This document shows positions 1-64,000 of a DNA stretch of 64,000 bases, one piece after another (positions within the stretch are counted from its first letter, which is position 1; the number at the start of each line of letters is the position of its first letter). The stretch covers positions 29,230 to 93,229 of the forward strand of contig CAYGZQ010000007.1 of the NCBI GenBank assembly GCA_964354375.1. Direction: 5' to 3'. Source of the stretch: an uncultured Planctomycetota bacterium. Lineage in GTDB: Bacteria > JAJVIF01 > JAPKYR01. The position numbers were made by a program, and so were the translations under genes. Below the pieces are notes generated by a model. That model saw only the letters and a list, made by a program, of their open reading frames with translations. It made no database searches and was not told the origin of the DNA.

Positions 1-798
<798 letters not shown>

Positions 799-959
799 CT
801 CAAGGACCACGCTCGCGAGCTGAGCACCGAGGTCTACCCCGTGCCCGAGTACATCGACCATCAGGTCGCTGAGCTGAAGCTGGCCGCGATGGGGGTCACG
901 ATCGACCAGCTCACACCCGAGCAGATCGAGTACCTCTCCAGCTGGCAGGAAGGGACCTA
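799..959 (+). other. In-frame continuation of ahcY after the internal TAG; it encodes the canonical AhcY C-terminal tail.
   Basis: Same frame as ahcY. It translates [53 protein letters not shown], which is the conserved SAH-hydrolase C-terminus, and ends at TAG 957-959. Confidence 0.6.
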
Positions 960-990
960 GATTTCGACAAAGCGCAGGACTCCCGGTGGC

Positions 991-1094
991 TGACGCCGCC
1001 GGTTACGCACTCGCTTACGCTCGTGCTTCGGAATTGGTGTGCAACAATACAGGTCGGAAGCGCGAGCGTAAGCGAGTGCGTAACCGACGGCGTA
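991..1094. repeat. Long imperfect inverted repeat: arms of about 38 bp with two mismatches and a 27-nt loop. It lies directly 3' of ahcY.
   Basis: Arm 991-1029 is tgacgccgccggttacgcactcgcttacgctcgtgcttc. Arm 1057-1094 is its near-exact reverse complement. Confidence 0.6.
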
Positions 1095-1233
1095 AGCCAT
1101 CGGCTCCCGAAGCGCCCAGCAGGGCAGCGGGCATCCAACCTGATGACCCCTTTCATAACACCATTTCCCCCTTTATGATGGTACAATCTCCTCTCCTTGA
1201 AAGGAGGCGTTTGAGATTTTTCGCAAGCTTCCG

Positions 1234-2172
1234 TTGAAAATAACGATCCTGCTCGCGTTCTTCGGGTTCGCTTACGGGATCGGCAACATGGTCACGCCGG
1301 AGATGTACCGGGAGATGTCGCCGGGGAAGCTCGGCTATGTTTTCGTCCCGGACGACGATACGTTTGTCAAGACAAACCACTATCTCGAGATTCGGTTCGT
1401 CCAGATGGGGCCTGAAGCGCCTCTTGCGGCCACAGCATGGATAAGCCGGTCGCCCGACGAAGCTCCTCAGGCGCTTGAGTTCGAGCCCGCGATCTACCGG
1501 GGCAAGGAAACCGACAAGTGGTTCGCCATCCTGCCGCCGCTCGACAAGATAGGCTCTCGATGGTTCTACTACATCATGATCGAGACCAGTGAAGGCCGGA
1601 CAATCGAAATCTGGAAGTCCATGAACCGGCTCGAGAAGCTGTTTTCCGGATTCGAAAAGGACCGGCAGCTTTTCTGGACCACGTACGAGGGCAACGTCGT
1701 GCGCGACATGCCCTACGGCAAGGCTGCGCTGGTGACCCACATAGTGTTCTCGTTCGGCGCGCTTCTCTTTCTGTTCCACACGCTCTACTACGCGCTCTCC
1801 ATTCTGGACAAGCCCGGCTCTCTCGCTTTCATCAAGTGCTTCAGATCGTCATTCTGGGCGCTCCTGATTTTTGCAGTCGGGGCCATTGTCCTGGGAATCC
1901 CAATCACGTGGTACACATTCGGTGTCGGATTCAGCCCGTGGCCCACGCAGGGACTGACATCGCTCGGCGACATAACCGACACCAAGAGCTCCTGGCTCGT
2001 CGTCTGGTGGACCGTTCTGCTCATCAGGTATTTCCGAACCTACAGGGGAGCGCTCGGGGCGGAAATCGAGCCCGCGAAAACAAGAGCGTTCGCGATCTGG
2101 ACAATCGTCGCCCTTCTGGTCACAGTCTTCGTGTTCCTCATCCCGCATAGCCAGTTTTTGCAGTCGAGCTGA
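1234..2172 (+). CDS. Hypothetical polytopic membrane protein.
   Basis: 312-codon ORF with a TTG start at 1234. A soluble N-terminal half is followed by about five hydrophobic helices. I recognise no family. Confidence 0.55.
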   Translation: MKITILLAFFGFAYGIGNMVTPEMYREMSPGKLGYVFVPDDDTFVKTNHYLEIRFVQMGPEAPLAATAWISRSPDEAPQALEFEPAIYRGKETDKWFAILPPLDKIGSRWFYYIMIETSEGRTIEIWKSMNRLEKLFSGFEKDRQLFWTTYEGNVVRDMPYGKAALVTHIVFSFGALLFLFHTLYYALSILDKPGSLAFIKCFRSSFWALLIFAVGAIVLGIPITWYTFGVGFSPWPTQGLTSLGDITDTKSSWLVVWWTVLLIRYFRTYRGALGAEIEPAKTRAFAIWTIVALLVTVFVFLIPHSQFLQSS

Positions 2173-2234
2173 CCTCACCCCCTTGCCCCCTCTCCATCCG
2201 CCGCGGCGGATGGAGAGGGGGCAAGGGGGTGAGG
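2173..2234. repeat. Perfect 62-bp GC-rich palindrome, giving a 31-bp stem. It looks like a terminator or REP-like element, directly after the membrane-protein gene.
   Basis: cctcacccccttgccccctctccatccgcc|ggcggatggagagggggcaagggggtgagg. A partial third copy, gggggtgagg, follows at about 2248-2257. There is no T-tract. Confidence 0.7.
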
Positions 2235-2295
2235 CAGAGGGGGCCGGGGGGTGAGGTCGGGACTTCTCCCATTTCGCGTGCGATACTATTAGTGT

Positions 2296-3225
2296 ATGGA
2301 TTGGCCCTCCGATACCGAGAACTCCGGGTACTATGCGTTTGAGCCGGAGAGGTTTCTTATCCCGCCGATGGAGGGGTTTCTTCGGCGCATTTTCGCAGCC
2401 CGCTGGGGGATGATACTGGTCAGCGGCCCCGAAGCCATGAACCTTCCGGTGATTCTGAATTTCCTGGCCAACTTCGCGCTCCAGCAGGTTTACTACAGCG
2501 AGTTCTCGGCGCAGAAGGCAGATTTCCAGGATCTCGAAAGCGAGAGAAGAAGACTGAGGACCATCGAAGAGGTCCTCGAGGAAGCTCGCGAGGCGGTTTC
2601 CCGGTCCGGCAAGGAAGAGGGCGAGACGGGCGAATACTCCGGACACATTCCGCGCAATTCGGATGTGGTTTTCATCTCCGACCTGAGACCCGAGCTGGTG
2701 TCCGACAGTGTGGCTACGTCGCTCGGGGGCAGGCTTGTGGTGTCGGGCATCCGATCAGAGGGGAGTTTCCCGGCCCTCAGAGCGTTCAAGGACCTTCTCG
2801 GCAGCGATCATCTCGTCGCCGCGAGTCTCATGGGAATCATCGGCCTCAACGTGGTGTCGAGGATCTGCCCCGAGTGCAAGGTGGAAGTTGAGTACGATCT
2901 GGACGATGAGGATTGTTTCCTGATCGGGATGCACAGGAAGAAGCTGCAGGGTTTCAGGGGAATGGGCTGCGAGTCGTGTCAGGGCTCGGGATACATGGGG
3001 AAGATACTCATCCACGAGGGTTTCGAGATGAGCCCGAAGCTGCGTAACGGCCTTCTTGAGTCGCTGCCGCTAAGGCAGCTCAGGATACTCGCGAAGCAGG
3101 AGGGCATGAGGACGCTTCTGGACGCCACGTGGGATCTGGCCGACGCGGGCGAGACAACGCTTGACGAGGTGATTCGCATTGCCGATGTCACCGACCCCGG
3201 CGGGATCGAACTCGCCGACCTGTGA
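2296..3225 (+). CDS. GspE/PilB-family secretion-ATPase-like protein with degenerate Walker A and B motifs (predicted pseudo-ATPase).
   Basis: The C-terminal tetracysteine region RICPECK...GCESCQGSGYMGK...TTLDEVIRI and the His-box-like region VVFISDLRPE...RLVVSGIRSEGSFPALRAFKDL match the GspE core. The P-loop position reads ILVSGPEAMNLPV and has no GKT/S. Confidence 0.7.
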   Translation: MDWPSDTENSGYYAFEPERFLIPPMEGFLRRIFAARWGMILVSGPEAMNLPVILNFLANFALQQVYYSEFSAQKADFQDLESERRRLRTIEEVLEEAREAVSRSGKEEGETGEYSGHIPRNSDVVFISDLRPELVSDSVATSLGGRLVVSGIRSEGSFPALRAFKDLLGSDHLVAASLMGIIGLNVVSRICPECKVEVEYDLDDEDCFLIGMHRKKLQGFRGMGCESCQGSGYMGKILIHEGFEMSPKLRNGLLESLPLRQLRILAKQEGMRTLLDATWDLADAGETTLDEVIRIADVTDPGGIELADL

Positions 3226-3247
3226 CCAGATGGATCGCTTGAAATGT

Positions 3248-3272
3248 GCAGGCCCGATTTTGCCTGCTTTCG
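3248..3272 (+). terminator. Probable rho-independent terminator.
   Basis: The stem-loop gcaggc-ccgatttt-gcctgc is followed by tttcg, about 23 nt after the stop of the GspE-like gene. Confidence 0.45.
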
Positions 3273-3446
3273 AGTATAATTAGATGTGGAAGTTGAGCTG
3301 TAGCTGTACCGTATTTCGATCGTCAGTCTCATTTCCCGCTACCCAATCTGGATTCGGCAACTAGACAGTGGCCGGCGCTTTCACGATGTTCCTTCGCGTG
3401 CCAGCCACGTTGCATAATGAGATTCAGAGAATCCGGGGAGCAGAAG

Positions 3447-4325
3447 ATGAGACCTTCAGACAAGCCAAACCGCCGCCCCCTTTCGTCGCCCAGACGCCTC
3501 GCTCTGCTGGCGACCGCGATATGCCTGTGGATATCCACTCTCTCGATCGTCCTTAACCATGAAATCGCGGTCGAATGGCTTCCCGCCACCGCCCCACGTG
3601 TCGCTCCCGACGGCGTTGTCTACCAGAGCACGGACTACTCATGCGGTCCTGCGAGCCTTGCCACTCTCTTCGGGCACTACAACATCGTAAAGAGTGAGCG
3701 GGAGTGGGCGGAGGTCGCCGGCACAAACCTGTCTGTGGGCACGCGACTGAGCGGGCTGAAGAAGGCGGCGGAGAGCATGGGATTCGAGCCGGTCGCTCTG
3801 AATCCCACATTCGATCAGCTCGACCTGATCTGCCGGCCGTCCATTCTCTTCCAGTCAAAGGACTACCACCTCGTCACGTTCTGGGGAATGGACCGACAGG
3901 GCTGCGCGATCATACGCGATCCCGCGCTGGGACGCACTCGATGGGGTCCGGCTGAGTACGCCGCTTTTACGCCTTCCAGGCCCGATCTCCTCGTGTTCTA
4001 TCCCGGTCGCGTGCCTACGTGCGGACCCGAAAGCTCCAGCATGGAAATCGGCAGAATCCAGAATATGCTTTCTGCGCTGGGTTACTACAAGGGCAAGGTC
4101 GACTGCGCATGGACAGACCGCCTTGCCGCAGCCGTCGCTTCCTTCCAGAGCGACATGCGTCTCGATCCCACCGGAATCGTCGACGCTCCCACGGACATCT
4201 ACCTCGAAGGCGCCTGGCGTCTCGTGACGAACGGGCCCATCGAGCCGTTCATGAGGATCGACTGCACCAATGAACCGACGCATCGGCCGGTAGCCATCCT
4301 GACCCGCCTCTCACCCTCCGAATAA
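3447..4325 (+). CDS. Secreted or membrane-anchored C39-family cysteine peptidase domain protein with a C-terminal peptidoglycan-binding (PG_binding_1-like) domain.
   Basis: The ATG at 3447 has a GGGGAG RBS 7 nt upstream; the longer ORF starts at 3417. The N-terminus has an Arg-rich n-region followed by a TM helix. The C39 motifs are present: Q-x5-CGPASL (YQSTDYSCGPASLATLF) and HLVTFWG...IRDP. The PG-binding-like repeat is IQNMLSALGYYKGKVDCAWTDRLAAAVASFQSDMRLDPTGIVD. Confidence 0.7.
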   Translation: MRPSDKPNRRPLSSPRRLALLATAICLWISTLSIVLNHEIAVEWLPATAPRVAPDGVVYQSTDYSCGPASLATLFGHYNIVKSEREWAEVAGTNLSVGTRLSGLKKAAESMGFEPVALNPTFDQLDLICRPSILFQSKDYHLVTFWGMDRQGCAIIRDPALGRTRWGPAEYAAFTPSRPDLLVFYPGRVPTCGPESSSMEIGRIQNMLSALGYYKGKVDCAWTDRLAAAVASFQSDMRLDPTGIVDAPTDIYLEGAWRLVTNGPIEPFMRIDCTNEPTHRPVAILTRLSPSE

Positions 4326-4409
4326 GCAGCGGCTCCCCCCGAGTGCGCCGGCTTTCCAGCCGGCATTCGTTTGCATCCAACGGTGCGTTTTACGCTATAA
4401 TTCGGCGAC

Positions 4410-5192
4410 TTGAGCGAGAACGCCACAAAGCCCCTGGTCTGTGTTCCCACCTTCAACGAGCGCGAGAACATCTCGAAGCTGATTGGCTGCATATTCGATG
4501 CGATCCCGTTTGCCGAGATCATGATAGTCGACGACGGCTCGCCGGACGGCACCGGCGCTATTGTCGACGAGATGGCGTCGAAAAATCCGCACATTCATTG
4601 CATCCATCGCGCGGGCAAGATGGGGCTTGGGACCGCCTACATCGCCGCCTTCAAATGGGCCCTCGAGCGCGACTACACCCATTGCTTCGAGATGGACGCC
4701 GATTTCAGCCACGACCCGAAGGATCTGCCGAGACTCCTCGACGCAACGAAGGAATTCGACATCGCGATCGGGTCGAGGTTCTATGCGGGGAAGCTCTCGA
4801 TAGTCAACTGGCCGCTGTCAAGGCTCATCCTGTCGCTCGCCGCCACCGTCTACGCCCGGGTGATCACCGGCTTGAGGCTGTGGGACTGCACGACCGGCTT
4901 CAAGTGCTTCCGACGGAAGGTGCTCGAACACCTGCCCCTCGATAAGGTGAAAAGCGAGGGCTACTCGTTCCAGATCGAGATGAATTTCCGCGCGACCAGA
5001 ATGGGCTTCAAGGTGGGCGAGATACCGATCGTCTTCACCGACCGCACCCAGGGTGGCAGCAAGATGTCGAAGAGGATCGTCTTCGAAGCGATCTGGCGGG
5101 TATGGCAGCTTCGATGGGCCGGGGCTATGGAGGATTTGGGCTGCCTGCTAAGGGGAAAGCGTCGCCCCAGACCGGGCAGAGCACAGGGTTAG
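4410..5192 (+). CDS. GT2 glycosyltransferase, polyprenol-phosphate mannose/glucose synthase (Dpm1/Ppm1-like).
   Basis: PTFNERENI, IMIVDDGSPDGTG, the DXD-containing EMDADFSHDP and QGGSKMS are typical of the Dpm1 family. It has a TTG start and a TAG stop. Confidence 0.8.
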   Translation: MSENATKPLVCVPTFNERENISKLIGCIFDAIPFAEIMIVDDGSPDGTGAIVDEMASKNPHIHCIHRAGKMGLGTAYIAAFKWALERDYTHCFEMDADFSHDPKDLPRLLDATKEFDIAIGSRFYAGKLSIVNWPLSRLILSLAATVYARVITGLRLWDCTTGFKCFRRKVLEHLPLDKVKSEGYSFQIEMNFRATRMGFKVGEIPIVFTDRTQGGSKMSKRIVFEAIWRVWQLRWAGAMEDLGCLLRGKRRPRPGRAQG

Positions 5193-5193
5193 C

Positions 5194-6936
5194 CTAATCC
5201 GAACGCGGCTTCGCCTTATTAGCGACTTCCACTATCTGATCAAGCACCTCTCCGATCTCAGGGTCAACCAGCTCGTCCGGAACATGTCTGGCCAGTTGAT
5301 GATAGTGACTCTTGCTCATCAGATTCGGCATGTTGAGCTTCTGGAAGAAGAAAGGAAACAGTATGTCCAGGAAATCGTCGCTCGCCTTCTTGTCGATCCA
5401 CCAGGCGCTTGTCGGGTCGCGGAGCGCAAACGGGGGAACCACCTCTTCAATCGCCTCTCTCATCGCATTCTGACACTCGGTCATTTCTGACTCCGCAAAC
5501 AGTGGACCAAGCGATCGCTTCTGGCCAAACTCCCCGGCGTACGATAACAGGGTTTCTCCCTGGCAAAGATAGTTTTCAATTTCTCTGCGTCTCCACATAT
5601 GTTCCGGCAATTCCTCCCGGTCCAGCGGTTCCTTGTCAGTGCGGTCAGTCAAAATAAAGCCGACAAGGTCTCTCTTGGCCTCACGCAGCCCGCTGAAGTG
5701 CGCTCTGGCCTTGGAGGGAGAATTGCCGACATAGTACACAAACGGCCGTTCCAGCTTATCCTTCGCCGGATGGCGCAGCTTCTCGGCAAAAGCTCTTAGA
5801 ATGGCCAGATCGCTGGAACCTTCCAGATATAGAACCCACCCGGTCTGCTCAGCCTGATAGTACTGGTCGAAACCTATTTCGCGCAGAGATTTCAGTAGCT
5901 GGCTCCCCCGATCGTCAATCCTGTGAGGCGGCCCCACGAACGCCACAACCATATCCCTCCCGGCAGCCTCGGTGAGGACAACCTCAGAGTGACTGGCTGC
6001 AATGACTTGGCTCCCCGATGACCGAGCCGTCTCAGTAAGGATCTGGTAAATCTGTCTCTGGCGCAGGATTTCCAGATGTGCATCAGGCTCGTCGAGAAGA
6101 AGAACAGCTCCCGGATTGGCCGTCATGAAGGCCATCAGCAAAAGGGTTTGCTGAAGGCCGCGACCTGATGACGACAGGTCGAGAGTGACGCCTTTGAGTG
6201 TTTCATAGGTCATGATGATTTCATGCCTCTCGGTGACGACTGGGGAGTTCAACTGTACACCAAAGAGTCCTCTAATCCTGCCACTGACGAAATCCCATTT
6301 GTCCTTTCCCGATTCACCGGAGTAAAGCTGATAGCAGAGATTCCTCAGGACCTCCGCGGTGCGGCCCTGGTCAATCAGGAACCGGATTTCTCCTTTCTGC
6401 TTGACAAACTCGCGATCCGCCAGTCCGGACATCGGTGGGAGAAACGCCAGCTCGGTTCCGATCGCGGGTTTAGGTATGGGTATTCGCTTCGGTTTCTTGC
6501 TTTCGTCGAGCCTCAAGGGCCGACAGTAAATCGATTCTACGTTGGCAAAGTCAAACTCCAATCCGCAGTCCCACGGCATCGACTCGCTCAGGCTCACCCC
6601 TGAGACAATGATGTCTATCCTCACCTTTCTCGGCTTTTCATCTTTATCCCTTGGTTTTGCGAATAGATGCAGATCACGCCAGATGAGTTTCGCATCCGGA
6701 ATCGGCAGGGCAGTGAGATCCTGTCTATTGATGGCTACTCCCGGCCTTTCCTTTGATGATTCGTCAGAGCCATGTTTCTCGATCCACTTCTTCAACCCAA
6801 TATCCCAAAGAGCCAAAGCCTGAAGAGCGGTTGTCTTTCCGGAGTCATTGGGGCCGATGAAGACAACAGCATCGCCAAGCTCGATCGTCACATCGCCGAA
6901 TCGTTTGAAGTTCTTGACGCGCAGTTCAGTAAGCAT
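5194..6936 (-). CDS. OLD-family-like ATP-dependent nuclease: an N-terminal ABC/AAA_15-21 ATPase with a C-terminal TOPRIM/DUF4435-like domain.
   Basis: Walker A is FIGPNDSGKTT inside the MLTELRVKNFKRF N-terminus. There is an ABC signature-like SSGRG, followed by the Walker B/D-loop LLLDEPDAHLE and the H-loop ASHS. The C-terminal part has LYLEGSSD and ILTDRTD acidic motifs that resemble TOPRIM. The region looks AT-richer than its flanks. Confidence 0.7.
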   Translation of the reverse strand: MLTELRVKNFKRFGDVTIELGDAVVFIGPNDSGKTTALQALALWDIGLKKWIEKHGSDESSKERPGVAINRQDLTALPIPDAKLIWRDLHLFAKPRDKDEKPRKVRIDIIVSGVSLSESMPWDCGLEFDFANVESIYCRPLRLDESKKPKRIPIPKPAIGTELAFLPPMSGLADREFVKQKGEIRFLIDQGRTAEVLRNLCYQLYSGESGKDKWDFVSGRIRGLFGVQLNSPVVTERHEIIMTYETLKGVTLDLSSSGRGLQQTLLLMAFMTANPGAVLLLDEPDAHLEILRQRQIYQILTETARSSGSQVIAASHSEVVLTEAAGRDMVVAFVGPPHRIDDRGSQLLKSLREIGFDQYYQAEQTGWVLYLEGSSDLAILRAFAEKLRHPAKDKLERPFVYYVGNSPSKARAHFSGLREAKRDLVGFILTDRTDKEPLDREELPEHMWRRREIENYLCQGETLLSYAGEFGQKRSLGPLFAESEMTECQNAMREAIEEVVPPFALRDPTSAWWIDKKASDDFLDILFPFFFQKLNMPNLMSKSHYHQLARHVPDELVDPEIGEVLDQIVEVANKAKPRSD

Positions 6937-7027
6937 GGCTTATCACGCTGGTTTGGGTTCACTCACTCCCCAAACCGTTTCCAGTTCAAGGGTACATAAT
7001 CGACCCGGCGATGTCACCGCACCGTAC

Positions 7028-7885
7028 TTAGCCGAGGTTTATGTTAAATCCCTTCGAGCCTGAGCCGCGTTCGAACGGCAGGAAGGGCGTCAGTCGACCC
7101 GCCAGGCCCGGCATGGTCATGTGCTGAATCCATACCTTGCCGGGGCCGGTCAGCCTCGCCAGGAAAATACCCTCGCCACCGAGAAATATGTTTTTGAATC
7201 CTTTCTGAAGCTTGATGTCGTAGGTCACGCTTGCCTCGAAACACGCGATATGCCCCGTGTCGATGAGAAGGCTCTGGCCGGGCTGAAGATCCCGGGTGGT
7301 CAGCTCGCCGTCGATCTCCAGGAACACCAGGCCCGGACCGGTGAGCTTCTGCAAAACCAGGCCCTCGCCGCCGAAGAAAGCCGCCCCCGCTCCCCGCCAT
7401 TCCATCGCGAGGTCCACCTCCTCCTGTCCGACCAGGAAACTTCCGCGCTGCGCGATGATCGCTTCTCCCGCCTTCAGCTCGAACGGGAGTATCTTGCCGG
7501 GGAAGCTCGATGCAAACGCGACAGTGCCGGGCGCATTCTCGGCTTTGAAGTAGTTGAGGAAAAGGCTTTCGCCCTGTATGGCGCGACTGGCGGCCTTCAG
7601 AAAAGTGTCCAGCGCGCCCTTGCTCTCTTTCCCTTTTTGAATGGACGTTTCCATTTCTATCGAGGCGTCCATCCAGACCATCCCTCCCGTCTCGGAGAAC
7701 ACTCGCTCCCCCTGGGGGAGGTCGATCTCCACTGTCTGCAGAATCTCGCCCGCAATACGGTAGACGAGCGGTTTGGGCTGGGCCGGTGCGACAGACGCCT
7801 CCTGGGCTCCTCCCGTCTTCGCCCCGCATTCCGGGCAGAACTTCGCGTTGTCATTCAGTTGCTTTCCGCAGTTTGGACAGAACAT
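7028..7885 (-). CDS. Protein with an N-terminal double zinc ribbon followed by an AIM24/TIGR00266-family domain.
   Basis: MFCPNCGKQLNDNAKFCPECGAKT is followed by a roughly 230-aa region with Gly-rich beta motifs (GGEGLVLQKLTGPGLVFLEIDGEL, GGEGIFLARLTGPGKVWIQ) typical of AIM24/DUF124 proteins. Confidence 0.65.
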   Translation of the reverse strand: MFCPNCGKQLNDNAKFCPECGAKTGGAQEASVAPAQPKPLVYRIAGEILQTVEIDLPQGERVFSETGGMVWMDASIEMETSIQKGKESKGALDTFLKAASRAIQGESLFLNYFKAENAPGTVAFASSFPGKILPFELKAGEAIIAQRGSFLVGQEEVDLAMEWRGAGAAFFGGEGLVLQKLTGPGLVFLEIDGELTTRDLQPGQSLLIDTGHIACFEASVTYDIKLQKGFKNIFLGGEGIFLARLTGPGKVWIQHMTMPGLAGRLTPFLPFERGSGSKGFNINLG

Positions 7886-7944
7886 GCCGTTGTTAATCCT
7901 CCGATGTAGAGTTTATCAGCCGAAGCCCAAAAAGCTCCGGCATA

Positions 7945-9108
7945 CTAGACCAGTTTCGTTCCGCATTTGTTGCAGAATTTCTCCTCCGGGTCGACTTGAT
8001 CGCCGCATTTCGGACAGAAGTTCGGCTTGGCTTCCCCAATGGACGGCATCTCGGGAGCGGCTTTCTCCTCCACCGCTTTCGGATGTCGCCTGCCCGCAAG
8101 CACAGCAACAAGTATCACCACGCCCGCAAGCAGAACCAGTATCACCCACCAATACAGGATCACGAATTTGATAATCAGCACCAGGACAATCGACAGCACA
8201 AGGCTTATGACACCTATCACGAATCTCAGCCCGCCACCGACGAAAGGCACGTACTTCAGCAGAAACAGAAGCGGTCCGATTATCAGGTTGAAGCCGAGGA
8301 AGAACAGAATCACACTCAACGCAGTCAGACCCCACTTGGCGGCGCTTTCGCTTGCCGCCAGATCGGCCACGAGCTCATCGGCGCTCTTGTCGGTGATGAT
8401 GAACGGCGTCCCCGACGAAATCCTGTCGCTGACCATCTCTCCCACCACGACCAGGTCGCCGACATCCTCAATCGGCAGATACTCGACAAGAAGCCATCGC
8501 GACCCGAGAGTCTCCGGACCCTTGTCCTGGCAACTCTCGAACCTCGTCAGCCTCAGGTCGGATTCCCTGGGAAGGACCTCGATCTCGCCGAGCATGAATG
8601 AAGAGGCAGCCTGGGTCTGTTCATCGAGGACCTGCCAGTCCTGGACCATGTACTGCTCCTCGACCGTTTCCTGGACTTCCTGACCGTTGACGGTGCGCGT
8701 CACAGTCTTCTGCCTTGTCTCCGGGTGCTCCCTGAACTCCTTGAGGGCCGTGTGATACCAGAAGACATCCTCTTTCGCATTGATTTCCTTGCACGCGATG
8801 TCGAAAGGCATCACCTCGACATTCTCGGGTTTCCCGTGGACCTTCAGCAGGCCGGTCTGTCCTTTGGCCTCGGCAGCGGTGAGAAGCGGCAGCGCATCGA
8901 GGGTCTTGCTGTGCTCTGCAACCCCTCTCACCGAGCACCACGCCGGAACAAAGGCCAGAGCGAACAGGATAAATCCGAGGAACATGCCTCCGATCGAGTC
9001 CATACATCCCTGCTTGGTGTCGCGGAAGCCTTTCGCCAGTGGATTCGCGCTCCCGAGCACTTTTCTGGACACTACGCGGGAACCGATGAATCTCTCTCTT
9101 GGGCTCAT
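7945..9108 (-). CDS. Membrane protein with an N-terminal signal/TM helix, a roughly 200-aa extracytoplasmic domain, a C-terminal TM bundle and a terminal double zinc ribbon.
   Basis: There is a GGAGGG RBS before the ATG at 9108. A hydrophobic stretch runs FLGFILFALAFVPAWC. The extracytoplasmic domain is followed by three or four TM helices. The C-terminus is FCPKCGDQVDPEEKFCNKCGTKLV. Confidence 0.6.
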   Translation of the reverse strand: MSPRERFIGSRVVSRKVLGSANPLAKGFRDTKQGCMDSIGGMFLGFILFALAFVPAWCSVRGVAEHSKTLDALPLLTAAEAKGQTGLLKVHGKPENVEVMPFDIACKEINAKEDVFWYHTALKEFREHPETRQKTVTRTVNGQEVQETVEEQYMVQDWQVLDEQTQAASSFMLGEIEVLPRESDLRLTRFESCQDKGPETLGSRWLLVEYLPIEDVGDLVVVGEMVSDRISSGTPFIITDKSADELVADLAASESAAKWGLTALSVILFFLGFNLIIGPLLFLLKYVPFVGGGLRFVIGVISLVLSIVLVLIIKFVILYWWVILVLLAGVVILVAVLAGRRHPKAVEEKAAPEMPSIGEAKPNFCPKCGDQVDPEEKFCNKCGTKLV

Positions 9109-9174
9109 TTCGACCCCCTTCCCTCCGGCACCGGGCCGGATGGGCGACAGTTTGTGATTGACAGCCGAAAAAAC

Positions 9175-12100
9175 TCAATATCCCGACACATACACTTCGT
9201 CGATCTGCCAGCCCGCTCTGGAAGCTCCCAGCGAGCCGACAGCAGCGGCGAACGCGAGACGGAAACCGTCCGGATTCCCCACCCATGCCGGGTCCAGGTT
9301 GCACACCGTAAGCCTCATAAACTTGGGATTCGAATCGTTGCAGAAAGCCGGCATTCCTATAAGCTCGTTGTTCCCAAGGATCACGCAGTCATACTCATTA
9401 AACCCACCGTCAAGGTCTGCCGGAAGCTCGCCCCACAGGAAGTCGGTCAGGTAGTCCTTCCCGTTGACGATATGCACGTTCCCGCCGTCCTGGCAGAACC
9501 CCGTAAGTCCGTAATCGTCGAACTCGTAAGAATGTGTGAAGACAAGTTGCAGGGTTGTGAATCCGGGAGGCACGAAGATAGGAGGCGAGAACAGCACCGA
9601 ATGCGTCAGAAGATCGTATTTGTACGTGCTTCCCGAGAACAACGGACCACGACCCACAAGGTTCGGATTCTGGTGCCATCCTATATACCAGCTTGAGGAT
9701 CCCCCGGAGTCGAAATCCTTGATCCAATCGTTCCTGTCATAGTCGGTCGCGCTGAACTCCCAATCGGCATGAAACAATGCGCCGCCTCCGACGCACCATT
9801 CGCTTCGCACTTCCGGCAGATGGAATGCGTCTTGGGCCACTACCGGGATCCAGTAGCGATTGACGTTTTCGTCGAGATAGCCCAGCTCGGAGCCGACAAT
9901 GTCCTCGACCTTGAACGAGATCGAATCGCCGGACACGTCGCCATAATAAACGTCCTCCACCCGCCGCCCGGGAGAACGGTAATCCCAAAGGTACCACTGG
10001 TAATAGACTCGATCGCCGTCGGGATCCTCGGCGGGAAGCTGCAAAGTAACCTGCTGACTCCAGCCCGGCGTCAGGTTCCCACCCTCGATCTCGTCCACCG
10101 TCGGCGGATCATTGGGCTGGTCGTCAAGGATGTACACCGAGACATCGTCGATCATCCAGCCCCTCGCGTTCGGGAAGTCCTGATTCAAGGCCGTGCTTGC
10201 CGCGAAACTGACCCTGATATCGTGTCCGGCAAATAGTGGATCGATTCTGGCTACACTGGTCGTCAGGGTATGATGGGTGCCCGAAAAAACGTCCTGGTTC
10301 AGAAGCTTGTTCTGGGTGCCCTCATATATGGGCTTCGCCCAGTACTCCCTTCCGGCTTTGATATTGGCCGGCGTGATGCCATGGGAGAGTATCTCGCCGG
10401 CCTCGGTGATCTTTACGTTTCCGCCGCTGTAGGCCTGCCAGTAGTTGGGGCTCGCGCTACCGTAAATTTGCCCGAAGTCGAAAGAATGCCTGAAGACGAC
10501 TATTCCCTGGGTCATTGCGGACGGCAGATGGATTGCCGGGCTGACGAGAATGTCGGACGACCCGTAATCATAATCGGTGTTCGCTGCGCCGAACTTCCGA
10601 CCGGTCCCATCGAGCGTATCGTCCGTCACGGCGTCGTCGGTCCATCTCGACGGTCCCTCGCCTTCCAGAGTCGCCCAGCCGATGTTGTCGCCTTTGTCTG
10701 CATCGTCCATGCTTGCATGAAAAATCTGGCCATTGACCCACACCGTATACGGATCGGCATTCACAGAAGCGTTGTAACCGTCGTCCACCTTGCACTTGAT
10801 CAGCCACTCGCCCTCCTGAATGCCCGTGGAACTGAAAATCACATCAATCGTCCCATCTTTGTTGCCCTCTCCCAGATCGACCGTGAGTATCCCCTCGGGA
10901 TGCACCACTTTCCAGTTGTATTTGAGCGGAAGAACGCTGTCGACCTTGACCTGGTATGTCACCTCATGCTTGTTTCGCGGATAGAGAGGTCCGGAAATCC
11001 CCTCGGTGATAACCGGCGGCTCGGGCTGCACATGGGGCACAAGCTCGAGCTGGTACTGCACCATCTCGGTTTCGTTCAACGTGATGACACGGATGAAATA
11101 CTGTCCGACATCGCAGACAAGCGACGTATCCAGGCTGCCGACTCCCCCGATCACTTCCGCCTGCGCGATTTTCGTCTCGGACGCATCATAGATCGTGACA
11201 AAGGTCTGCGGGGACGTGGTGTAGAGGTTCACCATCCCCTGCTCCCAGACCTCGGACCCGTTTTGAAATGAATAATAGTCCTTGTAGTCGGTCAGGCTGC
11301 CCCCAAGGCGGCATAACGATCCCTGTGCGACGTCCATCCACTCCAGCGCCTCCGCATCGTCGATCCCGTTGTTCTCATCCGCGACGCATTCCAGCTTGGG
11401 GACGTTGATTATCAGTTCCTGAAAAGCGCTGACCGGCTCGTCAGGAGCCTCGGGAAGTCCCGTGTTGTACTTCAGCCCATCGTTGGAGCCCACTCGAATC
11501 AGCACCAGATGGTCGCCGTCGTGATTGGGAATCGCCTTGCCGCTAAGGTCTATCCGATACCGGGCCTTCGTGCCGTCATCGGATACGAAATTCATCGTCT
11601 GGCCTCCCGAAAACAACTCGGGCGCAAATATTCTGACCGTATCGACTTCCGCCGCGACATTCCCGTTCGCCTTCCCCTGCCAGTCGTAAACATCAGCGTT
11701 TATGACAAGCTGTCCCTTGCCTCCCACTCCCTCCTCAAAACATAGCGTGTTCAATTCGACATGGGCGTCGACATGATACGGTTCCGACTGATTAGCCTCG
11801 ATCGGGAAATCGTCGGGGATTTCCTGCGGGGGAAACGGATCGGGATAATCCCAGCATGCGTCGACGGCATAGTTGAACACGGCCGGACAATCAGTGGCTT
11901 GTGGAGGCTTGACTCTGTATCGTCGCTTGCATGTGGTGCCGACGTACGACACTCCGCGACCGAGGTCATCATCGAGCGGGACATTCGCCATGCTCGTCAC
12001 GGGCTGATACTTGTCGAGGTAGTCGCAGAAGTACTTGTAGGGATTCACGGTGGCGGTCAGCAACTCTGTATCCTGGGTGCCTAGCTCACCGGGCACGTAG

Positions 12101-12630
12101 CCGTTCAAACCCGAGCCTGTAAACTCCCTGGGGTTCCACCAGCGCGTGTACCCGTCCGCATTCAGAAGCCTCCATTCGTCAACGTCCGATACGACAAGAT
12201 TGCCGATCTGCAGGCTGCCCGGCGTCATGAGAATCCCCTTGGCGTCGAAGCCGTACAAACTCGGGCTGTCCGGATACGGATGCGTAAAGGTGAAATCCAG
12301 CGCGAAGATCTTGTTGGGAATGTCGCTTGCCTGCCAGTCAAACCAGATGCCCACGCAGTCATAAGTGTTCAGAGGCTCCACCAGGTTGACATGGAATCCG
12401 GCCGACCTCAGCGGCGTCATCTCGACCGTCAGATTTTCGGTGTCAAGCCTTACCTCCCACAGTCCGAGGAGACGATGATGCGTCCCGCTCTCGTCGCGAC
12501 CGGCAGGGAAGCTCAACGAAGGACTCGACGGATCTCCGCGATCCGATCCTGAGCAGCCTGCCCCGACGCACCACGCAACCGCCGCCATCACCAGGATGCA
12601 TGCCGACCAAACGGCTCTTCGCTTGACCAT
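9175..12630 (-). CDS. Giant lipoprotein, family member A (1151 aa): conserved N-terminal module, a PPC-like segment and two or three MAM/jelly-roll-like modules.
   Basis: GGAGGTGA RBS. Signal peptide plus lipobox VGAGC. The N-module motifs are LLGLWEV, ADGYTRWWNP, TATVNPYKYFCDYL, FNYAVDACW and IPDDFPIEAN. It also has CRLGGSLTDYKDYYSF and repeated C-terminal modules ending GWMIDDVSVY and GWQIDEVYV. Confidence 0.8.
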   Translation of the reverse strand: MVKRRAVWSACILVMAAVAWCVGAGCSGSDRGDPSSPSLSFPAGRDESGTHHRLLGLWEVRLDTENLTVEMTPLRSAGFHVNLVEPLNTYDCVGIWFDWQASDIPNKIFALDFTFTHPYPDSPSLYGFDAKGILMTPGSLQIGNLVVSDVDEWRLLNADGYTRWWNPREFTGSGLNGYVPGELGTQDTELLTATVNPYKYFCDYLDKYQPVTSMANVPLDDDLGRGVSYVGTTCKRRYRVKPPQATDCPAVFNYAVDACWDYPDPFPPQEIPDDFPIEANQSEPYHVDAHVELNTLCFEEGVGGKGQLVINADVYDWQGKANGNVAAEVDTVRIFAPELFSGGQTMNFVSDDGTKARYRIDLSGKAIPNHDGDHLVLIRVGSNDGLKYNTGLPEAPDEPVSAFQELIINVPKLECVADENNGIDDAEALEWMDVAQGSLCRLGGSLTDYKDYYSFQNGSEVWEQGMVNLYTTSPQTFVTIYDASETKIAQAEVIGGVGSLDTSLVCDVGQYFIRVITLNETEMVQYQLELVPHVQPEPPVITEGISGPLYPRNKHEVTYQVKVDSVLPLKYNWKVVHPEGILTVDLGEGNKDGTIDVIFSSTGIQEGEWLIKCKVDDGYNASVNADPYTVWVNGQIFHASMDDADKGDNIGWATLEGEGPSRWTDDAVTDDTLDGTGRKFGAANTDYDYGSSDILVSPAIHLPSAMTQGIVVFRHSFDFGQIYGSASPNYWQAYSGGNVKITEAGEILSHGITPANIKAGREYWAKPIYEGTQNKLLNQDVFSGTHHTLTTSVARIDPLFAGHDIRVSFAASTALNQDFPNARGWMIDDVSVYILDDQPNDPPTVDEIEGGNLTPGWSQQVTLQLPAEDPDGDRVYYQWYLWDYRSPGRRVEDVYYGDVSGDSISFKVEDIVGSELGYLDENVNRYWIPVVAQDAFHLPEVRSEWCVGGGALFHADWEFSATDYDRNDWIKDFDSGGSSSWYIGWHQNPNLVGRGPLFSGSTYKYDLLTHSVLFSPPIFVPPGFTTLQLVFTHSYEFDDYGLTGFCQDGGNVHIVNGKDYLTDFLWGELPADLDGGFNEYDCVILGNNELIGMPAFCNDSNPKFMRLTVCNLDPAWVGNPDGFRLAFAAAVGSLGASRAGWQIDEVYVSGY

Positions 12631-12669
12631 CTCGACTCACCTCCGCATGCGATTCGGACTTGAACTCGG

Positions 12670-15600
12670 TCACTCCACCCCGTAAAGAACGACCTCATCA
12701 ATCAGCCACCCTCTGCGTGGCACACCGGACAGGCTTGAGGACGCCGCGAATCCGACGCGAATGCTCATCGGGTCCGCCAGCCACAAAGGATCAAGATACG
12801 CGTAGGAGATCCTCATTGCAGCCGGGGCCTCGTCGTTACAGAAGGCATCCTGACCGCCAAGCAGACCACCCGACTCAAGCTGGCAATCATACGGGAAGCC
12901 TATGTCCATCTGTTCCGGGGGGTCGAACCAATGGAAATCGGTCAGGTAGTTGTCAGCCTCGACAACGTGCACGTTCCCGCCGTCATGGCACTCCGAGACC
13001 ACATCATCATCGTAGAACTGGTAGTAATGGGCGAACCCGATCATCGCTTCGCTGAATCCGGGAGGGATGAAAATCGGGGGAGTGAAAAGCACTGCGTGAT
13101 CGTCAGTCGTGTAATCGGTGTCCGCATCGGCGAACTTGTACCCACACCCGCCGAGCACCGAATCCGTCACGCTCGCACCGTGCCATGTCGAGTCGCTGCC
13201 TTCGTCGAACGCGGTATCCCACTCGGCCTTATCGTAATACGGAGTCGGGTCATCGGGATCAAACCAGAAGAGAATCCCGTTGCCCACCGTCCACGCTTCC
13301 CTCTTTATTCCCTCATGATATCCGTCTGTTACCGACACGCTGACTCGGAATCGATTGCTGTAGCCACCGGTCACGAGATCGCTGATGACGAAGTCAAGAG
13401 CGGGGGCGATCGGATCGTAGTAGATGTTCCTCACTCGAACGCCGGGATACCGGAAATCCCACAGCGACCAGGTTCTGTAAATTGCGTCCCCGTCCGGATC
13501 GGACGCCGCCATCGCGTAATGAAGAGGATCATCCATATGGGGCGCAAGGTCCCCGCCTTCCAGCGGTCCGGCATCGGGTTCCTGATTGGGAGCATCTCCC
13601 TCGACATATACCGCGACATCGTCGATCAGCCAGCCGCGGTAGTTTGAGTATTCATGTCCGGTTGTCACGGCAAAGCCGATGTAGATATCGTTTCCGGCCA
13701 TTGCCGGAGGAATGCTCGCGGCGGAGACGGTGAGTCTGAACGGATCGGAAGCCTCATTCGACCGGTAGCAGAACGCCTGCTGGTCCTCCATCAGGGTATC
13801 GCCCTGGATCAGCTGGGACCAGCATGGCATCCCTCCCGTAATCTCGGCCGGCAGAACGTCGTAGGACGGGAGCTCGGGCGCCTCCGTTATCTTCACATTG
13901 CCTCCGTCGTATCCCTCCCAGAACTCGTACCCCGGCCTCGTCTTGGCAATGTCGAGGTCGTACGAGTGACGGAAAGCGATAATCCCGTGACCCATCCCGC
14001 TCGGAAGACTCACGGGCGGGCTCACAAGGATGTCGGACGAATTGTTCGTGTAATTAGTATTCGCCTCTCCAAACTTTCGACCTTCGCCCTGAAGCAGGGT
14101 GTCCGAGGTGGCCAACAGGGTCCACGCCGTGGTTCCAGCCTGCCCCACATGGGTCCAGCCCGCATTGTCTCCAGTCGTGTCATCGTTCAAATCAGCATGG
14201 AAAATCTGACCGTTAACCCAGACATGGTATGGGTCGGCCGAGACCGGTCCCCCCACCCCGTTCGTGACTTCACAACGGATCTCTGCTTCCCCCAGGATAC
14301 AGAAATCCGAGAACTTGACCTCCAGATGACCGTTGCCGTCGCCCGGATCGGGTCCGAACACCACAAAACCCGAGTCCACGATAGTCCAGCCATACGTCAC
14401 CGGCCAGACTGAATCAACCCCGATTTCGTACAGGGTGTTCTGTGCGCATCGGGGATACTTGTATCCGCTGATTTGGCTCACGATCACCGGCGCTGAGACG
14501 TCCTGAGCGTTCCCCTTGAGATCGACGTAGTAGTAGATCGTGTCCACTTCGTTCATTGTCAGAACGCGGAGATAATAGGTCCCCGGCATCAGGTAAAGCG
14601 CGCCGAGATCGATCTGGGCCTTCCCGCCGGAAATCTCCGATTGCGTCAGCTTCGTATGGGTCGAATCGAACACGCTCAGGAAGACCATGTTCGACCAGGC
14701 ATAGAGCGTGGCTGATCCTGTAAGCCCCTTGTCTACCGGAATTTCGAAGGAGTAGTAGTCGCTGTAGTCGATCAGCTCTCCGCCAGGGCGGCAGAGAGTC
14801 CCGTAGGCGGAGTCGATGAGATCGAACGGTTCCGCAGTGGCAAAAGTGTTGTTTCCGTCCGGGCCGCATTCGAGTTCCTCGACATTGACCCAGAGCACCT
14901 GGTAGGCGCTTAACGGCTGGTCCGGAGCTCCCGGCGCAAATGAGTTGTACTTCAGGCCGTCGTTCGATCCGACCCGGAATATCACCTGATGCTCACCTGA
15001 GCGCGCGGGGTTCACGATTCCGCTCAGATCAACGGAATAGACCGCCTTGACTCCCGTGTCCTGCACAAGGCTCATGGTCTGCCCCCCGCTGAAAAGCTCG
15101 GGAGCGAAAACCCGCACCGTGCTGACCTGGTCCGCGATGTTCCCGAGCGCCTGACCCTGCCAGTCGTACACTTCGAGCGTCAACAGGAGATTTCCACCGC
15201 CACCGGTCCCCGCATCGAATCCCAGCGTGTTCACATCGGCTCTCGGAAGCAAATGGAACGCCTCCGGCTGGTTAGCCTCCATTGGGAAATCATCCGGAAT
15301 TTCTCCGGGTGGATTCGGCACCGGCGGCGCCCATGATGCGTCCACTGCGTAGTTGAAGATGACCTGGGGACCGGGGGACATCTGGAACCAGATGAAGTAC
15401 CTTCTCGTGTTCGACGATCCGGCCGTGAACACCCCCCTGCCCTCGTCATCGTCCAGACCGACAAATTCGATCAGCTCTTCGATTGGCTGCTTAAACCCGA
15501 GGTAATCGCAGAAATATTGGTACGGATTCACGGTCGCAGTCAACAGGCCCGTGTTCGCGGTTCCCAGATTGCCCGGGATATATCGCATCATTCCCGACCC

Positions 15601-16137
15601 GTGGAACTCTGTCGGGTTCCACCATCTCGTATACCCGTCGGCACTTGTCAGGCGTGTCTCGGTCGGTCCTGCGAACACAAGATTCCCAACTACCTGGGTG
15701 CCGGGAGTAATCATGATGCCCTTCACGTCGAAACCCGCAAGCTGCGGGCTCGTTGCGAAAGGATGGGTCAGCGTCACGTCCACCGTGAACTTGCCCATCG
15801 CCGGGTCGCTGGCCGGGAGGTCGATAACCGCAGCCACTCCCATGGTCGAGTTGAGTATCCCCACGACATTCATGTGGAACGCGCTGTTCCTGAGCGGGAT
15901 CATCTCTACCGTCATCTTGTCGCGATCCAGTATCGCCTCCCAGTATCCCCACAGCCCGTGCGCCGCGCCCTTCGAAGAAGAAGCCGCGGCTTGAGTCAGT
16001 GCCTGCGAATCAACGCTCGTCTCCCCGGAAGCTCCCGGGGCAACCGGAATGTCGCCGGAACATCCCGCGGCAAGAAACACCGTGGCAAGAGCGAGGAAGG
16101 GAAGAGTACTACGCGTCCAGAGAATCAGCCGTTTCAT
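12670..16137 (-). CDS. Giant lipoprotein, family member B (1155 aa), a tandem paralog of A.
   Basis: AAGGAG RBS and lipobox LAAGC. The whole protein is collinear with A: HGLWGYWEA, ADGYTRWWNP, TATVNPYQYFCDYL, FNYAVDASW, IPDDFPMEAN, CRPGGELIDYSDYYSF, and GWLIDDVAVY / GWLIDEVVLY. Confidence 0.8.
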   Translation of the reverse strand: MKRLILWTRSTLPFLALATVFLAAGCSGDIPVAPGASGETSVDSQALTQAAASSSKGAAHGLWGYWEAILDRDKMTVEMIPLRNSAFHMNVVGILNSTMGVAAVIDLPASDPAMGKFTVDVTLTHPFATSPQLAGFDVKGIMITPGTQVVGNLVFAGPTETRLTSADGYTRWWNPTEFHGSGMMRYIPGNLGTANTGLLTATVNPYQYFCDYLGFKQPIEELIEFVGLDDDEGRGVFTAGSSNTRRYFIWFQMSPGPQVIFNYAVDASWAPPVPNPPGEIPDDFPMEANQPEAFHLLPRADVNTLGFDAGTGGGGNLLLTLEVYDWQGQALGNIADQVSTVRVFAPELFSGGQTMSLVQDTGVKAVYSVDLSGIVNPARSGEHQVIFRVGSNDGLKYNSFAPGAPDQPLSAYQVLWVNVEELECGPDGNNTFATAEPFDLIDSAYGTLCRPGGELIDYSDYYSFEIPVDKGLTGSATLYAWSNMVFLSVFDSTHTKLTQSEISGGKAQIDLGALYLMPGTYYLRVLTMNEVDTIYYYVDLKGNAQDVSAPVIVSQISGYKYPRCAQNTLYEIGVDSVWPVTYGWTIVDSGFVVFGPDPGDGNGHLEVKFSDFCILGEAEIRCEVTNGVGGPVSADPYHVWVNGQIFHADLNDDTTGDNAGWTHVGQAGTTAWTLLATSDTLLQGEGRKFGEANTNYTNNSSDILVSPPVSLPSGMGHGIIAFRHSYDLDIAKTRPGYEFWEGYDGGNVKITEAPELPSYDVLPAEITGGMPCWSQLIQGDTLMEDQQAFCYRSNEASDPFRLTVSAASIPPAMAGNDIYIGFAVTTGHEYSNYRGWLIDDVAVYVEGDAPNQEPDAGPLEGGDLAPHMDDPLHYAMAASDPDGDAIYRTWSLWDFRYPGVRVRNIYYDPIAPALDFVISDLVTGGYSNRFRVSVSVTDGYHEGIKREAWTVGNGILFWFDPDDPTPYYDKAEWDTAFDEGSDSTWHGASVTDSVLGGCGYKFADADTDYTTDDHAVLFTPPIFIPPGFSEAMIGFAHYYQFYDDDVVSECHDGGNVHVVEADNYLTDFHWFDPPEQMDIGFPYDCQLESGGLLGGQDAFCNDEAPAAMRISYAYLDPLWLADPMSIRVGFAASSSLSGVPRRGWLIDEVVLYGVE

Positions 16138-16274
16138 TCCGCAACACTCCTTTGCATTCGAATTGTTTCACTAGCCGACCGCACGCGAACACCCGTTGCC
16201 TTGAGCCTGTTAACGAAACACAATAATAAGGTATAAGGTTTTGTGCCGTCAAACATCGACACACCGCGGCTTCG

Positions 16275-16667
16275 TCAGACGGCCAGGTACATCACGAGAA
16301 GCTGGGCCGCGGCCATAAGCACAGACAGCGTCCCGAGTACGATCACAAGCGGGTACAGGCTCAGCGTCCCGTACTTCCGCAAGGCCTTACGCATCATGAC
16401 CCCGATGATCGACACAATCAGCAGGAGGATATGGTAGCCCATCATGGTCCGCGCGAAATCGTCCATCGGGATCCACATGCCGGTCCTGAGCCGGGCGACC
16501 ATCTGCCAGGCCATCGCCCAGACTCCCAGCGTCACGATGAAAAGAAAAATCCCGGTGAATCTAAACAGGATCAAGTAGCCGTACGGTATCGCAGGCTCAG
16601 GAATCTCGCTTATTACTGGATCATCTATCGGACCAAACATCTCGCTTTCTGTAGAACGGATACTCAC
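16275..16667 (-). CDS. Small hypothetical integral membrane protein (130 aa, about four TM helices).
   Basis: Clean ORF co-directional with its neighbours, with hydrophobic helices throughout. Confidence 0.5.
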   Translation of the reverse strand: MSIRSTESEMFGPIDDPVISEIPEPAIPYGYLILFRFTGIFLFIVTLGVWAMAWQMVARLRTGMWIPMDDFARTMMGYHILLLIVSIIGVMMRKALRKYGTLSLYPLVIVLGTLSVLMAAAQLLVMYLAV

Positions 16668-16671
16668 AAGA

Positions 16672-17937
16672 TCACTTCGCCACGTCGGCGGGATGAGTGA
16701 TCTTCCCCCTCACGGCCGTCGCAGCGGCAACCTCCGGTCCCGCCAGGTACACCTTGCTGTCGCGGTGACCCATCCTGCCTTTGAAATTCCTGTTCGATGT
16801 ACTCAGGCAGACATCCCCCGGACCCAGGACTCCGCCATATCCGCCCAGGCATGGTCCGCAGCTCGGCGTTCCGACCGCCCCGCCCGCATCGACGATTCTC
16901 CCGATTATCCCCTCGTTCAACGCCTCTCTGAAGACCTCCTGCGTGGCCGGCGTCACCAGAACCATCGTATGATTGTCGAACGAATTGTTCCCAAGCACGC
17001 GGGCAAATCTGCGCAGGTCCTCAAGCGACCCGTTCGCGCAGCTCCCCAGGAAAACCTGATCGACCCTCACACCCTCCACTTCTCTCACGGGGTGAACGTC
17101 GGCAGGATTGTCGGGCACCGCCACCATAGGCTCGAGCTCCGAGATATTGAACGAGTGAACTCTGACATACGATGCGTCGGCATCGGGAAGCACGGGCTCG
17201 CACGGACCGTCCACGCGTCCGGAAAGCCACGACAGCACCTTCTCGTCTGGAGGGATCACCACGGTGCACGCTCCGGTCTCAGCCGACATGTTGGCGATCG
17301 TGATTCTGTCGGCAACCGACAGGTGCTCGAAAGCGCCACCCTCATACTCAAGCGCCTCGTTCATCGCACCTTCCTTGCCGAGCGAACCCACCACGCTCAG
17401 GGCGATGTCCTTTCCGCCGATGAACCGCCTCGGTTGGCCGTCAAGGACGATCTTTCTTGATTTCGGCACTTCGAGCCAGAACTCCCCGAGTGCCCACAGA
17501 GCTGCGAGATCAGTTGCCCCGACACCGTAGCCCACGGCCCCCAGGGCGCCCACGGTGATTGTGTGGCTGTCCGCGCCTGCAATGAGCATTCCCGGCCGGA
17601 CCAACCCCTTTTCCAACAGCAAAATGTGGCAGATGCCGCCCCATCCCACCTCATAGTAGTGTCCGACATCCATTTCCCTGGCGAATTCGCGCATCGACCG
17701 ACTGAGCGTGGCCGATTGGATATCCTTCGCAGGCTGGAAATGATCCTGGACCAGAACAACCTTGTCGGGATCGCGCACTTTCCCGATTCCGATCTGCCGA
17801 AAGACATTTATCGCGTGGGGGGCGGTGAGATCGTGACCCATGATCAGGTCGGGTCGGCAAGTCAGGACATCGCCGGCTCTGGCGGAGTCGACATCCGCGT
17901 GTCCCGCCAGCACTTTCTCTGTTATCGTCTGCCCCAT
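16672..17937 (-). CDS. leuC: 3-isopropylmalate dehydratase / homoaconitase large subunit, short archaeal type (about 420 aa).
   Basis: Aconitase-family motifs are present: LIAGADSHT, GSCANGS, and the cysteine ligand region SCGPCLG. Confidence 0.85.
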   Translation of the reverse strand: MGQTITEKVLAGHADVDSARAGDVLTCRPDLIMGHDLTAPHAINVFRQIGIGKVRDPDKVVLVQDHFQPAKDIQSATLSRSMREFAREMDVGHYYEVGWGGICHILLLEKGLVRPGMLIAGADSHTITVGALGAVGYGVGATDLAALWALGEFWLEVPKSRKIVLDGQPRRFIGGKDIALSVVGSLGKEGAMNEALEYEGGAFEHLSVADRITIANMSAETGACTVVIPPDEKVLSWLSGRVDGPCEPVLPDADASYVRVHSFNISELEPMVAVPDNPADVHPVREVEGVRVDQVFLGSCANGSLEDLRRFARVLGNNSFDNHTMVLVTPATQEVFREALNEGIIGRIVDAGGAVGTPSCGPCLGGYGGVLGPGDVCLSTSNRNFKGRMGHRDSKVYLAGPEVAAATAVRGKITHPADVAK

Positions 17938-17998
17938 CGTCCCGGGTGATTCGAGTACTCTACCCTAAGAGGTCATGCAAGAGCAATCCCCCCCCATC

Positions 17999-19342
17999 TC
18001 AGCGGGCGCATCCCGCAAACGACTCGCTGAAATTCACGAACACCCCCGCCAGGCACCAGGCCCAGAACAGCGCAGTGTCCAGCCGACTCCACCTGCCGAC
18101 CCTCCTTGACGACTCCGCCCCGATGACCGCCATGCTCCCAAGCGGCACAATCAGAAACAAGTGATAGAAATCGTGACCCGGAACCCAGAAGCTTAGAAAT
18201 ATCATAAGCGGCAGCACCCACAGAACGCACAGCCCGAACCACCATCGCAGCATCGGAGCCATTTTCCTCAAATTCAGAATGCCCGTCAGCCAGATCGTCG
18301 GAAGAACAATAGCGAATCCGCTGAACCAGACGCTCCGGAACAGAAGCCGGTCCGTGCGCACACCTCCGAAATAGAAACCGAGGAATGTCCTGAGATTCGT
18401 CGCGAATCCGTCCCAGGCCGATTGCGCCCAGTACTCTCTCTGATGGGCATAGAGCGTCGCGTATTTGATCAGCCCTGGAAATGTGAACTCGCCGGTCGGA
18501 CCCAGCGCAAGCGCCGCAACGATGACATAGACAAGTACAGGCGCTCCGAGCGCGATCGCGGTCATGCCCCCGAACCAGCCCGCAGAAATCCCTCGCCCCT
18601 CCCTTTTCATTGCGACCATCAGCATCAGGACCCAAACCAGGATGAAAGGAACTATGATGCTCACGATCTGATGGAACAGGATAGCGACTGCAAGCCAAAG
18701 CCCTGCCCGAATGAGAAAAGCCGGCTTGCCGTTCGATGCGAAAGCGAGAATCGCGCCCGAGGCGACCGCGAGCAGCATCACGGCGGTCGGGTACTGAGCG
18801 CCGTCCGTTGCGTACCGGAAAAAAGTGACACTGGTCGCGAGGAACACGCACCAGGGCAGTGGGAACGGACTTCCCGGCACGAGTCGAATCAGAAGCCGGT
18901 ACAGCAGAAATACCGTGGCGGCGCACACGAGTGCGTTCCACCACTGCAGGAAGGTGATTGCGCCGAGCTGGGGGACCGCCTGTCGCAACAGACGGAAAAT
19001 GGCCGCTGTAACCGGCAGATAGAACAGATGATGCGGGTTCCACAGCACCCACCATCCCGCGCTGCGCTCCCGCTCTCCAAGTCCCCGAAGCTCTTCCGTC
19101 GAAAGCCGTGGACTCACCGGCATAGATGGAGGCGGCACCGTCACGTAGAACGGGGTTCCCTCGGCGGATGCGTAATTGTGAAGATAAATCGCCCAGCCCT
19201 GAGCATCGCCGTTCGGAATCTTCGCATTGGGACACGCAAGGTAGACGACCAGGCATACGAAGCCGAGTATCCAGCCGACCAGATACTCGCGTCTCGACGG
19301 CGATCTCTGAAGTGCGCTTTCCTCCATTAGCGGTCGGGACAA
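17999..19342 (-). CDS. GT-C-fold membrane glycosyltransferase-like protein (PMT/ArnT/DUF2723-like, 12 or more TM helices).
   Basis: 447-aa polytopic ORF. The track places a TTG at 19342; the first ATG is at 19327. An Asp/Glu-containing first periplasmic loop and the helix pattern resemble dolichyl-phosphate-mannose-type transferases. Family assignment is tentative. Confidence 0.5.
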   Translation of the reverse strand: MSRPLMEESALQRSPSRREYLVGWILGFVCLVVYLACPNAKIPNGDAQGWAIYLHNYASAEGTPFYVTVPPPSMPVSPRLSTEELRGLGERERSAGWWVLWNPHHLFYLPVTAAIFRLLRQAVPQLGAITFLQWWNALVCAATVFLLYRLLIRLVPGSPFPLPWCVFLATSVTFFRYATDGAQYPTAVMLLAVASGAILAFASNGKPAFLIRAGLWLAVAILFHQIVSIIVPFILVWVLMLMVAMKREGRGISAGWFGGMTAIALGAPVLVYVIVAALALGPTGEFTFPGLIKYATLYAHQREYWAQSAWDGFATNLRTFLGFYFGGVRTDRLLFRSVWFSGFAIVLPTIWLTGILNLRKMAPMLRWWFGLCVLWVLPLMIFLSFWVPGHDFYHLFLIVPLGSMAVIGAESSRRVGRWSRLDTALFWAWCLAGVFVNFSESFAGCAR

Positions 19343-19553
19343 GACTAACCCAGCCGGAAAGCAGGCGCAACAGAAGAATCACCGCAAGGGCGCCAAGAAC
19401 ACCAGGGACACCAAGAAGACGGACAAAATGAACCTTAACAGCAGGAAAATATCTCTGAATGGGGACGAGAGGCGGCCTCATACCAGGAATCGTCGCCCGA
19501 AAGGTTGATACCCAGGCTCGCAAGCAATAGAATACCGATTCCGTTTGCTTCAG

Positions 19554-21740
19554 ATGTCTGATTCTCACAACATGTACAGGCTCAACTCCCGGATTGCGAG
19601 GTCCAGCGACGGATGTCCGGCGCATCCGTCCCACTCCCAGTATCACCTTCTCAGGCTGCTCATCGGTAGTCTTCTCGGCGGCTGGAGCGCGATGCTGGTG
19701 TTCATGCTCCTGGGATTCCTGGGATCGATCGAGTTCACCCGGTCGGGGGGGCTGGCGATGCAGTGGGTATTCGTCGGGGGATCCGTGCTCGGCATCCTGC
19801 TCGGCCTGATCTTCTCGATAATCGCTGCCGTGCTGGTCAACATGATCCCGCCGCTCGGCAGAATCCTTCACCCGCTTGCGCTGGTAAGGGCAGGTTTCAT
19901 TCTGGTAATCGTCTGGCCTCTTGCTGCCCTGGCTCCCTGGCCGTACACATCTCTCGGTTTCGTACTGGCCCCGTTCGTCGCCATACTCCTGGCCTGGCTC
20001 GGCCTGAGGGGCAACCTTCACGCCGAGCTTGTGCCGCACTCCTCGATCGGACGGCTCCTTGGTACATCCGTCGGACCGTTCCTCGCCCTTGCGCTCGCTC
20101 TGTTCATCCTCATCCCGATGGTCAACCGCGGCTTCGGCAATCCGCACCAACCCAGGCTGGTTATCATCGCTGTCGACGGTGTCGACGGTCAGCTCCTGAA
20201 CCAATTCGTGCATGCCGAAGATTCCGACAAGTATGCGAACCTCAGACAGATGGCCGACGAGGGCGGCCTCGGAATAGTCGGAGCCGTTCAGCCCCTCGTA
20301 CCCACTCGCATGTGGGCGGACCTCATGACCGGCACCGACGCCGAGACTCACGGAATCTTCGACATCCACAGCACGTCCGCCGACTTCAAGGGCATGCCGA
20401 TATGGGAGATTCTCTCGGAACACGACTACAGGGTCGGCCTGTTCCAGGTTGCCCCTCCGCATGAGAAATGGTCGGACGCCGAATTCGACATTGCCGCGCC
20501 GGGCACGTTCGAGGCGCGAACCGATCCTCTGGCTCTCGTCCTCGAAAACGTCAGGGCGGCCGGTCGAGGCGAGGGCCGCCCGAATCCCCTGCAGGCACTC
20601 TACCTCGCGTGCCTTCTTGCCAGACACGGCGTAACGCTCGAAACGATCGCCGACCTGGCAAGGGAGTATCTCCTCGAGCTTGCCACCCGACCGTCGCCGC
20701 GTCTCACGTACCAGGCTCGCAAGCTTCTCGAGTTCAGAATCGAAACCGACTGCGCTCTCGCCCTTTTGAGACAGCATCCCGTGGATGCGGCGATCCTCCG
20801 TTTCGACAGTCTCGGACCCCTGTTCTTCACGTACTGGCGATACTCGAAGGCAAACGAGTTCGGTCCGCCGCCGGAGGATGTCGACGCTTCGGTTCTTGCG
20901 GGGCTCGGACAGGTCCTGCCGGACGCTTATGTGCAGCTCGACGGCCTCGTTCGGAGGCTTGAGACATTTCGCGGCCCCGGGACTTATTTCGCCGTTGTCT
21001 CCAACCACGGAATGAGGTCCGCCACCGATCGCAGACGCCTGGATCTCCAACTGTCCCCGGATCGGCTCATCCGGGCCTGCGGCTGGGAGGGTCGAGTCGT
21101 GGGAGACTCGGGCGGCGATGCCGTCTACTTTCGGCTCAGGGAGCCGTCGACCGATTCGGACCCGCTTATCGAGCTTGAGGACCTGCTGAGGACCGCCGAA
21201 TGGTCCGCCGGAGTCGACAATTATTCCGGAAGCAGAGGCATGCGAAATCTCCTGACCACCAACCGGCGTGAGAACTACCTCGAGGTCACCATCACCTTCT
21301 CCCATGATCTGACGCGCGAGTCATGGGTCACTATGGGCGCCTGGTCGGGACCGCTTGGGGATATCCTGCTTCCGGGCGAGCCGATGAGCGGACTTGTCTC
21401 CGGCACCGGCGTTTTTCTTGTATCCGGTCCGAGTTTCAAACCGGACGCGGTCGCAAACAGCCCTGCCCTCTTCGACATAGCGCCGACCCTGCTGCATGCG
21501 CTGGGCATTGAGATTTCCCGGGAGCTCCTCGGCCGCGTGATGGATGAGATGTTCGATTCTGTATGGCTCAGCAAGCATCCGGTCAGGTTCATCGACAGTT
21601 ACCATCCGCCCCGGCCTGCAGAACCCGAGCCGGGCCTCCAGCCGTCGACCCAGCCTCCCGAGGCGTTTCAGTATTCCGTCCCCGAGCCCCAGACCCCCGA
21701 GGAAATCCACTACTCCCCCCCGGCGCCTGTTGATTTGTAG
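19554..21740 (+). CDS. Membrane-anchored alkaline-phosphatase-superfamily protein (type I phosphodiesterase/nucleotide pyrophosphatase-like) with a Pro-rich C-terminus.
   Basis: After four or five N-terminal TM helices comes LVIIAVDGVDGQ, the metal-binding motif of the AlkP core, then a roughly 450-aa soluble domain. The start is uncertain: ATG 19554 or TTG 19545. Confidence 0.55.
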   Translation: MSDSHNMYRLNSRIARSSDGCPAHPSHSQYHLLRLLIGSLLGGWSAMLVFMLLGFLGSIEFTRSGGLAMQWVFVGGSVLGILLGLIFSIIAAVLVNMIPPLGRILHPLALVRAGFILVIVWPLAALAPWPYTSLGFVLAPFVAILLAWLGLRGNLHAELVPHSSIGRLLGTSVGPFLALALALFILIPMVNRGFGNPHQPRLVIIAVDGVDGQLLNQFVHAEDSDKYANLRQMADEGGLGIVGAVQPLVPTRMWADLMTGTDAETHGIFDIHSTSADFKGMPIWEILSEHDYRVGLFQVAPPHEKWSDAEFDIAAPGTFEARTDPLALVLENVRAAGRGEGRPNPLQALYLACLLARHGVTLETIADLAREYLLELATRPSPRLTYQARKLLEFRIETDCALALLRQHPVDAAILRFDSLGPLFFTYWRYSKANEFGPPPEDVDASVLAGLGQVLPDAYVQLDGLVRRLETFRGPGTYFAVVSNHGMRSATDRRRLDLQLSPDRLIRACGWEGRVVGDSGGDAVYFRLREPSTDSDPLIELEDLLRTAEWSAGVDNYSGSRGMRNLLTTNRRENYLEVTITFSHDLTRESWVTMGAWSGPLGDILLPGEPMSGLVSGTGVFLVSGPSFKPDAVANSPALFDIAPTLLHALGIEISRELLGRVMDEMFDSVWLSKHPVRFIDSYHPPRPAEPEPGLQPSTQPPEAFQYSVPEPQTPEEIHYSPPAPVDL

Positions 21741-21755
21741 TTATGTAGCCCGGCA

Positions 21756-22188
21756 TTTCCTTTGCCGGGTTTGCCTGTATTCTATTCCCGTCCCGGCATT
21801 TCCAGAGGCTATCTCGAAACTCAGTGAACTGGTGACAAAGGAGTTGCATCGGGAGGGCGAGGCTCCTGCCGAGCCGCACTATCCCAGCGGTTACGGCTCA
21901 GCGAGAGCTTCGCCCTCCCGAATCTGGCGGAACGTTGGGAGTTTTAAGCCAGCCTCTTCCTTTGCCGGGTTTGCCTGTATTCTATTCCCGTCCCGGCATT
22001 TCCAGAGGCTATCTCGAAACTCAGTGAACTGGTGACAAAGGAGTTGCATCGGGAGGGCGAGGCTCCTGCCGAGCCGCACTATCCCAGCGGTTACGGCTCA
22101 GCGAGAGCTTCGCCCTCCCGAATCTGGCGGAACGTTGGGAGTTTTAAGCCAGCCTCTTCCTTTGCCGGGTTTGCCTGCATTCTATGCC
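21756..22188. repeat. Perfect tandem direct repeat, 200-bp unit, about 2.15 copies.
   Basis: Copy 1 (21759-21958) and copy 2 (21959-22158) are identical base for base. A third copy starts at 22159 and diverges after about 30 bp. The unit contains internal inverted repeats (cgggagggcgaag...cttcgccctcccg and cctttgccggg...cccggcaaagg). Confidence 0.85.
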
Positions 22189-22215
22189 CGGCAAAGGAGA
22201 TGCCGGGCTACTCGC

Positions 22216-24537
22216 TCAGCCCATGGCGAGACCGAACACGGCGGCGAAGATCGGACCGTCCGGTTCAATGCTGAACCAGACGTGTATTTGGTAGTGTTCA
22301 GGGTCCACATCGATGCAGGCAGGATAGCCTGGGATATCAAGCAGGCCGGCCCAGGACGCGCCTGTCTGATCGAAAGTCTCGATGCTCCATGTGGCGGCGC
22401 CCTGTTCCAGGACAACAACCCAGTTGTACGCGCCGTAACCGCCCTTGCTGGTCGGCATAACGGCGATGTCCCTGGGGGTTCCGTGGAATTCGTTGACGGT
22501 AGTAAACGGCAGATTCAGCAGCCCTGTGTTGTCGGTTGATACAACGCCGAAGCATTCCAGCGCAGGAGGTTCGGTTTCCATGAACCAGCAAATCAGGTCC
22601 ATTGAGCCTGAGACGCCCTGAGGGTCGGAGTCCAGCGCGAACCTGTCAAGATGCTCGATATCCACTTTGCCGTCGCCCGGTCCCGCCGGCACAAGGGACC
22701 CGCTGATATAGTCGACATCGCCGCTGAACGGGTTGCCCGTGAAGCCATACTGATAAACTCCCAGGATCACCGTGACCTCGGGATCCGGCTCCACGCCGGC
22801 GTCGGGATCGTTCACCTGGATCCAGTATATCTTTGCGTTCTTGACGCTGTCGGCCCAGTTCGCGGCTGTGTCGACGAACCGGAAATACCCCAGTGTCGGA
22901 TCCGGCATCCCTATCTGCATCGGCAACTGGCCGCTTTGGCTGTAGACCTCATTGAAGAAGAAGGCGTAGTCGCGCTTCAGACCGCCGAGGAATGTCGGCG
23001 ACTTCGCAGCAGAGATAGTGGATGCGACAAACTGTCCAAACGGGCAAAGCTCGAACCTGCCTAGTGTTTCGGGCGCCCCGTACAGGTCCAGTTCCGTGTA
23101 CCCGAAGAAACCTCCCAGCGTCGTCGCATGAACGGCGCTCTGGTAGTCAAGATCGTACTTGTACAGCATGTAATCGTCGGCAAAGAAATACACTCCCTCC
23201 ATCGAGCCTCCTCCCACGACCGAGATCTCCTTCAACACAGTCTCAGGCTGCGTCGGCAGGATTTTGGCGGTCACGAGATCCCATTTCAAAGGAGGCACCC
23301 AGCTCACCAGCGTCTGGAAGCGATGATAAGCGCCGACAACAGCACCGGACGGACCGAAGAACATGGAGTAACCGTCCTGAGTGTACTTTTCATAAGTCTC
23401 GACAGTGATCAGGCATTCCTTGATACCGTCGGACTCCAAAGCGTCGGGCGCAATCTCAGCCGTGTACGTAGAGTACACCGGATCGTCCGGTCCGCCGCCG
23501 CTTCCCGACACGACAGCCGCAGTGACCGGCGAACCGACTATACCCGGCGCGTCAATCACCACCCGCTCAATCTCATCGGGGCGCCACGTGTACACGTTGA
23601 TGTCCAGGGAGAGTTTCCCGCCCGTTCCGAGACCTTCCAGCCAGTACAGCGTGTTTTCCTTCTCGATGACCTCGACAGCGTAGCCCTCGGGCGCGTTGGC
23701 GGCCGTAGGGAAGTCGTCAGGTACGGTCGGATTGTCCATGGTGCTCGGGGGCGCCCAGCATGCATCGATCGCGTACTGAAACCGAAGCCAGTCAGCCGGA
23801 TCGTCGCCGAAGCTGATTTCGTAGTGGCGACGATTCGAGGAACCCGCGGAGAAGGCTCCCCTTCCCCCATTCGGCACGGTTGTGACGGGATCGTTCAGGC
23901 CCAGGCCGTCCGCGAAATACTTGTATCCGTTCACCGTCGAAGTGAAAACCCCCGCTCCGCCTTTCGAGCCAATGAGACCCTGCTTGAAGCCGAAAATCCC
24001 CGTGCCGGGGAACTCCTTCGGATTCCACCAACGAGTCAACCCGTCCGGATTCAGAAGCCTCGGCTCGCTGTAGGAGGGGAAGATGAGCGAGATATCGCCG
24101 AACGGCAGGTCCGATCCCGGCGTCAGGACAATTCCGCGAACATCGAATCCGGAATACTGATCCATGCCCGGAAACGGATGGTTGAGAATGACATCCACGC
24201 CGACGTAGTTCTGGGACTGGTTGATTACGAGCGTCCCCGAATCGAAGGTGAGTCCGGACAGAGCCGGGGGCTCCAGAAACCCCAGGGCGTTGAGATGAAA
24301 ATCCGCCCCCCTGACCGGCAGCACCTCGATCCTGCCGACGCTTTTCTGTATCGCGATGTCCCAGAGTCCCCAGAGGCATCTGCTTGGTGACGCCGTGACC
24401 GACGCAGCGGCATCGGGCGAAACCGGGCTGCCGTTGTGCGGAGCGACGGCGTCACCCGACCCGCATCCGAGCAGGTACGCGCTCAGGAAAACGGCTGCAA
24501 CCCATATTGAGTGTCCAGGCTTTATAGACATAGTCAT
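22216..24537 (-). CDS. Giant lipoprotein, family member C (about 773 aa from the ATG at 24537).
   Basis: Lipobox LLGCGSG. The N-module motifs are CLWGLWDIA, PDGLTRWWNPKEF, TSTVNGYKYFADGLG, FQYAIDACW and VPDDFPTAAN. The C-terminal half is divergent. Confidence 0.75.
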   Translation of the reverse strand: MTMSIKPGHSIWVAAVFLSAYLLGCGSGDAVAPHNGSPVSPDAAASVTASPSRCLWGLWDIAIQKSVGRIEVLPVRGADFHLNALGFLEPPALSGLTFDSGTLVINQSQNYVGVDVILNHPFPGMDQYSGFDVRGIVLTPGSDLPFGDISLIFPSYSEPRLLNPDGLTRWWNPKEFPGTGIFGFKQGLIGSKGGAGVFTSTVNGYKYFADGLGLNDPVTTVPNGGRGAFSAGSSNRRHYEISFGDDPADWLRFQYAIDACWAPPSTMDNPTVPDDFPTAANAPEGYAVEVIEKENTLYWLEGLGTGGKLSLDINVYTWRPDEIERVVIDAPGIVGSPVTAAVVSGSGGGPDDPVYSTYTAEIAPDALESDGIKECLITVETYEKYTQDGYSMFFGPSGAVVGAYHRFQTLVSWVPPLKWDLVTAKILPTQPETVLKEISVVGGGSMEGVYFFADDYMLYKYDLDYQSAVHATTLGGFFGYTELDLYGAPETLGRFELCPFGQFVASTISAAKSPTFLGGLKRDYAFFFNEVYSQSGQLPMQIGMPDPTLGYFRFVDTAANWADSVKNAKIYWIQVNDPDAGVEPDPEVTVILGVYQYGFTGNPFSGDVDYISGSLVPAGPGDGKVDIEHLDRFALDSDPQGVSGSMDLICWFMETEPPALECFGVVSTDNTGLLNLPFTTVNEFHGTPRDIAVMPTSKGGYGAYNWVVVLEQGAATWSIETFDQTGASWAGLLDIPGYPACIDVDPEHYQIHVWFSIEPDGPIFAAVFGLAMG

Positions 24538-25061
24538 TTTTGGCTGCCCCCGGGACCGCGTAATCCGCCCGAGTATATAGATACGCTTGCCCCGCCTCTG
24601 CTTAGAATTCCCGGGAACCGTCTCTCCGATTGATGTCAAAGAGACTACCCGGTCCGTACGCCGGCGTCAACCATCCAGGCCGTTCCCGGGGGACGGACAG
24701 TACCCAACGCCCTTGTCCTTAATCGGGTTATAAGGCATTATATCAGGTTTAATTGGACGGCGGCAATCACGAAACTGGGTCCACAGCTATAATCATCTAT
24801 CAATGCCTATCAATTGATAGTTTACAAGCGAAACTTGAATGTATAAGTCTTTTTGGCGCAGAATTCACCCGAAAAAACGCAGGGCGAAACATCGTCGCGG
24901 CCCGCTCCCAATGCACGATATGCCTGGTTGCGGATACGAATGCCTCCCGTCCCGGCGGGAAGTGCCCTTGACTGAGAACACGCGACATAGTAAATGATTA
25001 CTGACTATTCGGATTGCCTGCACTAACAGTCTAATCTTCAAAGACTGGGAAGGGGAGAGAA

Positions 25062-25286
25062 ATGAAGGGGCAACGCGTCACCGTCACCGAGGTGGATGAT
25101 CTTTCATCCGCCCGCGACTCCAGCCGCTTGGGCTCCGGGACCCAACCGCGTGAATCATGGCGCGGTTTTTTAGTGGGCTCGGAAAGCCCGGAGCCGACCG
25201 AGGAGGACGAGGTCATCTGGAACATGCCGCCCACATACCCCTTTGACGGCGAAGACCCGAAGGAGAACTCCGGCTTCATTTCATAG
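25062..25286 (+). CDS. Possible small acidic protein of 74 aa. The call is speculative.
   Basis: There is an AGGGGAG RBS 4-5 nt before the ATG. The ORF lies in the AT-richer leader upstream of the kinase gene and I recognise no homology. Confidence 0.25.
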   Translation: MKGQRVTVTEVDDLSSARDSSRLGSGTQPRESWRGFLVGSESPEPTEEDEVIWNMPPTYPFDGEDPKENSGFIS

Positions 25287-25545
25287 CCGGGAAACTCTGA
25301 AATTCGACGGGCCTGTCACAAGGGGGACCTCCCGCCTCGAACTGCTGATCGGAGAAGTCGCAAGTCTCCAGCTCGTATCCGGACCGGGGACCGGCGAACC
25401 CGTCAAGAGCATCTCGCCCAGGATATTTTAATTAATATCAGTACTGTGTAAATTGCATTGAATCTGATTAAGTCCAGACGTAAATGCAATGATTAAAGTC
25501 CGATTGACTCCGAATGGAGCATCGGTACTGATACTTATTGTGTAG

Positions 25546-28500
25546 ATGTCTGAAGACGCCGGGGCATACTTGGGGTTGCGACTGAAAGGCCGCTACCTTA
25601 TTGAGGATCACATCGGCAGTGGTCTGTCCGCGCACGCATTCCGCGCATACGACACCCTGCTGCAGGGACGTGTCGTGGTCAAGATAATCAAGAGCTCCAT
25701 CGCAGACGTCGCCATCGATCTCGGGGAGAAATGGAAGGAGGAGAGCCGCAAGGCCATGCAGGTCCGCGGACACCCTCATATCGCCAGCATCCTCGACCTC
25801 GGCGAAGAGACGTTGGCAGTGAGCGACAAGCCCGAGAACGTTCACTTCATCGTCACCGAATTCATAGAGGGCAAGACCCTAAGAGACCTCGCGGGCGATC
25901 GCAGCCCTCTCGATCCTCCGACCATCTTCGCAATCTCGCACCAGCTTCTAAGCACTCTCGACTTCCTGCAGGCCAGGAAACTCTCGCACGGCGACCTCCA
26001 CGCCGGCAACATCATGGTCTCCCAGACCGGCGGCAACAGGCCGTTCATCAAGATCATCGATTTCGGCCTGGCCTCCAACACGCTTGTCCCGCGAAACCGG
26101 GAAAAGGACATACATTTCGCGCTCGGCCAGCTCGAGCATCTGTGCAAGAAGGCGCTTGCAGTCGAGAAAGAGGAGCACACGCGCGCGGTCCTGGAGAGCT
26201 TCGCCGCGCAGCTCAAGAAGGCGCAGAACTTCATTCCGAGCGGACGCATGCGCATCGCAGACCTTGTCGCGGAGGTCGAGACCCTGCAGCAGGAGCTGGC
26301 CAAGGGAGCGGTCCCCGGTGCGAAGGCTGTAACCGACGGCGAAGGCCCGCGCCGGCGGATCGACGTCACGAGGCGCACGCACTTCGTGGGACGCAAGAAC
26401 GAGGTCGAACGCCTGTACCAGCTTACCTCCAACGCTTTCCTGTCGAAGCAGGGCGCGCTTATGTTTGTCTCGGGAGAGGCCGGTGTGGGCAAGACCCGCC
26501 TGGTGGATGAAGTGCTCGGACGGATAGCCACCGAGAGAACGCGTCACCTGCTCCTCTACAACCGATGCAAGCAGGCTCCCAATCTGCCCCACGCCGCTCT
26601 GTTCGAAGCGGTGACCGATTTTCTGGACGAGATCCCGGGGGGTACCGACGAGGAGAAATTGTCGGTCGTTCTCGGATCGAGCCACAACATCGTGAGGCCT
26701 TTCGCGAGTCTGATAGCGGACTACCGTGCGATCAGCGGCATGAATCCGTCCAGAGACCCCGAAATCTCCTCGTCCGGGAACGCAGCGCACCTGTTCAGCG
26801 GATTCCTCACGCAGGCCGCCCTGAACACGCCGGTGGTTCTTTTCCTCGACGATCTCCACTGGGCCGATGCCGCGACGCTGGAATTCCTTGATTTTTTCGC
26901 TGCACGCATCCACGATTCGCCCATCGTAGTGTTCGCCACTCATCGACCCGAAGAGCTGGCGGGCGGCCGTGACGGGAAACCTCATCCGCTCGACATCCTG
27001 CTGGCCAAGCTCGACAGCAACGTCTCCACCAGGACAATCGAGCTCGGGGGGCTGGAGCGGGAGGAAGTGGACGAGATACTGAGCAATCTCTACACGTTTG
27101 TGCGTCCGGACGATTTCACCGCTCTGTCGGAGTCGGTCCGGAAGATGGCGGGCGGCAATCCCTTTTATCTCTTCGAGATCACCGGCCTGATGGAGGACGA
27201 GAAGATCCTGGTCGAGCGCGGCGAAAACAACTGGATTCTGGACGGGGACCTCGCGGAATTCGCGGTTCCGGACTCGATCAACAGCCTCATCCACCGCAGG
27301 GTCGACAGGCTCAGCCTGAACGAGATTCTGCTGCTGCGCGCCGCAGCCCTGCAGGGCGACAGTTTCGATATAAACCTTCTTGAGCGCATGTTCACCCCGC
27401 CGGACGAGAATCTGTCGGATATCATTGAAAACCTCCTCAAGCGTCACGGGCTAATCCAGCAGAGAGAGCCCGTCCATTTCGCGTTCAGCCACCACCAGGT
27501 CAGAAGGGCCATCCTGAGAGGCATTCCGCAGGACGATGTGGCTCGCGGACATCACGACATCGCACGCCTGCTCCAGCAGATGGCCGAGGAGAACCAGACG
27601 GCGGTCCCGAACTACCTGATCGCCCACCACCTCTCGCTCGCGGGAGAGAATACGGCGGCCGCCGAAAACTTCCATGCCGCAGGGAAGCGCGCGCTCAAGG
27701 CTCAGCAGTTCCACCTTGCGCTCGATCACCTGCGTCACGCGGCCGATCTCCTGGGCCCCTCCGATATGGAGACCGTCCTCGGCATCAACGTCACCCTGGA
27801 CCTGCTCGAAGCGGTCAAGCCCCTGGGTGAGCGCAAACTCCACGAGATGGCCGTGCACCAGCTGCAGGCGATCGCCGGCCACACCGGACGTCCCGACCTT
27901 CAGCTCAGGTCCATGCTCGAAGAGTGCATCTACCTCAGGATGATCAGCGAGAACGAGAAATCGCTGCAGGTGGCGCTGAGTCTCCTCGAACTGGCCAGGA
28001 AAAAAGAGGACGAGCAGACCGAGGCGGTGGCCCTTAAGGAAGCGGGCACTACGAGCTACCTGATGGGCAACATGGAGACCGCGGAGGAATACTTCCATCT
28101 CGCCGCGGGCATCCTCGCCAGCACCGGCGACCGCGCTCAGCTCGCGCGCGTCTACAACAACCTCGGGCTCGTCTGCAGAAACACCATGCGGCAGAGCGAG
28201 ATGATCCGCTACTTCCGCCGCGCCCTCGACATCTTCCGCGAGATCGACGACAGCATCGGGCAGCGTTTCCCACTGGGCAACCTCGGGATCGTCTACTTCG
28301 AGCGAGGAGAGTACGAGCGCGCATTCGAGTGCTTTTCGGCGCTCAAGGCGTCCATGGGCGACCGCGCCGACCTCATGATGGAGGCCAAGGTCGATTTCTC
28401 CATCGGGGAGATCTACCTCGAGGTCGGCCTGCTCGACAAGGCTCGCGAGTCCTGCGAGCACGCGCTCGAGACCTTCATGACCATCGGCAACCGTCAGGGA

Positions 28501-29073
28501 GAGAGCGAAGTCCTCGGCACCCTCGGCGGCATTCATCTCGCCAAGGGCGATATCCAGATCGCCAGGGAGTACTTCGAGCGATCCATGGAAGTCAAGAAAG
28601 TCATCGGGAACATGGTAGGAATGCTGCACTCGCAGATCACGCTTGCGAGGATCGCCAACATGGAGGGACGTCACGACGAGGGTCTGAGACTCGCCGAGGA
28701 GGTTCTGGAGAACGCACGCAAGAGAAACCAGCGCTCAATCGAACTCGAGTGCCTCACGGAGATCATGGTTGCGAAGGCCCAGATCGAAAACCCAGTCAAA
28801 GCCCTGGATGTCCTCAGCGCAAACGAGGACCCCTCGAACCTGAACGCGGGCGTATCCTCGGCACTCATATCGTTCGCCTACAAGGTCGGCGAGCTCGCAT
28901 TCCAGGCGGGCGACGAGAGCCGCGCGCTCAGGTACATCGGCCTGTCGGGCAAGATCGTCGAGGGTATCCTCGAGAGCATCACCGAGCCCGAGTGGCGTTC
29001 CGCATACGAAAAGAAACGGGAGCGCATCCTGGAGACATATCGGCGTCTCAAGCCCGCCATCGCGGAAACGTAG
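25546..29073 (+). CDS. PknK/MalT-like multidomain regulator: an N-terminal Ser/Thr protein-kinase domain, an AAA/STAND P-loop NTPase and C-terminal TPR repeats.
   Basis: Kinase motifs are the G-loop IGSGLSAHAF, the VAIK-like VVVKIIK, the non-RD catalytic loop HGDLHAGN and DFG (IDFGLA). The P-loop is FVSGEAGVGKTRLVDEV. Beyond about residue 800 are repeated TPR-like helices (e.g. YNNLGLVCRNTMRQSEMIRYFRRALDIF). Confidence 0.85.
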   Translation: MSEDAGAYLGLRLKGRYLIEDHIGSGLSAHAFRAYDTLLQGRVVVKIIKSSIADVAIDLGEKWKEESRKAMQVRGHPHIASILDLGEETLAVSDKPENVHFIVTEFIEGKTLRDLAGDRSPLDPPTIFAISHQLLSTLDFLQARKLSHGDLHAGNIMVSQTGGNRPFIKIIDFGLASNTLVPRNREKDIHFALGQLEHLCKKALAVEKEEHTRAVLESFAAQLKKAQNFIPSGRMRIADLVAEVETLQQELAKGAVPGAKAVTDGEGPRRRIDVTRRTHFVGRKNEVERLYQLTSNAFLSKQGALMFVSGEAGVGKTRLVDEVLGRIATERTRHLLLYNRCKQAPNLPHAALFEAVTDFLDEIPGGTDEEKLSVVLGSSHNIVRPFASLIADYRAISGMNPSRDPEISSSGNAAHLFSGFLTQAALNTPVVLFLDDLHWADAATLEFLDFFAARIHDSPIVVFATHRPEELAGGRDGKPHPLDILLAKLDSNVSTRTIELGGLEREEVDEILSNLYTFVRPDDFTALSESVRKMAGGNPFYLFEITGLMEDEKILVERGENNWILDGDLAEFAVPDSINSLIHRRVDRLSLNEILLLRAAALQGDSFDINLLERMFTPPDENLSDIIENLLKRHGLIQQREPVHFAFSHHQVRRAILRGIPQDDVARGHHDIARLLQQMAEENQTAVPNYLIAHHLSLAGENTAAAENFHAAGKRALKAQQFHLALDHLRHAADLLGPSDMETVLGINVTLDLLEAVKPLGERKLHEMAVHQLQAIAGHTGRPDLQLRSMLEECIYLRMISENEKSLQVALSLLELARKKEDEQTEAVALKEAGTTSYLMGNMETAEEYFHLAAGILASTGDRAQLARVYNNLGLVCRNTMRQSEMIRYFRRALDIFREIDDSIGQRFPLGNLGIVYFERGEYERAFECFSALKASMGDRADLMMEAKVDFSIGEIYLEVGLLDKARESCEHALETFMTIGNRQGESEVLGTLGGIHLAKGDIQIAREYFERSMEVKKVIGNMVGMLHSQITLARIANMEGRHDEGLRLAEEVLENARKRNQRSIELECLTEIMVAKAQIENPVKALDVLSANEDPSNLNAGVSSALISFAYKVGELAFQAGDESRALRYIGLSGKIVEGILESITEPEWRSAYEKKRERILETYRRLKPAIAET

Positions 29074-29136
29074 CCGCCCCGAAAAAATCCTGCCCTTCCT
29101 TGCGAATCACGTTCCGTTTCTGGTAACACTGCACCG

Positions 29137-29751
29137 GTGCTAAACCTGGAAGCTCAGCCGAACCAGTCCGTTTTCAGCTCCGTCGTTCGATCGCCGCGCC
29201 TGATCCTTCGACCATACTCCGAAGTGCGCGATCTCGAAGATATCGCCTCGATGCTCGCCGATCCTCGAAACGCGGACGCCATCGGGGTATCACCCGGTGC
29301 ATTTTCAGTCGAGAGAGTTCGACAATCCAAGCGGGCTCGCGCAGACTCAGGTGTCGCCGGAGACTGGACCGTCTTTTTTCCCGCAAACGATGCGGAGCGT
29401 TTCGTCGGGGAAGCGAGAATCGCTGACTGGGACTCACTGAATCACATCAGGGAAATCTTCGCCTCGATCCACCCAGCGTATGGCGGCAAGGGCTTAGGAG
29501 TCGAGGCCGTCTCCGCTCTCATGGAACACATTTTCCGTACGGACCAGATTGCCACGGTCAGGGTCCAGACCCTGGAAAGCAATCTGAAGGCGCTGAGACT
29601 GACGGGGAAGCTCGGTTTCAGGGAATCGGGCAGACGAATCGTGCTTCCCGATCCCGTCCGCGGATTCAAGGGCGGGACGGCTGTCTTCCTCGAGTGCAGA
29701 TCCCACCAATTCAGACTTCCAACCGAAGGCACAGAAAAAACCCGGCTTTGA
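29137..29751 (+). CDS. GNAT-family N-acetyltransferase (RimL/RimJ-like).
   Basis: RLILRPYSEVRDLEDIASML, ...SIHPAYGGKGLGVEAVSALMEHIF... and LESNLKALRLTGKLGFRESG fit the Acetyltransf_3 pattern. Confidence 0.7.
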   Translation: MLNLEAQPNQSVFSSVVRSPRLILRPYSEVRDLEDIASMLADPRNADAIGVSPGAFSVERVRQSKRARADSGVAGDWTVFFPANDAERFVGEARIADWDSLNHIREIFASIHPAYGGKGLGVEAVSALMEHIFRTDQIATVRVQTLESNLKALRLTGKLGFRESGRRIVLPDPVRGFKGGTAVFLECRSHQFRLPTEGTEKTRL

Positions 29752-29762
29752 AACCGGGTTAC
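29738..29762. terminator. Bidirectional rho-independent terminator-like hairpin overlapping the GNAT stop codon.
   Basis: aaaaaacccgg-ctttgaa-accgggtt with flanking A/T runs, between convergent genes. Confidence 0.5.
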
Positions 29763-29805
29763 GTTGAACTCTTTATTGAATCGGCAGTCCAAGGATCTCA
29801 ACGCA

Positions 29806-30693
29806 TCATCTGAATTTCGCCAGCATGATCAGCAGGTCGTTGGATCCCGCATTACCCTCGCCCGCGACCTTGCCGGCTATCGAGTCGGCCGCCTCCTTGC
29901 TGGCCGTGTCCTCGCCGAGCAGGAACTGCGCCAGGCTCTTGGCGGCGATCAGGTCGACCTCATTGATGTCATCGTGGATCTGGCTCGAATCGTAGTAGCC
30001 GGGCTCCGCGATGACCTTGTTCAACAGGTCGAGCGCCGTCTGCGCATCGCCCTTGCCCAGCGCGATCCCCGCAAGCCCCACGCAGGCGTCATAGTTGTTA
30101 TACCCGCCGAAGAGGCTCTGGTCGAAATGGACCTTTCCTTCCTGATGATTGCCCTTGCCTCTCGAGAAGCACCATCCGAGCCCGTTCTCAGCCGACAGAA
30201 CGCCCTGCGTGAGAAGCGTGTTCTGGTTTTCCTCGCCCTCGATGTATCGCATGTAGGGCAGCCAGACCTGTCCCGACCTGGCATCGTTCGCCTGTGTGTT
30301 GAACACGCGGATGGCCGAATCATAGTCACCGCTCTGGTACTCGATCCAGGCGACCATGTTCTGAGCATTCAGGAGAGTGAACGTTCCGAGCTGTCTCGAG
30401 CCGTGGATGACCTCCACCTGCTCATCGAGCCTGTAACGGTAGCCTGCCGCGGGGTTCGCGAACGAGATTCGCATCGTGTAGTCGCCGGTCGGAGCATGGA
30501 TGATGAAATTGCCCCACCGGTCGGGATAGTTGACCGCCGGGTTCCCCGTAAGCGTCACCATCACAGCCTCGCCGCCGAGCGGATTGCCGAAACCGTCCAC
30601 CACCCGACCCATCAGCGTGCCGCTCGATCCCCCCTCGCACGCGACAAGCCCGAGAAGCATGGCTATGAGTCCTGCAAAGGCTATGTTTCGCAT
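29806..30693 (-). CDS. Lipoprotein with a carboxypeptidase-regulatory-like (CarbopepD_reg) beta-sandwich and a TPR-like helical C-terminus.
   Basis: The ATG at 30693 has an AAGGA RBS and the lipobox is LVAC. GRVVDGFGNPLGGEAVMVTLTG is typical of CarbopepD_reg. The longer ORF to 30738 would overlap the upstream gene. Confidence 0.6.
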   Translation of the reverse strand: MRNIAFAGLIAMLLGLVACEGGSSGTLMGRVVDGFGNPLGGEAVMVTLTGNPAVNYPDRWGNFIIHAPTGDYTMRISFANPAAGYRYRLDEQVEVIHGSRQLGTFTLLNAQNMVAWIEYQSGDYDSAIRVFNTQANDARSGQVWLPYMRYIEGEENQNTLLTQGVLSAENGLGWCFSRGKGNHQEGKVHFDQSLFGGYNNYDACVGLAGIALGKGDAQTALDLLNKVIAEPGYYDSSQIHDDINEVDLIAAKSLAQFLLGEDTASKEAADSIAGKVAGEGNAGSNDLLIMLAKFR

Positions 30694-30734
30694 ATTCCAG
30701 TCCTTTCGATTACGAGTCGAATATCTCCCGAGCT

Positions 30735-32384
30735 TCACTTGACGCCCCCGGCGCCATCCGCCAGCACGTAGAGAGCGGTGACGGGGGCAACCGGCGCGCC
30801 GCCCGACATCCCCATCACAGTCACGCTCACATTGCCCATCGCCCCGGGCGTGAATCGACCCATATAGAAACCGGGGCGGCCCTCGACTTCCTCGAATACT
30901 ATCGTCCCGTTAAGCGATGAATCTCGCATCGACCACGTCGCAGTCGGGGGGCTATCGAGGGGCACGAACGACTTGACCATCACGAGGACCTCGCCCGCGA
31001 ATATCGGGCTTGCCGTCACTCCCACCTGGAGATAGGAATTCGCAGATGTGCCGGATTGACTGAGCGCGCCGGCAGCGTTCAATATGCCGTACCCGTAGAA
31101 ATCGTTTACGCCATTGTCGTTTTCATCCGGACCCGCCATCGGTATCGCAGTTAACTCGATTCTCGCTCGCACATCGTCCGGGGTCAAATAGGGATAATGA
31201 CTGAGAATGAGCGCAGCCACGCCGGTAACCATCGGTGTGGCGAAACTGGTGCCGCTCGCAAGTCCGTACGGGGGACCTTCGCCGGTGTACAGATAGACTT
31301 CTCCCTCGGGCACGGTCGTCACAATATCCACACCCGGAGCCATAATGCTCAGAATATCCTCACCGTAGTTTGAGAACACGGCTTTCAGGCCGTTGTTGGC
31401 GACAGCCCCGACCCCGATGACCTCCGGAAGGGCGGCCGGATAGTAAAGGCTTTGACGGTCGATGGCAGGATCCCCGGTTTTCTTGTAGTACTGACCGGGA
31501 TTCGCGTTGCCCGCTGCGGCCACGATCACAATGCCCGCGTCGTGGGCGTCGGTCACCGCCTCCTCCTCGATACTCATAGTACCCACTCCGCCGATTGAGA
31601 GGTTGATGACATCGCAGCCCGCCACTCGGGCCTCGTCGATCCCCTCGACCTCATCGAAAATATCGCAGTCCAGAAGCGGGCCCCCACAAGCCCGGATCGG
31701 AAGCATCCTGATGTTCCAGTTTACCCCGGCGACCCCCACACCGTTGTTCCCGACCCCGCCGATAACTCCGCACACGGCAGTGCCGTGACCGCTGTCGTCC
31801 TTCACAATGTCGGGCCATTCGGGTCCTTCCCTGACATTGATGCCGGGAAGAACCAGGTTGGGGATGAGATCGGGATGCGTGGTGTCGACACCGGTATCGA
31901 TCACACCCACGAGAACACTCGCCGACCCAGTCTCGACATCCCACGCTCCGGGCACCTGCGCGACCAGCAGCTCTTCCTTCTGCAGCGAGTAGTACGGATC
32001 GTTGGGGACCCGCGATGCGCTCCGGCGATAGTTCGGATAAACCTCGGCGATGTTTGAAAAACCTCTCAGGCGCGTGATGGCCTCGAAAGGCGTGCTCCCG
32101 TCGGTGATCTTGTACCTCGCCACCGGACGGCTCGACATCGCTTTGTCGAAAACGACGCCGGGAAGGATATCCGCCGACTGCGCCACTCTGGCATCGGCGT
32201 ACGTTTTGAACTCGACTATGACTTCATCGGTGACCATCCCGTTGATGGAGTAGAGAACGGGAAGGTCCGCGTCGACAGGCACGTTTGGCGTCACCGCCTC
32301 CAGCGCCCCTGCCCCGGTCCCGATCATCGTCAGGCCCAGTGCAGCCGCCACAATCGCGAACAAAAGATGGGGACGTAATGTCAT
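30735..32384 (-). CDS. Secreted subtilisin-like serine protease (peptidase S8) with a C-terminal beta-rich extension.
   Basis: The catalytic triad contexts are VIDTGVDTTHPDL (Asp), HGTAVCGVIGG (His) and GTSFATPMVTGVAALI (Ser). The signal peptide is MTLRPHLLFAIVAAALG. The ATG at 32384 has a GAGGTG RBS. Confidence 0.85.
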   Translation of the reverse strand: MTLRPHLLFAIVAAALGLTMIGTGAGALEAVTPNVPVDADLPVLYSINGMVTDEVIVEFKTYADARVAQSADILPGVVFDKAMSSRPVARYKITDGSTPFEAITRLRGFSNIAEVYPNYRRSASRVPNDPYYSLQKEELLVAQVPGAWDVETGSASVLVGVIDTGVDTTHPDLIPNLVLPGINVREGPEWPDIVKDDSGHGTAVCGVIGGVGNNGVGVAGVNWNIRMLPIRACGGPLLDCDIFDEVEGIDEARVAGCDVINLSIGGVGTMSIEEEAVTDAHDAGIVIVAAAGNANPGQYYKKTGDPAIDRQSLYYPAALPEVIGVGAVANNGLKAVFSNYGEDILSIMAPGVDIVTTVPEGEVYLYTGEGPPYGLASGTSFATPMVTGVAALILSHYPYLTPDDVRARIELTAIPMAGPDENDNGVNDFYGYGILNAAGALSQSGTSANSYLQVGVTASPIFAGEVLVMVKSFVPLDSPPTATWSMRDSSLNGTIVFEEVEGRPGFYMGRFTPGAMGNVSVTVMGMSGGAPVAPVTALYVLADGAGGVK

Positions 32385-32595
32385 GTATGCCCACCTCAAA
32401 GGTGATAGTTCCGTCGAACATAGAATAGACTACAGAAACTGGCCAAATCTAACACCAAGACTACTACACGGGAAAACTTAACTCAAGTGTCCGCGCGCCC
32501 GTATGATTAATGTTCCACCTTACGACCCAAAAATGAACCTCTGGGATCAAAGCAAGGGGGCCGTTGAAAAAGTCTGAAATGGTGACTTTCCGCAC

Positions 32596-32664
32596 GTGGG
32601 GCAGGCTTTCCAGCCTGCCATTCAATCTGGATTCAGAGGCGACAGGCTGGAAAGCCTGCCCCAC
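32596..32664. repeat. 24-bp inverted repeat with one mismatch and a 21-nt spacer, in the divergent intergenic region.
   Basis: Arm 1 is gtggggcaggctttccagcctgcc. Arm 2 is gacaggctggaaagcctgccccac. Confidence 0.7.
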
Positions 32665-32774
32665 AAAGACGCATTTTCAACAGCCCCAACGAGGAGAGGC
32701 ACCCACATCCCGATTTCGCCCGAAAGCTGGTCACCGGATAAGGAGGGGACCACCCGCCGCGGCGGGCGAAATCA

Positions 32775-33890
32775 GTGTCCCGGTCCCCCTCGCGACCGTG
32801 GTACAATCCCCCCGTGACTTCGGACAAGGCAGAGAAACCGGGGATACCGATCGCAGTTATCTCGGACGGCAAACCTGGCCACGAGAATCAGAGCCTCGGA
32901 ACGGCTGAACGGGTCCCGAACAGCAATGTTATCCTCCTGAGGCACAAGCTCAGGGAAGGACTCAAGGAAGGCCTTCTGCGCGCGCAGGTGCGTCTGTCCG
33001 GCGGCAGAATCGCGCACCCCCGCGCATTGCTCAGATACGCTTTTCAGGAGAGCGAGATCGATCGTCTGGCTGCGCACTCGCCCAGGGCCGTCATCGCCGC
33101 GGGAACTCCATCCGCTTCCCTCTGTATCCTCGCGGGCCGACTCACCGGCGCGAAAACCTGCGTCTGCATGAGACCCAGCATGCTGCCACTTGGGATGTTC
33201 GACCTCGCGATAGTCCCGGCGCATGACAATCCGCCGGACGAACCGAACATTCTCCGGACCCTGGCCGCCCCGAACCGGGTTTCGCCTGAGAACCTTGCCA
33301 AGGAGGCCGACAGATGGTGGGATGAGCTGCCTGCAGGCGACCGGATCGTTTCCTGGACCATCGGAGGGCCCTCCGCGAGCGCGAGATTCGACGAAACCCA
33401 TGTTCTGGGCGGATTATTGGAGACGCTGGTATGGGCCAGGCAGCACGGATGGCAGGTGTGGCTGTCCACTGCGCGACGCACGCCGGTGTCGCTGGAAGAG
33501 GGTATCGCGAAAATCGCCAGGGGATATCCGGCGCTCACATGGATGCTTCTGTGGCATCGCGACCAGAGAAATCCCCTATATGCAATGTTTGCACGATCGC
33601 GCCTCGCGATTGTCACGTCCGACTCGGTCAGCATGATCGCTGAGGCCGCAAGCGCGGGCAAGGGTCCGCTCGTCTACCAGGCGAGCGCGGCCACCGACCC
33701 GTCCGCGAAACCCTCCAAACATGATCGAATGCTGGAAAACCTTATAGAAGCGGGCTACGGCGCCCAGGCTTCGACCTCAAGCGATCTCCTCGAAAAGATG
33801 CAGAGTCTGATTATGAGCAAAGAAGAGTTCCCCGGTCTAAACGATACCGACAAAGCCGCCCAGAGGCTCTTCGAATTATTGCGGGACTAG
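32775..33890 (+). CDS. ELM1/DUF1022-family protein (mitochondrial-fission ELM1-like, putative glycosyltransferase-fold).
   Basis: IAVISDGKPGHENQSLG, and a C-terminal SDSVSMIAEAASAGKGP pattern typical of the ELM1/GtrOC family. The start may be the GTG at 32814. Confidence 0.5.
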   Translation: MSRSPSRPWYNPPVTSDKAEKPGIPIAVISDGKPGHENQSLGTAERVPNSNVILLRHKLREGLKEGLLRAQVRLSGGRIAHPRALLRYAFQESEIDRLAAHSPRAVIAAGTPSASLCILAGRLTGAKTCVCMRPSMLPLGMFDLAIVPAHDNPPDEPNILRTLAAPNRVSPENLAKEADRWWDELPAGDRIVSWTIGGPSASARFDETHVLGGLLETLVWARQHGWQVWLSTARRTPVSLEEGIAKIARGYPALTWMLLWHRDQRNPLYAMFARSRLAIVTSDSVSMIAEAASAGKGPLVYQASAATDPSAKPSKHDRMLENLIEAGYGAQASTSSDLLEKMQSLIMSKEEFPGLNDTDKAAQRLFELLRD

Positions 33891-34922
33891 TCAGCGGACA
33901 GGGAGAGACCCGTCAATCGATGCGGGCGGGCGACCTTCGCCGAACTCAAGGAGTATGCGGGCGACCTCCTCGGGATCGTCACATCTCACGATCCGGTTTC
34001 TGACAAGCGACGCCTGCGCGAACCCCCTAAGATATCGGACCACGTGTTTTCTGAACTCCAGAATCCCCCTCTTGTCATGAAACTGCGCCAAGAGCCGCCT
34101 TTGGTGTTCCAGCATCACCTCGACCAATTCCGACCTGGTCCTTTTCGGTCGGCCAGCGCCTTCAGTCATGAATCTCTCACAGTCGCCCACAAGCCAGGGG
34201 TCGCCCATCATCGCTCGCCCGATCATCACGCCCGCGCAGCCCGTTGTATCGAACATACGCTTTGCATCATCGGGTGTGCCGATGCCTCCGTTGCCGATAA
34301 CAGGGATGGAAAGGTCACTCACAAGCCCCGCGATTGCCTCCCAGTCCGGCTCTCCGCCGAATCCCATCTTTGCAGTCCGACAATGAAGCGTAACCCAGGC
34401 GCAGCCGAGGTCCTGCGCGCGTCTGCAGGCCTCGATCCCCGATCGATCATCCGGGCTCGTGTAATACCCGATCCGTGTCTTCAGGCTGACCGGTATTTTC
34501 ACCGCCCCCAGGATCGCTTTCAGATTTGCCGACAGGAGATCGAGGTCCCTGAGAAGGGCGCTGCCGCCCCCGCCCTTGTGAACCTTCCGCACACTGCATC
34601 CGCAGTTGAAGTCGATTGTGCTCGCGCCGGCATCCTCAAGGATTTTCGCCGCTGTCGCGCAGATGTCGGGAACGCTTCCGAAAATCTGCACGTGGCATCT
34701 CTCTTTCGCCACGTCCCTGACAAAGGCGTCCCTGTCGGGCGATTTCCTTGAGGCGACAGCATGTGTGGAGACGAAGGGGACCCAGACATGACGCGCACCG
34801 CGTTCTCGAAGAATCGGTCGATAGGCGGCGTCCGTCCATCCCGCAAGCGGCGCTGCGCATACGGGCTTCTCGGCCGGATCGAGAAGTCGTTCCAGGAGAT
34901 CATCGTCCCGCTTGTCTGCCAC
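33891..34922 (-). CDS. dusB: tRNA-dihydrouridine synthase.
   Basis: The TIM-barrel Dus motifs are present: DFNCGCSVRKV, the HCR motif (TLHCRT) and IGNGGIGTPDDAKRM. Confidence 0.85.
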   Translation of the reverse strand: MADKRDDDLLERLLDPAEKPVCAAPLAGWTDAAYRPILRERGARHVWVPFVSTHAVASRKSPDRDAFVRDVAKERCHVQIFGSVPDICATAAKILEDAGASTIDFNCGCSVRKVHKGGGGSALLRDLDLLSANLKAILGAVKIPVSLKTRIGYYTSPDDRSGIEACRRAQDLGCAWVTLHCRTAKMGFGGEPDWEAIAGLVSDLSIPVIGNGGIGTPDDAKRMFDTTGCAGVMIGRAMMGDPWLVGDCERFMTEGAGRPKRTRSELVEVMLEHQRRLLAQFHDKRGILEFRKHVVRYLRGFAQASLVRNRIVRCDDPEEVARILLEFGEGRPPASIDGSLPVR

Positions 34923-34990
34923 CGGGGCAATTGTAGCATGCGCCTCCGGCGCATGGTTCTTGGGGATCCAGGCGGCACCGCTGATGCGCC

Positions 34991-35776
34991 TTACCTGCTC
35001 CGATTCAAATTGTGGATTATCTTCAACCCTTTCAGAGTGAGGTCGGGATCGACATGCTGGATTACATCGGTCGCGTCCGCGACAAGCTCCACCATTCCGC
35101 CGGTACCGATAACGGTCGCGTCATCGCCCAGCTCCCTTCGGAACCTGGACACCATCCCCTCCACTACGGACGCGTAACCGTTTATCGCCCCCGACATGAG
35201 GCTCTCCTCCGTGGCATGACCTATCGCGCTCACCGGCGGACGGAAATCGATCATAGACAAGAGTGCCGCTTTATCCGCGAGCGCTGCGAACGATGTCCGC
35301 ATGCCGGGGAAAATGGCGCCTCCGATGTATTCCTTGTTTCGGGTAATGGCGCAGAATGTCACGGCCGTGCCGAAATCGATAATGATCAGAGGAGGTGTGT
35401 ATAAATGAATTCCCGCGACCGCGTTGACGATCCTGTCCGCGCCCACCTTCCTCGGATCGTCGTACTTGACCGCAAGCTCGGTGCGTATCCCGGGTCCGAC
35501 AATAAGAGGGTCGATGTCAAAATAGGTCTTGCCCACCGAGCGGAAAGTGCTTGTCAGAGAAGGCACCACCGACGAAAGCACGATTCCGTCGATATGATGA
35601 AATGCGTCGCCTTTGTCCGACTCGGTTCTGAGGGTGAGGATATTCGCCAGGAGCGCTCCGTACTCGTCGGCCGTTTTCTGAGGATCGGTGGCGATTCGGG
35701 CCTTTGCGGCGATCCTGTCTCCGTCAAAGACCCCGCAGACAATATTCGTGTTCCCTATGTCGATCGCGAGCAACAT
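34991..35776 (-). CDS. coaX: Type III pantothenate kinase.
   Basis: The N-terminus LLAIDIGNTNIVCGVF and the ASKHA-fold motifs IIIDFGTAVTF and GTGGM are present. Confidence 0.85.
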   Translation of the reverse strand: MLLAIDIGNTNIVCGVFDGDRIAAKARIATDPQKTADEYGALLANILTLRTESDKGDAFHHIDGIVLSSVVPSLTSTFRSVGKTYFDIDPLIVGPGIRTELAVKYDDPRKVGADRIVNAVAGIHLYTPPLIIIDFGTAVTFCAITRNKEYIGGAIFPGMRTSFAALADKAALLSMIDFRPPVSAIGHATEESLMSGAINGYASVVEGMVSRFRRELGDDATVIGTGGMVELVADATDVIQHVDPDLTLKGLKIIHNLNRSR

Positions 35777-35794
35777 ATGCCGGGACCGAAAGCC

Positions 35795-36091
35795 TCACTG
35801 CTCAGCCTGGAGACCGCGATAGTATGCGCGCTCCTTCTCAAGCTTCTCCACGACCGGCTTGATCTTCTCGAACTCGGCCTTGATTTCCTTCAGCTCAGCT
35901 TGCAGCTCCGATATTCGTCCTGAAAACTCGCTGTCGGCACGCTTCAGCACGTCCATGCGGTACTCAAGCGAGCGTATGAGCTTCTCCATGTCCCTTCCGC
36001 CCGTGAGTTCGTCGATCTTCTCGGTCAGTTCCTTGATGTAATCCTCAAGGAACTCGATATGTTCCTGCCGATTTCTGATGTCGGTGGTCAC
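35795..36091 (-). CDS. Small coiled-coil protein, 98 aa, hypothetical.
   Basis: Heptad-rich E/K/L sequence inside the nadC-coaX operon. Confidence 0.45.
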   Translation of the reverse strand: MTTDIRNRQEHIEFLEDYIKELTEKIDELTGGRDMEKLIRSLEYRMDVLKRADSEFSGRISELQAELKEIKAEFEKIKPVVEKLEKERAYYRGLQAEQ

Positions 36092-36190
36092 TTGGTACTT
36101 CCTTTCCGAAACGCATCGCCCGCAGGTGCCTCACTCATCACACGGTCTGAAGGCACAAGCCGGGCTGAATGCTCTCAATATTAATATCGG

Positions 36191-37093
36191 TTAAGACAGG
36201 TGTTTTTCTTTCATCGGGCCCGGCGATCTGAACTCCAGCGACAGGTCGGCGCTGGGGGCGGAATGAGTTATGAGTCCGACCGAGATGATTTTCACTCCGC
36301 TCTCAGCCCAGTCGCGGACGTTCTCGAGGGTGACGCCGCCGGAGGCCTCCACAATCACCGTGTCACCGACGAGCTGGACGGCTTCCCGGCCGTCATCGGG
36401 AGTCATGTTGTCGAGCATGACGATATCCGCCCCGGCCGCAGCCGCCCGCTCGACCTGATCGATGTCGTCAACTTCGACCTCGATCTTCACTGTGTGACCG
36501 CTCTTGCTGCGCAGGAGCGCAATCGCCTGCTCAAGCTCATGGCCGACCAGCACAATGTGATTGTCCTTCAGCATCACGCTGGCGGAAAGATCGAACCGAT
36601 GGTTCGACCCGCCCCCGCACCGCACGGCGTATTTCTCCAGCGCCCGAAGGCCGGGCGTGGTCTTGCGGGTATCGACAATCTTCGCCCTCGTACCGGCGAT
36701 AAGTCTCACAAACGCTGATGTCAAACCGGCAATTCCCGACAGGTGATTGAGCAGGTTCAAAGCAGTCCTTTCGGCATGAAGCAACTTCCTCGCGTCGCCC
36801 GTGACCCGTATCAGGACATCCCCCCGCTGATACGGAGTGCCGTCCGCCACGGCTTTTTCCGCGACCAGGTCGGGATCGGATCTCCTCAGTATCCGGACAA
36901 ATCCGCCCACTCCGCAAGCCACACCGCCTTTGGTCTTGGCGAGCACTTCCGCGGTTACTTTCATCCCGTCCAGGGGAAGATAGTCGCTTGTGACATCGCC
37001 GCGTCCGATATCCTCGGCGAGCCAGCGCTCCATGTCGCTGTCCAGGGTCTCCCACGGAAAATCAGGGATGCCTTCTTCCAGGTTGGGATTCAT
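36191..37093 (-). CDS. nadC: Nicotinate-nucleotide pyrophosphorylase (quinolinate phosphoribosyltransferase).
   Basis: The length and the QPRTase pattern (…GDVTS…, …LLNHLSGIAGLTS…, the MLDNM TIM-barrel C-terminus) fit NadC. Confidence 0.85.
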   Translation of the reverse strand: MNPNLEEGIPDFPWETLDSDMERWLAEDIGRGDVTSDYLPLDGMKVTAEVLAKTKGGVACGVGGFVRILRRSDPDLVAEKAVADGTPYQRGDVLIRVTGDARKLLHAERTALNLLNHLSGIAGLTSAFVRLIAGTRAKIVDTRKTTPGLRALEKYAVRCGGGSNHRFDLSASVMLKDNHIVLVGHELEQAIALLRSKSGHTVKIEVEVDDIDQVERAAAAGADIVMLDNMTPDDGREAVQLVGDTVIVEASGGVTLENVRDWAESGVKIISVGLITHSAPSADLSLEFRSPGPMKEKHLS

Positions 37094-37101
37094 TGTCTTC
37101 C

Positions 37102-37902
37102 TCAGGTGCCGATAATCACCGGCCGGGTGAGCCCGCGCACGGTGGCAAGAATGGAGTAGGCGGCCAGCCGGCTTGTGGCCGGATTTCGCTCGAAAGGCAC
37201 GTTCGAGATGTCCATTATCAGCATTCCGTGGCCGCTTTCAACCTTGATGGTGTGGCGGTTACGATCTCCGAGGGGCTCGGCCCACATCTCGACCCGCGTC
37301 CGGTCCAGCCCGATCGTCGCGTGCGCCAGCGCCGCAGCCACGTTGATACTCCTCGGAAACGCCTTCGCGGCCTCGCGCGCAGTCCCGGAGAAAACGATTG
37401 TCGGCTCAGTCAGCTTGAGAAGGTCCATGCCCTTTTCGCGCACATATTCCGCGTCCGCAAGCGTCTTCGCGGGTTTGGTTGTCATGAGTGTTACGCTCGC
37501 GATGCTCTGGGGCGGAATCGCCTTGAGAGCGTCAAGTCCCGCGATCGCTCCCGACGGCAGTATGAGACGCCCGCCGGTCTTCTCCGCTATCGCCCTGTAC
37601 TCATCCAGATCCCCTAGCCCCCCGATGCTGGCGATGATCGCGATCTTCCCCTTCTGAAGCGCCCATCTCGCCACTGTCCCGGCAACCGCCCCGGAAGCGG
37701 CCTCAACATAAACGTCGGTTTTCGCGGGGAACTTCTCGAGAGGCATCAACAGCGATTCGGAGTAGCCGCTCTCCTTCAGAACCGTCCGACCTCGCTCTAT
37801 GTCGATTTCCGCCAAAGCGACAAGAGTGAACGAGGGATCATCTTTCAGTCCCTTGATCAGAAACTCCCCGATGGTGCCCGCTCCCACGATGCCCACGTTC
37901 AT
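37102..37902 (-). CDS. nadX: L-aspartate dehydrogenase.
   Basis: The Rossmann N-terminus is MNVGIVGAGTIG. The roughly 265-aa DUF108-type fold, and the position between nadA and nadC, fit NadX. Confidence 0.75.
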   Translation of the reverse strand: MNVGIVGAGTIGEFLIKGLKDDPSFTLVALAEIDIERGRTVLKESGYSESLLMPLEKFPAKTDVYVEAASGAVAGTVARWALQKGKIAIIASIGGLGDLDEYRAIAEKTGGRLILPSGAIAGLDALKAIPPQSIASVTLMTTKPAKTLADAEYVREKGMDLLKLTEPTIVFSGTAREAAKAFPRSINVAAALAHATIGLDRTRVEMWAEPLGDRNRHTIKVESGHGMLIMDISNVPFERNPATSRLAAYSILATVRGLTRPVIIGT

Positions 37903-37931
37903 ATTCTTTTGACCCTTCGAGACAGCGTGTC

Positions 37932-38831
37932 CTAGCCCACCAGCATGTGTTCCAGCGACTTCACTGCGCGCCTGGCTATCTCCTCCGGCACGGTCACCTC
38001 GACCGTCTCCGTCTCCAGCGAGTGCAGCAATTTCGCGATAGTCGTCTTCTTCATGTTCGGGCAGATGTTCAGCTCCGACGGCGTGTGAAACTTCTTGCCG
38101 GGGAACTCATTCTGCAGCTTGTGGAGCATGCCCTGCTCGGTGGCGATGATGAACTCGGACGCGTCGCTCTCACGGCAGAATTTCAGCATGCCCGAAGTGC
38201 TCGCGATATGGTCCGACAGCTCGAGCACGTCCGGGTTGCATTCCGGATGAGACACAACGACTGCGTTCGGCCATTTTTCCCTGGCGAGGATGATATCTTC
38301 CTTCAATATTCGGTTATGAGTCGGGCAGAAGCCTTCGTAGATCTCGACATCCTTGCCGGTCTCATGGCGGACGAATTTCCCGAGGTTCTTGTCGGGAAGA
38401 AACACGACCTGCGTTCCTTTCGGAAGCCCGGCCACGACCCTCACTGCGTTCGCGCTGGTGACGCAGAGGTCGACCTCCGCCTTCACGTCGGCGGTGGTGT
38501 TGACATACGCGACAAGAACTGCGCCGGGATACTCCGCCCTGAGCTCCCGGACGGTCTCCGGGTCGATCATCTGGGCCATCGGACAGATCGCCGAATAGTC
38601 CGGCATGATCACTTTCTTCCGGGGCGACAGGATTTTCGCGGTCTCCGCCATGAATCTCACACCGCAGAAAACGATAAGCTGCGCGTCGACCCGGGCCGCG
38701 ATGCGCGACAGTTCCAGCGAATCGCCGACATAATCGGCGACATCCTGGACCTCCGGCGGCTGGTAGTTATGGGCCAGGATAACTGCGTTCTTCTCCCGCT
38801 TCAGCTCATGTATGCGTTCCTGAACCGTCAT
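37932..38831 (-). CDS. nadA: Quinolinate synthase.
   Basis: VILAHNYQ, FCGVRFMAET and the conserved Cys ligands (CPM, CPTH, CPNM) are present. Confidence 0.9.
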   Translation of the reverse strand: MTVQERIHELKREKNAVILAHNYQPPEVQDVADYVGDSLELSRIAARVDAQLIVFCGVRFMAETAKILSPRKKVIMPDYSAICPMAQMIDPETVRELRAEYPGAVLVAYVNTTADVKAEVDLCVTSANAVRVVAGLPKGTQVVFLPDKNLGKFVRHETGKDVEIYEGFCPTHNRILKEDIILAREKWPNAVVVSHPECNPDVLELSDHIASTSGMLKFCRESDASEFIIATEQGMLHKLQNEFPGKKFHTPSELNICPNMKKTTIAKLLHSLETETVEVTVPEEIARRAVKSLEHMLVG

Positions 38832-38888
38832 TGCTGCTCCCTTGTCAATCTCTCGTTCATTCAGGCGAGCGATAAAGCGCCGACGACA

Positions 38889-39290
38889 CTATTCCATTCC
38901 GATCTCTTCCAGGGAAGTGACCGGCACCGGGATTTCATCCTCGATTACGGCCTCGATCTCGTTACCCGGCCCGAGAACAACGGTTCTGGGACGGGCTGTC
39001 TCGCCCCCCTTGAAGTAGGCGAAAGCCATGATCAGGCAGACATCGCCCGGCTTCGCGAGATGCGCCGCGCCGCCGTTCATGCCTATCACTCTCGATCCCG
39101 ACGGCGCCTCGATCGCATAGCTTTCGAAACGCGCGGGTTTCGTAAGGTTCACGATGAGAACCTTTTCGTACGGCAGTATCCCGGCGGCATCGAGAAGGTC
39201 GCGCGCGATCGAGACGGACCCGATGTACTCCACATCGGATCGGGTTACCGTCGCGTGATGCAATTTTCCCAGAAGAAACTGTCTGAACAT
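38889..39290 (-). CDS. panD: Aspartate 1-decarboxylase.
   Basis: GKLHHATVT...EYIGSVSI carries the pyruvoyl Gly-Ser processing site, and ...SYAIEAPSGSRVIGMNGGAAHLAKPGDVCLIMAF follows. A GGAGGGG RBS precedes the internal ATG at 39290. The track ORF is N-extended. Confidence 0.85.
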   Translation of the reverse strand: MFRQFLLGKLHHATVTRSDVEYIGSVSIARDLLDAAGILPYEKVLIVNLTKPARFESYAIEAPSGSRVIGMNGGAAHLAKPGDVCLIMAFAYFKGGETARPRTVVLGPGNEIEAVIEDEIPVPVTSLEEIGME

Positions 39291-39292
39291 CT

Positions 39293-40177
39293 TCACCCCT
39301 CCTTGTCGGGGTTCATAACGGTGTTGTCGATCAGTCGTGTATTTCCGATGAACACCGCAAGCGCCAGAACCGCCGGCTTCTCGATCACATCGATCTCTGC
39401 AAGGTTCTCCGCATCGCGGCATTCCACGTAGTCTATCCGTGCGCTTGAGACCGGCTCAATGACCTCGCGGGCGACTCGCTCGATCGCCCTCGGGTCGCGC
39501 TCTCGGGCCTCGAACGCCTTTTCCGCAGCGTCAAGAGCTTTTCTCAGGCACCCGGCGGAGGGAAGCTCCTCGGCGCTCAGGTAAGCGTTCCTGGAGCTCA
39601 TCGCAAGCCCCCTCGGCTCGCGCACGATCGGGCAGCCGACGATCTCCACGGGAAAATCAAGGTCCCTTACCATCCTCTTGATAACCAGCAACTGCTGGAA
39701 ATCCTTCCAACCGAAATACGCCTTGTCCGGAAGGCAGGCGTTGAACAATTTCGCCACCACCGTCGCGACGCCTCGAAAGTGCGACGGCCTGCTCCTTCCG
39801 CACATGACTTTCGATATCGTCTCCTCGATCACGAACGTGCTCTGATCGTCGCGATACATCGCCTCGACTGTCGGGCAGTACGCCGCGGTCGCCCCGGCAT
39901 CTCTTGAGAGGCTGAGGTCCCGGTCCTCATTTCTCGGGTACCTGTTCAGGTCCTCGGCGGGCCCAAACTGGAGAGGGTTGACGAAAATCGTCACGACCGT
40001 CTCATCACATTCCTTCGCGCTCGCACGCATGAGCGACAGATGTCCCTCATGAAGCGCCCCCATGGTCGGGACGCAACCTATCGATTTTCCTTCGACGCGA
40101 CGTTCCCGCGCCCAGCTTTGCATCTCGACCGGGCTGCGGAAAACGGGGATCGGCGTATCTCCCCTCGCGTTCTTCAC
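39293..40177 (-). CDS. panC: Pantoate-beta-alanine ligase.
   Basis: GCVPTMGALHEGHLSLM is the HIGH-like motif. ...IVGCPIVREPRGLAMSSRN is also present. Confidence 0.85.
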   Translation of the reverse strand: MKNARGDTPIPVFRSPVEMQSWARERRVEGKSIGCVPTMGALHEGHLSLMRASAKECDETVVTIFVNPLQFGPAEDLNRYPRNEDRDLSLSRDAGATAAYCPTVEAMYRDDQSTFVIEETISKVMCGRSRPSHFRGVATVVAKLFNACLPDKAYFGWKDFQQLLVIKRMVRDLDFPVEIVGCPIVREPRGLAMSSRNAYLSAEELPSAGCLRKALDAAEKAFEARERDPRAIERVAREVIEPVSSARIDYVECRDAENLAEIDVIEKPAVLALAVFIGNTRLIDNTVMNPDKEG

Positions 40178-41049
40178 ACCGACTCCTTGCCGCCGGTCTG
40201 GTCGGCGATACCCTCGGCCAGCTTCCGGAAGACTTCATCGTCGACAGAGAACGATTCATCGTGGGACGGATACTCGCCCGTATGGACATCGTTGATGAAA
40301 TGCCTGACCGCTTCCGTGACCGTGTCCCCGAGGTGCGCGTATTTCCGCACGAATCTGGGCTGATATCCTGGAAGCAAGTCCATGATGTCGTGAAATACCA
40401 GAATCTGACCGTCAACGTCCGGACCGGCCCCGATTCCGATGGTGGGGATTGTCAGCTCGGCCGTCACCATTTTCGCAACTTCCTGGGGCACACATTCAAG
40501 CACGAGGGAGAACGCGCCCGCGGCCTCGACCCTCTTCGCTTCGGCCAGAAGCTCCTCTGCCGCTTTCCGTTTCTTCGCCTGGACCCGAAAACCACCGATC
40601 GCGTTGATCGACTGAGGAAGAAGTCCCAGATGCGCCATCACAGGCACTCCGGATGAAACCAGCCTCTCCATGAGCCCCAGAAGGCGTCCGGCGCCCTCGA
40701 ATTTCACCGCCTCGCATCCGCCCTCCTTGACCAGGCGGATCGCGTTTTCCATGGCCTGGTTTTCGTCGGCCTGGAAGCTCCCGAACGGCATGTCGCCCAC
40801 CAGGAGCGCATGCTTAAGCCCCCTCGCGACCATCCGCGTGTGGTAGATCACTTCGTCTAGTGTAACTGGAAGGGTGGTTTCGTGGCCCTGCACAACCATC
40901 CCCAGCGAATCGCCGACAAGTATGCCGTCGATTCCGGCCCGGTCGAGAAGCACCGCCGTGGGGTAGTCGTATGCCGTCAGCCAGACAGACTTCTCGCCCC
41001 GTTTCTTCATCGTCCGGATGGTCCGGACTGTGACTTTCTCGGTCGTCAT
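40174..41049 (-). CDS. panB: 3-methyl-2-oxobutanoate hydroxymethyltransferase.
   Basis: LTAYDYPTA, ILVGDSLGMVVQGHETTLPVT and AGAFSLVLECVP are present, with an AGGAGGATAG RBS. Confidence 0.9.
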   Translation of the reverse strand: MTTEKVTVRTIRTMKKRGEKSVWLTAYDYPTAVLLDRAGIDGILVGDSLGMVVQGHETTLPVTLDEVIYHTRMVARGLKHALLVGDMPFGSFQADENQAMENAIRLVKEGGCEAVKFEGAGRLLGLMERLVSSGVPVMAHLGLLPQSINAIGGFRVQAKKRKAAEELLAEAKRVEAAGAFSLVLECVPQEVAKMVTAELTIPTIGIGAGPDVDGQILVFHDIMDLLPGYQPRFVRKYAHLGDTVTEAVRHFINDVHTGEYPSHDESFSVDDEVFRKLAEGIADQTGGKESV

Positions 41050-41214
41050 CCTATCCTCCTTTCCCAGGTAGAATGGATGCCCCCTCTGTCGTCGGCCGCC
41101 GGACCCGCGCCGTGAAAAGAAAAACGCCCTTGCGATCCGGGCGGAAACGGTACAGACAATCCAGCTTCTGTGACTCCCCGTCTCGGTCGCGATGGATCCA
41201 AGCGGTCAACGAAT

Positions 41215-41781
41215 CTAATTTAACACACTATTCCAAAGTCGGCAAGACTCCGGGGGAAAATCCCGGGAATTTGCGACATTTTGCACAAGCCGCCCCTGAT
41301 GCGGCGTGAGCTTGTCCATCACGTCCACAAGCGGCATCACGACAAACGCCCGATCCTTCCACCTCCGATGCGGTATCGTCAGAACAGCGCTCTCACCGCC
41401 GGTTTCCCTGACGACCAGCTCGATCTCATCATTACCAAGAAAAATAATGTCGCAATCGAGAGTCCTGTTACCTTTGCCCGTCCTCGCTTCCTCAGATCTG
41501 TCCCTGCCGCACTTCTCTTCGATCTCGTGACACGTCCTGAGAAGCTCTTCGGGACCGAGAATAGTCTGAACGACGATGACCGCGTTCAGAAAATTGTCGT
41601 CGAAATTTTCCCCGACCGGCTCGGATTCGTAGACGCGGCTCCAGGCCAGCACTTCAACACCGTCGGCCAGCCTCCAGAGGTCAAGCCCACGCTGAAGATG
41701 TGTCAGGCGGTCGGCGATGTTCGATCCGAGGCCGATGACGGCACGCTTCCCCCTTGAGTATCGAGCAGAATCGACGGGCAT
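41215..41781 (-). CDS. folK: 2-amino-4-hydroxy-6-hydroxymethyldihydropteridine pyrophosphokinase.
   Basis: AVIGLGSNIADRL, ...YESEPVG... and ...RTLDCDIIFLGN... are HPPK motifs. Confidence 0.8.
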   Translation of the reverse strand: MPVDSARYSRGKRAVIGLGSNIADRLTHLQRGLDLWRLADGVEVLAWSRVYESEPVGENFDDNFLNAVIVVQTILGPEELLRTCHEIEEKCGRDRSEEARTGKGNRTLDCDIIFLGNDEIELVVRETGGESAVLTIPHRRWKDRAFVVMPLVDVMDKLTPHQGRLVQNVANSRDFPPESCRLWNSVLN

Positions 41782-41980
41782 GCGAAACAGGATAGTACAT
41801 ATGCAGCGTCAAGACGAGTCCCATCCGGAACAAGAGCCGACTGGAAAGTCGGCGGACCCGGAATGCAAAATCAACTGCCGGACGCACCCTTCGCAATCAT
41901 GGGTTTGGCGGAGATACTGGATAAGTGGTAGAATAAATTTTTTGCGGGCTGCACCCGGGGAAACCAAGGAATCGAGATTT

Positions 41981-43294
41981 ATGAGCAGTCGTATCGGCAT
42001 CCGGAGAGAAGACAAGAACGAGTGGGAGCGTCGCGTTCCCCTTATCCCTACCGACATCGCTACGCTTCAGAGCGAGTATGGGCTCCAATTCTCCCTCCAG
42101 CCGTTCGGCACTCGCGCCTACCATGACGGGGAGTACATAGCGGTCGGAGCGAAGATCGACGAGGCGCTTGAGGGCTGCCCGATCGTTCTGGGCATCAAGG
42201 AAATGCCGATCGATTTCTTCCTCGGGGACCTGACGTACATTTTTTTCGCCCATGTCATCAAGGGCCAGACCTACAACATGCCGATGCTGCGCAGGATTCT
42301 CGAGCTCGAGTGCAATCTCATCGACTATGAGAAGATAGTGGACGATACAGGCCGACGTCTCGTCTTCTTCGGAAACGAAGCCGGGCTTGCCGGGATGATC
42401 GATACCCTGTGGGCGCTGGGGCTGCGGTTGAAGATACAGGGGATCGAGAACCCGTTCCTCGGCGTCAGACAGGCGCTCGAGTATCCGCGACTGTCCGTAG
42501 CCGAGACCGCCCTCGAGAGCGTGGGCCGGGACATCGCGGAAAACGGGGTTCCGGAGGAAATCCATCCCCTGGTCATCGGGTTCGCGGGCTACGGAAACGT
42601 CTCGATCGGCGCGCAGACGATCCTCAACCATCTGCCCGTAATCGAGATCTCTCCAGAGGAGCTTCTGGAGCCCCCTGTGGGCCTTTTCGATTCCCGCAAC
42701 TTTATCTATAAGGTCGTCTTCAAAGAGCAGCACATGGTTGTCCCCAGAGACGCCGGTCAGCCTTTCGAGCTTCAGGACTACTACAAGAACCCCGACAAGT
42801 ACTCACCCGCTTTCGAGAAATACATCCCGCACCTCACGGTCCTGATGAACTGCATCTACTGGACAAAGCGATATCCACGCCTCCTGTCAAAGGGCTTCGC
42901 GGAGGATTTGTACCGTCAGGGCGTTCCCAAGCTGAAGGTCATTGGAGACATCTCGTGCGACGTCGAGGGTGCGATCGAGGTCACGCTCAGAAACACGAAC
43001 TCCGGGAACCCGATCTTTGTCTATGATGTCGATTCGAAACGAGCGATCGACGGCGTATCCGGCAACGGTCCGGTTGTGCTGGCCGTCGACAACCTGCCCT
43101 GCGAGCTTCCCAGGGAGGCAAGCGCACGATTCTCGACCACCCTCAGGGACTTCATCCCCAGCCTAGCCAACGCGGATTTCTCGGCACGCTTCGACTCTCT
43201 TGACCTGATCGCCCCTCTCAAACGCGCGCTGATCTGCTATCATGGCGGGCTCACGCCCGACTTCAAGTACATTTCCGATTTTCTTGCTCAGTAA
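41981..43294 (+). CDS. Saccharopine dehydrogenase (L-lysine-forming, LYS1/LKR type) with an AlaDH/PNT-like N-domain.
   Basis: The ATG at 41981 has an AAGGA RBS. The N-terminus is IGIRREDKNEWERRVPLIP and the dinucleotide fold is IGFAGYGNVSIG. Confidence 0.7.
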   Translation: MSSRIGIRREDKNEWERRVPLIPTDIATLQSEYGLQFSLQPFGTRAYHDGEYIAVGAKIDEALEGCPIVLGIKEMPIDFFLGDLTYIFFAHVIKGQTYNMPMLRRILELECNLIDYEKIVDDTGRRLVFFGNEAGLAGMIDTLWALGLRLKIQGIENPFLGVRQALEYPRLSVAETALESVGRDIAENGVPEEIHPLVIGFAGYGNVSIGAQTILNHLPVIEISPEELLEPPVGLFDSRNFIYKVVFKEQHMVVPRDAGQPFELQDYYKNPDKYSPAFEKYIPHLTVLMNCIYWTKRYPRLLSKGFAEDLYRQGVPKLKVIGDISCDVEGAIEVTLRNTNSGNPIFVYDVDSKRAIDGVSGNGPVVLAVDNLPCELPREASARFSTTLRDFIPSLANADFSARFDSLDLIAPLKRALICYHGGLTPDFKYISDFLAQ

Positions 43295-43324
43295 TTTTCG
43301 AATTTGTCCCCAAGGAGAGAGAAG

Positions 43325-44686
43325 ATGGCTCCCAAAGGTAATGAGACCAAACGAATACTATTGCTCGGCGCAGGGCTGGTCACTCGTCCGCTGGTTGAGT
43401 ATCTGCTTGCCATACCCGAGTTCCGGCTCACGATAGCCACTCGTACGGCATCCAAAGCTGACGCGCTTATCGGGGGAAACCCCCGCGGCTCTTCCGAGCA
43501 TTTCGATATCGAGAGGAATCCGGGAGCGATTGACGATCTGGTCGCGAGTCACGACCTGGTTATCAGCCTGCTTCCCGCCATGCATCATCCGACCGTGGCG
43601 AAGGCGGCGATCAGGCACGGGAAAACGATGGTCACCACCAGCTACGTCAGCCCCGCGATGAAAGAGCTCGATTCCGCCGCCAGGGACGCAGGCATCCTTA
43701 TCCTGAACGAGATCGGTCTCGATCCCGGCATCGACCACATGTCGGCGATGAAGATAATCCATGCGGTTGCAGACGGCGGGGGCAAGGTCACTTCGTTCCG
43801 ATCGTACTGCGGCGGACTTCCCGCTCCCGAGGCCAACACCAATCCCTGGGGATACAAGTTCTCGTGGAGTCCGCGAGGTGTCGTGCTCGCCGCAAGAAAC
43901 ACGGCGAAATATCTGGAGGACGGAAAAGTCGTGCAGATTCCCGGCGAGGATCTCTTCGACCATTTCCACATCGTCAAGCTGAACGAGCTCGACGACCCGT
44001 ACGAGGCCTACGCTAATCGCGACAGCATGCCTTACCTGGAGCTGTACGGCCTGAAGGACGCAAAGACGATGTATCGCGGCACGCTCCGCAACATCGGACA
44101 CTGCGTCACGTGGAAGAAGCTGGCGGACCTGGGACTTTTCAGCATCGATATAATGAAGGGTCTCGGCGGCCTGACCTATCGCGGCTTCATCGCCAGACTA
44201 GCCGGCGTTCCTGACGACGCGAATTTCGAGAAAGCGCTCACCCGGAAGCTGGGTCTCCCGGACGATCCTCCCGTTTTGGAGAAATGGCGATGGCTGGGTC
44301 TTCTTGACGAGACCCCGGTCCCTGCCGACGAATCGAGCCCCCTGGACATCCTTGTTGCCGCTTTCCTCGAGAAGCTTCAGTATGAGCCCGGCGAGCGAGA
44401 CATGGTGGCGCTCCATCACATTTTCATCGCCGAGTACCCGGGCAGAAAAGAGAAAATCACGTCGACCCTCATCGACTTCGGAATTCCCAACGGAGATACG
44501 TCCATGGCTCGGACAGTGGGACTCCCCGCAGCGGTCGCGACAAAGCTGGTGCTCCAGGGCAAGATCAATCTGACCGGCGTACACATCCCGGTGATTCCCG
44601 AGATATACAATCCGGTCCTCGACGAGCTGGAAGAGCTTGGCATCAAATTCACAGAGCGAACCACGCAAGAGAGCGGTCAGCCATGA
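43325..44686 (+). CDS. Saccharopine dehydrogenase (L-glutamate-forming, LYS9 type), also called saccharopine reductase.
   Basis: An AAGGAGAGAGAAG RBS precedes the start. ILLLGAGLVTRPLVEYL is a Rossmann fold, and the Sacchrp_dh C-terminal region follows (GLDPGIDHM, ...RNIGHCVTW...). Confidence 0.75.
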   Translation: MAPKGNETKRILLLGAGLVTRPLVEYLLAIPEFRLTIATRTASKADALIGGNPRGSSEHFDIERNPGAIDDLVASHDLVISLLPAMHHPTVAKAAIRHGKTMVTTSYVSPAMKELDSAARDAGILILNEIGLDPGIDHMSAMKIIHAVADGGGKVTSFRSYCGGLPAPEANTNPWGYKFSWSPRGVVLAARNTAKYLEDGKVVQIPGEDLFDHFHIVKLNELDDPYEAYANRDSMPYLELYGLKDAKTMYRGTLRNIGHCVTWKKLADLGLFSIDIMKGLGGLTYRGFIARLAGVPDDANFEKALTRKLGLPDDPPVLEKWRWLGLLDETPVPADESSPLDILVAAFLEKLQYEPGERDMVALHHIFIAEYPGRKEKITSTLIDFGIPNGDTSMARTVGLPAAVATKLVLQGKINLTGVHIPVIPEIYNPVLDELEELGIKFTERTTQESGQP

Positions 44687-45153
44687 CGAAGAAATCCCCG
44701 AAGAAAGCCGGACGCCTCAATCTGCTCCTTGTCAACGGTCCGTTGCTGGGGGCCTTAGGGAAGCGCTCGCCCGAGATCTACGGGACCGACACGCTCAAAG
44801 ATATCGAGTCCTGGATCGTGGCAAGAGCTGCGGAATTGGGCGCGGACGTGAAGTGCTTTCAGTCCGAGTCCGAGGGCGACATTCTGAAGTTCCTGCTGGA
44901 CAACGCCGATGCGGTCGACGGGGTGATCATCAATCCGGGCGCGTACGCGCACTATTCCATTGCCCTGAGAGATTGCCTGGAATACCTGCCTTGCCCGGTT
45001 GTCGAGGTGCACCTGACTAATCTCTACGGTCGTGAGCAATTCAGGCACGAGTCGGTGACCGGCGCGGTTTGCGACGGCGTGGTAATGGGTCTTGGAAAAC
45101 AGGGTTATCTTGCCGCCCTGATGTATCTGCTGAACAAGCTCCAAGAGAATTGA
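44683..45153 (+). CDS. aroQ: Type II 3-dehydroquinate dehydratase.
   Basis: LLLVNGPLLGALGKR, ...NPGAYAHYS... and ...HLTNLYGRE... are present. The ATG overlaps the upstream stop (ATGA). Confidence 0.85.
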   Translation: MTKKSPKKAGRLNLLLVNGPLLGALGKRSPEIYGTDTLKDIESWIVARAAELGADVKCFQSESEGDILKFLLDNADAVDGVIINPGAYAHYSIALRDCLEYLPCPVVEVHLTNLYGREQFRHESVTGAVCDGVVMGLGKQGYLAALMYLLNKLQEN

Positions 45154-45183
45154 AAGACACGCGGAAAATGTCTGCCCGGCCGC

Positions 45184-47961
45184 TCAGTCAGGAAGCCAGG
45201 TCAGCGGATCGGGCCCGCCATACGCACCCATGTCCGATCCGTCATGACCCGTCCCCTTGCAGGGCGAATCGGGCTGCAGGCGGTAATCGCCCATCGCGGG
45301 ATTGATGAACTTCGGGTTTTCGTAGGTGAAACCGGTGCCCTCGACGACCTCGTGGACCCCGGCATAGAACGCATGGCCGACATTGTAGGCGCACGAGTAA
45401 TCCACCGGCAGCTCCGAAGCCCACATGCCCAGGTATGCCCATCGCCAACCCATCATTCCGGCAGTCAGATCGGTCACTATAAGGTCGCGATAGATCACGC
45501 CGGACGGGTCGGTATTGAAATCAGTTGCCTCGAATGCATAAATCCACGCCGGCCCTTTGATTCCGCTGACCGTGTTGTGTTCAAGCGTCATGTTCTCGGC
45601 GTCATAGATGTCGATGCCCCACGTCCAGCCGGTATCGCCCAGGTTGTTGTTGATGTCGAAAACAAGGTTGTTCCTGACCGTCGAACCCTGGCAGTAGGAT
45701 ATTTCCACTGCAGATGTCCACTGGGTCTCGACAAAAGGTTCCGAGTATGTGATATGGCCTACGACATTCTTCGCCACCAGACCTGTGGCCCCCGCGTCTG
45801 CAACCGAAAGGACATACATCCCGCCGGGGGAGCCGTACGTGATGTTAAGCAGCACACAGTTCGTCACTGTTGCCCCCGTTCCGCTCACGTTGATGAAGCC
45901 ATTGGCCACCTTGTGATATCCGTTGACCCGAACGTCATTGACCACCACTCCATCGCCTCCCCATTGCCCCCCGACCGCATACTCGCAAGTGTTTCCGCCC
46001 GGATTGTCGATGAATTCGATGTCGTCCACTCGAAGGTCGTGGCCCATTCCGACATGAATCCCGTCCGGCGCAATGCCGTTTGACGGATCGTACAGGCACC
46101 TGGGCTGAGCTCTGAAATGCCTGACCGTGGCGTTCTGGACTGCATTGATGCGCACCATGTCCTCAGTCGAGCCCTCAGCGGTAGTCAGCAGCGGAGCCGG
46201 ATCGGACCAGCCTTCGACAACGATGTCCGAGAACGATATCTCTACGTTCTCCTCGTACACGCCGTCCTTCACAAGGACCCATCTCTGGCCGCAATCGTTG
46301 TTGGAGTTGTCGATGCCCTGCTGAATCGTGGGCCAGGGATGGTCGAAGCTGCCGTCCGCAGACAGTGGATCCGCGTCGTCATCGACCCATGTCGGTCCGC
46401 CTATCGAAAGGGTCAGCGGATCGTCCAGGGTATCCGTCAAGGCCTCATCATCGGTGACGCGGAGGTCCACCGTGTACGATCCCGAGTCTGCGAAAGCCTT
46501 TGACGGATTCACATCGGTACCTGAATCGTACGGATCGCCGTAGACACCATCACCATCGAAATCCCATTCATACTTCACGATGGTGCCGCCCGCAGGATCA
46601 TAGGACCCCGATCCGTCAAACTCGATCACGTCGCCCGGACAATGCGGCGGCGGAGTGACAATCTCGGCCACGGCAACGGGCGCATCCCCCTGCACTCCCG
46701 GACCCACGCTTACGGACGCGGCAAGATACGACGCGAGATTCCCGTCAGGAAACGCAAATCCGGGAATTCCGGAGTCATAGGTCGACGGAAATGCGCTCTC
46801 GATAACCACCAGCACCGGGACCTCCCCCTGCCCTGTCGGATCCACCTGGGGAACCTCCAGCAGGAAGGTCGCCGACTTCTCGTCCTGGCTCACCATGGCC
46901 GATTGAAGGGCCATGGGATCGAAGCTGGCAAGACCGCCGGTCGTGATAAGGCCGTCCGGCGTCTCGAGATGGATCGCGGCTATCTCCGCAAGCACTCCCG
47001 CGGGCTGCTGCGGACCCTGATGATCGAACACCCTCACCAGCAGCCTCATCGTGCCGCCCTTGTTGTTCGGGTCCGTGTAGAACATGTCCGACTGATCGGC
47101 TGCGCTGAAGGCGTACGCTTCGGCGCAGTTGGCTGACAACGGAAAATCATCCGGCACATCCACGGGCGGGTCCGGATCAGAAAGGTCCCAGCTCGCGATA
47201 ACGGCGTACTGGAAGCGGTACTTGGGCGAGCCGCCGATCATGGGGAACTGGAGCTCGAAACGTCGAGCCAGCGTATCGGCGCATCTGAACATCCCGCGCG
47301 GATTCGGGCATGCTGGGTCGCTGAAGAACCCGACCATGTCATCTTGAGCGCCGAGACCCTCGCAGTAACACTTGTATGGATTCAGGGTCGCCGAAAAATC
47401 CGTGCCGGGAAGCCCAAATGCGCCATTGGTGAAACCGAACATCTTCCCGTACGACGTGAATTCCATCGGGTTGAACCATCTTGTCATGCCGTCGGCATTC
47501 AGAAGCCGGACCGATTCCTCACCACCATACAGGATATTCGCGTCCGCGATTCCCGATATCGATCCGTTCGCGATCACCGCCCCACGGACATCGAAACCCG
47601 TGAACCTGTCAAGGCCCGGAAACGGATGACCGATCGTGACGTCAACGACCACGTAACCGGTCGCCCAGTCCGTCGACGAATCGACCGCTATCGAAATGAG
47701 ATTACTCGGCGCAACAGGCGGCTGGAGAAACCTCACCACATTGCATGTGAAATCGGCGCTTCGAAGCTGCGCAATCTCGGCCGTGCCCGAGACCGGATCG
47801 AGGAAGACGTCCCACACACCCCATAGGCCGGTCTTTCCCGACGCAGACGCTCGATCCGTTCCCGCAGTCGTCTGAGGCGAAATCGGATCGCCCCCGCCCG
47901 CGCAACCGAGCGCAACTGCTGCCAGCAAAGCCAGTCCCAGAAAAAGGACAATTCTCTTCAT
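45184..47961 (-). CDS. Giant lipoprotein, family member D: conserved N-module, a PKD domain and a right-handed beta-helix.
   Basis: The ATG at 47961 has a GGGAG RBS and the lipobox is ALGCAG. The N-module motifs are TGLWGVWDV, ADGMTRWFNP, SATLNPYKCYCEGLG, FQYAVIASW and VPDDFPLSAN. The PKD motif is GSGSYDPAGGTIVKYEWDFDGDG. Repetitive beta-helix turns follow (NCVLLNITYG...). Confidence 0.8.
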   Translation of the reverse strand: MKRIVLFLGLALLAAVALGCAGGGDPISPQTTAGTDRASASGKTGLWGVWDVFLDPVSGTAEIAQLRSADFTCNVVRFLQPPVAPSNLISIAVDSSTDWATGYVVVDVTIGHPFPGLDRFTGFDVRGAVIANGSISGIADANILYGGEESVRLLNADGMTRWFNPMEFTSYGKMFGFTNGAFGLPGTDFSATLNPYKCYCEGLGAQDDMVGFFSDPACPNPRGMFRCADTLARRFELQFPMIGGSPKYRFQYAVIASWDLSDPDPPVDVPDDFPLSANCAEAYAFSAADQSDMFYTDPNNKGGTMRLLVRVFDHQGPQQPAGVLAEIAAIHLETPDGLITTGGLASFDPMALQSAMVSQDEKSATFLLEVPQVDPTGQGEVPVLVVIESAFPSTYDSGIPGFAFPDGNLASYLAASVSVGPGVQGDAPVAVAEIVTPPPHCPGDVIEFDGSGSYDPAGGTIVKYEWDFDGDGVYGDPYDSGTDVNPSKAFADSGSYTVDLRVTDDEALTDTLDDPLTLSIGGPTWVDDDADPLSADGSFDHPWPTIQQGIDNSNNDCGQRWVLVKDGVYEENVEISFSDIVVEGWSDPAPLLTTAEGSTEDMVRINAVQNATVRHFRAQPRCLYDPSNGIAPDGIHVGMGHDLRVDDIEFIDNPGGNTCEYAVGGQWGGDGVVVNDVRVNGYHKVANGFINVSGTGATVTNCVLLNITYGSPGGMYVLSVADAGATGLVAKNVVGHITYSEPFVETQWTSAVEISYCQGSTVRNNLVFDINNNLGDTGWTWGIDIYDAENMTLEHNTVSGIKGPAWIYAFEATDFNTDPSGVIYRDLIVTDLTAGMMGWRWAYLGMWASELPVDYSCAYNVGHAFYAGVHEVVEGTGFTYENPKFINPAMGDYRLQPDSPCKGTGHDGSDMGAYGGPDPLTWLPD

Positions 47962-48011
47962 AACGGCAACTCCCATGACCCTGAATAGATAACCTGATGC
48001 AATATGGAGCA

Positions 48012-50777
48012 TCACTGGTACGCGCGAACGTAGCTCGATCCGGCCACCACGAGATAGTCCCCCGCCAGAGCGGCGCCGCCTCGCTGAGTCTCGCCGGTGG
48101 GAATCGACCTGACGATGCTTCCGTTGGACGCATCCAGGAAGTAGACCGTCCCGTTAAGCTCAGGAGCGATCACGATGCCGTTCGGATAGCTGGGTGTGAC
48201 CGTGGCCACAATCATCGCGTCGAAGTATCCGGACATCGGGGAATTCCACTTCAAGCTCGCATAGTCGCCGTTGTCCGTAATACAGTGCACCGGGCCGGAG
48301 AACGCACACGCGAAATACATATCGTCCCCCAGCTTCGATACGCCGCCGTTGATGGGGTTGGCAGGGGTCGCCTGGTACTTCCAGACAAGGTCGCCCGCAG
48401 AATAGGCGCCCTGGTCCTCGACGGCGACGCAGTACACCTCGCCCGCATAGCTCGCGAAATAGGCCCTGCCGTTGTCGATCAGCGGATTGTTGTAGTGATC
48501 GACGGTGATAGTCGTGTATCCTGAGTGCCAGGACCAGTCGACCGTCCCGCTATCGATGTCGACACAATCCAGGTAGTTCTCATGCGTACCCCAGTTGTAT
48601 CCCACAGCGTAGGCCTTGCCGTCCTTCGCCGACACACCCGCCTCGAATGCAGCCATTATCGGCACCTCGTGAATCAGAGTTCCCGTCTGGGCATTGAGGA
48701 TGTACATTGCGGCTTCCAGACGGCCCTTGGCAATGACCTTGTCCTCGTAGACCGTCAACTGCGTGCCGAGCCAGTTCTGATCGCTCGGACTGGTATCGTC
48801 GTACGTCCAGAGCGGGGTGGGATTGTAGCCGCTCGAATTCGCATTGAAGCAATAAATCTTGTCGCCTCCCACGATGAGACGCTCGGTCCCGTCGCCCGCA
48901 TCGTAAAACGCGAATCCCGGCTGACACCTTTGATAATAGCCCGACGGGTCTATCTGCGCGGTCCAGAGCTGGGCGCCGGTCGTGAGATTGTACCCAAGCA
49001 CAAGAGTGCTCGTTCCGGCGTAGAACGCCGTATTGCTGGTGAAGAATATCTTGTTCTCGGCAACCACCGGAGTGCAGTATTTGTAGGCTCCGGATGCCGT
49101 CGTTGCGTAGACCTGGTTCAGACTGAGAGGATCCGCCGTCGTGGCCGACGGATTGCGCCCGAGATGGGACGAGTTGTACATGATGCATTCCCACCAGTAC
49201 GGCCACGTCGACTCCGTCACCTCGAACCCGTCCGGAAGCTCACCGTAAAGAGTTGTCGGGTTGGTCACGCGAACATCGTAGACCCCCACTACGGCGCCGG
49301 CGGACGCGTTCAGGTCGAGATCACACGTGATGAGCGTCCCGGCGGACGCGACTTCACCCGTGGCCTCGATGACCACACCGGGATCATCGTTCTTGATAAG
49401 CGTCACCTGCGCGCCGTCCAGGAAGTAGTTCCCCGTCACCTCGACTGCGGTCAGCACCTTTCCGATATCGCCGCTGTCGGGATCGATGGCCGTGACTATC
49501 GGGGCAACGTCGGTCGTTACCGAAACATCCGTCAGAAGATAAGAGGCCAGAGCCCCTTCGGGGAACGGGAATCCGGGAAATCCCGAATCGTAACTGTTCG
49601 GATCCTTGCTCTCAACAACGACCAACACCGGGTAGCCGCCCGTGCCGTACGGATCAACTTCCTCCACGCTGAGAAGCCAGGTCGCGCTGATGTCGTCCTC
49701 AGCATATAACGCTGCGGACAGCTCCGCTCCCTCGAACGTGGCGATGCCGCCCGTAGTGATGAGTCCGTCAGGAGTCTCGATATGGATTGCGCCGATTTCG
49801 TCGGCGACCCCGCTCGTTGTGCCCGCTCCCTGATGGTCAAACACGCGAACCATGAGGCCGAGCGTTCCGCCCGACGTGTCCTCGTCGACGTAGTACATGT
49901 CGGACTGGTCCGCGGCCGAGAAGCAGTAAGCCTCCTGGCAGTTCGCCGAGAGCGGGAAATCGTCGGGGATCTCATAGGGTTGATCTCCCGCGGGCTGGTC
50001 CCAGCTCGCGATCACTGCGTACTGGAATCGATACTGCGGCACCCCTCCGACCGTCGGAAACTGAAGGTCGTACCTTCGCCTGAGAGTGTTCCCGGCGGAG
50101 AAGAGCCCCCTTGGGTTGATGCAGGAAGGGTCGGCAAAGAACTGCGCGACATCATCCTGGCTTTCGAGGCCGTCGCAGAAGTACTTGTAGCCGTTCAGAG
50201 TGGCGTTGAAATCGTAATTCGGCGCGCCCATTTTCCCGAGAGTGAAACCGAAGATAGTGCCGTACTTGGTGAACTCGGACGGGTTGAACCAGCGCGTTAG
50301 GCCGTCCGCGTTGAGCACCCTCAAATCCTCCTCGCCCGCGTACAGGATGTTGCTGTCCGCTATCCCCTGGATCGTGCCGTTGCCGATGCATACGCCGCGC
50401 ACGTCGAACCCGGTGTACATGTCCAGTCCCGGAAACGGGTGCGTGAAAATCACGTCCACAAGCACGTGTCCGGTGATGAAATCGGTCAGCGGATCGATAT
50501 CGATCCCCATCAGGTTCTTGGGAGAGATCGGCGGTTGAAGGAACTGAGTCACGTTGCACGTGAACTGGACTCCGCGAACCGGCACTATTTCAGCCGTCCA
50601 CGTGGTGGGATCCAATGCAACGTCCCAGATCCCCCAGAGATGGGTGCCGCCGATCTCCGCCGCCAGCGGTCTTTCAACCGTAAGATCAGGGGCGGTGGGG
50701 GTATGAGAGGAGCTTGAGCACGCGAGCGCGATCACTGATGCCAGTGCCAGAACAAGGGAAACCAACCTGCCAGCCAT
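48012..50777 (-). CDS. Giant lipoprotein, family member E: conserved N-module, an IPT/TIG domain and a PQQ-like beta-propeller.
   Basis: The ATG at 50777 has a GGAGGT RBS and the lipobox is IALAC. The N-module is near-identical in pattern to D (THLWGIWDV, ADGLTRWFNP, NATLNGYKYFCDGL, FQYAVIASW, IPDDFPLSAN). The TIG motif is PIVTAIDPDSG...VTGNYF. There are repeated Trp-containing propeller blades. Its stop overlaps the 5' region of D. Confidence 0.8.
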   Translation of the reverse strand: MAGRLVSLVLALASVIALACSSSSHTPTAPDLTVERPLAAEIGGTHLWGIWDVALDPTTWTAEIVPVRGVQFTCNVTQFLQPPISPKNLMGIDIDPLTDFITGHVLVDVIFTHPFPGLDMYTGFDVRGVCIGNGTIQGIADSNILYAGEEDLRVLNADGLTRWFNPSEFTKYGTIFGFTLGKMGAPNYDFNATLNGYKYFCDGLESQDDVAQFFADPSCINPRGLFSAGNTLRRRYDLQFPTVGGVPQYRFQYAVIASWDQPAGDQPYEIPDDFPLSANCQEAYCFSAADQSDMYYVDEDTSGGTLGLMVRVFDHQGAGTTSGVADEIGAIHIETPDGLITTGGIATFEGAELSAALYAEDDISATWLLSVEEVDPYGTGGYPVLVVVESKDPNSYDSGFPGFPFPEGALASYLLTDVSVTTDVAPIVTAIDPDSGDIGKVLTAVEVTGNYFLDGAQVTLIKNDDPGVVIEATGEVASAGTLITCDLDLNASAGAVVGVYDVRVTNPTTLYGELPDGFEVTESTWPYWWECIMYNSSHLGRNPSATTADPLSLNQVYATTASGAYKYCTPVVAENKIFFTSNTAFYAGTSTLVLGYNLTTGAQLWTAQIDPSGYYQRCQPGFAFYDAGDGTERLIVGGDKIYCFNANSSGYNPTPLWTYDDTSPSDQNWLGTQLTVYEDKVIAKGRLEAAMYILNAQTGTLIHEVPIMAAFEAGVSAKDGKAYAVGYNWGTHENYLDCVDIDSGTVDWSWHSGYTTITVDHYNNPLIDNGRAYFASYAGEVYCVAVEDQGAYSAGDLVWKYQATPANPINGGVSKLGDDMYFACAFSGPVHCITDNGDYASLKWNSPMSGYFDAMIVATVTPSYPNGIVIAPELNGTVYFLDASNGSIVRSIPTGETQRGGAALAGDYLVVAGSSYVRAYQ

Positions 50778-50915
50778 GGTGGACCTCCGAGATTTGAACA
50801 GCCATTCACTTAGATGTGTCGTGCATAGGAAATAATAGAATAACACAGCCGGGAAAACAAGAAAGCGGCGCATTGAGAGTCGCGCCGCTGGGGGAGAGCT
50901 GGTTTGAGCAATACG

Positions 50916-51278
50916 CTATCGTTTCGCGCCATCCGGCTCGCGGTCCAGAAGAATCCACTCCAGTTTCGACATAACGATAATCTGCGCGGGAATGGGCTCC
51001 AGCCCGGAGACGCGCATCTCGATTCCATCGCGGGCAAGCTCTCGATGCCATTCGAGAAGCGTGCGCAGTCCGCTGATGCTGAGATACCTGCACTTGCTCA
51101 TGTCGAGAACGACCTCTTTCGCGCCGGCTCTCGCAACAGTCCTGGACATTCTCGCGAACGCGCTTGCCATCCGATCGGTGCATTCCTCGTAGTCCCAGAC
51201 GAGCGTGATTCGTCCGTCCCGGCCCGGCCCGGACGGTTGCGGAGACTTCGACTCGACTTGCCGCACACGATCGATCAT
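50916..51278 (-). CDS. STAS-domain protein (anti-sigma-factor antagonist, SpoIIAA-like).
   Basis: VVLDMSKCRYLSISGLRTLLEWHRELARDGIEMRVSGLEP matches the STAS core. It lies immediately upstream of, and co-directional with, lipoprotein E. Confidence 0.65.
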   Translation of the reverse strand: MIDRVRQVESKSPQPSGPGRDGRITLVWDYEECTDRMASAFARMSRTVARAGAKEVVLDMSKCRYLSISGLRTLLEWHRELARDGIEMRVSGLEPIPAQIIVMSKLEWILLDREPDGAKR

Positions 51279-51437
51279 GGTCAGTATATCGACCGCACGG
51301 GAAATTACTTTAGATATGTATCCATTAAGTCAGCTTAATACCCATAAAGCCGGGTGAGCATCGAGCGATCGCGTCTCTGAAGCCGAGAGGTCCGCTCCTT
51401 GACCGCCAAATATCGAAATGGTAGATTTACATACCGC

Positions 51438-51514
51438 GGCGGTGTAGCTCAGATGGTTAGAGCATGCGGCTCATACCCGCAGTGTCACTGGTTCGAGTCC
51501 AGTCACCGCCACCA
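51438..51514 (+). tRNA. tRNA-Met (anticodon CAT), elongator-like; it could instead be tRNA-Ile2/lysidine.
   Basis: The 7-bp acceptor pairs ggcggtg with caccgcc. The D-arm is tagctcagatggttagagc. The anticodon loop is ctCATac. The T-arm is GGTTCGAGTCC. The CCA end is encoded. There is no GGG:CCC anticodon stem and pair 1-72 is G:C, so it is not an initiator. Confidence 0.85.
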
Positions 51515-51524
51515 GTTGAAATGA

Positions 51525-51554
51525 AGCCCCCGGACCGTCCCGGGGCTTTTCTTT
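51525..51554 (+). terminator. Rho-independent terminator after tRNA-Met.
   Basis: The stem-loop gcccccgg-accgt-cccggggc is followed by ttttctttg. Confidence 0.55.
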
Positions 51555-51916
51555 GTCTTGCCGACTTCCGTCCCATCTTCCTTCTCAGTCTGTCCTCGAT
51601 CAGCATCGCAAACGGAGCGGCCTGCGACAACAAGCGCCGGGCCTCAGCTTCGATGATAAGCCCGGCCACATTGTCGGGCGGACGGGCTCGCCCCCTCCAG
51701 ATTCGGTCGGAATGGAGATCCGACTCGGCATTCCCCCATCCGCAGCCGGCCCCGGAGGCGGGTTGTCAGATTGATTTGAGATCGCTCGCCAAAGCCGAAG
51801 CGTCATAAACAGGATTTAATTCCAGATCTTTCGAACTCCCGGTCGGATTGACCAAACCTCTTGCCGGTGATCCTTGTCTCATGTTTCAAGGGGAAAAAAC
51901 CGCATGGAGGCGCAGT

Positions 51917-54262
51917 GTGATTGAATTTCTCAATCGATGTTTCTGCTATTGCCTTTGCAGCGCAGCCGTCGTTGCGATCGCGCTGATGTCCGTCGGCTGC
52001 AACTCTGAGGGAGATCCGTCATCGCCCGCGTCGGGAAGACTGACGGACAAATTAAGCACATGCCGTCCGCAACCGTCTTCGGACGTCGAAAAGAGCCAGC
52101 AGACGGCAAACTGGGACACGATCGGAAACAGGCCGCTTTACGCCGACGGCGAAATCCTGATTGTGCTGAACGACGACGCCAATCCGTCCGATGTTTCGCT
52201 CATAAATACGGGCACGCTTCAATTCCGCGAGACGATCCCCTGCCGATGGGGCACCATCTACCGCATGAAGATCGCGGACGGAAGCAGTGTGGAGGAGACG
52301 GTAAAGTTGTTTGCATCGGATCCTGATGTGAGAATTGCCCAGCCGAATTATCTCTATTACTTCTGCGAAGCGCCGTATGTTCCGGATGACCCGATGTGGG
52401 CATACCAGAGCGATCCCGCCGACCCAAAGGACAGCATTTACGATCAATGGGGGCCCTCGATGGTAGGCGCGCCCGTCGTCTGGAACGACACCAATGGCTC
52501 CGCCGGTATGATCATTGCCGTCCTGGACACGGGAGTAAGGCATGACCACGAGGACCTGCACGACAACCTCTGGACAAATACGGACGAGATTCCGGACAAC
52601 GGCGTCGATGATGACGCTAACGGGTATATCGATGACGACTGGGGATGGAATTTCGCTGACGAAAACAACAATCCCGACGATACATCGCTGATCGATTATC
52701 ACGGGACCGCAGTCGCGGGCGTGGCGGCGTCGGTCCAGGATAATTTCAAAGGAGTCTCCGGAATAGCCCCGGGAACGAAAATCATGGCCCTGAAGGTAAG
52801 TTTCGATTCCACAGCCGCCCTCGAGTCTTCCGTTGCCGAGGCCCTGAACTACGCAGTGGAAAATGGCGCCACGATCGCGAGCATGTCGTTTCTGGCGTAC
52901 GTACACTCGACAATCATGTACGAGGCATGCACGAACGCATGGAATGACGGCAACGGCATCAACCTTGTCGCTGCGATCGGCAATGACAACGGAGTCTACT
53001 ATGCAAGTCCGAACGGATTCGAATGCGTAATCTCAACCGGTGGAACGTGCCCATGGACCAAGAGCGGTCAACCGAGAGACGAAAAGCGGATCAAGAAAAA
53101 TGAGGACGGTTACCCGTGGGGCTCCAATTACGGGGGTAATCTCTCGGTCATGGCCTTTGCCGCCCAATACAGCACGCCGGACGGAGAGCATACCGATTCC
53201 TACTGGGACGGGTTCAATCATATCCTGTTCTGGGGGACCTCCTGCACCGCTCCCTTCGCATCCGGCATTCTTGCTCTTATCAGGTCGTATCATCCGACGG
53301 AATCACCCGCCTGGGCGAGGACCAGGCTGGAGGAAACCTGCGACGACCTGAATGTCCCGGGCTATGATGTCCAGACCGGAAACGGACGGGTCAATGCCAT
53401 AAGGGCAGTCTACGGGGCCGACAGATATGTCGAGTTCACTGATCCCGACGGCTTCGTACAGATTCCGACACCAGACGCTCAGGTGTTCGAAACGATCAAT
53501 GATCGTCCGGGCAGCCCATATCACGACGTCGAGGACCTCTACAAAGTGACGATGACGCACACCGGCTCTCTTATCCTGAGCTTGGATATTTTCACATGGG
53601 GTGAAAACCTGGACCTTGCCGTGTACTCGGATCCGGGAATGTCGGAATTGATGGGTGAGTCTGCCGTCGAAAACCACTGCGGCAGCAGTTTCGAGAAGCT
53701 TCTCCTGCATGTGAGCGCGGGAGAGGATTACTACATAAGGATATTCTCTCCGGGCATCGGCAATTCGACAGCCTATGGACTGGCGGTTCACAACGGCACA
53801 GACAGTCTGTCGGTCACCGGCGAAAGCATCTCGCCCGCAGTCATCAACGAACAGACTGAGGACGCACCAATCCTGAAAATCATGCTTGAGATCGGCAGCC
53901 AGGCCACTCTTGACGAGATCATTCTCAATTTGCACGGATCTCATTCGTATCAGAACTGGACCTACGGGAGGCTCTACAAGGACCAGGACGGCGAGGGGTC
54001 ACTGGATGACGGCGACATTCTTCTGGACGGGAAAATCCCGCAGGTCGGAAATCGGATCAGGTTCGAAAGCCTGGGGACAGCCTGGGACTATACCAAGCCG
54101 CTGATCCTGTTTTTCACGGCTGACCTCACTCCGACTGCCGAAGAGTCGACGCTGCACTTTTCGCTTGAATCATACAAGGATGTAAGCACGGAGGAGAGCA
54201 TTTCGGCTGAATACATCCAGTTTCCGATCAGGTCGAACGACATTCTCGTCGGACCCGGCTAG
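51917..54262 (+). CDS. Subtilisin-like serine protease (S8), a lipoprotein or secreted protein with long C-terminal beta-rich domains.
   Basis: The triad contexts are AVLDTGVRHDHEDL (Asp), HGTAVAGVAAS (His) and GTSCTAPFASGILALI (Ser). A GGAGG RBS lies 6 nt before the in-frame GTG at 51917. Alternative starts are the ATG at 51881 and the TTG at 51848. The lipobox-like sequence is MSVGC. Confidence 0.8.
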   Translation: MIEFLNRCFCYCLCSAAVVAIALMSVGCNSEGDPSSPASGRLTDKLSTCRPQPSSDVEKSQQTANWDTIGNRPLYADGEILIVLNDDANPSDVSLINTGTLQFRETIPCRWGTIYRMKIADGSSVEETVKLFASDPDVRIAQPNYLYYFCEAPYVPDDPMWAYQSDPADPKDSIYDQWGPSMVGAPVVWNDTNGSAGMIIAVLDTGVRHDHEDLHDNLWTNTDEIPDNGVDDDANGYIDDDWGWNFADENNNPDDTSLIDYHGTAVAGVAASVQDNFKGVSGIAPGTKIMALKVSFDSTAALESSVAEALNYAVENGATIASMSFLAYVHSTIMYEACTNAWNDGNGINLVAAIGNDNGVYYASPNGFECVISTGGTCPWTKSGQPRDEKRIKKNEDGYPWGSNYGGNLSVMAFAAQYSTPDGEHTDSYWDGFNHILFWGTSCTAPFASGILALIRSYHPTESPAWARTRLEETCDDLNVPGYDVQTGNGRVNAIRAVYGADRYVEFTDPDGFVQIPTPDAQVFETINDRPGSPYHDVEDLYKVTMTHTGSLILSLDIFTWGENLDLAVYSDPGMSELMGESAVENHCGSSFEKLLLHVSAGEDYYIRIFSPGIGNSTAYGLAVHNGTDSLSVTGESISPAVINEQTEDAPILKIMLEIGSQATLDEIILNLHGSHSYQNWTYGRLYKDQDGEGSLDDGDILLDGKIPQVGNRIRFESLGTAWDYTKPLILFFTADLTPTAEESTLHFSLESYKDVSTEESISAEYIQFPIRSNDILVGPG

Positions 54263-54428
54263 TGGCTGATTCGGATCAATCCGCCTTGGCCACTCACCCA
54301 CTCTCTGCGTCCTACTCTTTCTTGTCCGGCTCGCCCTCGATGTCGTAGTTGAGATCCCTCACTATCTGCCTGACCGGACCGCAACCCGTATCCAGACGAC
54401 CGTTCAGAACTGCCTCAATACAGGGGAC

Positions 54429-54503
54429 TGGCTGGGGCGGTAGGATTCGAACCTACGAATACAGGCTCCAAAGGCCCGTGCCTTACCGCTTGGCGACGCC
54501 CCA
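54429..54503 (-). tRNA. tRNA-Gln (anticodon TTG).
   Basis: The minus-strand sequence is tggggcg-tc-gccaagcggtaaggc-a-cgggc-cTTTGga-gcctg-tattc-gtaggttcgaatcctac-cgcccca-g-CCA. GGTTCGAATCC is the T-loop, and the anticodon loop has U33 followed by UUG. Confidence 0.8.
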
Positions 54504-54581
54504 GTGCTGCCTTTCACCACCATCAACGTAACAGCCGCACGCAACGCTGTCAAGTCCACAATACTATCGCGCTGAATCCCT

Positions 54582-55352
54582 TCAGGCGTGCCCCATGATC
54601 CGACGGACCATGCTCAGGTCCTCGGGCTTGTCTACATCGAACCCTATCTCCGGGTACGGCGTGATGACTCCCCTCATCCGCGCGCCGAGAATCTTCGTGG
54701 CCTTGTCCTCCAGACCCTTCAGATCCAGCTGCTTGAACGCGAACCTGATAATGAACGGCAGCCCGAACAGCCTGACCAGCTTCGCCGGCGACTTCCTGTC
54801 GCGTATCACCGCCTCGACCTTGTCGCGGTTCTTCAGAACCTTCTCCGGATTGACGACAAACACGTTGCCGCCGGTGAACGTGCCCTCTTTCAGACTCTGT
54901 GTGGTCCTCTTGCCGCCGGGGAATTTCTGATCGAAGAGCTTGACGTCGATGATGGGATAGAAGACCTCGGCGTCCATCTTCCCGATCTGCTCCATAAGGT
55001 TTCTGAGCGCATCGGGCGTGATGAGCGGTATGTCGCAGGTTGCGTTAAGCACATAACGGTGCTGACGAAAGCGCTCGAGGCCGGTCATGTAATTCTCGAG
55101 CATGCTGCCGAGGTCCTCGGCGACCTGGTCCGGCTGAAGGCCGAATGTCGAGCGAATGCGCTCCGCATTGCCGATGACCAGCATCTCGCCGCAGATACCG
55201 CTGCCCTTGAACGCATCGAGGACCCACCCGAGCATGGGTCGCCCCCCGACCTCAATGAACGCCCGCTCTTTCTCTGTCTCGCCGGCTGCGAGGATTTTCT
55301 CAGGCGTCGCACCGCCGGCCAGGATGATGACTGGATAGACTTCCGTTGCCAT
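54582..55352 (-). CDS. MobA-like NTP-transferase domain protein (nucleotidyltransferase, guanylyl/cytidylyltransferase-like).
   Basis: VIILAGGATPEKI...KERAFIEVGGRPML is the GT-A nucleotidyltransferase N-terminus. Its length and pattern resemble CobY/CofC/MobA-type enzymes. Substrate is unassigned. Confidence 0.55.
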   Translation of the reverse strand: MATEVYPVIILAGGATPEKILAAGETEKERAFIEVGGRPMLGWVLDAFKGSGICGEMLVIGNAERIRSTFGLQPDQVAEDLGSMLENYMTGLERFRQHRYVLNATCDIPLITPDALRNLMEQIGKMDAEVFYPIIDVKLFDQKFPGGKRTTQSLKEGTFTGGNVFVVNPEKVLKNRDKVEAVIRDRKSPAKLVRLFGLPFIIRFAFKQLDLKGLEDKATKILGARMRGVITPYPEIGFDVDKPEDLSMVRRIMGHA

Positions 55353-55555
55353 GATTGGTTCCCTCCACCATGAAGTGTCAAATCAGGCTTTTCGCCCACC
55401 GACATTTTACCGCTTGCATGTCGAATTGTGAAATTCCTGGAGGGGACAGCCACCCCCGATGCCTCACGTAATAGACACTCCCCATGCCGTTGGCTATAAT
55501 CTATCGTCCCTTTCCGGAAGGGCGATGTACGCCCGGACGGTCAAAGGCGGAAAGC

Positions 55556-56224
55556 ATGAAATCCGCAAAAAGTGGAAAGCCTAAGAAGCCGGTCGCACGC
55601 GAGTACCTGATCCCCGACCTCGACGACATGCTTCTCTCGCCTCCGGACGGCGAGATAGTGGAGGCGCTTGCCGAGCATTACGCGGACATCCTGTCCCTGA
55701 TCGGAGAGGACCGCGGGCGTGAAGGTCTGAGAAGGACCCCAAGGCGCGTCGCGGAGAGCCTCAGGTTCCTCACAGCGGGCTATTTCCAGGATGTCGACCA
55801 GGTCGTCGGCGACGGGGTTTTCGAGGACCCCTGCGACGAGATGGTGCTGGTCAGGGATATCGAGCTGTACTCCCTCTGCGAGCATCATCTCCTGCCCTTC
55901 TACGGGCGGTGTCATGTCGCGTACATCCCCAACGGCAGGATCATCGGGCTGTCCAAGCTGCCCAGGATAATCGACATCTACGCGCGACGGCTGCAGGTGC
56001 AGGAGCGTCTCACCAACCAGATCGCCGACACAATCGAGTCCATCCTGAAGCCCAAGGGCGTGGGGGTCGTTATCGAGGCGTATCACCTCTGCATGATGAT
56101 GCGGGGCGTGCAGAAGCAGAACTCGAAAACCGTCACCAGCGCCATGCGCGGCGGATTCAAGCGTTTCTCCAAAACCCGCATGGAGTTCCTGAGCCTGATC
56201 AGCCTGGGTACCGAGAACTTCTAG
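55556..56224 (+). CDS. folE: GTP cyclohydrolase I.
   Basis: [12 protein letters not shown], ...[20 protein letters not shown]... and ...LQVQERLT... are canonical FolE motifs. The ATG at 55556 has an AGGCGGA RBS. Confidence 0.9.
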
Positions 56225-56233
56225 TTCGGGATC

Positions 56234-56956
56234 CTATTCCTCCGACTTAGGATTTTTGGGAGAGCCCCTGAGCCTGCGCTTCACCCTGCCGCACTCAAAC
56301 CGGAGGATGTCCCCATACATCGCAGCCCTCTGCCTTACCCCTTCCCAGTATCCGCGCTTCTCCTCTTTGGTCCGATGCGTCACGCCTTTAAGGATAACCT
56401 TCTCGACCCTTATCGCGCCGGTCGTCCAAAGCTCGGTCAGAGCACGTTCGATTGCGAACCCTGCCGAGCTCATCTCGAGATTGGCCAGTACCGATCTTCG
56501 CACCGCCCTCTGCCCCGACAGGGAAGGGGTGATGATGTGGGCAAGATCGGTGTGCAGCCGTCCCCCCCTGAAAAGGCCGACCGACATGTCCGCACGGTCG
56601 TCCACGACCGGTTTCAGAAGGTCGCTGATGTGACCGGATTTGAGCCCCACAAGGTCGGCGTCGAGAAACAGAACTACCTGCTCGTCAGTTGCTTCAAGAC
56701 CGGCTTTCATCGCGGCGCCCTTGCCTTGATTCTCGCTCAGCCGGATCACCTGCACTCCCTCGACCGAAGCTGCGGCATCCGATGTCGAATCGGTTGAGCC
56801 GTCGTCGACGACCAGGACTCTGTGGACGCCGGGATGCGCCAACGCAAGCCCGGCGATCTCTGCGACGGTCGCAGCCTCGTTGTATGCGGGGATGATGCAG
56901 ACTGTTGTGGAGGTGTTCGTCGACATCCGGTGACGAGATCGATTTTCCGGGTGCAC
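56234..56956 (-). CDS. GT2-family glycosyltransferase (glucosyl-3-phosphoglycerate-synthase / Dpm-like).
   Basis: CIIPAYNEAATV, VVDDGSTDST and FLDADL are present. Confidence 0.75.
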   Translation of the reverse strand: MHPENRSRHRMSTNTSTTVCIIPAYNEAATVAEIAGLALAHPGVHRVLVVDDGSTDSTSDAAASVEGVQVIRLSENQGKGAAMKAGLEATDEQVVLFLDADLVGLKSGHISDLLKPVVDDRADMSVGLFRGGRLHTDLAHIITPSLSGQRAVRRSVLANLEMSSAGFAIERALTELWTTGAIRVEKVILKGVTHRTKEEKRGYWEGVRQRAAMYGDILRFECGRVKRRLRGSPKNPKSEE

Positions 56957-56960
56957 AAAA

Positions 56961-57689
56961 TCAGTTCAGAGGCACGTTCGGCGTCTTGCCCTCGACGTAA
57001 TTCGCGAAGAATTCGTTGTCGAGACCCAGGCCGAACTCGTAGTCCGTGTAGGCGGTCGTTGTCGTGGCGAGCAGGTTGCCGTCCGGGTCCTTCGCCTCGG
57101 CCACCGTCTCCAGCAGAAGGATGAATTTGTCCGCCGGACCGTATGTATAGCTGATGGTCGTGTTGAGGTTCTCGAATTCCCTGGTGGCGTGCGTCGCCAG
57201 CGTCCTCACGTGCCTGAAATCGTCCTTTGCCACGTAGTAGGTCCTGTTGTACTGGGCGAACGCAGGGTCCCTCGGAGTCGTGCGGATCACGTAGCACGCA
57301 ATGTCATTGACCTCAGCATCCCGCTGGCGAACGAGGTCCACGCTCTCGAGAAGAACAACGAGCAGGTTGTCATTGAAATAGAAAGCGGGCTGATCTTCGA
57401 TGAGCTGCATCTGCGTCACCGGCTCCATGAAGTAGAGGTCCTTCTCAAGAATCTCTTTCGCATCGACGCCTGCGCGGACGGTGGTCTCGGCCAGCTTGCA
57501 GCGGTAATCATTGATGCCGGGGTCCGCGGCAAGCTGATCGCCCTCGTAGTGGATCATCCCGTCGAAGATCTCGAGCGCGGAGAGCTGCGGGGCGCCAGCA
57601 CCGGATGCGGCCCCGGCGACGATCACAAGGAACACCGAAACAAATGCCATGAGGCGTGTCATTCTTCTTCTCCTCAGTGTGGTTGTCAA
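56961..57689 (-). CDS. Secreted LolA-like / outer-membrane-lipoprotein-sorting-fold protein, hypothetical.
   Basis: A signal peptide, and a size and beta-rich composition compatible with the LolA-like family. The assignment is weak. Confidence 0.4.
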   Translation of the reverse strand: MTTTLRRRRMTRLMAFVSVFLVIVAGAASGAGAPQLSALEIFDGMIHYEGDQLAADPGINDYRCKLAETTVRAGVDAKEILEKDLYFMEPVTQMQLIEDQPAFYFNDNLLVVLLESVDLVRQRDAEVNDIACYVIRTTPRDPAFAQYNRTYYVAKDDFRHVRTLATHATREFENLNTTISYTYGPADKFILLLETVAEAKDPDGNLLATTTTAYTDYEFGLGLDNEFFANYVEGKTPNVPLN

Positions 57690-57770
57690 TCCATATTATA
57701 GCATAGCACGATCCGCGACGTACGGCCCGACCGTCACGGTTGCCCTCACTACCATACGAGCCCCGAAAGC

Positions 57771-60700
57771 CTAGCCGGGTTCATCCGTCATCACCTTTTC
57801 CCTGACGATCTCGCCCGACGGCTCCTGGCCTTCCCAGACCCCGGTGAGCTCGTGAATACGCGTCCTCACTTTCTGGTAAGTCTCGCTGTTGGGGCTGTAC
57901 AGTGACTGAGTCATCAGTTGACGGTAGTAGCTGATCGCCCGGACGTTGTCTCCCAGCTTCTCATAGATTCGACCCAGGAGAAAATACGCGTAATCGAACG
58001 GGGCCTGGTTGCGAACGTTGCCTTTCCTGTTGAACGTCTGGATATAGTTATCCCTCGCGAGCTCGTGGTATTTCGCCGAATCCTCCATGTTGCCCGATTC
58101 CTTCGAGATATCACCCAGCGATTCGTACACCTGCCCAAGCTCGTAATAGCCGTAATATACGTTCGAGGAAAGCTTGATGCAGTCCTTGAACGCCTGCTCC
58201 GCCGCCAGAAAATGGTCGATCCCGGCTTTGACTTCGTCCTTTCGGATACTCTCCGCGCCAAGCGCCTTGTGGGCTTTGCCAAGCCACAGGTAAAGCTGCC
58301 ATCTGATCTGTGGCTTCTCCTTCAGCCACGCGTCGACAACCAGCGCCCGCTCAGCCCAGAAAATGATCTCATCGTAACGGAATTCCTCCTCAAGAAGTCG
58401 AAGGAGGTCCTTGTAGTATTCCACTTTGACCGGGTAGTACTGTGCGGCAGTCATGTAGGCCTGGATCGCCCGCCCGCGGCTGGCGACGGCGTCCTCATCC
58501 AGCTTCTTCGCCTGCTCGGTCAGCTTGTCTATCTGGCTCTGAATGGCCGCACGCTCCTCGTCCGATTTCGCGTCCGCCAACTGGGTCCGGTAGTTCCCGG
58601 TTTCCGTTCGCATCCTTGCGGCAAGCTCGCCCGCCAGGCTTCTCCTTGCCTCGTAGCCCATCGCGAGGGCATAGTGCGTGTCGGACTGAGGATACAGAAG
58701 CTGCCCTTCCTCGAGATGCCTCGTCCCGAGGACCACATCCTGGTATGTGTTCTTCTTGATGAGCGAGAAGCCGTTGAAAAATTCCGCCCTGCCGTTGGTC
58801 GGATCGAGCTGGTATGCCTTCCAGAAGAAATCGGAAGCGACCTGTCCGATGTACTGCTTTCTCTCCGGAGAGGTGTCCGAATCGATGTTTCGGAGAGCCG
58901 CGATCCCCTTCACCACCAGGTACTGGCTCTTGAAATTGATAACCTGCGTGTACACCCCCCACAGGCTCAGCAGAAATGCAAGTGTGATGAGAGGTATCAC
59001 TACGAAGGGTCGGAACTTCGTCCGGACATTCATGTAGAGGGCGGGCTCATAAGACACTGCTTTTGCGGTCGGCGCCACGACAGGTCCCGACTGGTCCTTC
59101 TTTCTCTTCTTCTTCCTGAACGGCTCGGGCGCCTGCGCCGCGGCGGCAAGGGCCTCCGCTTGCTGCCTCTTCTGCTGCTTCCGCAGGGCTATGTCCGCGA
59201 TCAGGAAACCCATCGCGGTGAATATCAGTCCGCCCGCCTGGATCTGATGATACGGGAAACTGAATGAACCCGATGCAAGCGAGCTTGCGGTCGCTCCCAT
59301 GACGCCGAGAGCGAAGAACTTCCGTGCCGGATCCTTCTCCTCACTCAGAAAACGATACCCCATTACAAAGAACATTATGAAAACGAGGGCATAGAAGGTT
59401 GTGCCCACGATCCCTGCCTCGACAAGCATCTGCAAATGATCGTTGTGCGCGCGGAACGTCGGAATGACATTGTGGAACCAGTCATTGAAGTTGTATGTCT
59501 CGAGGACCTCGGTCTGGTACGGAAGGTACTCCACCTCAAAGAAGCCGAATCCGCCGCCGAAAATGAGCCGCTTGGGAAAGGTCGCAGGGTCGACCAGCAT
59601 CAGGTAGGACGCTCGCCACATGGTCAGCCGGTTTCGGAAGGTCTCGTCCTGGGTGAAGTCGGTCATGCTCTTGAGGCGCTCCCAGGGACTCTGGGCGAGC
59701 GGGTTGTCCACCCCTTTCTCACGCTCGTTGAAGATCACTCCCGCCAGTACGAGCACGATGGCGAGCCCAGCGACACCCGCTACAAACCCCAGCTTGGATA
59801 GTCTCCTCGATACCACAAGCGATTCCCAAAGGAGACCGAAGACGAGCGAAGCCAGTCCGACGCAGGCCAGGAGAATGGTGACAAACAAAGTGACCCTGGA
59901 TACGTTGGTGATGCTGGTTACAGTCGCTTCCGAAAGAAAGGTGACGAAACTCTCCGAGCGCAAGGCCAGAAGCAAACCCAACGCGACCGCAAGGATGACA
60001 AGTCCCGCGATTCGCGCCACGACGCCCACCTTGGACATCCGCCTAAGCGTAAGCTCCCGCCTTCTAACCCAGAACAGGCCGAATATCACAAACGCAAGGC
60101 CGACGAAAATCCCCAGCCAACCGGCTCGGTTGTAGACCGCGATCATCTCGAATGAGTTGATCGCCAGCGTGATCCCGAGGAACACTCTCAGATTCAGCGA
60201 GTCGGACGACAGAAGGAGGCCGAGCCCGATGAACAGCGTCAGCGCCAGGTATTCGCCGTAATAGTTCGGGTTGGCGAAAAATCCCGCGAGCAGGAAATAC
60301 CGTCCAGCCGACGGAGTCTTGTAAAACCAGGGATACGCCTGTCCTGCACTGACCTCGCCCTGGGGATAGAAGCCTCCGGAATGTCCGAAAACGTTATAGG
60401 GAATATCGAAATACTTCCAGAAACCCCACAGCGTGCACACGAGCGCCGTGACCATGACCGCGATGAGCACCGCGTCCCTGCGACGCTTGTCGGGGATGTA
60501 AGCCAGGGCCAGAAGGAAACATGCTGCGAAGGCTATCCACTGAATGACGTTCTTGATCGCGGCAAGACGGTACGGGAAGAGAATCAGGGTCAGGAGCATG
60601 TATGCAGTAAACAGCAGCAGGAAAAAGCCTACGGGATTCTTCGGCACACCGGTCGGCCGTCCGATGAAATACCTCACGACGAAGTAGCACAGGAACAGGC

Positions 60701-61202
60701 ACGCGATCGCGAACCCGAGCTCCTCCTTCGGCATCAGCATGTTCCGCTCAAGCTGGTTGTAACTCACCAGCGGTGCGAAAAACTGAAACTCGATCATCAG
60801 GTAGAACGGGAGCTGGTCGAAGAAGTCCCAACGATCGCGCTCGGTACGGATGAAATGTATGACAGCCCGACCGACGACGAGAATCAGCATGCATCCTATG
60901 CCGATGGTGAACTTGTTCAGGTAGAAACCCTGGGGGGGCACGTCCGGCCAGTGCCATTTGCCCGCATAGGTCCACCAGAGGACCGCCAGCACAACCGGGT
61001 AAAAAAACAAGCGCTCGACCAGCGACTCGAACGGCTCCAGCCGCCCGAAGATGAACGGGTCGAGGTCGATTCGCAGAAGGTAGGCGACTGAGAGTATCAG
61101 AACTACCAGCAGAAATGCGGTGCCGATATGCAGCCATTCAGGTCTGGCGATGAAATTCGCCACCAGCGGCTGTACCCCGATGTTTGTGAGAAACTCGTAC
61201 AC
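57771..61202 (-). CDS. Giant polytopic membrane protein with an O-antigen-ligase (Wzy_C)-like core and C-terminal TPR repeats.
   Basis: There are 20 or more TM helices. A Wzy_C-like periplasmic loop (…HNDHLQMLVEAGIVGTTFYALVF…) is followed by a roughly 450-aa soluble TPR region (…YYELGQVYESLGD…, …YFLLGRIYEKLGDNVRAISYY…). Confidence 0.7.
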   Translation of the reverse strand: MYEFLTNIGVQPLVANFIARPEWLHIGTAFLLVVLILSVAYLLRIDLDPFIFGRLEPFESLVERLFFYPVVLAVLWWTYAGKWHWPDVPPQGFYLNKFTIGIGCMLILVVGRAVIHFIRTERDRWDFFDQLPFYLMIEFQFFAPLVSYNQLERNMLMPKEELGFAIACLFLCYFVVRYFIGRPTGVPKNPVGFFLLLFTAYMLLTLILFPYRLAAIKNVIQWIAFAACFLLALAYIPDKRRRDAVLIAVMVTALVCTLWGFWKYFDIPYNVFGHSGGFYPQGEVSAGQAYPWFYKTPSAGRYFLLAGFFANPNYYGEYLALTLFIGLGLLLSSDSLNLRVFLGITLAINSFEMIAVYNRAGWLGIFVGLAFVIFGLFWVRRRELTLRRMSKVGVVARIAGLVILAVALGLLLALRSESFVTFLSEATVTSITNVSRVTLFVTILLACVGLASLVFGLLWESLVVSRRLSKLGFVAGVAGLAIVLVLAGVIFNEREKGVDNPLAQSPWERLKSMTDFTQDETFRNRLTMWRASYLMLVDPATFPKRLIFGGGFGFFEVEYLPYQTEVLETYNFNDWFHNVIPTFRAHNDHLQMLVEAGIVGTTFYALVFIMFFVMGYRFLSEEKDPARKFFALGVMGATASSLASGSFSFPYHQIQAGGLIFTAMGFLIADIALRKQQKRQQAEALAAAAQAPEPFRKKKRKKDQSGPVVAPTAKAVSYEPALYMNVRTKFRPFVVIPLITLAFLLSLWGVYTQVINFKSQYLVVKGIAALRNIDSDTSPERKQYIGQVASDFFWKAYQLDPTNGRAEFFNGFSLIKKNTYQDVVLGTRHLEEGQLLYPQSDTHYALAMGYEARRSLAGELAARMRTETGNYRTQLADAKSDEERAAIQSQIDKLTEQAKKLDEDAVASRGRAIQAYMTAAQYYPVKVEYYKDLLRLLEEEFRYDEIIFWAERALVVDAWLKEKPQIRWQLYLWLGKAHKALGAESIRKDEVKAGIDHFLAAEQAFKDCIKLSSNVYYGYYELGQVYESLGDISKESGNMEDSAKYHELARDNYIQTFNRKGNVRNQAPFDYAYFLLGRIYEKLGDNVRAISYYRQLMTQSLYSPNSETYQKVRTRIHELTGVWEGQEPSGEIVREKVMTDEPG

Positions 61203-61343
61203 TATGTTGCGCAGATAATAACCATTCGGACGCTTGACGCCCGCAGTTGCGGCCCACTAGTATATCCGCGTCGGCGTGCCGGCGCCAATGCAGGGCGATA
61301 AATATATCGACACCGGGACCGTGCCGGAGGGATACCGAATATC

Positions 61344-62267
61344 GTGGCTGTAAGAGTGAGATGTTTCGCCAAGCTCAACCTGTTCCTGAAAATCTACGGG
61401 AAACGTCCCGACGGCTTTCACGACGTCATCAGCCTCATGCAGTCCATCGACCTCGCCGACAAGCTCCTCCTCGAAGAGACCGGCGACGAGGGAATCGTGA
61501 TCTCCTGCACGAACCCGGACATTCCCGCCGATTCCCGTAACCTGGTCTGGCGAGCGGCCGAGATACTGGCCGAGGCCGCGGGCCGTCCGGTCGGCGGTCT
61601 GAGGATAACCATCGAAAAGAACATACCCGTCATGGGCGGACTCGGCGGAGGCAGCTCGGACGGCGCCGGCGCTCTCACCGGGCTCAGAAAGCTGTGGAAA
61701 CTGGATATCGAGGACGAGCAGCTTTTTGAGGCGGCCGCGAGACTGGGAAGCGACGTCCCGTTCTGCCTTCTCGGTGGAACCGCCCTCGTGAGCGGCAGGG
61801 GCGAGTTCCTCGAGCCGATGCCCGCCGGCATCGCCGACACACCTCGGAGCTTCGGCGCGTTCCTTCTCATCATCCCGCCCTTGCACGTCTCGACCAAAGC
61901 CGCGTACGAATTGCTCGACGACGATCGGGAGAGAGCGGTCAGAAAATGGGACGAGCCGAGGGAAGAGTACACTGCCTCAAGGGAAGGCTGGATGGCCGCG
62001 ATCGCCACGGGTAACCTTCCCCTCCTCTTCCACAACGATTTCGAGCAATCCCTCTTCCACGCAATGCCCGAGCTGGAGGCCATTCACACGAACCTGAGGA
62101 ATTTCGCGGGCCATGCGCTCCTGTCGGGCTCCGGTTCGTGTATCTTCGCATGGTACCCCATGGTCCTTGATGCGATGGCCGCAGTGGACAGGTACCCCGC
62201 GCTGGCAGGAGAAACCCCCCTCGTCGTCTTCCCCGCCAAAACCGGCATCCAGGTCGAGAGTGACTAA
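61344..62267 (+). CDS. ispE: 4-diphosphocytidyl-2-C-methyl-D-erythritol kinase.
   Basis: AKLNLFLKI, and the GHMP-kinase motif PVMGGLGGGSSDGAGAL. Confidence 0.85.
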   Translation: MAVRVRCFAKLNLFLKIYGKRPDGFHDVISLMQSIDLADKLLLEETGDEGIVISCTNPDIPADSRNLVWRAAEILAEAAGRPVGGLRITIEKNIPVMGGLGGGSSDGAGALTGLRKLWKLDIEDEQLFEAAARLGSDVPFCLLGGTALVSGRGEFLEPMPAGIADTPRSFGAFLLIIPPLHVSTKAAYELLDDDRERAVRKWDEPREEYTASREGWMAAIATGNLPLLFHNDFEQSLFHAMPELEAIHTNLRNFAGHALLSGSGSCIFAWYPMVLDAMAAVDRYPALAGETPLVVFPAKTGIQVESD

Positions 62268-62320
62268 GGAACGCGGGTCGCGCGCAGAGAAAGGCTCGGC
62301 GCTGACAGGTCTCGGCCGGG

Positions 62321-64000
62321 TCACCAGTAGCCATTGGGTGGATATTTGACGAGGAACGCACCGCTGGCAGAGTGAATATCGCTATCCGGGCCTGGGTCGA
62401 AGTCCACTGGTCCGGTATAATATCCTGCTACAAAGCCATTTCCCGCCTGGTCCGCAGCGACAGCGCGCCCGTCGTCTCCGTATTCATTTCCGAGAGTGCG
62501 CACCCATTGAAACAAACCATTAGAGTCGAACCTGGACACAAAAACGTCGGGCAGCAGCCATTCACCATAAGACGTACATTCATCCACTCCCGGACCTGGG
62601 TCGAAATCCGCAGTGCCAGCAAAGTAGCCCACAGCCCAAGCATTCCCATTACCATCGACACAGACATCCAGGCAATCTGCGCCGCCTGCAGAGGGGTCAG
62701 ACCCGCTCCAAGTATTGACCCACAGAAGTCCGCCTGATGAATCCAACTTGCTGAGAAACGCGCCTGAACCATTCGCAGTTCGTTCAATTACTCCACTCCC
62801 CGGATCAAAGTCCCTTGTGAAATCAAACCTGCCTCCAACAAAGATGCTTCCGTGGCTGTCGCAATCGAGTTTGGATGGAATTCCACTGCCAGTTGAGTTA
62901 TTCCCTCCCCACGCACCGGCCCAGAGGAAGTCTCCAGTTGAGCTGAACTTGGTGAGAAAGACGTTATCCCAATCATCGGCAGTGCGTTCCGCCTCTCCGG
63001 GACCAGGATCGAAGTCTGCGGTTCCTGAGAAACTGCCAGTAGCATACACGCACGCGGATGTTGGGGCCTCAACGTCATAACCAAAGACATTCTGCTGGCC
63101 CCCCCAGCTCAATGCCCACTGAAAGGCTCCGTTGCTGTCGAACTTGCTGAGACATGCATCGCCACCTGTCCCGTTTTCGTTTGAGTCGTGTATGTCCTCC
63201 CCTATGCCGGGATCAAAGTCCATACTGCCACCGAAAAAACCCAACACATAGAGGTCTCCCGAGGGATCAACGGCAACGCCTTGGCCAGATGCGCCGTCAA
63301 CGCCGCTGCCCCCCCAAGTGAGAGCCCACTCAAAACCCCCATTTTGGTCGAATTTGCTGAGAAACGCATCAAGAGACCCGGTCGCTGCATGTTCATCAAC
63401 TCCCGGTCCTGGATCGAAGTCTACAGTTCCTGCGAAGTAGCCTGTCACGTAGACGTTGCCGCCGAGGTCAACCGCCACGCAGTTGCTGTTATCCCAATCG
63501 GGGCCTCCCCAAGTCAAGGCCCACTGAAAAGACCCATTGGCATCAAACTGGCATAAGAACGCGTCACCTTTCCCATTTGAAATGTGCTCGTCGATCCCTG
63601 GGCCAGGATCGAAGTCGACAGTCCCCTCATAGCCCCCTGTCACCAATACATCTCCTGACTTGTTGACCGTTACCGAGTCGCACAGCGTATAGCCGGTGTC
63701 TCCCCAAGTCCTTGCCCACCCTGCCTTGGGGCCGACCTTCGCGATCCCAACCTGCCATGCTTGAACCTGGCCGAGGTTCGGGTCGGACTCAGTGTCGGCA
63801 ACTCTCACTAGGAGAGGATACTCGCCTGCCGAAGCGCCAAGGTCATTCGAAAGAGTCCCGGCAAACACGTAAGCTTCCTCACCCGCACCCGCAGAAAAAC
63901 TCAGCGGAAGCTCTCCGGAGAGGAGATCGGGAGCTTCGAGTGTCACCGATGAAATCGTTTCCTTTCCCTGATGATCGAAAACCTCGACTTCGACTTGCGC
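62321..64000 (-). CDS. SBBP beta-propeller-repeat protein. The N-terminus probably lies beyond the window edge.
   Basis: There are seven or more repeats of G(G/Y)xGTVDFDPGPG...G..DAFLSKFD..G..QWA.TWGG, which is the PF06739-like SBBP repeat. The reading frame stays open from the ATG at 63946 up to position 64000. Confidence 0.65.
   Translation of the reverse strand, partial: AQVEVEVFDHQGKETISSVTLEAPDLLSGELPLSFSAGAGEEAYVFAGTLSNDLGASAGEYPLLVRVADTESDPNLGQVQAWQVGIAKVGPKAGWARTWGDTGYTLCDSVTVNKSGDVLVTGGYEGTVDFDPGPGIDEHISNGKGDAFLCQFDANGSFQWALTWGGPDWDNSNCVAVDLGGNVYVTGYFAGTVDFDPGPGVDEHAATGSLDAFLSKFDQNGGFEWALTWGGSGVDGASGQGVAVDPSGDLYVLGFFGGSMDFDPGIGEDIHDSNENGTGGDACLSKFDSNGAFQWALSWGGQQNVFGYDVEAPTSACVYATGSFSGTADFDPGPGEAERTADDWDNVFLTKFSSTGDFLWAGAWGGNNSTGSGIPSKLDCDSHGSIFVGGRFDFTRDFDPGSGVIERTANGSGAFLSKLDSSGGLLWVNTWSGSDPSAGGADCLDVCVDGNGNAWAVGYFAGTADFDPGPGVDECTSYGEWLLPDVFVSRFDSNGLFQWVRTLGNEYGDDGRAVAADQAGNGFVAGYYTGPVDFDPGPDSDIHSASGAFLVKYPPNGYW

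Follow-up and report, generated by a model that had tools for sequence, protein, structure and literature searches.

How should we read a gene that encodes a recognisable relative of the GspE/PilB motors, regarded as obligate hexameric ATPases, when its product lacks the catalytic motifs and no secretion locus surrounds it? The question is posed by one gene in a stretch of 64,000 nucleotides (the window) from an uncultured Planctomycetota bacterium. The first-pass annotation saw in it a dead GspE/PilB protein encoded outside any T2SS or T4P system. The core of that reading stands; its account of the Asp box, Walker B and His box does not stand in detail, and it overlooked the loss of N2D.

2296..3225, + strand: pseudo-ATPase gene, an intact open reading frame encoding a soluble protein of 309 amino acids.

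ORF analysis places the start of the gene at the earliest possible start codon following an in-frame stop. Its product matches the Pfam family PF00437 (T2SSE) at 1.5e-13; the score is 50.6 bits, where the gathering score is 24.9, and the match takes in only profile positions 212-370 of 370. The NCBIfam models TIGR02533 (8.9e-27; score 93.9 against a cutoff of 630.25) and TIGR02538 (65.2 against 675.65) do not reach their equivalog cutoffs, the scores falling about 7-fold under them, and the PDB sequence match is to PilF (6.5e-22). These Pfam, NCBIfam and PDB matches are confined to residues ~118-296. Profile-profile alignment (hhalign) extends the similarity to residues 26-305, which align to canonical positions 315-577 only (E 2e-44). 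The AlphaFold2 (AF2) model is confident (pLDDT 82, pTM 0.79), and Foldseek matches it to PilF, PilB and GspE with E values from 1e-19 (PilF) to 1e-15 at a TMq of ~0.6; model and structural matches together identify a RecA-like C-terminal domain (CTD). The similarity to GspE/PilB claimed from the sequence is thus significant in profile searches, and we conclude that the protein is a homolog of the GspE/PilB/PilF assembly ATPases across their C-terminal RecA-like domain only: it comprises the linker and the CTD (RecA-like, CM zinc and C-terminal helical parts) of a GspE/PilB-type ATPase.

Public records for the family carry either "hypothetical protein" or an automatic "GspE/PilB-like" label. 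PADLOC returned no match for the protein, and a literature search found no paper pairing "GspE" with "pseudo-ATPase"; the PilB papers found concern active enzymes and cofactors only.

In the GspE/PilB family conservation is complete for the Walker A motif, for the catalytic Glu, for a pair of arginine fingers and for the Asp-box Glu (PMC5424180). The arginine fingers, R271 and R286, sit inside N2D (residues 181-288), and the contact between N2D and the CTD of the next chain, of ~1600 A2, is the principal one between chains (PMC5424180). The pseudo-ATPase lacks both N1D and N2D: it begins to align with canonical proteins only at the N2D-CTD linker, and with N2D it has lost both arginine fingers. 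The DNA 5' of the gene encodes a different conserved protein, so that an N-terminal half that had become detached could not be accommodated there. The loss of N2D, which removes both arginine fingers and the principal inter-subunit contact, is the most consequential change in the protein. The remaining motifs, lost and retained, are distributed along the gene as follows.

2329..2409, + strand: family-specific N-terminal block, YAFEPERFLIPPMEGFLRRIFAARWG (residues 12-38), where canonical proteins have the N2D-CTD linker and run into strand beta1.
2425..2448, + strand: degenerate P-loop, GPEAMNLP against GPTGSGKT (residues 44-51; hhalign column map).
2560..2583, + strand: Asp-box remnant, TIEEVLEE against TVEDPVEY (residues 89-96; HMMER and hhalign alignments).
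2584..2649, + strand: variable acidic linker (residues 97-118), the least conserved block, between Asp box and Walker B.
2659..2685, + strand: remnant of the Walker B strand, SDVVFISDL against PDVIMVGEI (residues 122-130).
2728..2763, + strand: His-box remnant, GRLVVSGIRSEG against GHLVLSTLHTND (residues 145-156), both His replaced by Arg (R146, R153).
2866..2979, + strand: predicted CM zinc-binding subdomain, CPEC-x30-CESC (residues 191-228).
3190..3201, + strand: family-specific C-terminal TDPG tail (residues 299-302), C-terminal to the last residues that align with canonical ATPases.

The Walker A consensus GxxGxGK[ST] is not present: the corresponding residues, G44PEAMNLP51, contain no GK[ST], as had been noticed at first reading. 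The position of the P-loop lysine is occupied by Leu in 27, Arg in three, Ile in two and Val in one of 33 orthologs, and by lysine in none. No ortholog has a glycine-rich loop at this site, and 21 of the 33 carry an acidic residue within it. The replacement is not random; the family follows the pattern [AG]P[ED]x[IV][ND]L, and the AF2 model keeps the strand (38-44), loop and helix (50-63) of the site. An error of frame or start that hides a P-loop was considered and rejected, there being no GK[ST] at the site in any of the 33 orthologs; the "GKT" found in P0026 lies in its CM loop. The open reading frame is intact, with a start codon conserved in 13 loci, and no correction of either restores the motif.

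A similar fate has befallen the His box, which had been described as kept. Its strand is indeed kept, but its histidines are not: position 146 is Arg in 19 orthologs, Lys in five, His in five, Asn in three and Ser in one, and position 153 is Arg in 23, His in three and other residues in seven. Profile alignment, the check proposed with the first-pass annotation, thus bears out the loss of the P-loop lysine in all 33 orthologs and of the His residues in most of them.

The Asp box and Walker B, conversely, were said to have been replaced by a charged insert, whereas TIEEVLEE and SDVVFISDL both align to their canonical counterparts and only residues 97-118 constitute the linker. In the remnant of the Asp box, the canonical form of which supplies a Glu that coordinates Mg2+, position 91 is acidic in 30 and position 92 in all of the 33 orthologs; the Pro is lost in all, and AF2 models a short strand (87-89) running into a helix (90-104). 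The linker varies from 16 to 51 amino acids across orthologs, is 23% D/E, and falls below a pLDDT of 50 at residues 106-118. Beyond it the Walker B strand is kept (DVVFISD), with an acidic residue at D123 and a conserved R120 in 33 of 33 orthologs and an invariant F126. The ..VGE.. of Walker B and the catalytic Glu is not: Gly has given way to Ser or Pro, and position 129, that of the catalytic Glu, is Asp here, acidic in 24 orthologs and non-acidic in nine.

What has been retained faithfully is the tetracysteine motif, C191-x2-C194-x30-C225-x2-C228, in which all four Cys are invariant among the 33 orthologs; the putative zinc motif recognised at the outset is accordingly a family-wide feature. 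Its spacing falls inside the CXXCX21-40CXXC range that defines GspE/PilB (PMC5061722). The GYxG[RK] motif after the CM domain keeps R or K at position 236, the equivalent of the adenine-contacting Arg that follows the CM domain in EpsE (R441; PMC5061722). Where PilB has its conserved pore Glu, members of the family differ in the residue they carry. Conservation has also arisen where canonical proteins offer no counterpart. In the N-terminal block F15, P17, E18, F20, P23, W37 and G38 are invariant, and in the tail T299, D300 and P301 never vary, while conservation of G302 reaches at least 90% (33 orthologs in each case). Among the best 150 matches of an exhaustive search, residues 1-79 matched own-family fragments only.

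The loss of the P-loop, of the His-box histidines and of N1D and N2D together leaves no canonical ATP binding or hydrolysis and no canonical homohexamer built on contact of N2D with the CTD. From its motifs, then, the protein is predicted to be catalytically dead. If it were an enzyme nonetheless, an NTPase or phosphotransferase, a non-canonical site would have to be assembled from E91, E92, D123, D129, R120 and R/K236. The persistence of the acidic pair of the Asp box, of D/E123 and of R120, together with the R or K at the adenine-contacting position, speaks for such a site, and the partial retention of acidic residues in the Asp box and Walker B does leave some metal or ligand binding possible. 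However, the phosphate-binding site has neither lysine nor glycine-rich loop in any member and is acidic in most; the arginine fingers left with N2D; the His-box residues are lost; and the catalytic-Glu position is non-acidic in more than a quarter of orthologs. We regard an enzymatic role as very improbable.

The gene might instead be merely the remains of a gspE or pilB, truncated or frameshifted and without function. The missing catalytic motifs and N-terminal half, and a position outside any secretion locus, are in keeping with such decay. Selection tells otherwise. The 33 orthologs are full-length, intact and of the same length, share 49-62% identity and align with 43 invariant columns, which include the new family-specific motifs. 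Compared with its closest relative the gene shows 13 nonsynonymous and 45 synonymous differences, a dN/dS of 0.075, equal to that of housekeeping neighbours (0.073 for a GT2 glycosyltransferase and 0.056 for AdoHcyase). The gene persists where its neighbours change. It is under purifying selection and is not decaying, and, combining homology and loss of essential residues with purifying selection, it has the properties of a pseudoenzyme. The DNA immediately upstream bears further on this point.

1234..2172, + strand: TM312, an upstream membrane protein, the commonest same-strand neighbour and a candidate partner.
2173..2234, no strand assigned: perfect, GC-rich hairpin with a 29-bp stem, directly 3' of the TM312 stop codon.
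2279..2291, + strand: T[GA]nGATAnTAnT block, putatively extended -10-like, ending 5 nt 5' of the ATG.

The core of the T[GA]nGATAnTAnT block is invariant in 13 orthologous loci, among which the DNA further 5' is unrelated. The block is unique in the 64-kb window, with 0 occurrences expected by chance, and the interval up to the ATG contains no Shine-Dalgarno sequence. We infer from these sequence features that it may be an extended -10-like promoter giving rise to a leaderless or near-leaderless mRNA. A consensus scan of positions 800-5400 for sigma-70 promoters and terminators showed no excess over shuffled expectation. With start codon and promoter-like block conserved, the fold confidently modelled and the upstream DNA occupied by a different conserved gene rather than by a severed N-terminal half, the notion of a decaying remnant is effectively refuted.

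The spacer between TM312 and the pseudo-ATPase is 123 bp long and folds at -92 kcal/mol (z = -7.45). Both arms of its hairpin are unique in the window, and a related hairpin occurs in the closest relative (L019) only. As a known RNA the hairpin was discounted, its Rfam matches being sub-threshold and to a generic hairpin (miRNA) only.

Given loss of catalysis under strong selection, partner binding is probable and the burning of ATP is not; that the protein acts by binding rather than by ATP use we consider likely. The identity of the partner is a separate matter, on which genomic context provides some information. The first-pass annotation saw no pilin, GspF or secretin genes nearby, and the whole 64-kb window indeed contains no T2SS or T4P genes; at ten distinct orthologous loci, too, the surroundings of the gene out to ~10 kb are free of them. 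Prepilin peptidase, secretin, GspF/PilC and pilins or pseudopilins are absent alike from the window and from the flanks of the ten loci. A six-frame scan for prepilin motifs gave one spurious match, inside a kinase/TPR protein. When 40 canonical ATPases were used as tblastn queries the pseudo-ATPase gene alone was matched in the window, and in 272 kb of lineage loci there was no intact GspE/PilB gene, only orthologs being matched. With neither a T2SS/T4P locus nearby nor an intact GspE/PilB gene in those 272 kb, a motor partner is without contextual support.

The loci all belong to one lineage, in which synteny is generally conserved (AdoHcyase ... GT2 ... AIM24). Downstream of the gene lie two others.

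3417..4325, + strand: C39-like peptidase with PG_binding_1, membrane-anchored (Pfam 6.2e-14 and 6.1e-11), an inconstant neighbour.
4410..5192, + strand: GT2 glycosyltransferase resembling polyprenyl-phosphate sugar synthases (Pfam 7.1e-27), a syntenic neighbour.

The GT2 gene stands 3' of the ortholog in most loci at 75-82% identity, with PpgS/AglJ/ArnC-like NCBIfam matches that are all under cutoff. The first gene is the C39 peptidase and peptidoglycan-binding protein that the first-pass annotation named, and Pfam agrees; the functional link that was implied is weak, because the gene is missing from several orthologous loci. Such a link would make the pseudo-ATPase, for example, the cytoplasmic adaptor of a processing protease that is anchored in the membrane. 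The C39 gene is the same-strand successor in the window and in L001, L007, L008, L009, L014 and L019, and at 53-60% identity across its family it evolves at a similar rate. It is, however, absent from L003, L005 and L010, and in L015 inserted genes have moved it 4 kb away; the intergenic gaps are 190-360 bp, the synteny is that of a single lineage, and the protein is predicted to be mostly extracytoplasmic, with one N-terminal TM segment and a peptidoglycan-binding domain. A partnership of the two proteins seems to us quite improbable.

TM312 has no Pfam or NCBIfam match and belongs to a family of 31 lineage-restricted proteins. Its AF2 model consists of a TM helix, a beta-sandwich and four TM helices, and Foldseek found no significant PDB fold match for it. 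As a divergent GspF/PilC-like platform it was rejected, on the lack of Pfam and NCBIfam matches and on Foldseek similarities that are GLIC-like and Ig/CBM-like with TM-scores of at most 0.28. If TM312 and the pseudo-ATPase form a cassette for some task in the envelope that has nothing to do with type IV filaments or T2SS, then the dead core would sit on the cytoplasmic side, as the cap or adaptor of a membrane bundle that binds a cofactor or metal. In keeping with this, TM312 lies directly 5' on the same strand in the window and in L003, L007, L008, L009 and L019; at least 11 of its homologs share a contig with a pseudo-ATPase ortholog, including a pair with adjacent tags (ENN67_06050 and ENN67_06055); both families are restricted to the same lineage; and constraint on TM312 is strong at the intramembrane His and several motifs (H169, H182 and H305, with PWPTQG, GDITDTK and IPHSQF, are invariant). 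Against it, the pseudo-ATPase is kept without TM312 in L001, L005, L010, L011, L014 and L015, a very stable hairpin separates the two genes, the pseudo-ATPase has a promoter-like block of its own, and TM312 evolves faster (dN/dS 0.25 against 0.075). Adjacency is itself weak evidence, because the loci are all of one lineage with generally conserved synteny. We consider the cassette unlikely, though less so than a link to the C39 gene.

On balance we favor, as the probable explanation, that the pseudo-ATPase is a conserved, stand-alone GspE/PilB CTD that serves as a binding-only docking subunit, its likeliest partner being a catalytically competent motor or filament machine. Such a subunit would be independent of nucleotide and transcribed from its own conserved promoter; its retained CTD and CM surfaces, the N-terminal FEPERF...RWG block and the TDPG tail would engage a partner encoded elsewhere, most plausibly a catalytically competent GspE/PilB-family ATPase or a type IV filament machine; and it could accept the N2D of that partner, thereby capping or tuning an oligomer. 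Inactive variants of EpsE are dominant negative, which has been explained by mixed oligomers or by the variants competing for partners (PMC5061722), and by analogy action on a real motor is plausible. The variable pore-Glu position, however, counts against motor-like engagement of a PilC/GspF platform. That the partner is the motor of a type IV filament or T2SS in particular we offer tentatively, as possible rather than likely; the regulator or scaffold of such a system that the first-pass annotation suggested is likewise a tentative proposal. Tandem GspE-like proteins of ~1000 amino acids, the best canonical matches, were considered as a model for the pairing of dead and live modules and set aside as uninformative, because both modules keep Walker A.

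That selection maintains a CTD on its own, shorn of the motors' invariant Walker A, catalytic Glu and arginine fingers but with its zinc subdomain kept, would mean that the core of a motor can find a second use in binding. Should real motors prove to be its target, type IV filament and T2SS machines would have an endogenous regulator of a new kind, and the dominant-negative mutants made in the laboratory a natural counterpart. There is also a practical consequence: metabolic and trait inference built on the automatic "GspE/PilB-like ATPase" label would wrongly assign the lineage an ATPase for secretion or pili. The family is small and confined to uncultured MAGs, which limits its impact at present.

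The nearest relatives of the family form a sister clade (clade B: P0052 and P0198-P0204), unnamed and uncharacterised. Its members are CTD-only proteins of 266-295 amino acids with ~35% identity to the pseudo-ATPase, a degenerate P-loop (GILVCAVPPELEGN), the tetracysteines kept, and a C-terminal signature, LDSAW...RIAE, that both clades share. They come from the same sample sets and likewise lie outside secretion loci, although in a different neighbourhood, divergent from a nuo/complex I operon and beside a methyltransferase. The promoter-like block (GATAnTAnTA) is not present upstream of clade B genes, and the TDPG tail is missing. Clade B and sporadic other degenerate forms (e.g., P0173) indicate that the type recurs. 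It is conceivable, if doubtful, that these orphan CTDs constitute an unrecognised class of nucleotide-free subunits, derived from GspE/PilB motors, that take up the N2D of a type IV filament or T2SS motor and cap or poison its hexamer as a dominant-negative switch, or alternatively that the dead core has been exapted as the cytoplasmic partner of the novel, histidine-rich TM312 in a process outside secretion.

With the canonical motors GspE/EpsE and PilB/PilF (4PHT, 1P9R, 5IT5, 5OIU and 5TSH) the pseudo-ATPase shares a RecA-like CTD fold whose strands run in the same order, a CM tetracysteine of canonical spacing and a C-terminal helical subdomain, at 28% identity over ~260 aligned columns. 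On its CM motif it belongs, within the PilT/VirB11-like superfamily, to the clade of assembly ATPases (GspE/PilB) and not with PilT/PilU. It differs from these motors in having no N1D, N2D, arginine fingers, Walker A lysine and glycines, His-box histidines or Asp-box proline; in the disordered acidic linker that replaces the segment between Asp box and Walker B; in its new conserved N- and C-terminal motifs; and in its surroundings, which are free of genes for GspF/PilC, pilins, secretin and prepilin peptidase.

A conceptual parallel is offered by FlaH/ArlH of the archaellum, a RecA/KaiC-like protein whose catalytic set is incomplete and which modulates FlaI/ArlI, the motor ATPase. FlaH/ArlH belongs to the KaiC-like family, still binds ATP and is encoded inside the archaellum operon. 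The idea of a degenerate RecA-fold protein that partners the motor ATPase of a type IV filament without being a motor itself may apply to both, but the families differ, FlaH/ArlH being KaiC-like and not GspE-like, and the likeness drawn here is one of concept.

The functional model that we propose, by analogy, for the pseudo-ATPase is the inactive EpsE of Vibrio cholerae, made so by deletion of the CM domain or by Cys-to-Ser substitution (PMC5061722). Those mutants are laboratory constructs, full-length, and keep N1D, N2D and the P-loop. The pseudo-ATPase, by comparison, is natural, selected and reduced to the CTD, with a zinc site that, judging by its cysteines, appears intact.

The open reading frame at 2296..3225 encodes a 309-aa protein (hereafter the pseudo-ATPase), whose ATG is the earliest possible start downstream of an in-frame stop. 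It matches Pfam T2SSE at 1.5e-13, exceeding the gathering score, TIGR02533 (GspE) at 8.9e-27 and, by sequence, Thermus PilF (6EJF) at 6.5e-22; a profile of its family matches secretion and pilus assembly ATPases at 4e-32. Alignment by hhalign to a profile of 25 canonical full-length ATPases covers 262 columns (probability 100%, E 2e-44). A confident AlphaFold2 model built on 33 orthologs (pLDDT 82, pTM 0.79) recovered PilF, PilB and GspE in Foldseek at E-values of 1e-19 to 1e-15, with PilT-type ATPases much lower, at ~1e-9. The resemblance to these motor enzymes is far greater than chance would produce. The top-scoring canonical relatives, all from outside the window, are proteins of ~1000 aa (P0047, P0048, P0050, P0071, P0091, P0102, P0111 and P0129) that carry two complete GspE/PilB-type modules in tandem, most with two Walker A and two tetracysteine motifs.

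Every sequence and profile match covers the C-terminal domain (CTD) alone, with residues 26-305 aligned by hhalign to positions 315-577 of a 577-aa PilB-like protein; the pseudo-ATPase therefore starts at the N2D-CTD linker and is devoid of both N-terminal domains, N1D and N2D. These are not concealed further 5', because the 123-bp spacer is taken up by a hairpin and a promoter-like block, and because the preceding reading frame encodes a different conserved membrane protein. The features are as follows.

1234..2172 (+): TM312, a lineage-restricted membrane protein family of 31 members
2173-2234: hairpin, a perfect, GC-rich 29-bp stem directly after the TM312 stop codon
2279-2291: promoter-like block T[GA]nGATAnTAnT, upstream of the pseudo-ATPase ATG and invariant in orthologous loci
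2296..3225 (+): pseudo-ATPase, 309 aa

The promoter-like block ends 5-9 nt before the ATG in 13 of 13 loci orthologous to that of the pseudo-ATPase (the window, plus the same position in L001, L003, L005, L007-L012, L014, L015 and L019). Sequence 5' of the block is unrelated among these loci, the block occurs once in the window, and the stretch from the block to the ATG has no Shine-Dalgarno sequence. This geometry would fit an extended -10 element for a leaderless or near-leaderless mRNA; alternatively, the block looks like a conserved operator. The spacer with the hairpin folds at -92 kcal/mol (z = -7.45), no U-tract follows the stem, and Rfam returned sub-threshold matches to generic miRNA hairpins and no more. 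The closest relative (L019) is alone in having a related hairpin, which makes this a young element, perhaps REP-like or else a terminator or stabiliser. Together, the hairpin after TM312 and the promoter-like block argue that the pseudo-ATPase gene is its own transcription unit.

This apparent separation in transcription counts against the idea that TM312 and the pseudo-ATPase form a cassette, with TM312 as the partner. Although TM312 is the commonest neighbour of the pseudo-ATPase (at least 11 of the 31 TM312 homologs share a contig with an ortholog), which speaks for such a cassette, the pseudo-ATPase is kept where TM312 is missing (L001, L005, L010, L011, L014 and L015), and we consider the cassette unlikely. 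The predicted topology of TM312 is an N-terminal transmembrane helix, a beta-sandwich and four long transmembrane helices forming a membrane bundle; it has no Pfam or NCBIfam match and no PDB fold match. Its invariant histidines (H169, H182 and H305) and motifs (PWPTQG, GDITDTK and a C-terminal IPHSQF) suggest a cofactor- or metal-binding membrane protein. In a TM312-less subclade, another polytopic membrane protein of ~305 aa, with no Pfam match, is encoded divergently upstream of the pseudo-ATPase (L001, 8989-9903, minus strand; L014, 204-1124, minus strand), the copies sharing a YYQWL motif.

The first-pass annotation described a GspE/PilB-like protein, predicted to be catalytically dead, that had lost its P-loop, kept its zinc motif and His-box region, and exchanged its Walker B and Asp-box region for a charged insert. 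The core of this reading stands, with its anatomy corrected by the state of each motif in the 33 orthologs.

Walker A: canonical GPTGSGKT; here G44-PEAMNL-P51; Lys position L in 27, R in 3, I in 2, V in 1
Asp box: canonical TVEDPVEY; here T89-IEEVLE-E96; acidic pair in 30-33/33, Pro lost in 33/33
Walker B and catalytic Glu: canonical PDVIMVGE; here S122-DVVFIS-D129; 123 acidic in 33/33, 129 acidic in 24/33
His box: canonical GHLVLSTLH; here G145-RLVVSGI-R153; His in just 5/33 and 3/33
Tetracysteine zinc subdomain (CM): C191, C194, C225 and C228, invariant in 33 orthologs

Loss of the P-loop is thus borne out in every ortholog, and the replacement has a pattern of its own, [AG]P[ED]x[IV][ND]L. 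The zinc motif is likewise retained as described, and its 30-residue spacer fits CXXCX21-40CXXC, the defining pattern of the GspE/PilB clade (PMC5061722). The His box survives as a strand but not in its histidines. The claim of a replacing insert fails: an Asp-box remnant lies inside the insert and the Walker B strand follows. The truly variable part is confined to residues 97-118, an acidic and disordered linker (pLDDT <50), 16-51 aa long across orthologs and 23% D/E.

The gene is not a pseudogene and is strongly constrained. Full-length orthologs number 33 in a word-indexed search, with lengths of 299-341 aa and identities of 49-62%. When 1.84 billion representatives were searched exhaustively with HMMER, a single full-length 50% cluster emerged along with fragments, and the score then fell from 346 to 112 bits, where ordinary ATPases begin. 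The ortholog alignment has 43 invariant columns, among them N-terminal (F15, P17, E18, F20, P23, W37 and G38) and C-terminal (T299-D300-P301(-G302)) residues not found in real ATPases. Between the pseudo-ATPase and its L019 ortholog (95.8% identical) there are 13 nonsynonymous and 45 synonymous differences, a dN/dS of 0.075; neighbouring genes give 0.073 (GT2), 0.056 (AdoHcyase) and 0.099 (C39).

In PilB, the arginine fingers R271 and R286 sit within N2D (residues 181-288), and the principal inter-chain contact, of ~1600 A2, is that of N2D on the next chain's CTD (McCallum et al., PMC5424180). The same paper gives Walker A, the catalytic Glu, both arginine fingers and the Asp-box Glu as fully conserved in the family. 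The pseudo-ATPase has neither N2D nor arginine fingers, nor the P-loop lysine and glycines; from these losses we infer that canonical ATP binding and hydrolysis would be impossible and that a canonical homohexamer could not form. Motor-like engagement of a platform protein is disfavoured, because the site matching the conserved pore glutamate varies within the family. The protein would probably act through binding only. Its partner may be a real GspE/PilB-type motor of a type IV filament or T2SS encoded elsewhere, a proposal we hold tentatively, at somewhat below even chances: ancestry and the retained CTD and CM surfaces favour it, and inactive EpsE variants are documented to behave as dominant negatives (PMC5061722), but gene context offers no support. 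No T2SS or type IV pilus component was found in the 64-kb window (Pfam and prepilin-motif scans) or in the flanks of any orthologous locus, and no intact GspE/PilB gene within the window or 272 kb of lineage DNA.

The orthologs stem from uncultured MAGs tagged Planctomycetota or just 'bacterium', and broadly share the order AdoHcyase - [TM312] - pseudo-ATPase - [C39/PG-binding] - GT2 - AIM24/TMEM43-like, with single neighbours gained or lost between loci despite this synteny. The downstream C39 peptidase/PG-binding protein, whose gene is missing from L003, L005 and L010, is a highly improbable partner. The AIM24-family protein and the TMEM43-like membrane protein (7028-7885 and 7945-9108, both minus strand) are encoded by a conserved gene pair, syntenic in L003, L005, L009 and L019, with a zinc-ribbon that is N-terminal in the former and C-terminal in the latter. 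Between GT2 and AIM24, adjacent in most orthologous loci, is inserted an AAA_21/AAA_15 ATPase (5194-6936, minus strand) matching defence ATPases (PADLOC NsnB, AriA, GajA, mad3-like); its GC3 is 0.62 versus 0.73-0.82 in neighbours and its dS against L019 is 0.61 versus ~0.24. This is probably a defence gene that was acquired. Two paralogous secreted or lipoprotein-like giants lie side by side (9175-12630 and 12670-16137, both minus strand; 1151 and 1155 aa), and their homologs recur at orthologous loci; neither has a Pfam domain, and all that one of them shows in NCBIfam is weak similarity to a myxosortase-dependent M36 metallopeptidase.

No GspE/PilB pseudo-ATPase was found described in the literature searched, and public records name the family 'hypothetical' or, automatically, 'GspE/PilB-like'. 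The present protein is a clear-cut pseudo-ATPase under strong constraint that descends from a well-studied motor and comes from a narrow, uncultured lineage. Catalytic loss appears to have recurred in the GspE-like family, as suggested by two proteins from unrelated sequences outside the window: P0173, a CTD-only degenerate protein of 253 aa (GPRRSGLST), and P0090, which has N2D, a C-terminal receiver domain and a degenerate CTD that reads GPPASGRT and has lost its His box. A sister clade (clade B; P0052 and P0198-P0204) sits beside a nuo operon, outside any secretion locus; its proteins in L016 (10001-10867) and L018 (10001-10888) are without a P-loop, divergent from nuo (complex I) and adjacent to a methyltransferase. 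Because clade B occurs in the same metagenome sample sets as the pseudo-ATPase family (clade A), its proteins may represent a second paralog of the pseudo-ATPase, carried by the same lineage or by a sister one. Its members (266-295 aa) resemble the pseudo-ATPase in being CTD-only, with a degenerate P-loop and the cysteines kept.

Follow-up and report, generated by a model that had tools for sequence, protein, structure and literature searches.

The closest described relatives of the gene considered here are the OLD-type systems. Class 1 OLD proteins (P2 Old, the Thermus scotoductus OLD (TsOLD, 6P74) and the Vibrio cholerae OLD) have as their defining feature a single gene without a conserved partner (PMC10568477), and combine an N-terminal ABC ATPase with a C-terminal Toprim domain on the same polypeptide. 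In class 2, the Gabija nuclease GajA is accompanied by the UvrD/PcrA/Rep-like helicase GajB, and class 3 comprises the versions from retrons with their reverse transcriptase and retron ncRNA. In class 4, represented by PARIS, the ABC ATPase AriA is coupled to the DUF4435 Toprim nuclease AriB, whose catalytic residues include E26/D30 and D88-x-E90; AriA, a protein of about 55 kDa, bears helical and coiled-coil inserts, its trigger-sensing parts are poorly conserved, and merged single-gene forms of PARIS exist (PMC11464382). [quoted passage not shown] PARIS and Septu are among the defence systems for which the hma operon is an insertion hotspot (PMC11232893).

The window, i.e., the whole stretch of 64,000 nucleotides from an uncultured Planctomycetota bacterium that was analysed, contains three co-directional minus-strand genes (Table 1), with gaps of 59 bp between the membrane-protein and AIM24 genes and 91 bp between the AIM24 and ATPase genes. 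An initial annotation had described this layout, and had named the two upstream products as a zinc-ribbon membrane protein and a zinc-ribbon AIM24/TIGR00266 protein; the ORFs and the Pfam and TIGR00266 matches confirm it on both counts. It had also raised the possibility that all three genes form an undescribed OLD-associated defence system. We favour, with moderate confidence, a different reading based on sequence comparisons and structural modelling: the ATPase gene is a solo, horizontally mobile gene for a PARIS-like single-chain OLD nuclease that is probably deployed in defence.

Table 1. Coordinates of the genes, domains and motifs in the window
Feature	Position	Strand	Evidence
OLD-family ATPase gene (580 aa): ABC ATPase head, predicted AriB-like Toprim and helical C-terminal region	5194..6936	-	ORF, translation, Pfam, model
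Predicted C-terminal Toprim and helical domain, aa 366-580	5197..5841	-	Model; no covering Pfam model
EIENY motif (E452, E454, N455, Y456), putative third acidic Toprim element	5569..5583	-	Conservation
DRTD (D431, D434), putative second acidic motif	5635..5646	-	Conservation
EGSSD (E372, D376), putative Toprim metal-binding motif	5809..5823	-	Conservation; motif spacing
ABC-type ATPase head, aa 1-335	5932..6936	-	Pfam and PADLOC ATPase matches, PDB sequence matches, model
H-loop ASHS, aa 314-317	5986..5997	-	Translation; conservation
Walker B and D-loop LLLDEPDAHLE, aa 279-289	6070..6102	-	Translation; conservation
ABC signature-like motif LSSSGRGLQQ, aa 254-263	6148..6177	-	Translation; conservation
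Walker A GPNDSGKT, aa 28-35	6832..6855	-	Translation; conservation
Leader between the AIM24 and ATPase genes, 91 bp	6937..7027	-	
AIM24/TIGR00266 protein (285 aa) with N-terminal four-Cys zinc ribbon; neighbour outside the ATPase unit	7028..7885	-	ORF, Pfam, TIGR00266
TMEM43/GIDE-like membrane protein (387 aa) with C-terminal four-Cys zinc ribbon; neighbour outside the ATPase unit	7945..9108	-	ORF, Pfam

The predicted ATPase-Toprim protein

Judged from its sequence, the ATPase head has all the nucleotide-binding motifs of ABC ATPases intact. Across 55 homologues, G28, P29, N30, G33, K34 and T35 of Walker A, G258, G260 and Q263 of the signature-like motif and all four residues of the H-loop (A314, S315, H316 and S317) are invariant, as is the stretch from L279 to E289 in the Walker B and D-loop almost throughout. 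The head is recognized by the Pfam models AAA_15 (67 bits) and AAA_21 (76 bits), and its sequence matches in the PDB are TsOLD, which scores best, Rad50, SMC and GajA. The monomer model is free of long coiled coils and places a beta-rich insert in the head, at about aa 60-250.

The OLD-family architecture suggested by the initial annotation is borne out by the full-length model, for which TsOLD and GajA are the best Foldseek matches, aligned over both domains, with PtuA also matched; the motifs that it had quoted (including LEGSSD, aa 371-376, and ILTDRTD, aa 428-434) are all present in the translation. Pfam lends the Toprim-like C-terminal region no such support: the model DUF4435 (PF14491) did not match this part, OLD-like_TOPRIM (PF20469) left the last 255 aa unmatched with the E limit set at 10, and among 16 homologues each model matched a single protein without significance (E 0.15 and 0.13, respectively). 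A profile of the C-terminal part likewise had zero matches among PDB sequences. The Toprim assignment is structural only, in that it rests on the fold and not on Pfam: by its modelled fold this is a divergent Toprim nuclease domain, with the AriB protein of PARIS as its nearest structural counterpart.

The putative metal-binding acidic residues of the domain are strongly conserved among the homologues. E372 and G373 are invariant and D376 is conserved in at least 90%; D431 is invariant, R432 is conserved in at least 90%, and most homologues have either D or E at position 434. Of the EIENY motif, I453, E454 and N455 are invariant, and E452 and Y456 reach at least 90%. The equal E-to-D spacing suggests E372/D376 as the putative counterpart of AriB E26/D30. 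When the whole protein is scanned, the PADLOC AriAB model PDLC02981 scores 58 bits (E 1.9e-16), with positions 327-533 of its 694 aligned to aa 272-469, across the ATPase-Toprim junction; with the C-terminal part by itself, E is 0.008. Distant relatives encoded on viral contigs agree with the protein in length and in motif pattern, including the RRxhxNY pattern at the EIENY motif, and for 2 of the 3 scanned (L103 and L104) AriAB is the best PADLOC match (E about 5e-26). Thus, going by the model, the 580-aa protein is a single-chain OLD-family enzyme, with an ABC ATPase head fused to a predicted Toprim nuclease, and it can be regarded as a divergent variant of the known OLD/PARIS kind.

Among the described systems, it shares with PARIS the E-x3-D spacing, the insertion of its relatives in hma operons (see below) and, with merged AriAB, a fused ATPase-Toprim chain. 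It departs from PARIS in the lack of a significant DUF4435 match and the modest AriAB score, in an ATPase part of about 335 aa whose insert is beta-rich, where AriA has helical and coiled-coil inserts that form a hexameric trigger-sensing scaffold, in a second acidic motif of the form DxxD/E, and not DxD/DxE as in the OLD family or D88-x-E90 as in AriB, and in a family conservation far above that of the trigger-sensing parts of AriA. Moreover, AriB is released from its ATPase, whereas the fused nuclease would not be releasable. With class 1 OLD it has in common the single gene lacking a conserved partner, the order of ABC ATPase and Toprim within a single chain, whose length is similar, and TsOLD as both the top Foldseek match and the best PDB sequence match; however, that sequence likeness is confined to the ATPase motifs, and the helical dimerisation insert is not evident in the model. 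Gabija resembles it in the overall ATPase-Toprim fold, with GajA chains among the top full-length Foldseek matches and many PADLOC GajA models matching the head, but no GajB-like helicase gene adjoins the ATPase gene here, and UvrD is not among the 25 families most matched by 122 immediate-neighbour proteins of 65 ATPase loci. Unlike in retrons, no reverse-transcriptase ORF adjoins the gene, and an Rfam scan of positions 1-20000 of the window returned zero families. Finally, the PADLOC AbiLi and mad3 models match the head, but AbiL and MADS3-4 are two-gene or multi-gene systems, in contrast to the fused and solo domains seen here, and the MAD3 score is 43 against an NCBIfam cut-off of 420 bits.

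The zinc-ribbon pair next to the ATPase gene

The AIM24 protein is recognized by PF01987 (218 bits; cut-off 25.7), TIGR00266 (135 bits; cut-off 96.6) and the zinc-ribbon model PF13240 (38 bits). Among solved structures it comes closest to two proteins of unknown function, PA3696 (1YOX) and SpyM3_0169 (1PG6). The membrane protein matches PF07787 (33 bits) and PF13240 (34 bits), and has hydrophobic stretches at aa 34-64 and aa 258-343. The initial annotation had given both a double zinc ribbon; in each, however, PF13240 marks one four-Cys ribbon above threshold, and since the DZR model stays below its cut-off with only half of its profile matched, neither is a double zinc ribbon. The membrane protein and AIM24 make up a gene pair of a narrow lineage: just 24 homologues of the former were found in total, AIM24 adjoins it in all six loci with such a homologue (L001, L002, L004, L011, L015 and L016), and more distant zinc-ribbon AIM24 genes are solitary.

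That the pair and the ATPase gene constitute one undescribed defence system might be argued from their shared direction and short gaps, from the 91-bp leader, which is free of promoter-like and terminator-like sites, and from the preservation of the arrangement in L001/L002 and L004. The latter loci are syntenic with every flanking gene in common, and so do not count as independent evidence. When these close relatives (L001-L004) are set aside, an AIM24 or TMEM43-like gene lies within 6 kb of the ATPase gene in none of the 86 remaining loci, which span more than 15 phyla. Conversely, the pair is retained with other genes in the ATPase slot in L015 (AIM24 80% identical) and L016 (77%), and in L011 it adjoins LptF/G in a different context devoid of the ATPase gene. 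Nor is a neighbour of any other kind conserved around the ATPase gene across 84 loci; the ORF clusters common to many of them are only antisense ORFs inside the ATPase gene itself. The divergence from L002 also sets the ATPase gene apart, at 81.5% nucleotide identity as against 93-94% for the two partners, and the leader is 72.5% identical where the flanking genes are 93-95%. We hence consider the three-gene system, which is largely refuted by the absent co-occurrence outside syntenic relatives, a test that the initial annotation had itself named, to be very improbable.

The ATPase gene is instead solo, because its loci elsewhere lack the partners and any other conserved neighbour, and because the pair occurs without it; the sequence comparisons suggest no functional tie between them. 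In the window it is flanked by AIM24 on one side and a GT2 glycosyltransferase gene on the other, and its presence at this slot is patchy among close relatives. It appears to have been inserted in a variable slot between the conserved zinc-ribbon pair and the glycosyltransferase gene. The practical upshot for the window is negative: the AIM24/membrane-protein pair is not to be annotated as defence partners.

Composition, spread and genomic setting

The suggestion that the whole block is AT-richer than its surroundings holds for the ATPase gene (GC 0.535, GC3 0.62) but not for the AIM24 (GC 0.600, GC3 0.75) and membrane-protein (GC 0.574, GC3 0.74) genes, which are neighbour-like; the ATPase gene alone is compositionally atypical. 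It has the lowest GC of all genes in the window, and when 623 sliding stretches of 1743 bp are ranked by GC (mean for the window 0.586, sd 0.015), the bottom two fall on this gene. The same deficit relative to the flanks is seen in 80 of 84 family loci (mean -5.3 points). Relative to its nearest relative the gene is a mosaic: two segments have dS of about 1.0, which points to imported alleles, and the remainder has dS 0.06-0.34, against 0.15-0.32 in the flanks. Thus, the gene looks horizontally acquired, as had been proposed, and the low GC is consistent with this. No mobile-element ends flank it.

The family is large, with more than 8000 homologues, the top 120 of which have a full-length identity of 60% or higher, and is present in at least 474 species genomes, mostly of uncultured soil, sediment and sponge phyla. 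In the source annotation these are merely "AAA family ATPase" or mislabelled transporter ATPases. About 85% of the loci, including that of the window, lie amid housekeeping and metabolic genes, outside defence islands. In 10 of 80 genome loci (about 12%) the gene is embedded between the type III Res and Mod genes or between HmaA and HmaB. The family has zero members in the PLSDB plasmids and in the INPHARED phages, and among 2.9 million IMG/VR contigs just 2 carry it.

Some of these features weigh against a role in defence, namely a full-length identity of 54-64% between members from more than 15 phyla (mean column identity 70-73%), a level seldom expected of defence genes, the placement of most loci, the absence from the plasmid and phage collections and the lack of mobile-element ends. 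All but the last could be accommodated by a conserved housekeeping ATPase-Toprim enzyme, for example one for DNA repair or for the processing of stalled replication or RNA, given neighbours that include ffh, rpsP, trmD and radical SAM genes; the dN/dS of 0.19 relative to L002, and therefore purifying selection, would fit as well. Such an account explains the low GC by amino-acid and codon constraints. However, GC3 is lowered too, not GC1/2 alone (0.62 against 0.71-0.82 in the neighbours), and is low in many other loci, and the segments with high dS suggest imported alleles. Further, presence at one slot varies among close relatives, there is no conserved neighbourhood of the kind that most housekeeping genes have, the gene recurs in tightly packed positions inside type III R-M and Hma operons, and its closest structures are all anti-phage nucleases. 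On balance, we regard a housekeeping role as unlikely.

The embedded copies also raise the alternative that the family primarily serves as an accessory subunit of type III-like R-M and Hma systems, with the solo copies being orphans of little or no function. Res-ATPase-Mod and HmaA-ATPase-HmaB cassettes occur in several phyla, with gaps or overlaps of 3-4 bp in the loci whose ORFs were delineated (L032, L041 and L080), and their Res proteins are 66-69% identical between cassettes. Yet, this arrangement is confined to the small fraction of loci given above, purifying selection acts on the solo copies, which retain the full set of catalytic motifs, and the use of two unrelated host operons argues for an inserted independent module, as with PARIS and Septu (PMC11232893). 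An accessory role of this kind is accordingly quite improbable.

Possible action and significance

If the solo, PARIS-like nuclease that we favour works like PARIS, P2 Old and Gabija, its ATPase head would serve as both sensor and switch: an anti-restriction protein or another cue from the phage might alter the nucleotide or oligomeric state of the head, and this state could then license the putative two-metal Toprim site (E372, D376, D431, D/E434 and E452/E454) to cut nucleic acid. The substrate would be tRNA if the enzyme is AriB-like, or DNA if it is OLD/GajA-like, and cleavage would halt either the phage or the cell that it infects. Copies located within restriction-modification or Hma operons may constitute a back-up layer for those systems. 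A more specific proposal, which we offer only tentatively, is that the family, which is highly conserved and AT-biased, is an unrecognized single-chain branch of PARIS/OLD, an anti-anti-restriction sensor-effector that occurs both in type III R-M/Hma operons and solo, and that cuts tRNA like AriB. Under it, solo copies survive amid housekeeping genes, and the family extends over hundreds of mostly uncultured bacterial species.

As no Pfam model matches the nuclease domain, standard profiles for domains and for defence systems may fail to annotate it. If the family indeed defends against phages, it would add a widespread single-gene system of the OLD/PARIS type. Its tight embedding in Res/Mod or HmaA/HmaB operons presents a testable case of layered immunity.

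Gene layout and the fate of the three-gene proposal

The ORF coordinates confirmed that the three genes of the block are co-directional on the minus strand, with gaps of 91 bp (ATPase/AIM24) and 59 bp (AIM24/membrane gene), and every motif quoted in the initial annotation is present in the translations. In Pfam and NCBIfam scans, the 580-aa protein is assigned to the ABC-type ATPase families AAA_15 and AAA_21 alone, the 285-aa protein matches AIM24/TIGR00266 and bears a four-Cys zinc ribbon at its N-terminus, and the 387-aa membrane protein is TMEM43/GIDE-like and bears a four-Cys zinc ribbon at its C-terminus. The double zinc ribbon earlier ascribed to both partners resolves into single ribbons: the DZR model scores under threshold and is only half matched. 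In relatives, AIM24 is called as a 304-aa protein starting 2 bp past the membrane gene, and in the window its first start codon gives 285 aa and the 59-bp gap; its true start, and hence the gap to the membrane gene, is uncertain. A scan of 4900-9400 recovered no promoter-like and four terminator-like sites, counts no higher than in shuffled sequence, with neither kind in the leader of the ATPase gene. The arms of an inverted repeat (20 nt, 80% complementary) link this leader with ATPase codons 11-17 and could reflect mRNA folding or chance.

Coordinates of the features discussed (window or own locus coordinates)
Locus	Feature	Position	Strand	Length	GC	GC3
Window	ATPase ORF	5194-6936	-	580 aa	0.535	0.62
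Window	AIM24 ORF	7028-7885	-	285 aa	0.600	0.75
Window	Membrane-protein ORF	7945-9108	-	387 aa	0.574	0.74
Window	AIM24/membrane-gene gap	7886-7944		59 bp		
Window	AIM24-GT2 slot	5193-7027				
Window	Inverted repeat arms	6887-6906, 6998-7017		20 nt		
Window	Tandem paralogues	9175-12630, 12670-16137		~1150 aa each		
Window	Place matching L001 11760-12897	about 1123-1177				
Window	AIM24/membrane pair	7028-9108				
L011	AIM24/membrane pair	3794-5843				
L015	AIM24/membrane pair	6001-8051				
L016	AIM24/membrane pair	6001-8074				
L015	Slot protein, SBBP/NHL repeats	8109-9671		520 aa		
L016	Slot protein	8156-11167		1003 aa		
L001	AIM24 gene	4814-5728		304 aa		
L001	HEPN/nucleotidyltransferase pair and BLIP gene	11760-12897				
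L002	ATPase gene	6001-7749				
L021	ATPase gene	6001-7725				
L080	Res-ATPase-Mod cassette	1454-8875				
L032	Res-ATPase-Mod cassette	2-5596				
L041	HmaA-ATPase-HmaB cassette	1296-9417				
L101	Viral fused ATPase-Toprim gene	5998-7791				
L104	Viral fused ATPase-Toprim gene	5962-7758				
L110	Viral fused ATPase-Toprim gene	5998-7788				
L103	Viral fused ATPase-Toprim gene	334-2079				

The three genes had been proposed to form one undescribed OLD-associated defense system. The trio does recur, only in close syntenic relatives that have all flanking genes in common with the window, namely L001/L002 (ATPase 81% identical) and L004 (64%). The ATPase itself has more than 8000 homologues; full-length identity is 60% or higher for each of the best 120, a set drawn from several phyla, and at four unrelated metagenomic loci the ATPase lies amid housekeeping genes. 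In a scan, at least 474 species genomes proved to carry the gene, and 80 of these loci were retained, spanning Planctomycetota, Acidobacteriota, Chloroflexota, Poribacteria, Latescibacterota, Proteobacteria, Verrucomicrobiota, Actinomycetota, Nitrospirota, Cyanobacteria and one Bathyarchaeota MAG. At none of 86 non-syntenic loci does an AIM24 or TMEM43-like protein occur within 6 kb of the ATPase gene; hence, a three-gene defense system is very improbable. Nor did a search of 84 loci uncover any conserved neighbor of the ATPase; the two large ORF clusters proved to be antisense shadows of the ATPase gene itself.

The membrane protein family is tiny, with 24 detectable members, and a zinc-ribbon AIM24 gene adjoins its homologue in all six loci holding one; more distant zinc-ribbon AIM24 genes are solitary. 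The two thus form a conserved adjacent pair within a narrow lineage, and in L011, L015 and L016 the pair comes free of the ATPase. The slot between AIM24 and GT2 is occupied by the ATPase in the window, L001 and L004, by an SBBP/NHL-repeat protein in L015 and by a protein lacking any Pfam domain in L016; in L011 the pair sits in another context, adjoining LptF/G. Since the pair exists without the ATPase and the ATPase without the pair, we take the ATPase gene to sit in a slot of variable content, next to a two-gene unit that is lineage-specific. Next to the pair lie two tandem paralogues, 44% identical over their full length and predicted to be lipoproteins (signal peptide ending GCSG). Neither has a significant Pfam domain, and L001, L002 and L004 each conserve one copy or more upstream of their pair. 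Further, L001 encodes a HEPN and nucleotidyltransferase pair (MNT-type toxin-antitoxin) together with a BLIP-domain gene, which are missing at the matching place in the window, marking a second variable spot nearby.

Domains and fold of the ATPase protein

The N-terminal 335 aa contain the Walker A, ABC signature, Walker B/D-loop and H-loop motifs, all invariant in up to 55 homologues. The C-terminal 255 aa, scanned alone against Pfam, NCBIfam and PADLOC, match no Pfam model and give as their sole match a weak one to PADLOC AriAB (E 0.008); a profile built from this region recovered a single chance ribosomal match among PDB sequences, and individual Pfam scans of 16 homologous C-terminal domains gave no significant Toprim or DUF4435 match. 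The predicted structure of the region (pLDDT 87) has as its best Foldseek matches the Toprim parts at the C-terminus of class 2 OLD nucleases (6NJV, 6NK8; probability 1.0), followed by AriB, and for the full-length model (pLDDT 83.5) the best matches, with both domains covered, are TsOLD and GajA. At the level of these models, the Toprim fold of the C-terminal region can be regarded as settled.

The conserved acidic residues of the ATPase protein are E372, D376, D431, D/E434, E452 and E454. They resemble the AriB set of E26, D30, D88, E90 and E122 (PMC11464382): the spacing of the first acidic motif is identical, and that of the second is off by one residue. The PADLOC AriAB model covers aa 272-469, and the sequence-level links to AriAB appear weak but consistent. 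Because the models match the OLD and AriB Toprim domains and these links agree with them, the OLD-family assignment of the initial annotation is supported at the fold level; membership in Pfam DUF4435 or OLD-like_TOPRIM is not. The nuclease fold is closest to that of class 4 OLD (AriB), and by its solo context the gene is a class 1 OLD. Unlike TsOLD and AriA, which have helical inserts, the modeled ATPase is compact with a beta-rich insert.

Distant relatives were also recovered from IMG/VR viral contigs (L101, L103, L104, L110), in the form of fused ATPase-Toprim proteins of ~580-600 aa with 22-27% identity to the window protein and an equal motif pattern (LLIVEG..DE, IRDRDDE, WRRRH.xNY). Three of them were scanned, and two (L103, L104) have AriAB as their top PADLOC match (E about 5e-26); it is possible that these viral-contig proteins bridge the window family and merged PARIS. 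As merged AriAB genes are already known (PMC11464382), the window gene would be a divergent variant rather than a new kind of system.

Composition, recombination and mobility

The three genes had been described as an AT-richer block, which is borne out for the ATPase gene and not, by GC or GC3, for its partners. Across the window, 623 stretches of 1743 bp have a mean GC of 0.586 (sd 0.015), and the ATPase gene holds both of the lowest. AT-richness is a signature of the whole family and not of the window alone: in 80 of 84 loci (L001-L096) the flanks exceed the ATPase gene in GC, by a mean of 5.3 and up to 14 points, despite 54-64% protein identity across phyla. Against L002, the nearest relative, the ATPase gene has 81.5% nucleotide identity and the flanking genes 93-95%. 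Codons 45-150 and 346-580 reach a dS of about 1.0, in contrast to 0.06-0.34 for codons 1-44 and 151-345 and 0.15-0.32 for the flanking genes, a mosaic that suggests import of divergent alleles by intragenic recombination and not quicker point mutation. The contig assigned to the Bathyarchaeota MAG (L021) bears a 59% identical ATPase with GC equal to its flanks; the copy either crossed between domains by transfer or was binned in error.

Several observations speak against mobility or a defense role. No direct or inverted repeats bracket the ATPase gene, no tRNA lies close by and no Rfam family matches; PLSDB plasmids and INPHARED phages yielded no match to the family at E ≤ 1e-10, and its IMG/VR carriage is rare (two contigs). 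Most loci lie outside defense islands, and for a defense gene the cross-phylum identity of 54-64% is unusually high. We consider a housekeeping role unlikely.

Restriction operons and proposed function

At 10 of the 80 genome loci, the ATPase gene is embedded in restriction-type operons: either type III restriction-modification in the order Res-ATPase-Mod (L026, L032, L036, L080, L091 and, in part, L067) or HmaA-ATPase-HmaB (L020, L025, L041 and, in part, L023). Such cassettes are seen in phyla other than that of the window, and where the ORFs were read (L032, L041, L080), adjoining genes are separated or overlap by 3-4 bp. Among four cassettes the Res proteins share 66-69% identity; therefore, a Res-ATPase-Mod cassette seems to move as one unit. 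The hma operon is a hotspot for inserted defense systems, PARIS and Septu included, and HmaC is a DUF499 ATPase (PMC11232893; PMC8565338), which rules out that our family is HmaC; no Hma model was among the 25 best PADLOC matches listed. One could read the window gene as an orphaned accessory of restriction-modification; these cassettes speak for that, but as they make up only 10 of the 80 loci we consider it quite improbable.

We instead favor, as the probable reading, a solo, horizontally transferred OLD/PARIS-like ATPase-nuclease that would sense a cue and cut nucleic acid. The analysis itself shows the architecture, the intact ATPase motifs, the Toprim fold, the solo status and signs of transfer in both composition and recombination. 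By analogy with PARIS (PMC11464382) and with class 1 OLD and Gabija (PMC10568477), the ATPase head would sense an infection cue and then license the putative two-metal site of the Toprim domain to cut tRNA or DNA, and such cleavage might lead to growth arrest or phage loss. AriB is activated by release; since the nuclease is here fused to the ATPase, activation would have to be conformational or via oligomerization. The initial observation is thus confirmed in part and its interpretation supported in part: in place of the proposed three-gene system there is a very widespread and unusually conserved solo OLD/PARIS-like family, of putative function, that turns up repeatedly in restriction operons.

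Follow-up and report, generated by a model that had tools for sequence, protein, structure and literature searches.

Between two convergent genes of an uncultured Planctomycetota bacterium, a block of 200 bp is repeated in tandem without a single difference. What is this block, and which events placed it there? We analysed the 64,000 nt of DNA around it, and the window refers here to this whole stretch. The answer is that the 200-nt tandem duplication is probably genuine, very recent and non-coding, and that it lies inside what we read as an expanded REPIN. We consider it likely that the region as a whole is non-coding, nested, palindromic selfish DNA at a convergent-gene junction, with the four-step history proposed below.

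When the window was compared with itself, positions 21759-21958 and 21959-22158 did not differ at any of the 200 bases. The identity with period 200 starts at 21757 and ends at 22190. It includes a partial third copy, with mismatches only at 22178 and 22186. Tandem Repeats Finder reports the array at 21757-22190, with period 200, 2.2 copies, and 99% matches. The array lies between the convergent ORFs 19545-21740 (+) and 22216-24639 (-). Thus, the two identical copies, the partial third copy, and the convergent intergenic location described in an earlier interpretation made from the letters alone (the sequence-only reading) are all correct. The GC content of the array region is 58%, and both GC and skew are ordinary. 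A CRISPR array, which has repeats of 24-48 nt and unique spacers of about the same length, is ruled out, since the period is 200 and the entire unit is identical, hence without unique spacers. The features of the locus are the following.

19545-21740, + strand: upstream convergent gene, membrane protein of 731 aa, weak match to Phosphodiest
21745-21769, + strand: REP(+), left arm of the ancestral REPIN, sequence GTAGCCCGGCATTTCCTTTGCCGGG
21770-21791, + strand: spacer sp1, 22 nt, TTTGCCTGTATTCTATTCCCGT, orthologous to the REPIN spacer of the close relative
21792-21803, + strand: left half of a headless REP body, copy 1, CCCGGCATTTCC, with 12-nt identity to 21749-21760
21804-21956, + strand: element X, copy 1, 153 nt long (154 nt with T21957 included)
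21849-21921, + strand: core hairpin of X copy 1, 73 nt, with arms at 21849-21876 and 21894-21921
21957-21969, + strand: duplicated TTCC and right half of the headless REP body, copy 1, TTCCTTTGCCGGG
21970-21991, + strand: spacer sp2, same sequence as sp1
21992-22169, + strand: second split REP body, with X copy 2 at 22004-22156 and its core hairpin at 22049-22121, identical to copy 1
22170-22186, + strand: spacer sp3, 17 nt, TTTGCCTGCATTCTATG, which retains the C of the relative and misses 5 nt of TCCCGT
22187-22211, - strand: REP(-), right arm of the REPIN, CCCGGCAAAGGAGATGCCGGGCTAC on the forward strand and GTAGCCCGGCATCTCCTTTGCCGGG as reverse complement
22216-24537, - strand: downstream convergent gene, 773 aa from ATG 24537 or 807 aa from TTG 24639

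From left to right, the array consists of REP(+), a 22-nt spacer, a split REP with X, a 22-nt spacer, a second split REP with X, a 17-nt spacer and REP(-). Each split copy presents its pieces in the order CCCGGCATTTCC, X (153 nt), TTCCTTTGCCGGG. The 200-bp unit is composed of a REP right half, a spacer, a REP left half, and X. The orientation of the REPs is + + + -. The two inner REPs are headless, and both bodies are interrupted in the loop by an identical 153-nt X.

The outer 25-nt inverted repeat (21745-21769 and 22187-22211) is 96% complementary and brackets the entire array. Each of its arms is a small palindrome, CCCGGCA / TGCCGGG, with GTAG in front. More precisely, the GTAG head of REP(+) occupies 21745-21748, and the imperfect palindrome CCCGGCA-TTTCCTT-TGCCGGG follows it. 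An imperfect palindrome of 20-40 nt headed by an unpaired GT(A/G)G, which is the form of a REP, is therefore found at 21745-21769 and, inverted, at 22187-22211. One of the two internal inverted repeats of the sequence-only reading, cctttgccggg/cccggcaaagg, stands in part. Its first string is present once per unit. However, the partner is present only once, at 22187-22197, outside the repeat and in the outer right arm.

The closest relative allows the outer arms to be identified. The window LeuC (16672-17937) has a 97%-identical counterpart there. Four assemblies of this relative (contigs L151, L152, L153, and L155) have 92% nucleotide identity to window positions 16000-21798. At the orthologous site, they contain just GTAGCCCGGCATCTCCTTTGCCGGG, TTTGCCTGCATTCTGTTCCCGT and CCCGGCAAAGGAGATGCCGGGCTAC. 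It consists, in 4/4 assemblies, of a REP, a 22-nt spacer and an inverted REP, which is the structure of a REPIN, and the same two REPs bracket the array of the window. X and the 200-bp repeat are absent from the site in all four.

The contig L151 has eight copies of the 25-nt REP (0-1 mismatch) in 21 kb, distributed over three sites, and six of these eight flank a RAYT gene. This gene (L151 4222-4740, 172 aa) is located about 1.4 kb from the orthologous REPIN site. It has three exact (+) REP copies upstream, and two (-) copies and one (+) copy downstream. Its protein matches NCBIfam NF047646 (REP-associated tyrosine transposase) with 128 bits, against a cutoff of 80, and also Pfam Y1_Tnp. Because the relative presents both the empty site and a RAYT flanked by the same 25-mer, we read the outer arms as GTAG-headed REPs that form a REPIN. 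The earlier suggestion of a REP-like repeat was right in this respect, and the cognate RAYT is in the closest relative. The membership in a REP/RAYT system is established via this relative and not in the window's own genome; the 64-kb window has a single REP locus, and a search with tblastn (two RAYTs) and a HUH...Y..NP regex revealed no RAYT gene in it. The same relative has a second RAYT (189 aa, 87 bits), flanked by a different hairpin. The relatives of the window come from freshwater-sediment-type metagenomes.

REP/RAYT systems have been defined by a RAYT that lies between inverted REPs, and by REPs that are palindromes with a GT(A/G)G head and a middle that is non-complementary; inverted doublets are the commonest type of REP cluster (Nunvar et al. 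2010, PMC2817692). The window has in common with REP/REPIN-RAYT systems (PMC2817692; Bertels & Rainey 2011, PMC3116915; Ton-Hoang et al. 2012, PMC3333891) a 25-nt REP that has GTAG as its head and continues as a 7-bp palindrome around a non-complementary middle. Likewise, its REPs form an inverted doublet with a short spacer, they are extragenic and at the 3' ends of genes, and the RAYT gene of the closest relative lies between inverted copies of the same REP. The form resembles the REP of Pseudomonas mendocina, GTAGCCCGGATGCAATCCGGG (PMC2817692). Nevertheless, there are differences. The host is an uncultured lineage and not a proteobacterium. The copy number appears low, with one locus per 64 kb here and eight copies per 21 kb in the relative, mostly around the RAYT. 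Moreover, no RAYT is seen in the window, and the REPIN is enlarged by a foreign insert. The locus would extend REP/RAYT systems to an uncultured freshwater-sediment lineage.

REP units can be reiterated in tandem together with flanking DNA, in variable copy number and in intergenic clusters (Di Nocera et al. 2013, PMC3733652). Like these clusters and the BIME-2 of E. coli (PMC3733652), the window REPs are tandemly reiterated with the DNA that flanks them. By this analogy, the recent duplication would be ordinary for REP clusters, with the exception of the core hairpin. On the other hand, BIMEs alternate the orientation of their REPs with a regular short spacing, whereas the window has three REP bodies head-to-tail and the last REP alone is inverted. 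In addition, the repeat unit reaches 200 nt because each inner REP carries the 153-nt insert. With the orientation + + + - and two inner copies that are headless and interrupted, the array is not an E. coli-type BIME.

The element X has terminal inverted repeats at 21804-21822 and 21939-21957, which match at 15/19 positions (AGAGGCTATCTCGAAACTC versus the reverse complement AGAGGCTGGCTTAAAACTC). It is flanked by TCC/TTCC from the split REP loop, that is, a duplicated target of 3-4 nt. Small size, such ends, a short target duplication and no coding capacity are the features of a MITE, and X agrees with them, with its length of 153-154 nt and an ORF without homologue. IS elements of five families are known to insert at fixed points within REPs, with direct repeats of 2-6 bp (Tobes & Pareja 2006, PMC1525189). 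X is similar to these REP-targeting IS/MITEs (PMC1525189: ISPsy8, ISPpu9/10, ISRm22, IS1397) in its position at a point of the REP loop, in the TCC/TTCC on both sides, and in its inverted ends. However, X is non-coding, and our searches found neither a parent IS nor a second copy.

A MITE also has copies at other sites, or a parent IS that shares its ends, and nothing of this kind was found for X. The 64-kb window contains no further copy. A 24-mer query gave 0 matches in GTDB species genomes, and each of the two ends of X gave 0 matches in IMG/VR. Three chance matches of 20 nt appeared in JGI metagenomes, with dissimilar flanks. The 200-bp unit has no match in plasmids. BLAST of X against more than 150 fetched loci matched the hairpin arms and nothing more. 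These collection scans were made by exact match, and the source genome is outside those collections. The anatomy at this one locus suggests that X is MITE-like and mobile.

Taken together, these data would be explained by four steps. The ancestor would be a REPIN of two inverted 25-nt GTAG-headed REPs with a 22-nt spacer, the state seen in the close relative. Then, a REP body and the spacer (43 nt) would have been duplicated, probably by slippage from one CCCGGCA heptamer to another, as REPs in either orientation begin with this heptamer. In the split copies, the left half, CCCGGCATTTCC, keeps 12-nt identity to the intact REP, and the full ancestral spacer, including TCCCGT, precedes it. Next, transposition would have brought the 153-nt X into the loop of this additional REP body, and the duplicated target of 3-4 nt is still visible in its anatomy. 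Finally, the 200-nt block would have been tandemly duplicated, very recently, between flanking direct repeats of 29-34 nt, TTCCTTTGCCGGGTTTGCCTGYATTCTAT. The two copies are the outcome; the mechanism might be replication slippage, unequal recombination, or an amplification, mediated by RAYT, of a module that has directly repeated REPs at its boundaries. An amplification of this last type, driven by RAYT, has been proposed before (Nunvar et al. 2010, PMC2817692). The 66-codon ORFs of the region would be by-products of reading through the palindrome arms.

The spacers give an order to these events. The spacers sp1 and sp2 are the same and both have a derived T. In contrast, sp3 has the C of the relative and a 5-nt deletion. 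Because sp3 has diverged and sp1 and sp2 are identical, the duplication of REP and spacer seems to be older than the perfect duplication of 200 nt. An odd perfect repeat becomes in this way a dated series of events in the evolution of a REPIN, referenced to the empty site of a near relative. The idea that the duplication is very recent, or that the repeat expands and contracts, fits well, since a repeat adjacent to the REP also varies between the relative's assemblies. It is a 30-nt tandem repeat that begins in the REP tail, with three copies in L151 and two in L152 and L153.

The core hairpin of X has arms of 28 nt, complementary at 24/28 positions, and a loop of 17 nt; the left arm reads CGGGAGGGCGAGG. 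A large internal stem had been announced by the sequence-only reading, and it is present. However, it is longer than the described stem of about 13 bp around 45 nt, and its left arm is not the one that ended in GAAG. This left arm contains an exact copy of a motif, GGGAGGGCGAGGCTCCTGCCGAGCC, that occurs across phyla. In this family, the arms are of the form GGGAGGGCGAGGCTCCYGCYGAGCC, their GGGAGGG end faces outwards, and the loop varies within 7-41 nt; the core of X has this form. Its left arm agrees exactly with the family motif. The right arm has four mismatches, and three of them are at the polymorphic positions 11, 17, and 20.

The motif GGGAGGGCGAGGCTCCTGCCGAGCC is exact in 10 IMG/VR contigs, and GGGAGGGCGAGGCTCCYGCYGAGCC (with Y allowed at two positions) is present in contigs of at least 120 GTDB species. 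Among the matches listed, the hosts are mostly Planctomycetota (Pirellulales, Gemmatales, Isosphaera, Phycisphaerae, Kuenenia). The matches listed also include long contigs with the labels Ignavibacteria (1.76 Mb), Verrucomicrobiae (463 kb), Acidobacteriota (206 kb), Alphaproteobacteria (198 kb), Fervidibacter, and Chthonomonas. Letter-for-letter arms were found, among these same matches, in Planctomycetota, Verrucomicrobiota, Acidobacteriota, Armatimonadota, Ignavibacteria and Proteobacteria, and also in the lineage of the window.

The loci of the matches listed (about 830 kb) contain 239 approximate copies of the motif. When two copies are neighbours at 150 nt or less, 68 pairs have GGGAGGG outermost, none has the opposite arrangement, and 27 are in tandem. 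Another 67 of the 239 copies are solo. Conservation drops sharply at the ends of the arms, and neither the loops (7-41 nt) nor the flanks are related between copies. Target duplications were not seen in the family loci compared. According to a crude ORF map, 54% of the motif copies are in the 13% of the sequence outside ORFs. Besides, 9/53 hairpins lie within larger palindromes, where about 2.7 were expected (p = 0.013).

In 64 hairpins of the family, the arm positions 11, 17, and 20 vary independently between the arms, with no compensatory pairs. What is conserved is the sequence and not the pairing. This would be expected of copied DNA and not of a selected RNA fold. Single-strand hairpin elements of the IS200/IS605 and RAYT types are comparable to this family in the lack of target duplication, the sharp bounds of the arms, and the nesting, in some cases, in the loops of palindromes. 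Such features might fit a single-strand mobilisation of the HUH/Y1 type. Nevertheless, the family arms have no GTAG or CGTC tag, and no Y1 transposase was found in the approximately 830 kb around the 239 copies (tblastn with two RAYTs and the HUH...Y..NP regex). An ORF of 157 aa in the contig L025, bracketed by inverted motif copies, was considered as the transposase of the motif. It was discarded, as it appears to be an ordinary ORF and reads as VOC/PhnB-like.

REP families are usually lineage-specific. On the contrary, the identical 25-mers of this hairpin family span phyla, and at least 120 species from several phyla share the same arms. This cross-phylum family is the sole unusual part of the locus, and it merits a study of its own. 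Literature searches gave no match to the motif string and no paper on such repeats in planctomycetes, and Rfam has no model of it. We put forward only as a tentative and rather doubtful idea that the X core represents a family of very small hairpin elements, so far undescribed, which would move between phyla and prefer the loops of existing palindromes as insertion sites. If so, the locus would present a three-level nesting (the core hairpin within X, X within a REP loop, and the REP within a REPIN), and the window would be a snapshot of palindromes colonising palindromes, with local amplification afterwards.

The perfect identity of the copies is also what a cycle in an assembly graph would yield. 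The assembler might have circled the repeat loop, and the genome would then have one or another number of 200-nt units. The assemblies of the relative, which disagree on the copy number of the 30-nt repeat, indicate that tandem counts are either soft or truly polymorphic. An exact look-up of three window products gave no record of the window's own proteins in the assembly collection. However, the array has a junction (21939-22022) in which the T-variant spacer connects the end of one X to the beginning of the next, and a genome with one copy could not contain it. In such a genome, X would be followed only by the C-variant sp3, shorter by 5 nt. The two spacer contexts have just 21 identical bases in common, a length below that of normal final k-mers. 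Because the X-to-X junction could not come from a one-copy genome, the letters of the junction point to at least two copies, and we regard an artefact of assembly as unlikely. Less probable still is a selected structured RNA, such as a 3'-UTR stabiliser, a terminator module, or an sRNA, whose duplication would be functional. It would agree with the very stable structure predicted for the whole region (-251 kcal/mol, z = -9.8), in which one split REP with its X forms a single nested rod (z = -4.2). It would also agree with a site downstream of two convergent genes, where abstracts in the literature report effects of REPs on mRNA 3' ends. Nevertheless, the same structure is equally a property of double-stranded palindromic DNA, and the insert is missing from the 92%-identical relative. 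With gathering thresholds, Rfam 15 matched only two tRNAs, both elsewhere in the window. Its best matches within the repeat region had about 25 bits against cutoffs of 100; they were to miRNA models, far below threshold and typical of a generic hairpin. The region has no promoter-like or intrinsic-terminator-like site. A simple bidirectional terminator was also discarded, as the scan found no stem with a T-run. With no Rfam match above noise and no compensatory covariation in the core hairpin arms of the 64 family members, the earlier proposal of a structured sRNA finds no support. For the nested palindromic DNA that we favour, any effect on the cell is probably confined to very stable hairpins at the 3' ends of both convergent transcripts.

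The region also has two overlapping open frames (21832-22034 and 22032-22274), which could be two genes for small proteins (66 and 80 codons) whose translation is coupled via GTGA. The overlap of stop and start is real and, as described in the sequence-only reading, is found at 22032-22035. However, the ribosome-binding site assigned to the 66-codon ORF is misplaced. The AAGGAG (21838-21843) comes after the GTG (21832-21834), within the ORF. This ORF has no homologue among 5.8 billion proteins, even at E <= 10, and an exact look-up of its product gave no match. The core of its peptide corresponds to the two palindrome arms translated, and the sequence is absent from the orthologous site of the close relative. 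As 200 cannot be divided evenly by 3, the two ORFs have different ends; the second crosses a REP and enters the neighbouring gene in antisense. Accordingly, the coding claim was abandoned, and we consider a pair of small protein genes extremely improbable. For annotation, the warning is that ORFs of 66-80 codons at this locus are read-through of palindromes.

The stop codon of the upstream gene (19545-21740) is 4 nt before the head of REP(+), and the same distance of 4 nt separates the end of REP(-) from the downstream stop codon, that of the 773/807-aa gene. The product of the latter has no Pfam domain. The orthologue of the upstream gene in L151 is a 682-aa gene, and that of the downstream gene, in the contig L014, has 90% nucleotide identity. 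The homology of the window to L151 stops at 22216, and the homology to L014 starts at 22215. According to these alignments, the convergent gene pair is split apart in the relative exactly at the REPIN edge, which coincides here with a synteny breakpoint. More distant relatives (L019 and L020) keep the convergent pair, with a plain terminator hairpin of 60 nt between the genes; the intergenic region of L019 measures 60 nt. In L014, GTAGCCCGGCATGCCGGG sits 230 nt beyond the orthologue of the 773-aa gene, after a gene fragment.

The motif that forms the arm of the core hairpin, GGGAGGGCGAGGCTCCYGCYGAGCC (25 nt), occurs letter for letter in the genomes of at least 120 species from several phyla. 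Its hairpins lie at the following places:

Window 21849-21921 and 22049-22121, hairpins of the 25-nt motif
Loci L021-L140 and L001-L010 (fetched loci), further copies of the motif

The GGGAGGG end was outermost in all 68 inverted motif pairs spaced within 150 nt; the opposite arrangement occurred in 0. Neither the loops nor the flanks of the copies are related among themselves. Certain loop subfamilies, such as GCGAGCCAGGGG..., are shared between different MAGs. We looked for a transposase near the motif copies in these loci and found none. At one of them (L025, 3819-4654), inverted copies stand on both sides of a 157-aa ORF, and their inner side is prolonged by GTAGC/GCTAC. Judged from its sequence, this ORF is putatively VOC/PhnB-like. 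The arrangement may reflect capture of a passenger gene, or a chance proximity of two solo motif copies.

The REPIN edge coincides with a synteny breakpoint (window 22212-22216; about 6118 in L151, the JGI assembly of the close relative; 8323 in L014, the contig with the orthologue of the 773-aa gene). Similarity of the window to L151 extends as far as 22216, and similarity to L014 starts at 22215. The convergent gene pair of the window is split over different contigs in the relative, where each of the separated genes adjoins a different RAYT gene and REP cluster.

In L151, the TAG stop of a PrcB_C-domain gene (...DIYPCK*) comes from the GTAG head of a REP (4022-4025). A similar C-terminal fragment (...DVYACK*) is found in L014 at about 8551-8557, followed by a REP without loop (GTAGCCCGGCATGCCGGG). 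The second RAYT (189 aa) of L014 has inverted copies of a different hairpin on both sides (CGACACAAGC...CTCGAAGACTCGCT...GCTTGTGTCG):

L014 10232-10285 and 10876-10930, inverted hairpin copies flanking the second RAYT

A related hairpin is contained in L016 8331-8891; this 560-nt intergenic region is dense in additional REP-like repeats (GGAGCGCATGCGTCCCGCCTGC, GGTGCGCCGAATTTCCAGTCGGCATC).

Upstream of the RAYT in L151, a 30-nt tandem repeat (4134-4221) starts within a REP tail (GCCGGGATTCTGATATACTTTACGAAGCGA). The JGI assembly contains it 3 times, and two ENA assemblies (L152, L153) contain it twice. Either the copy number truly varies or the assemblies disagree.

The window holds three other long intergenic palindromes:

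983-1103, imperfect palindrome, 121 nt
2173-2234, perfect palindrome, 62 nt, CCTCACCCCCTTGCCCCCTCTCC...
32596-32664, palindrome with GTGG-headed arms, 69 nt, GTGGGGCAGGCTTTCCAGCCTGCC

The arm word of the 62-nt palindrome matches 7 IMG/VR contigs exactly, and that of the 69-nt palindrome matches 3. From these extra palindromes and arm-word matches it follows that several dispersed palindrome families coexist in the window, each at low copy.

Large paralogous genes are also adjacent in two places:

Window 9175-12630 and 12670-16137, pair 1
Window 45184-48015 and 48012-50873, pair 2

Within each pair the nucleotide identity is about 63-65% across about 900 nt, and their protein family has many paralogues in this lineage.
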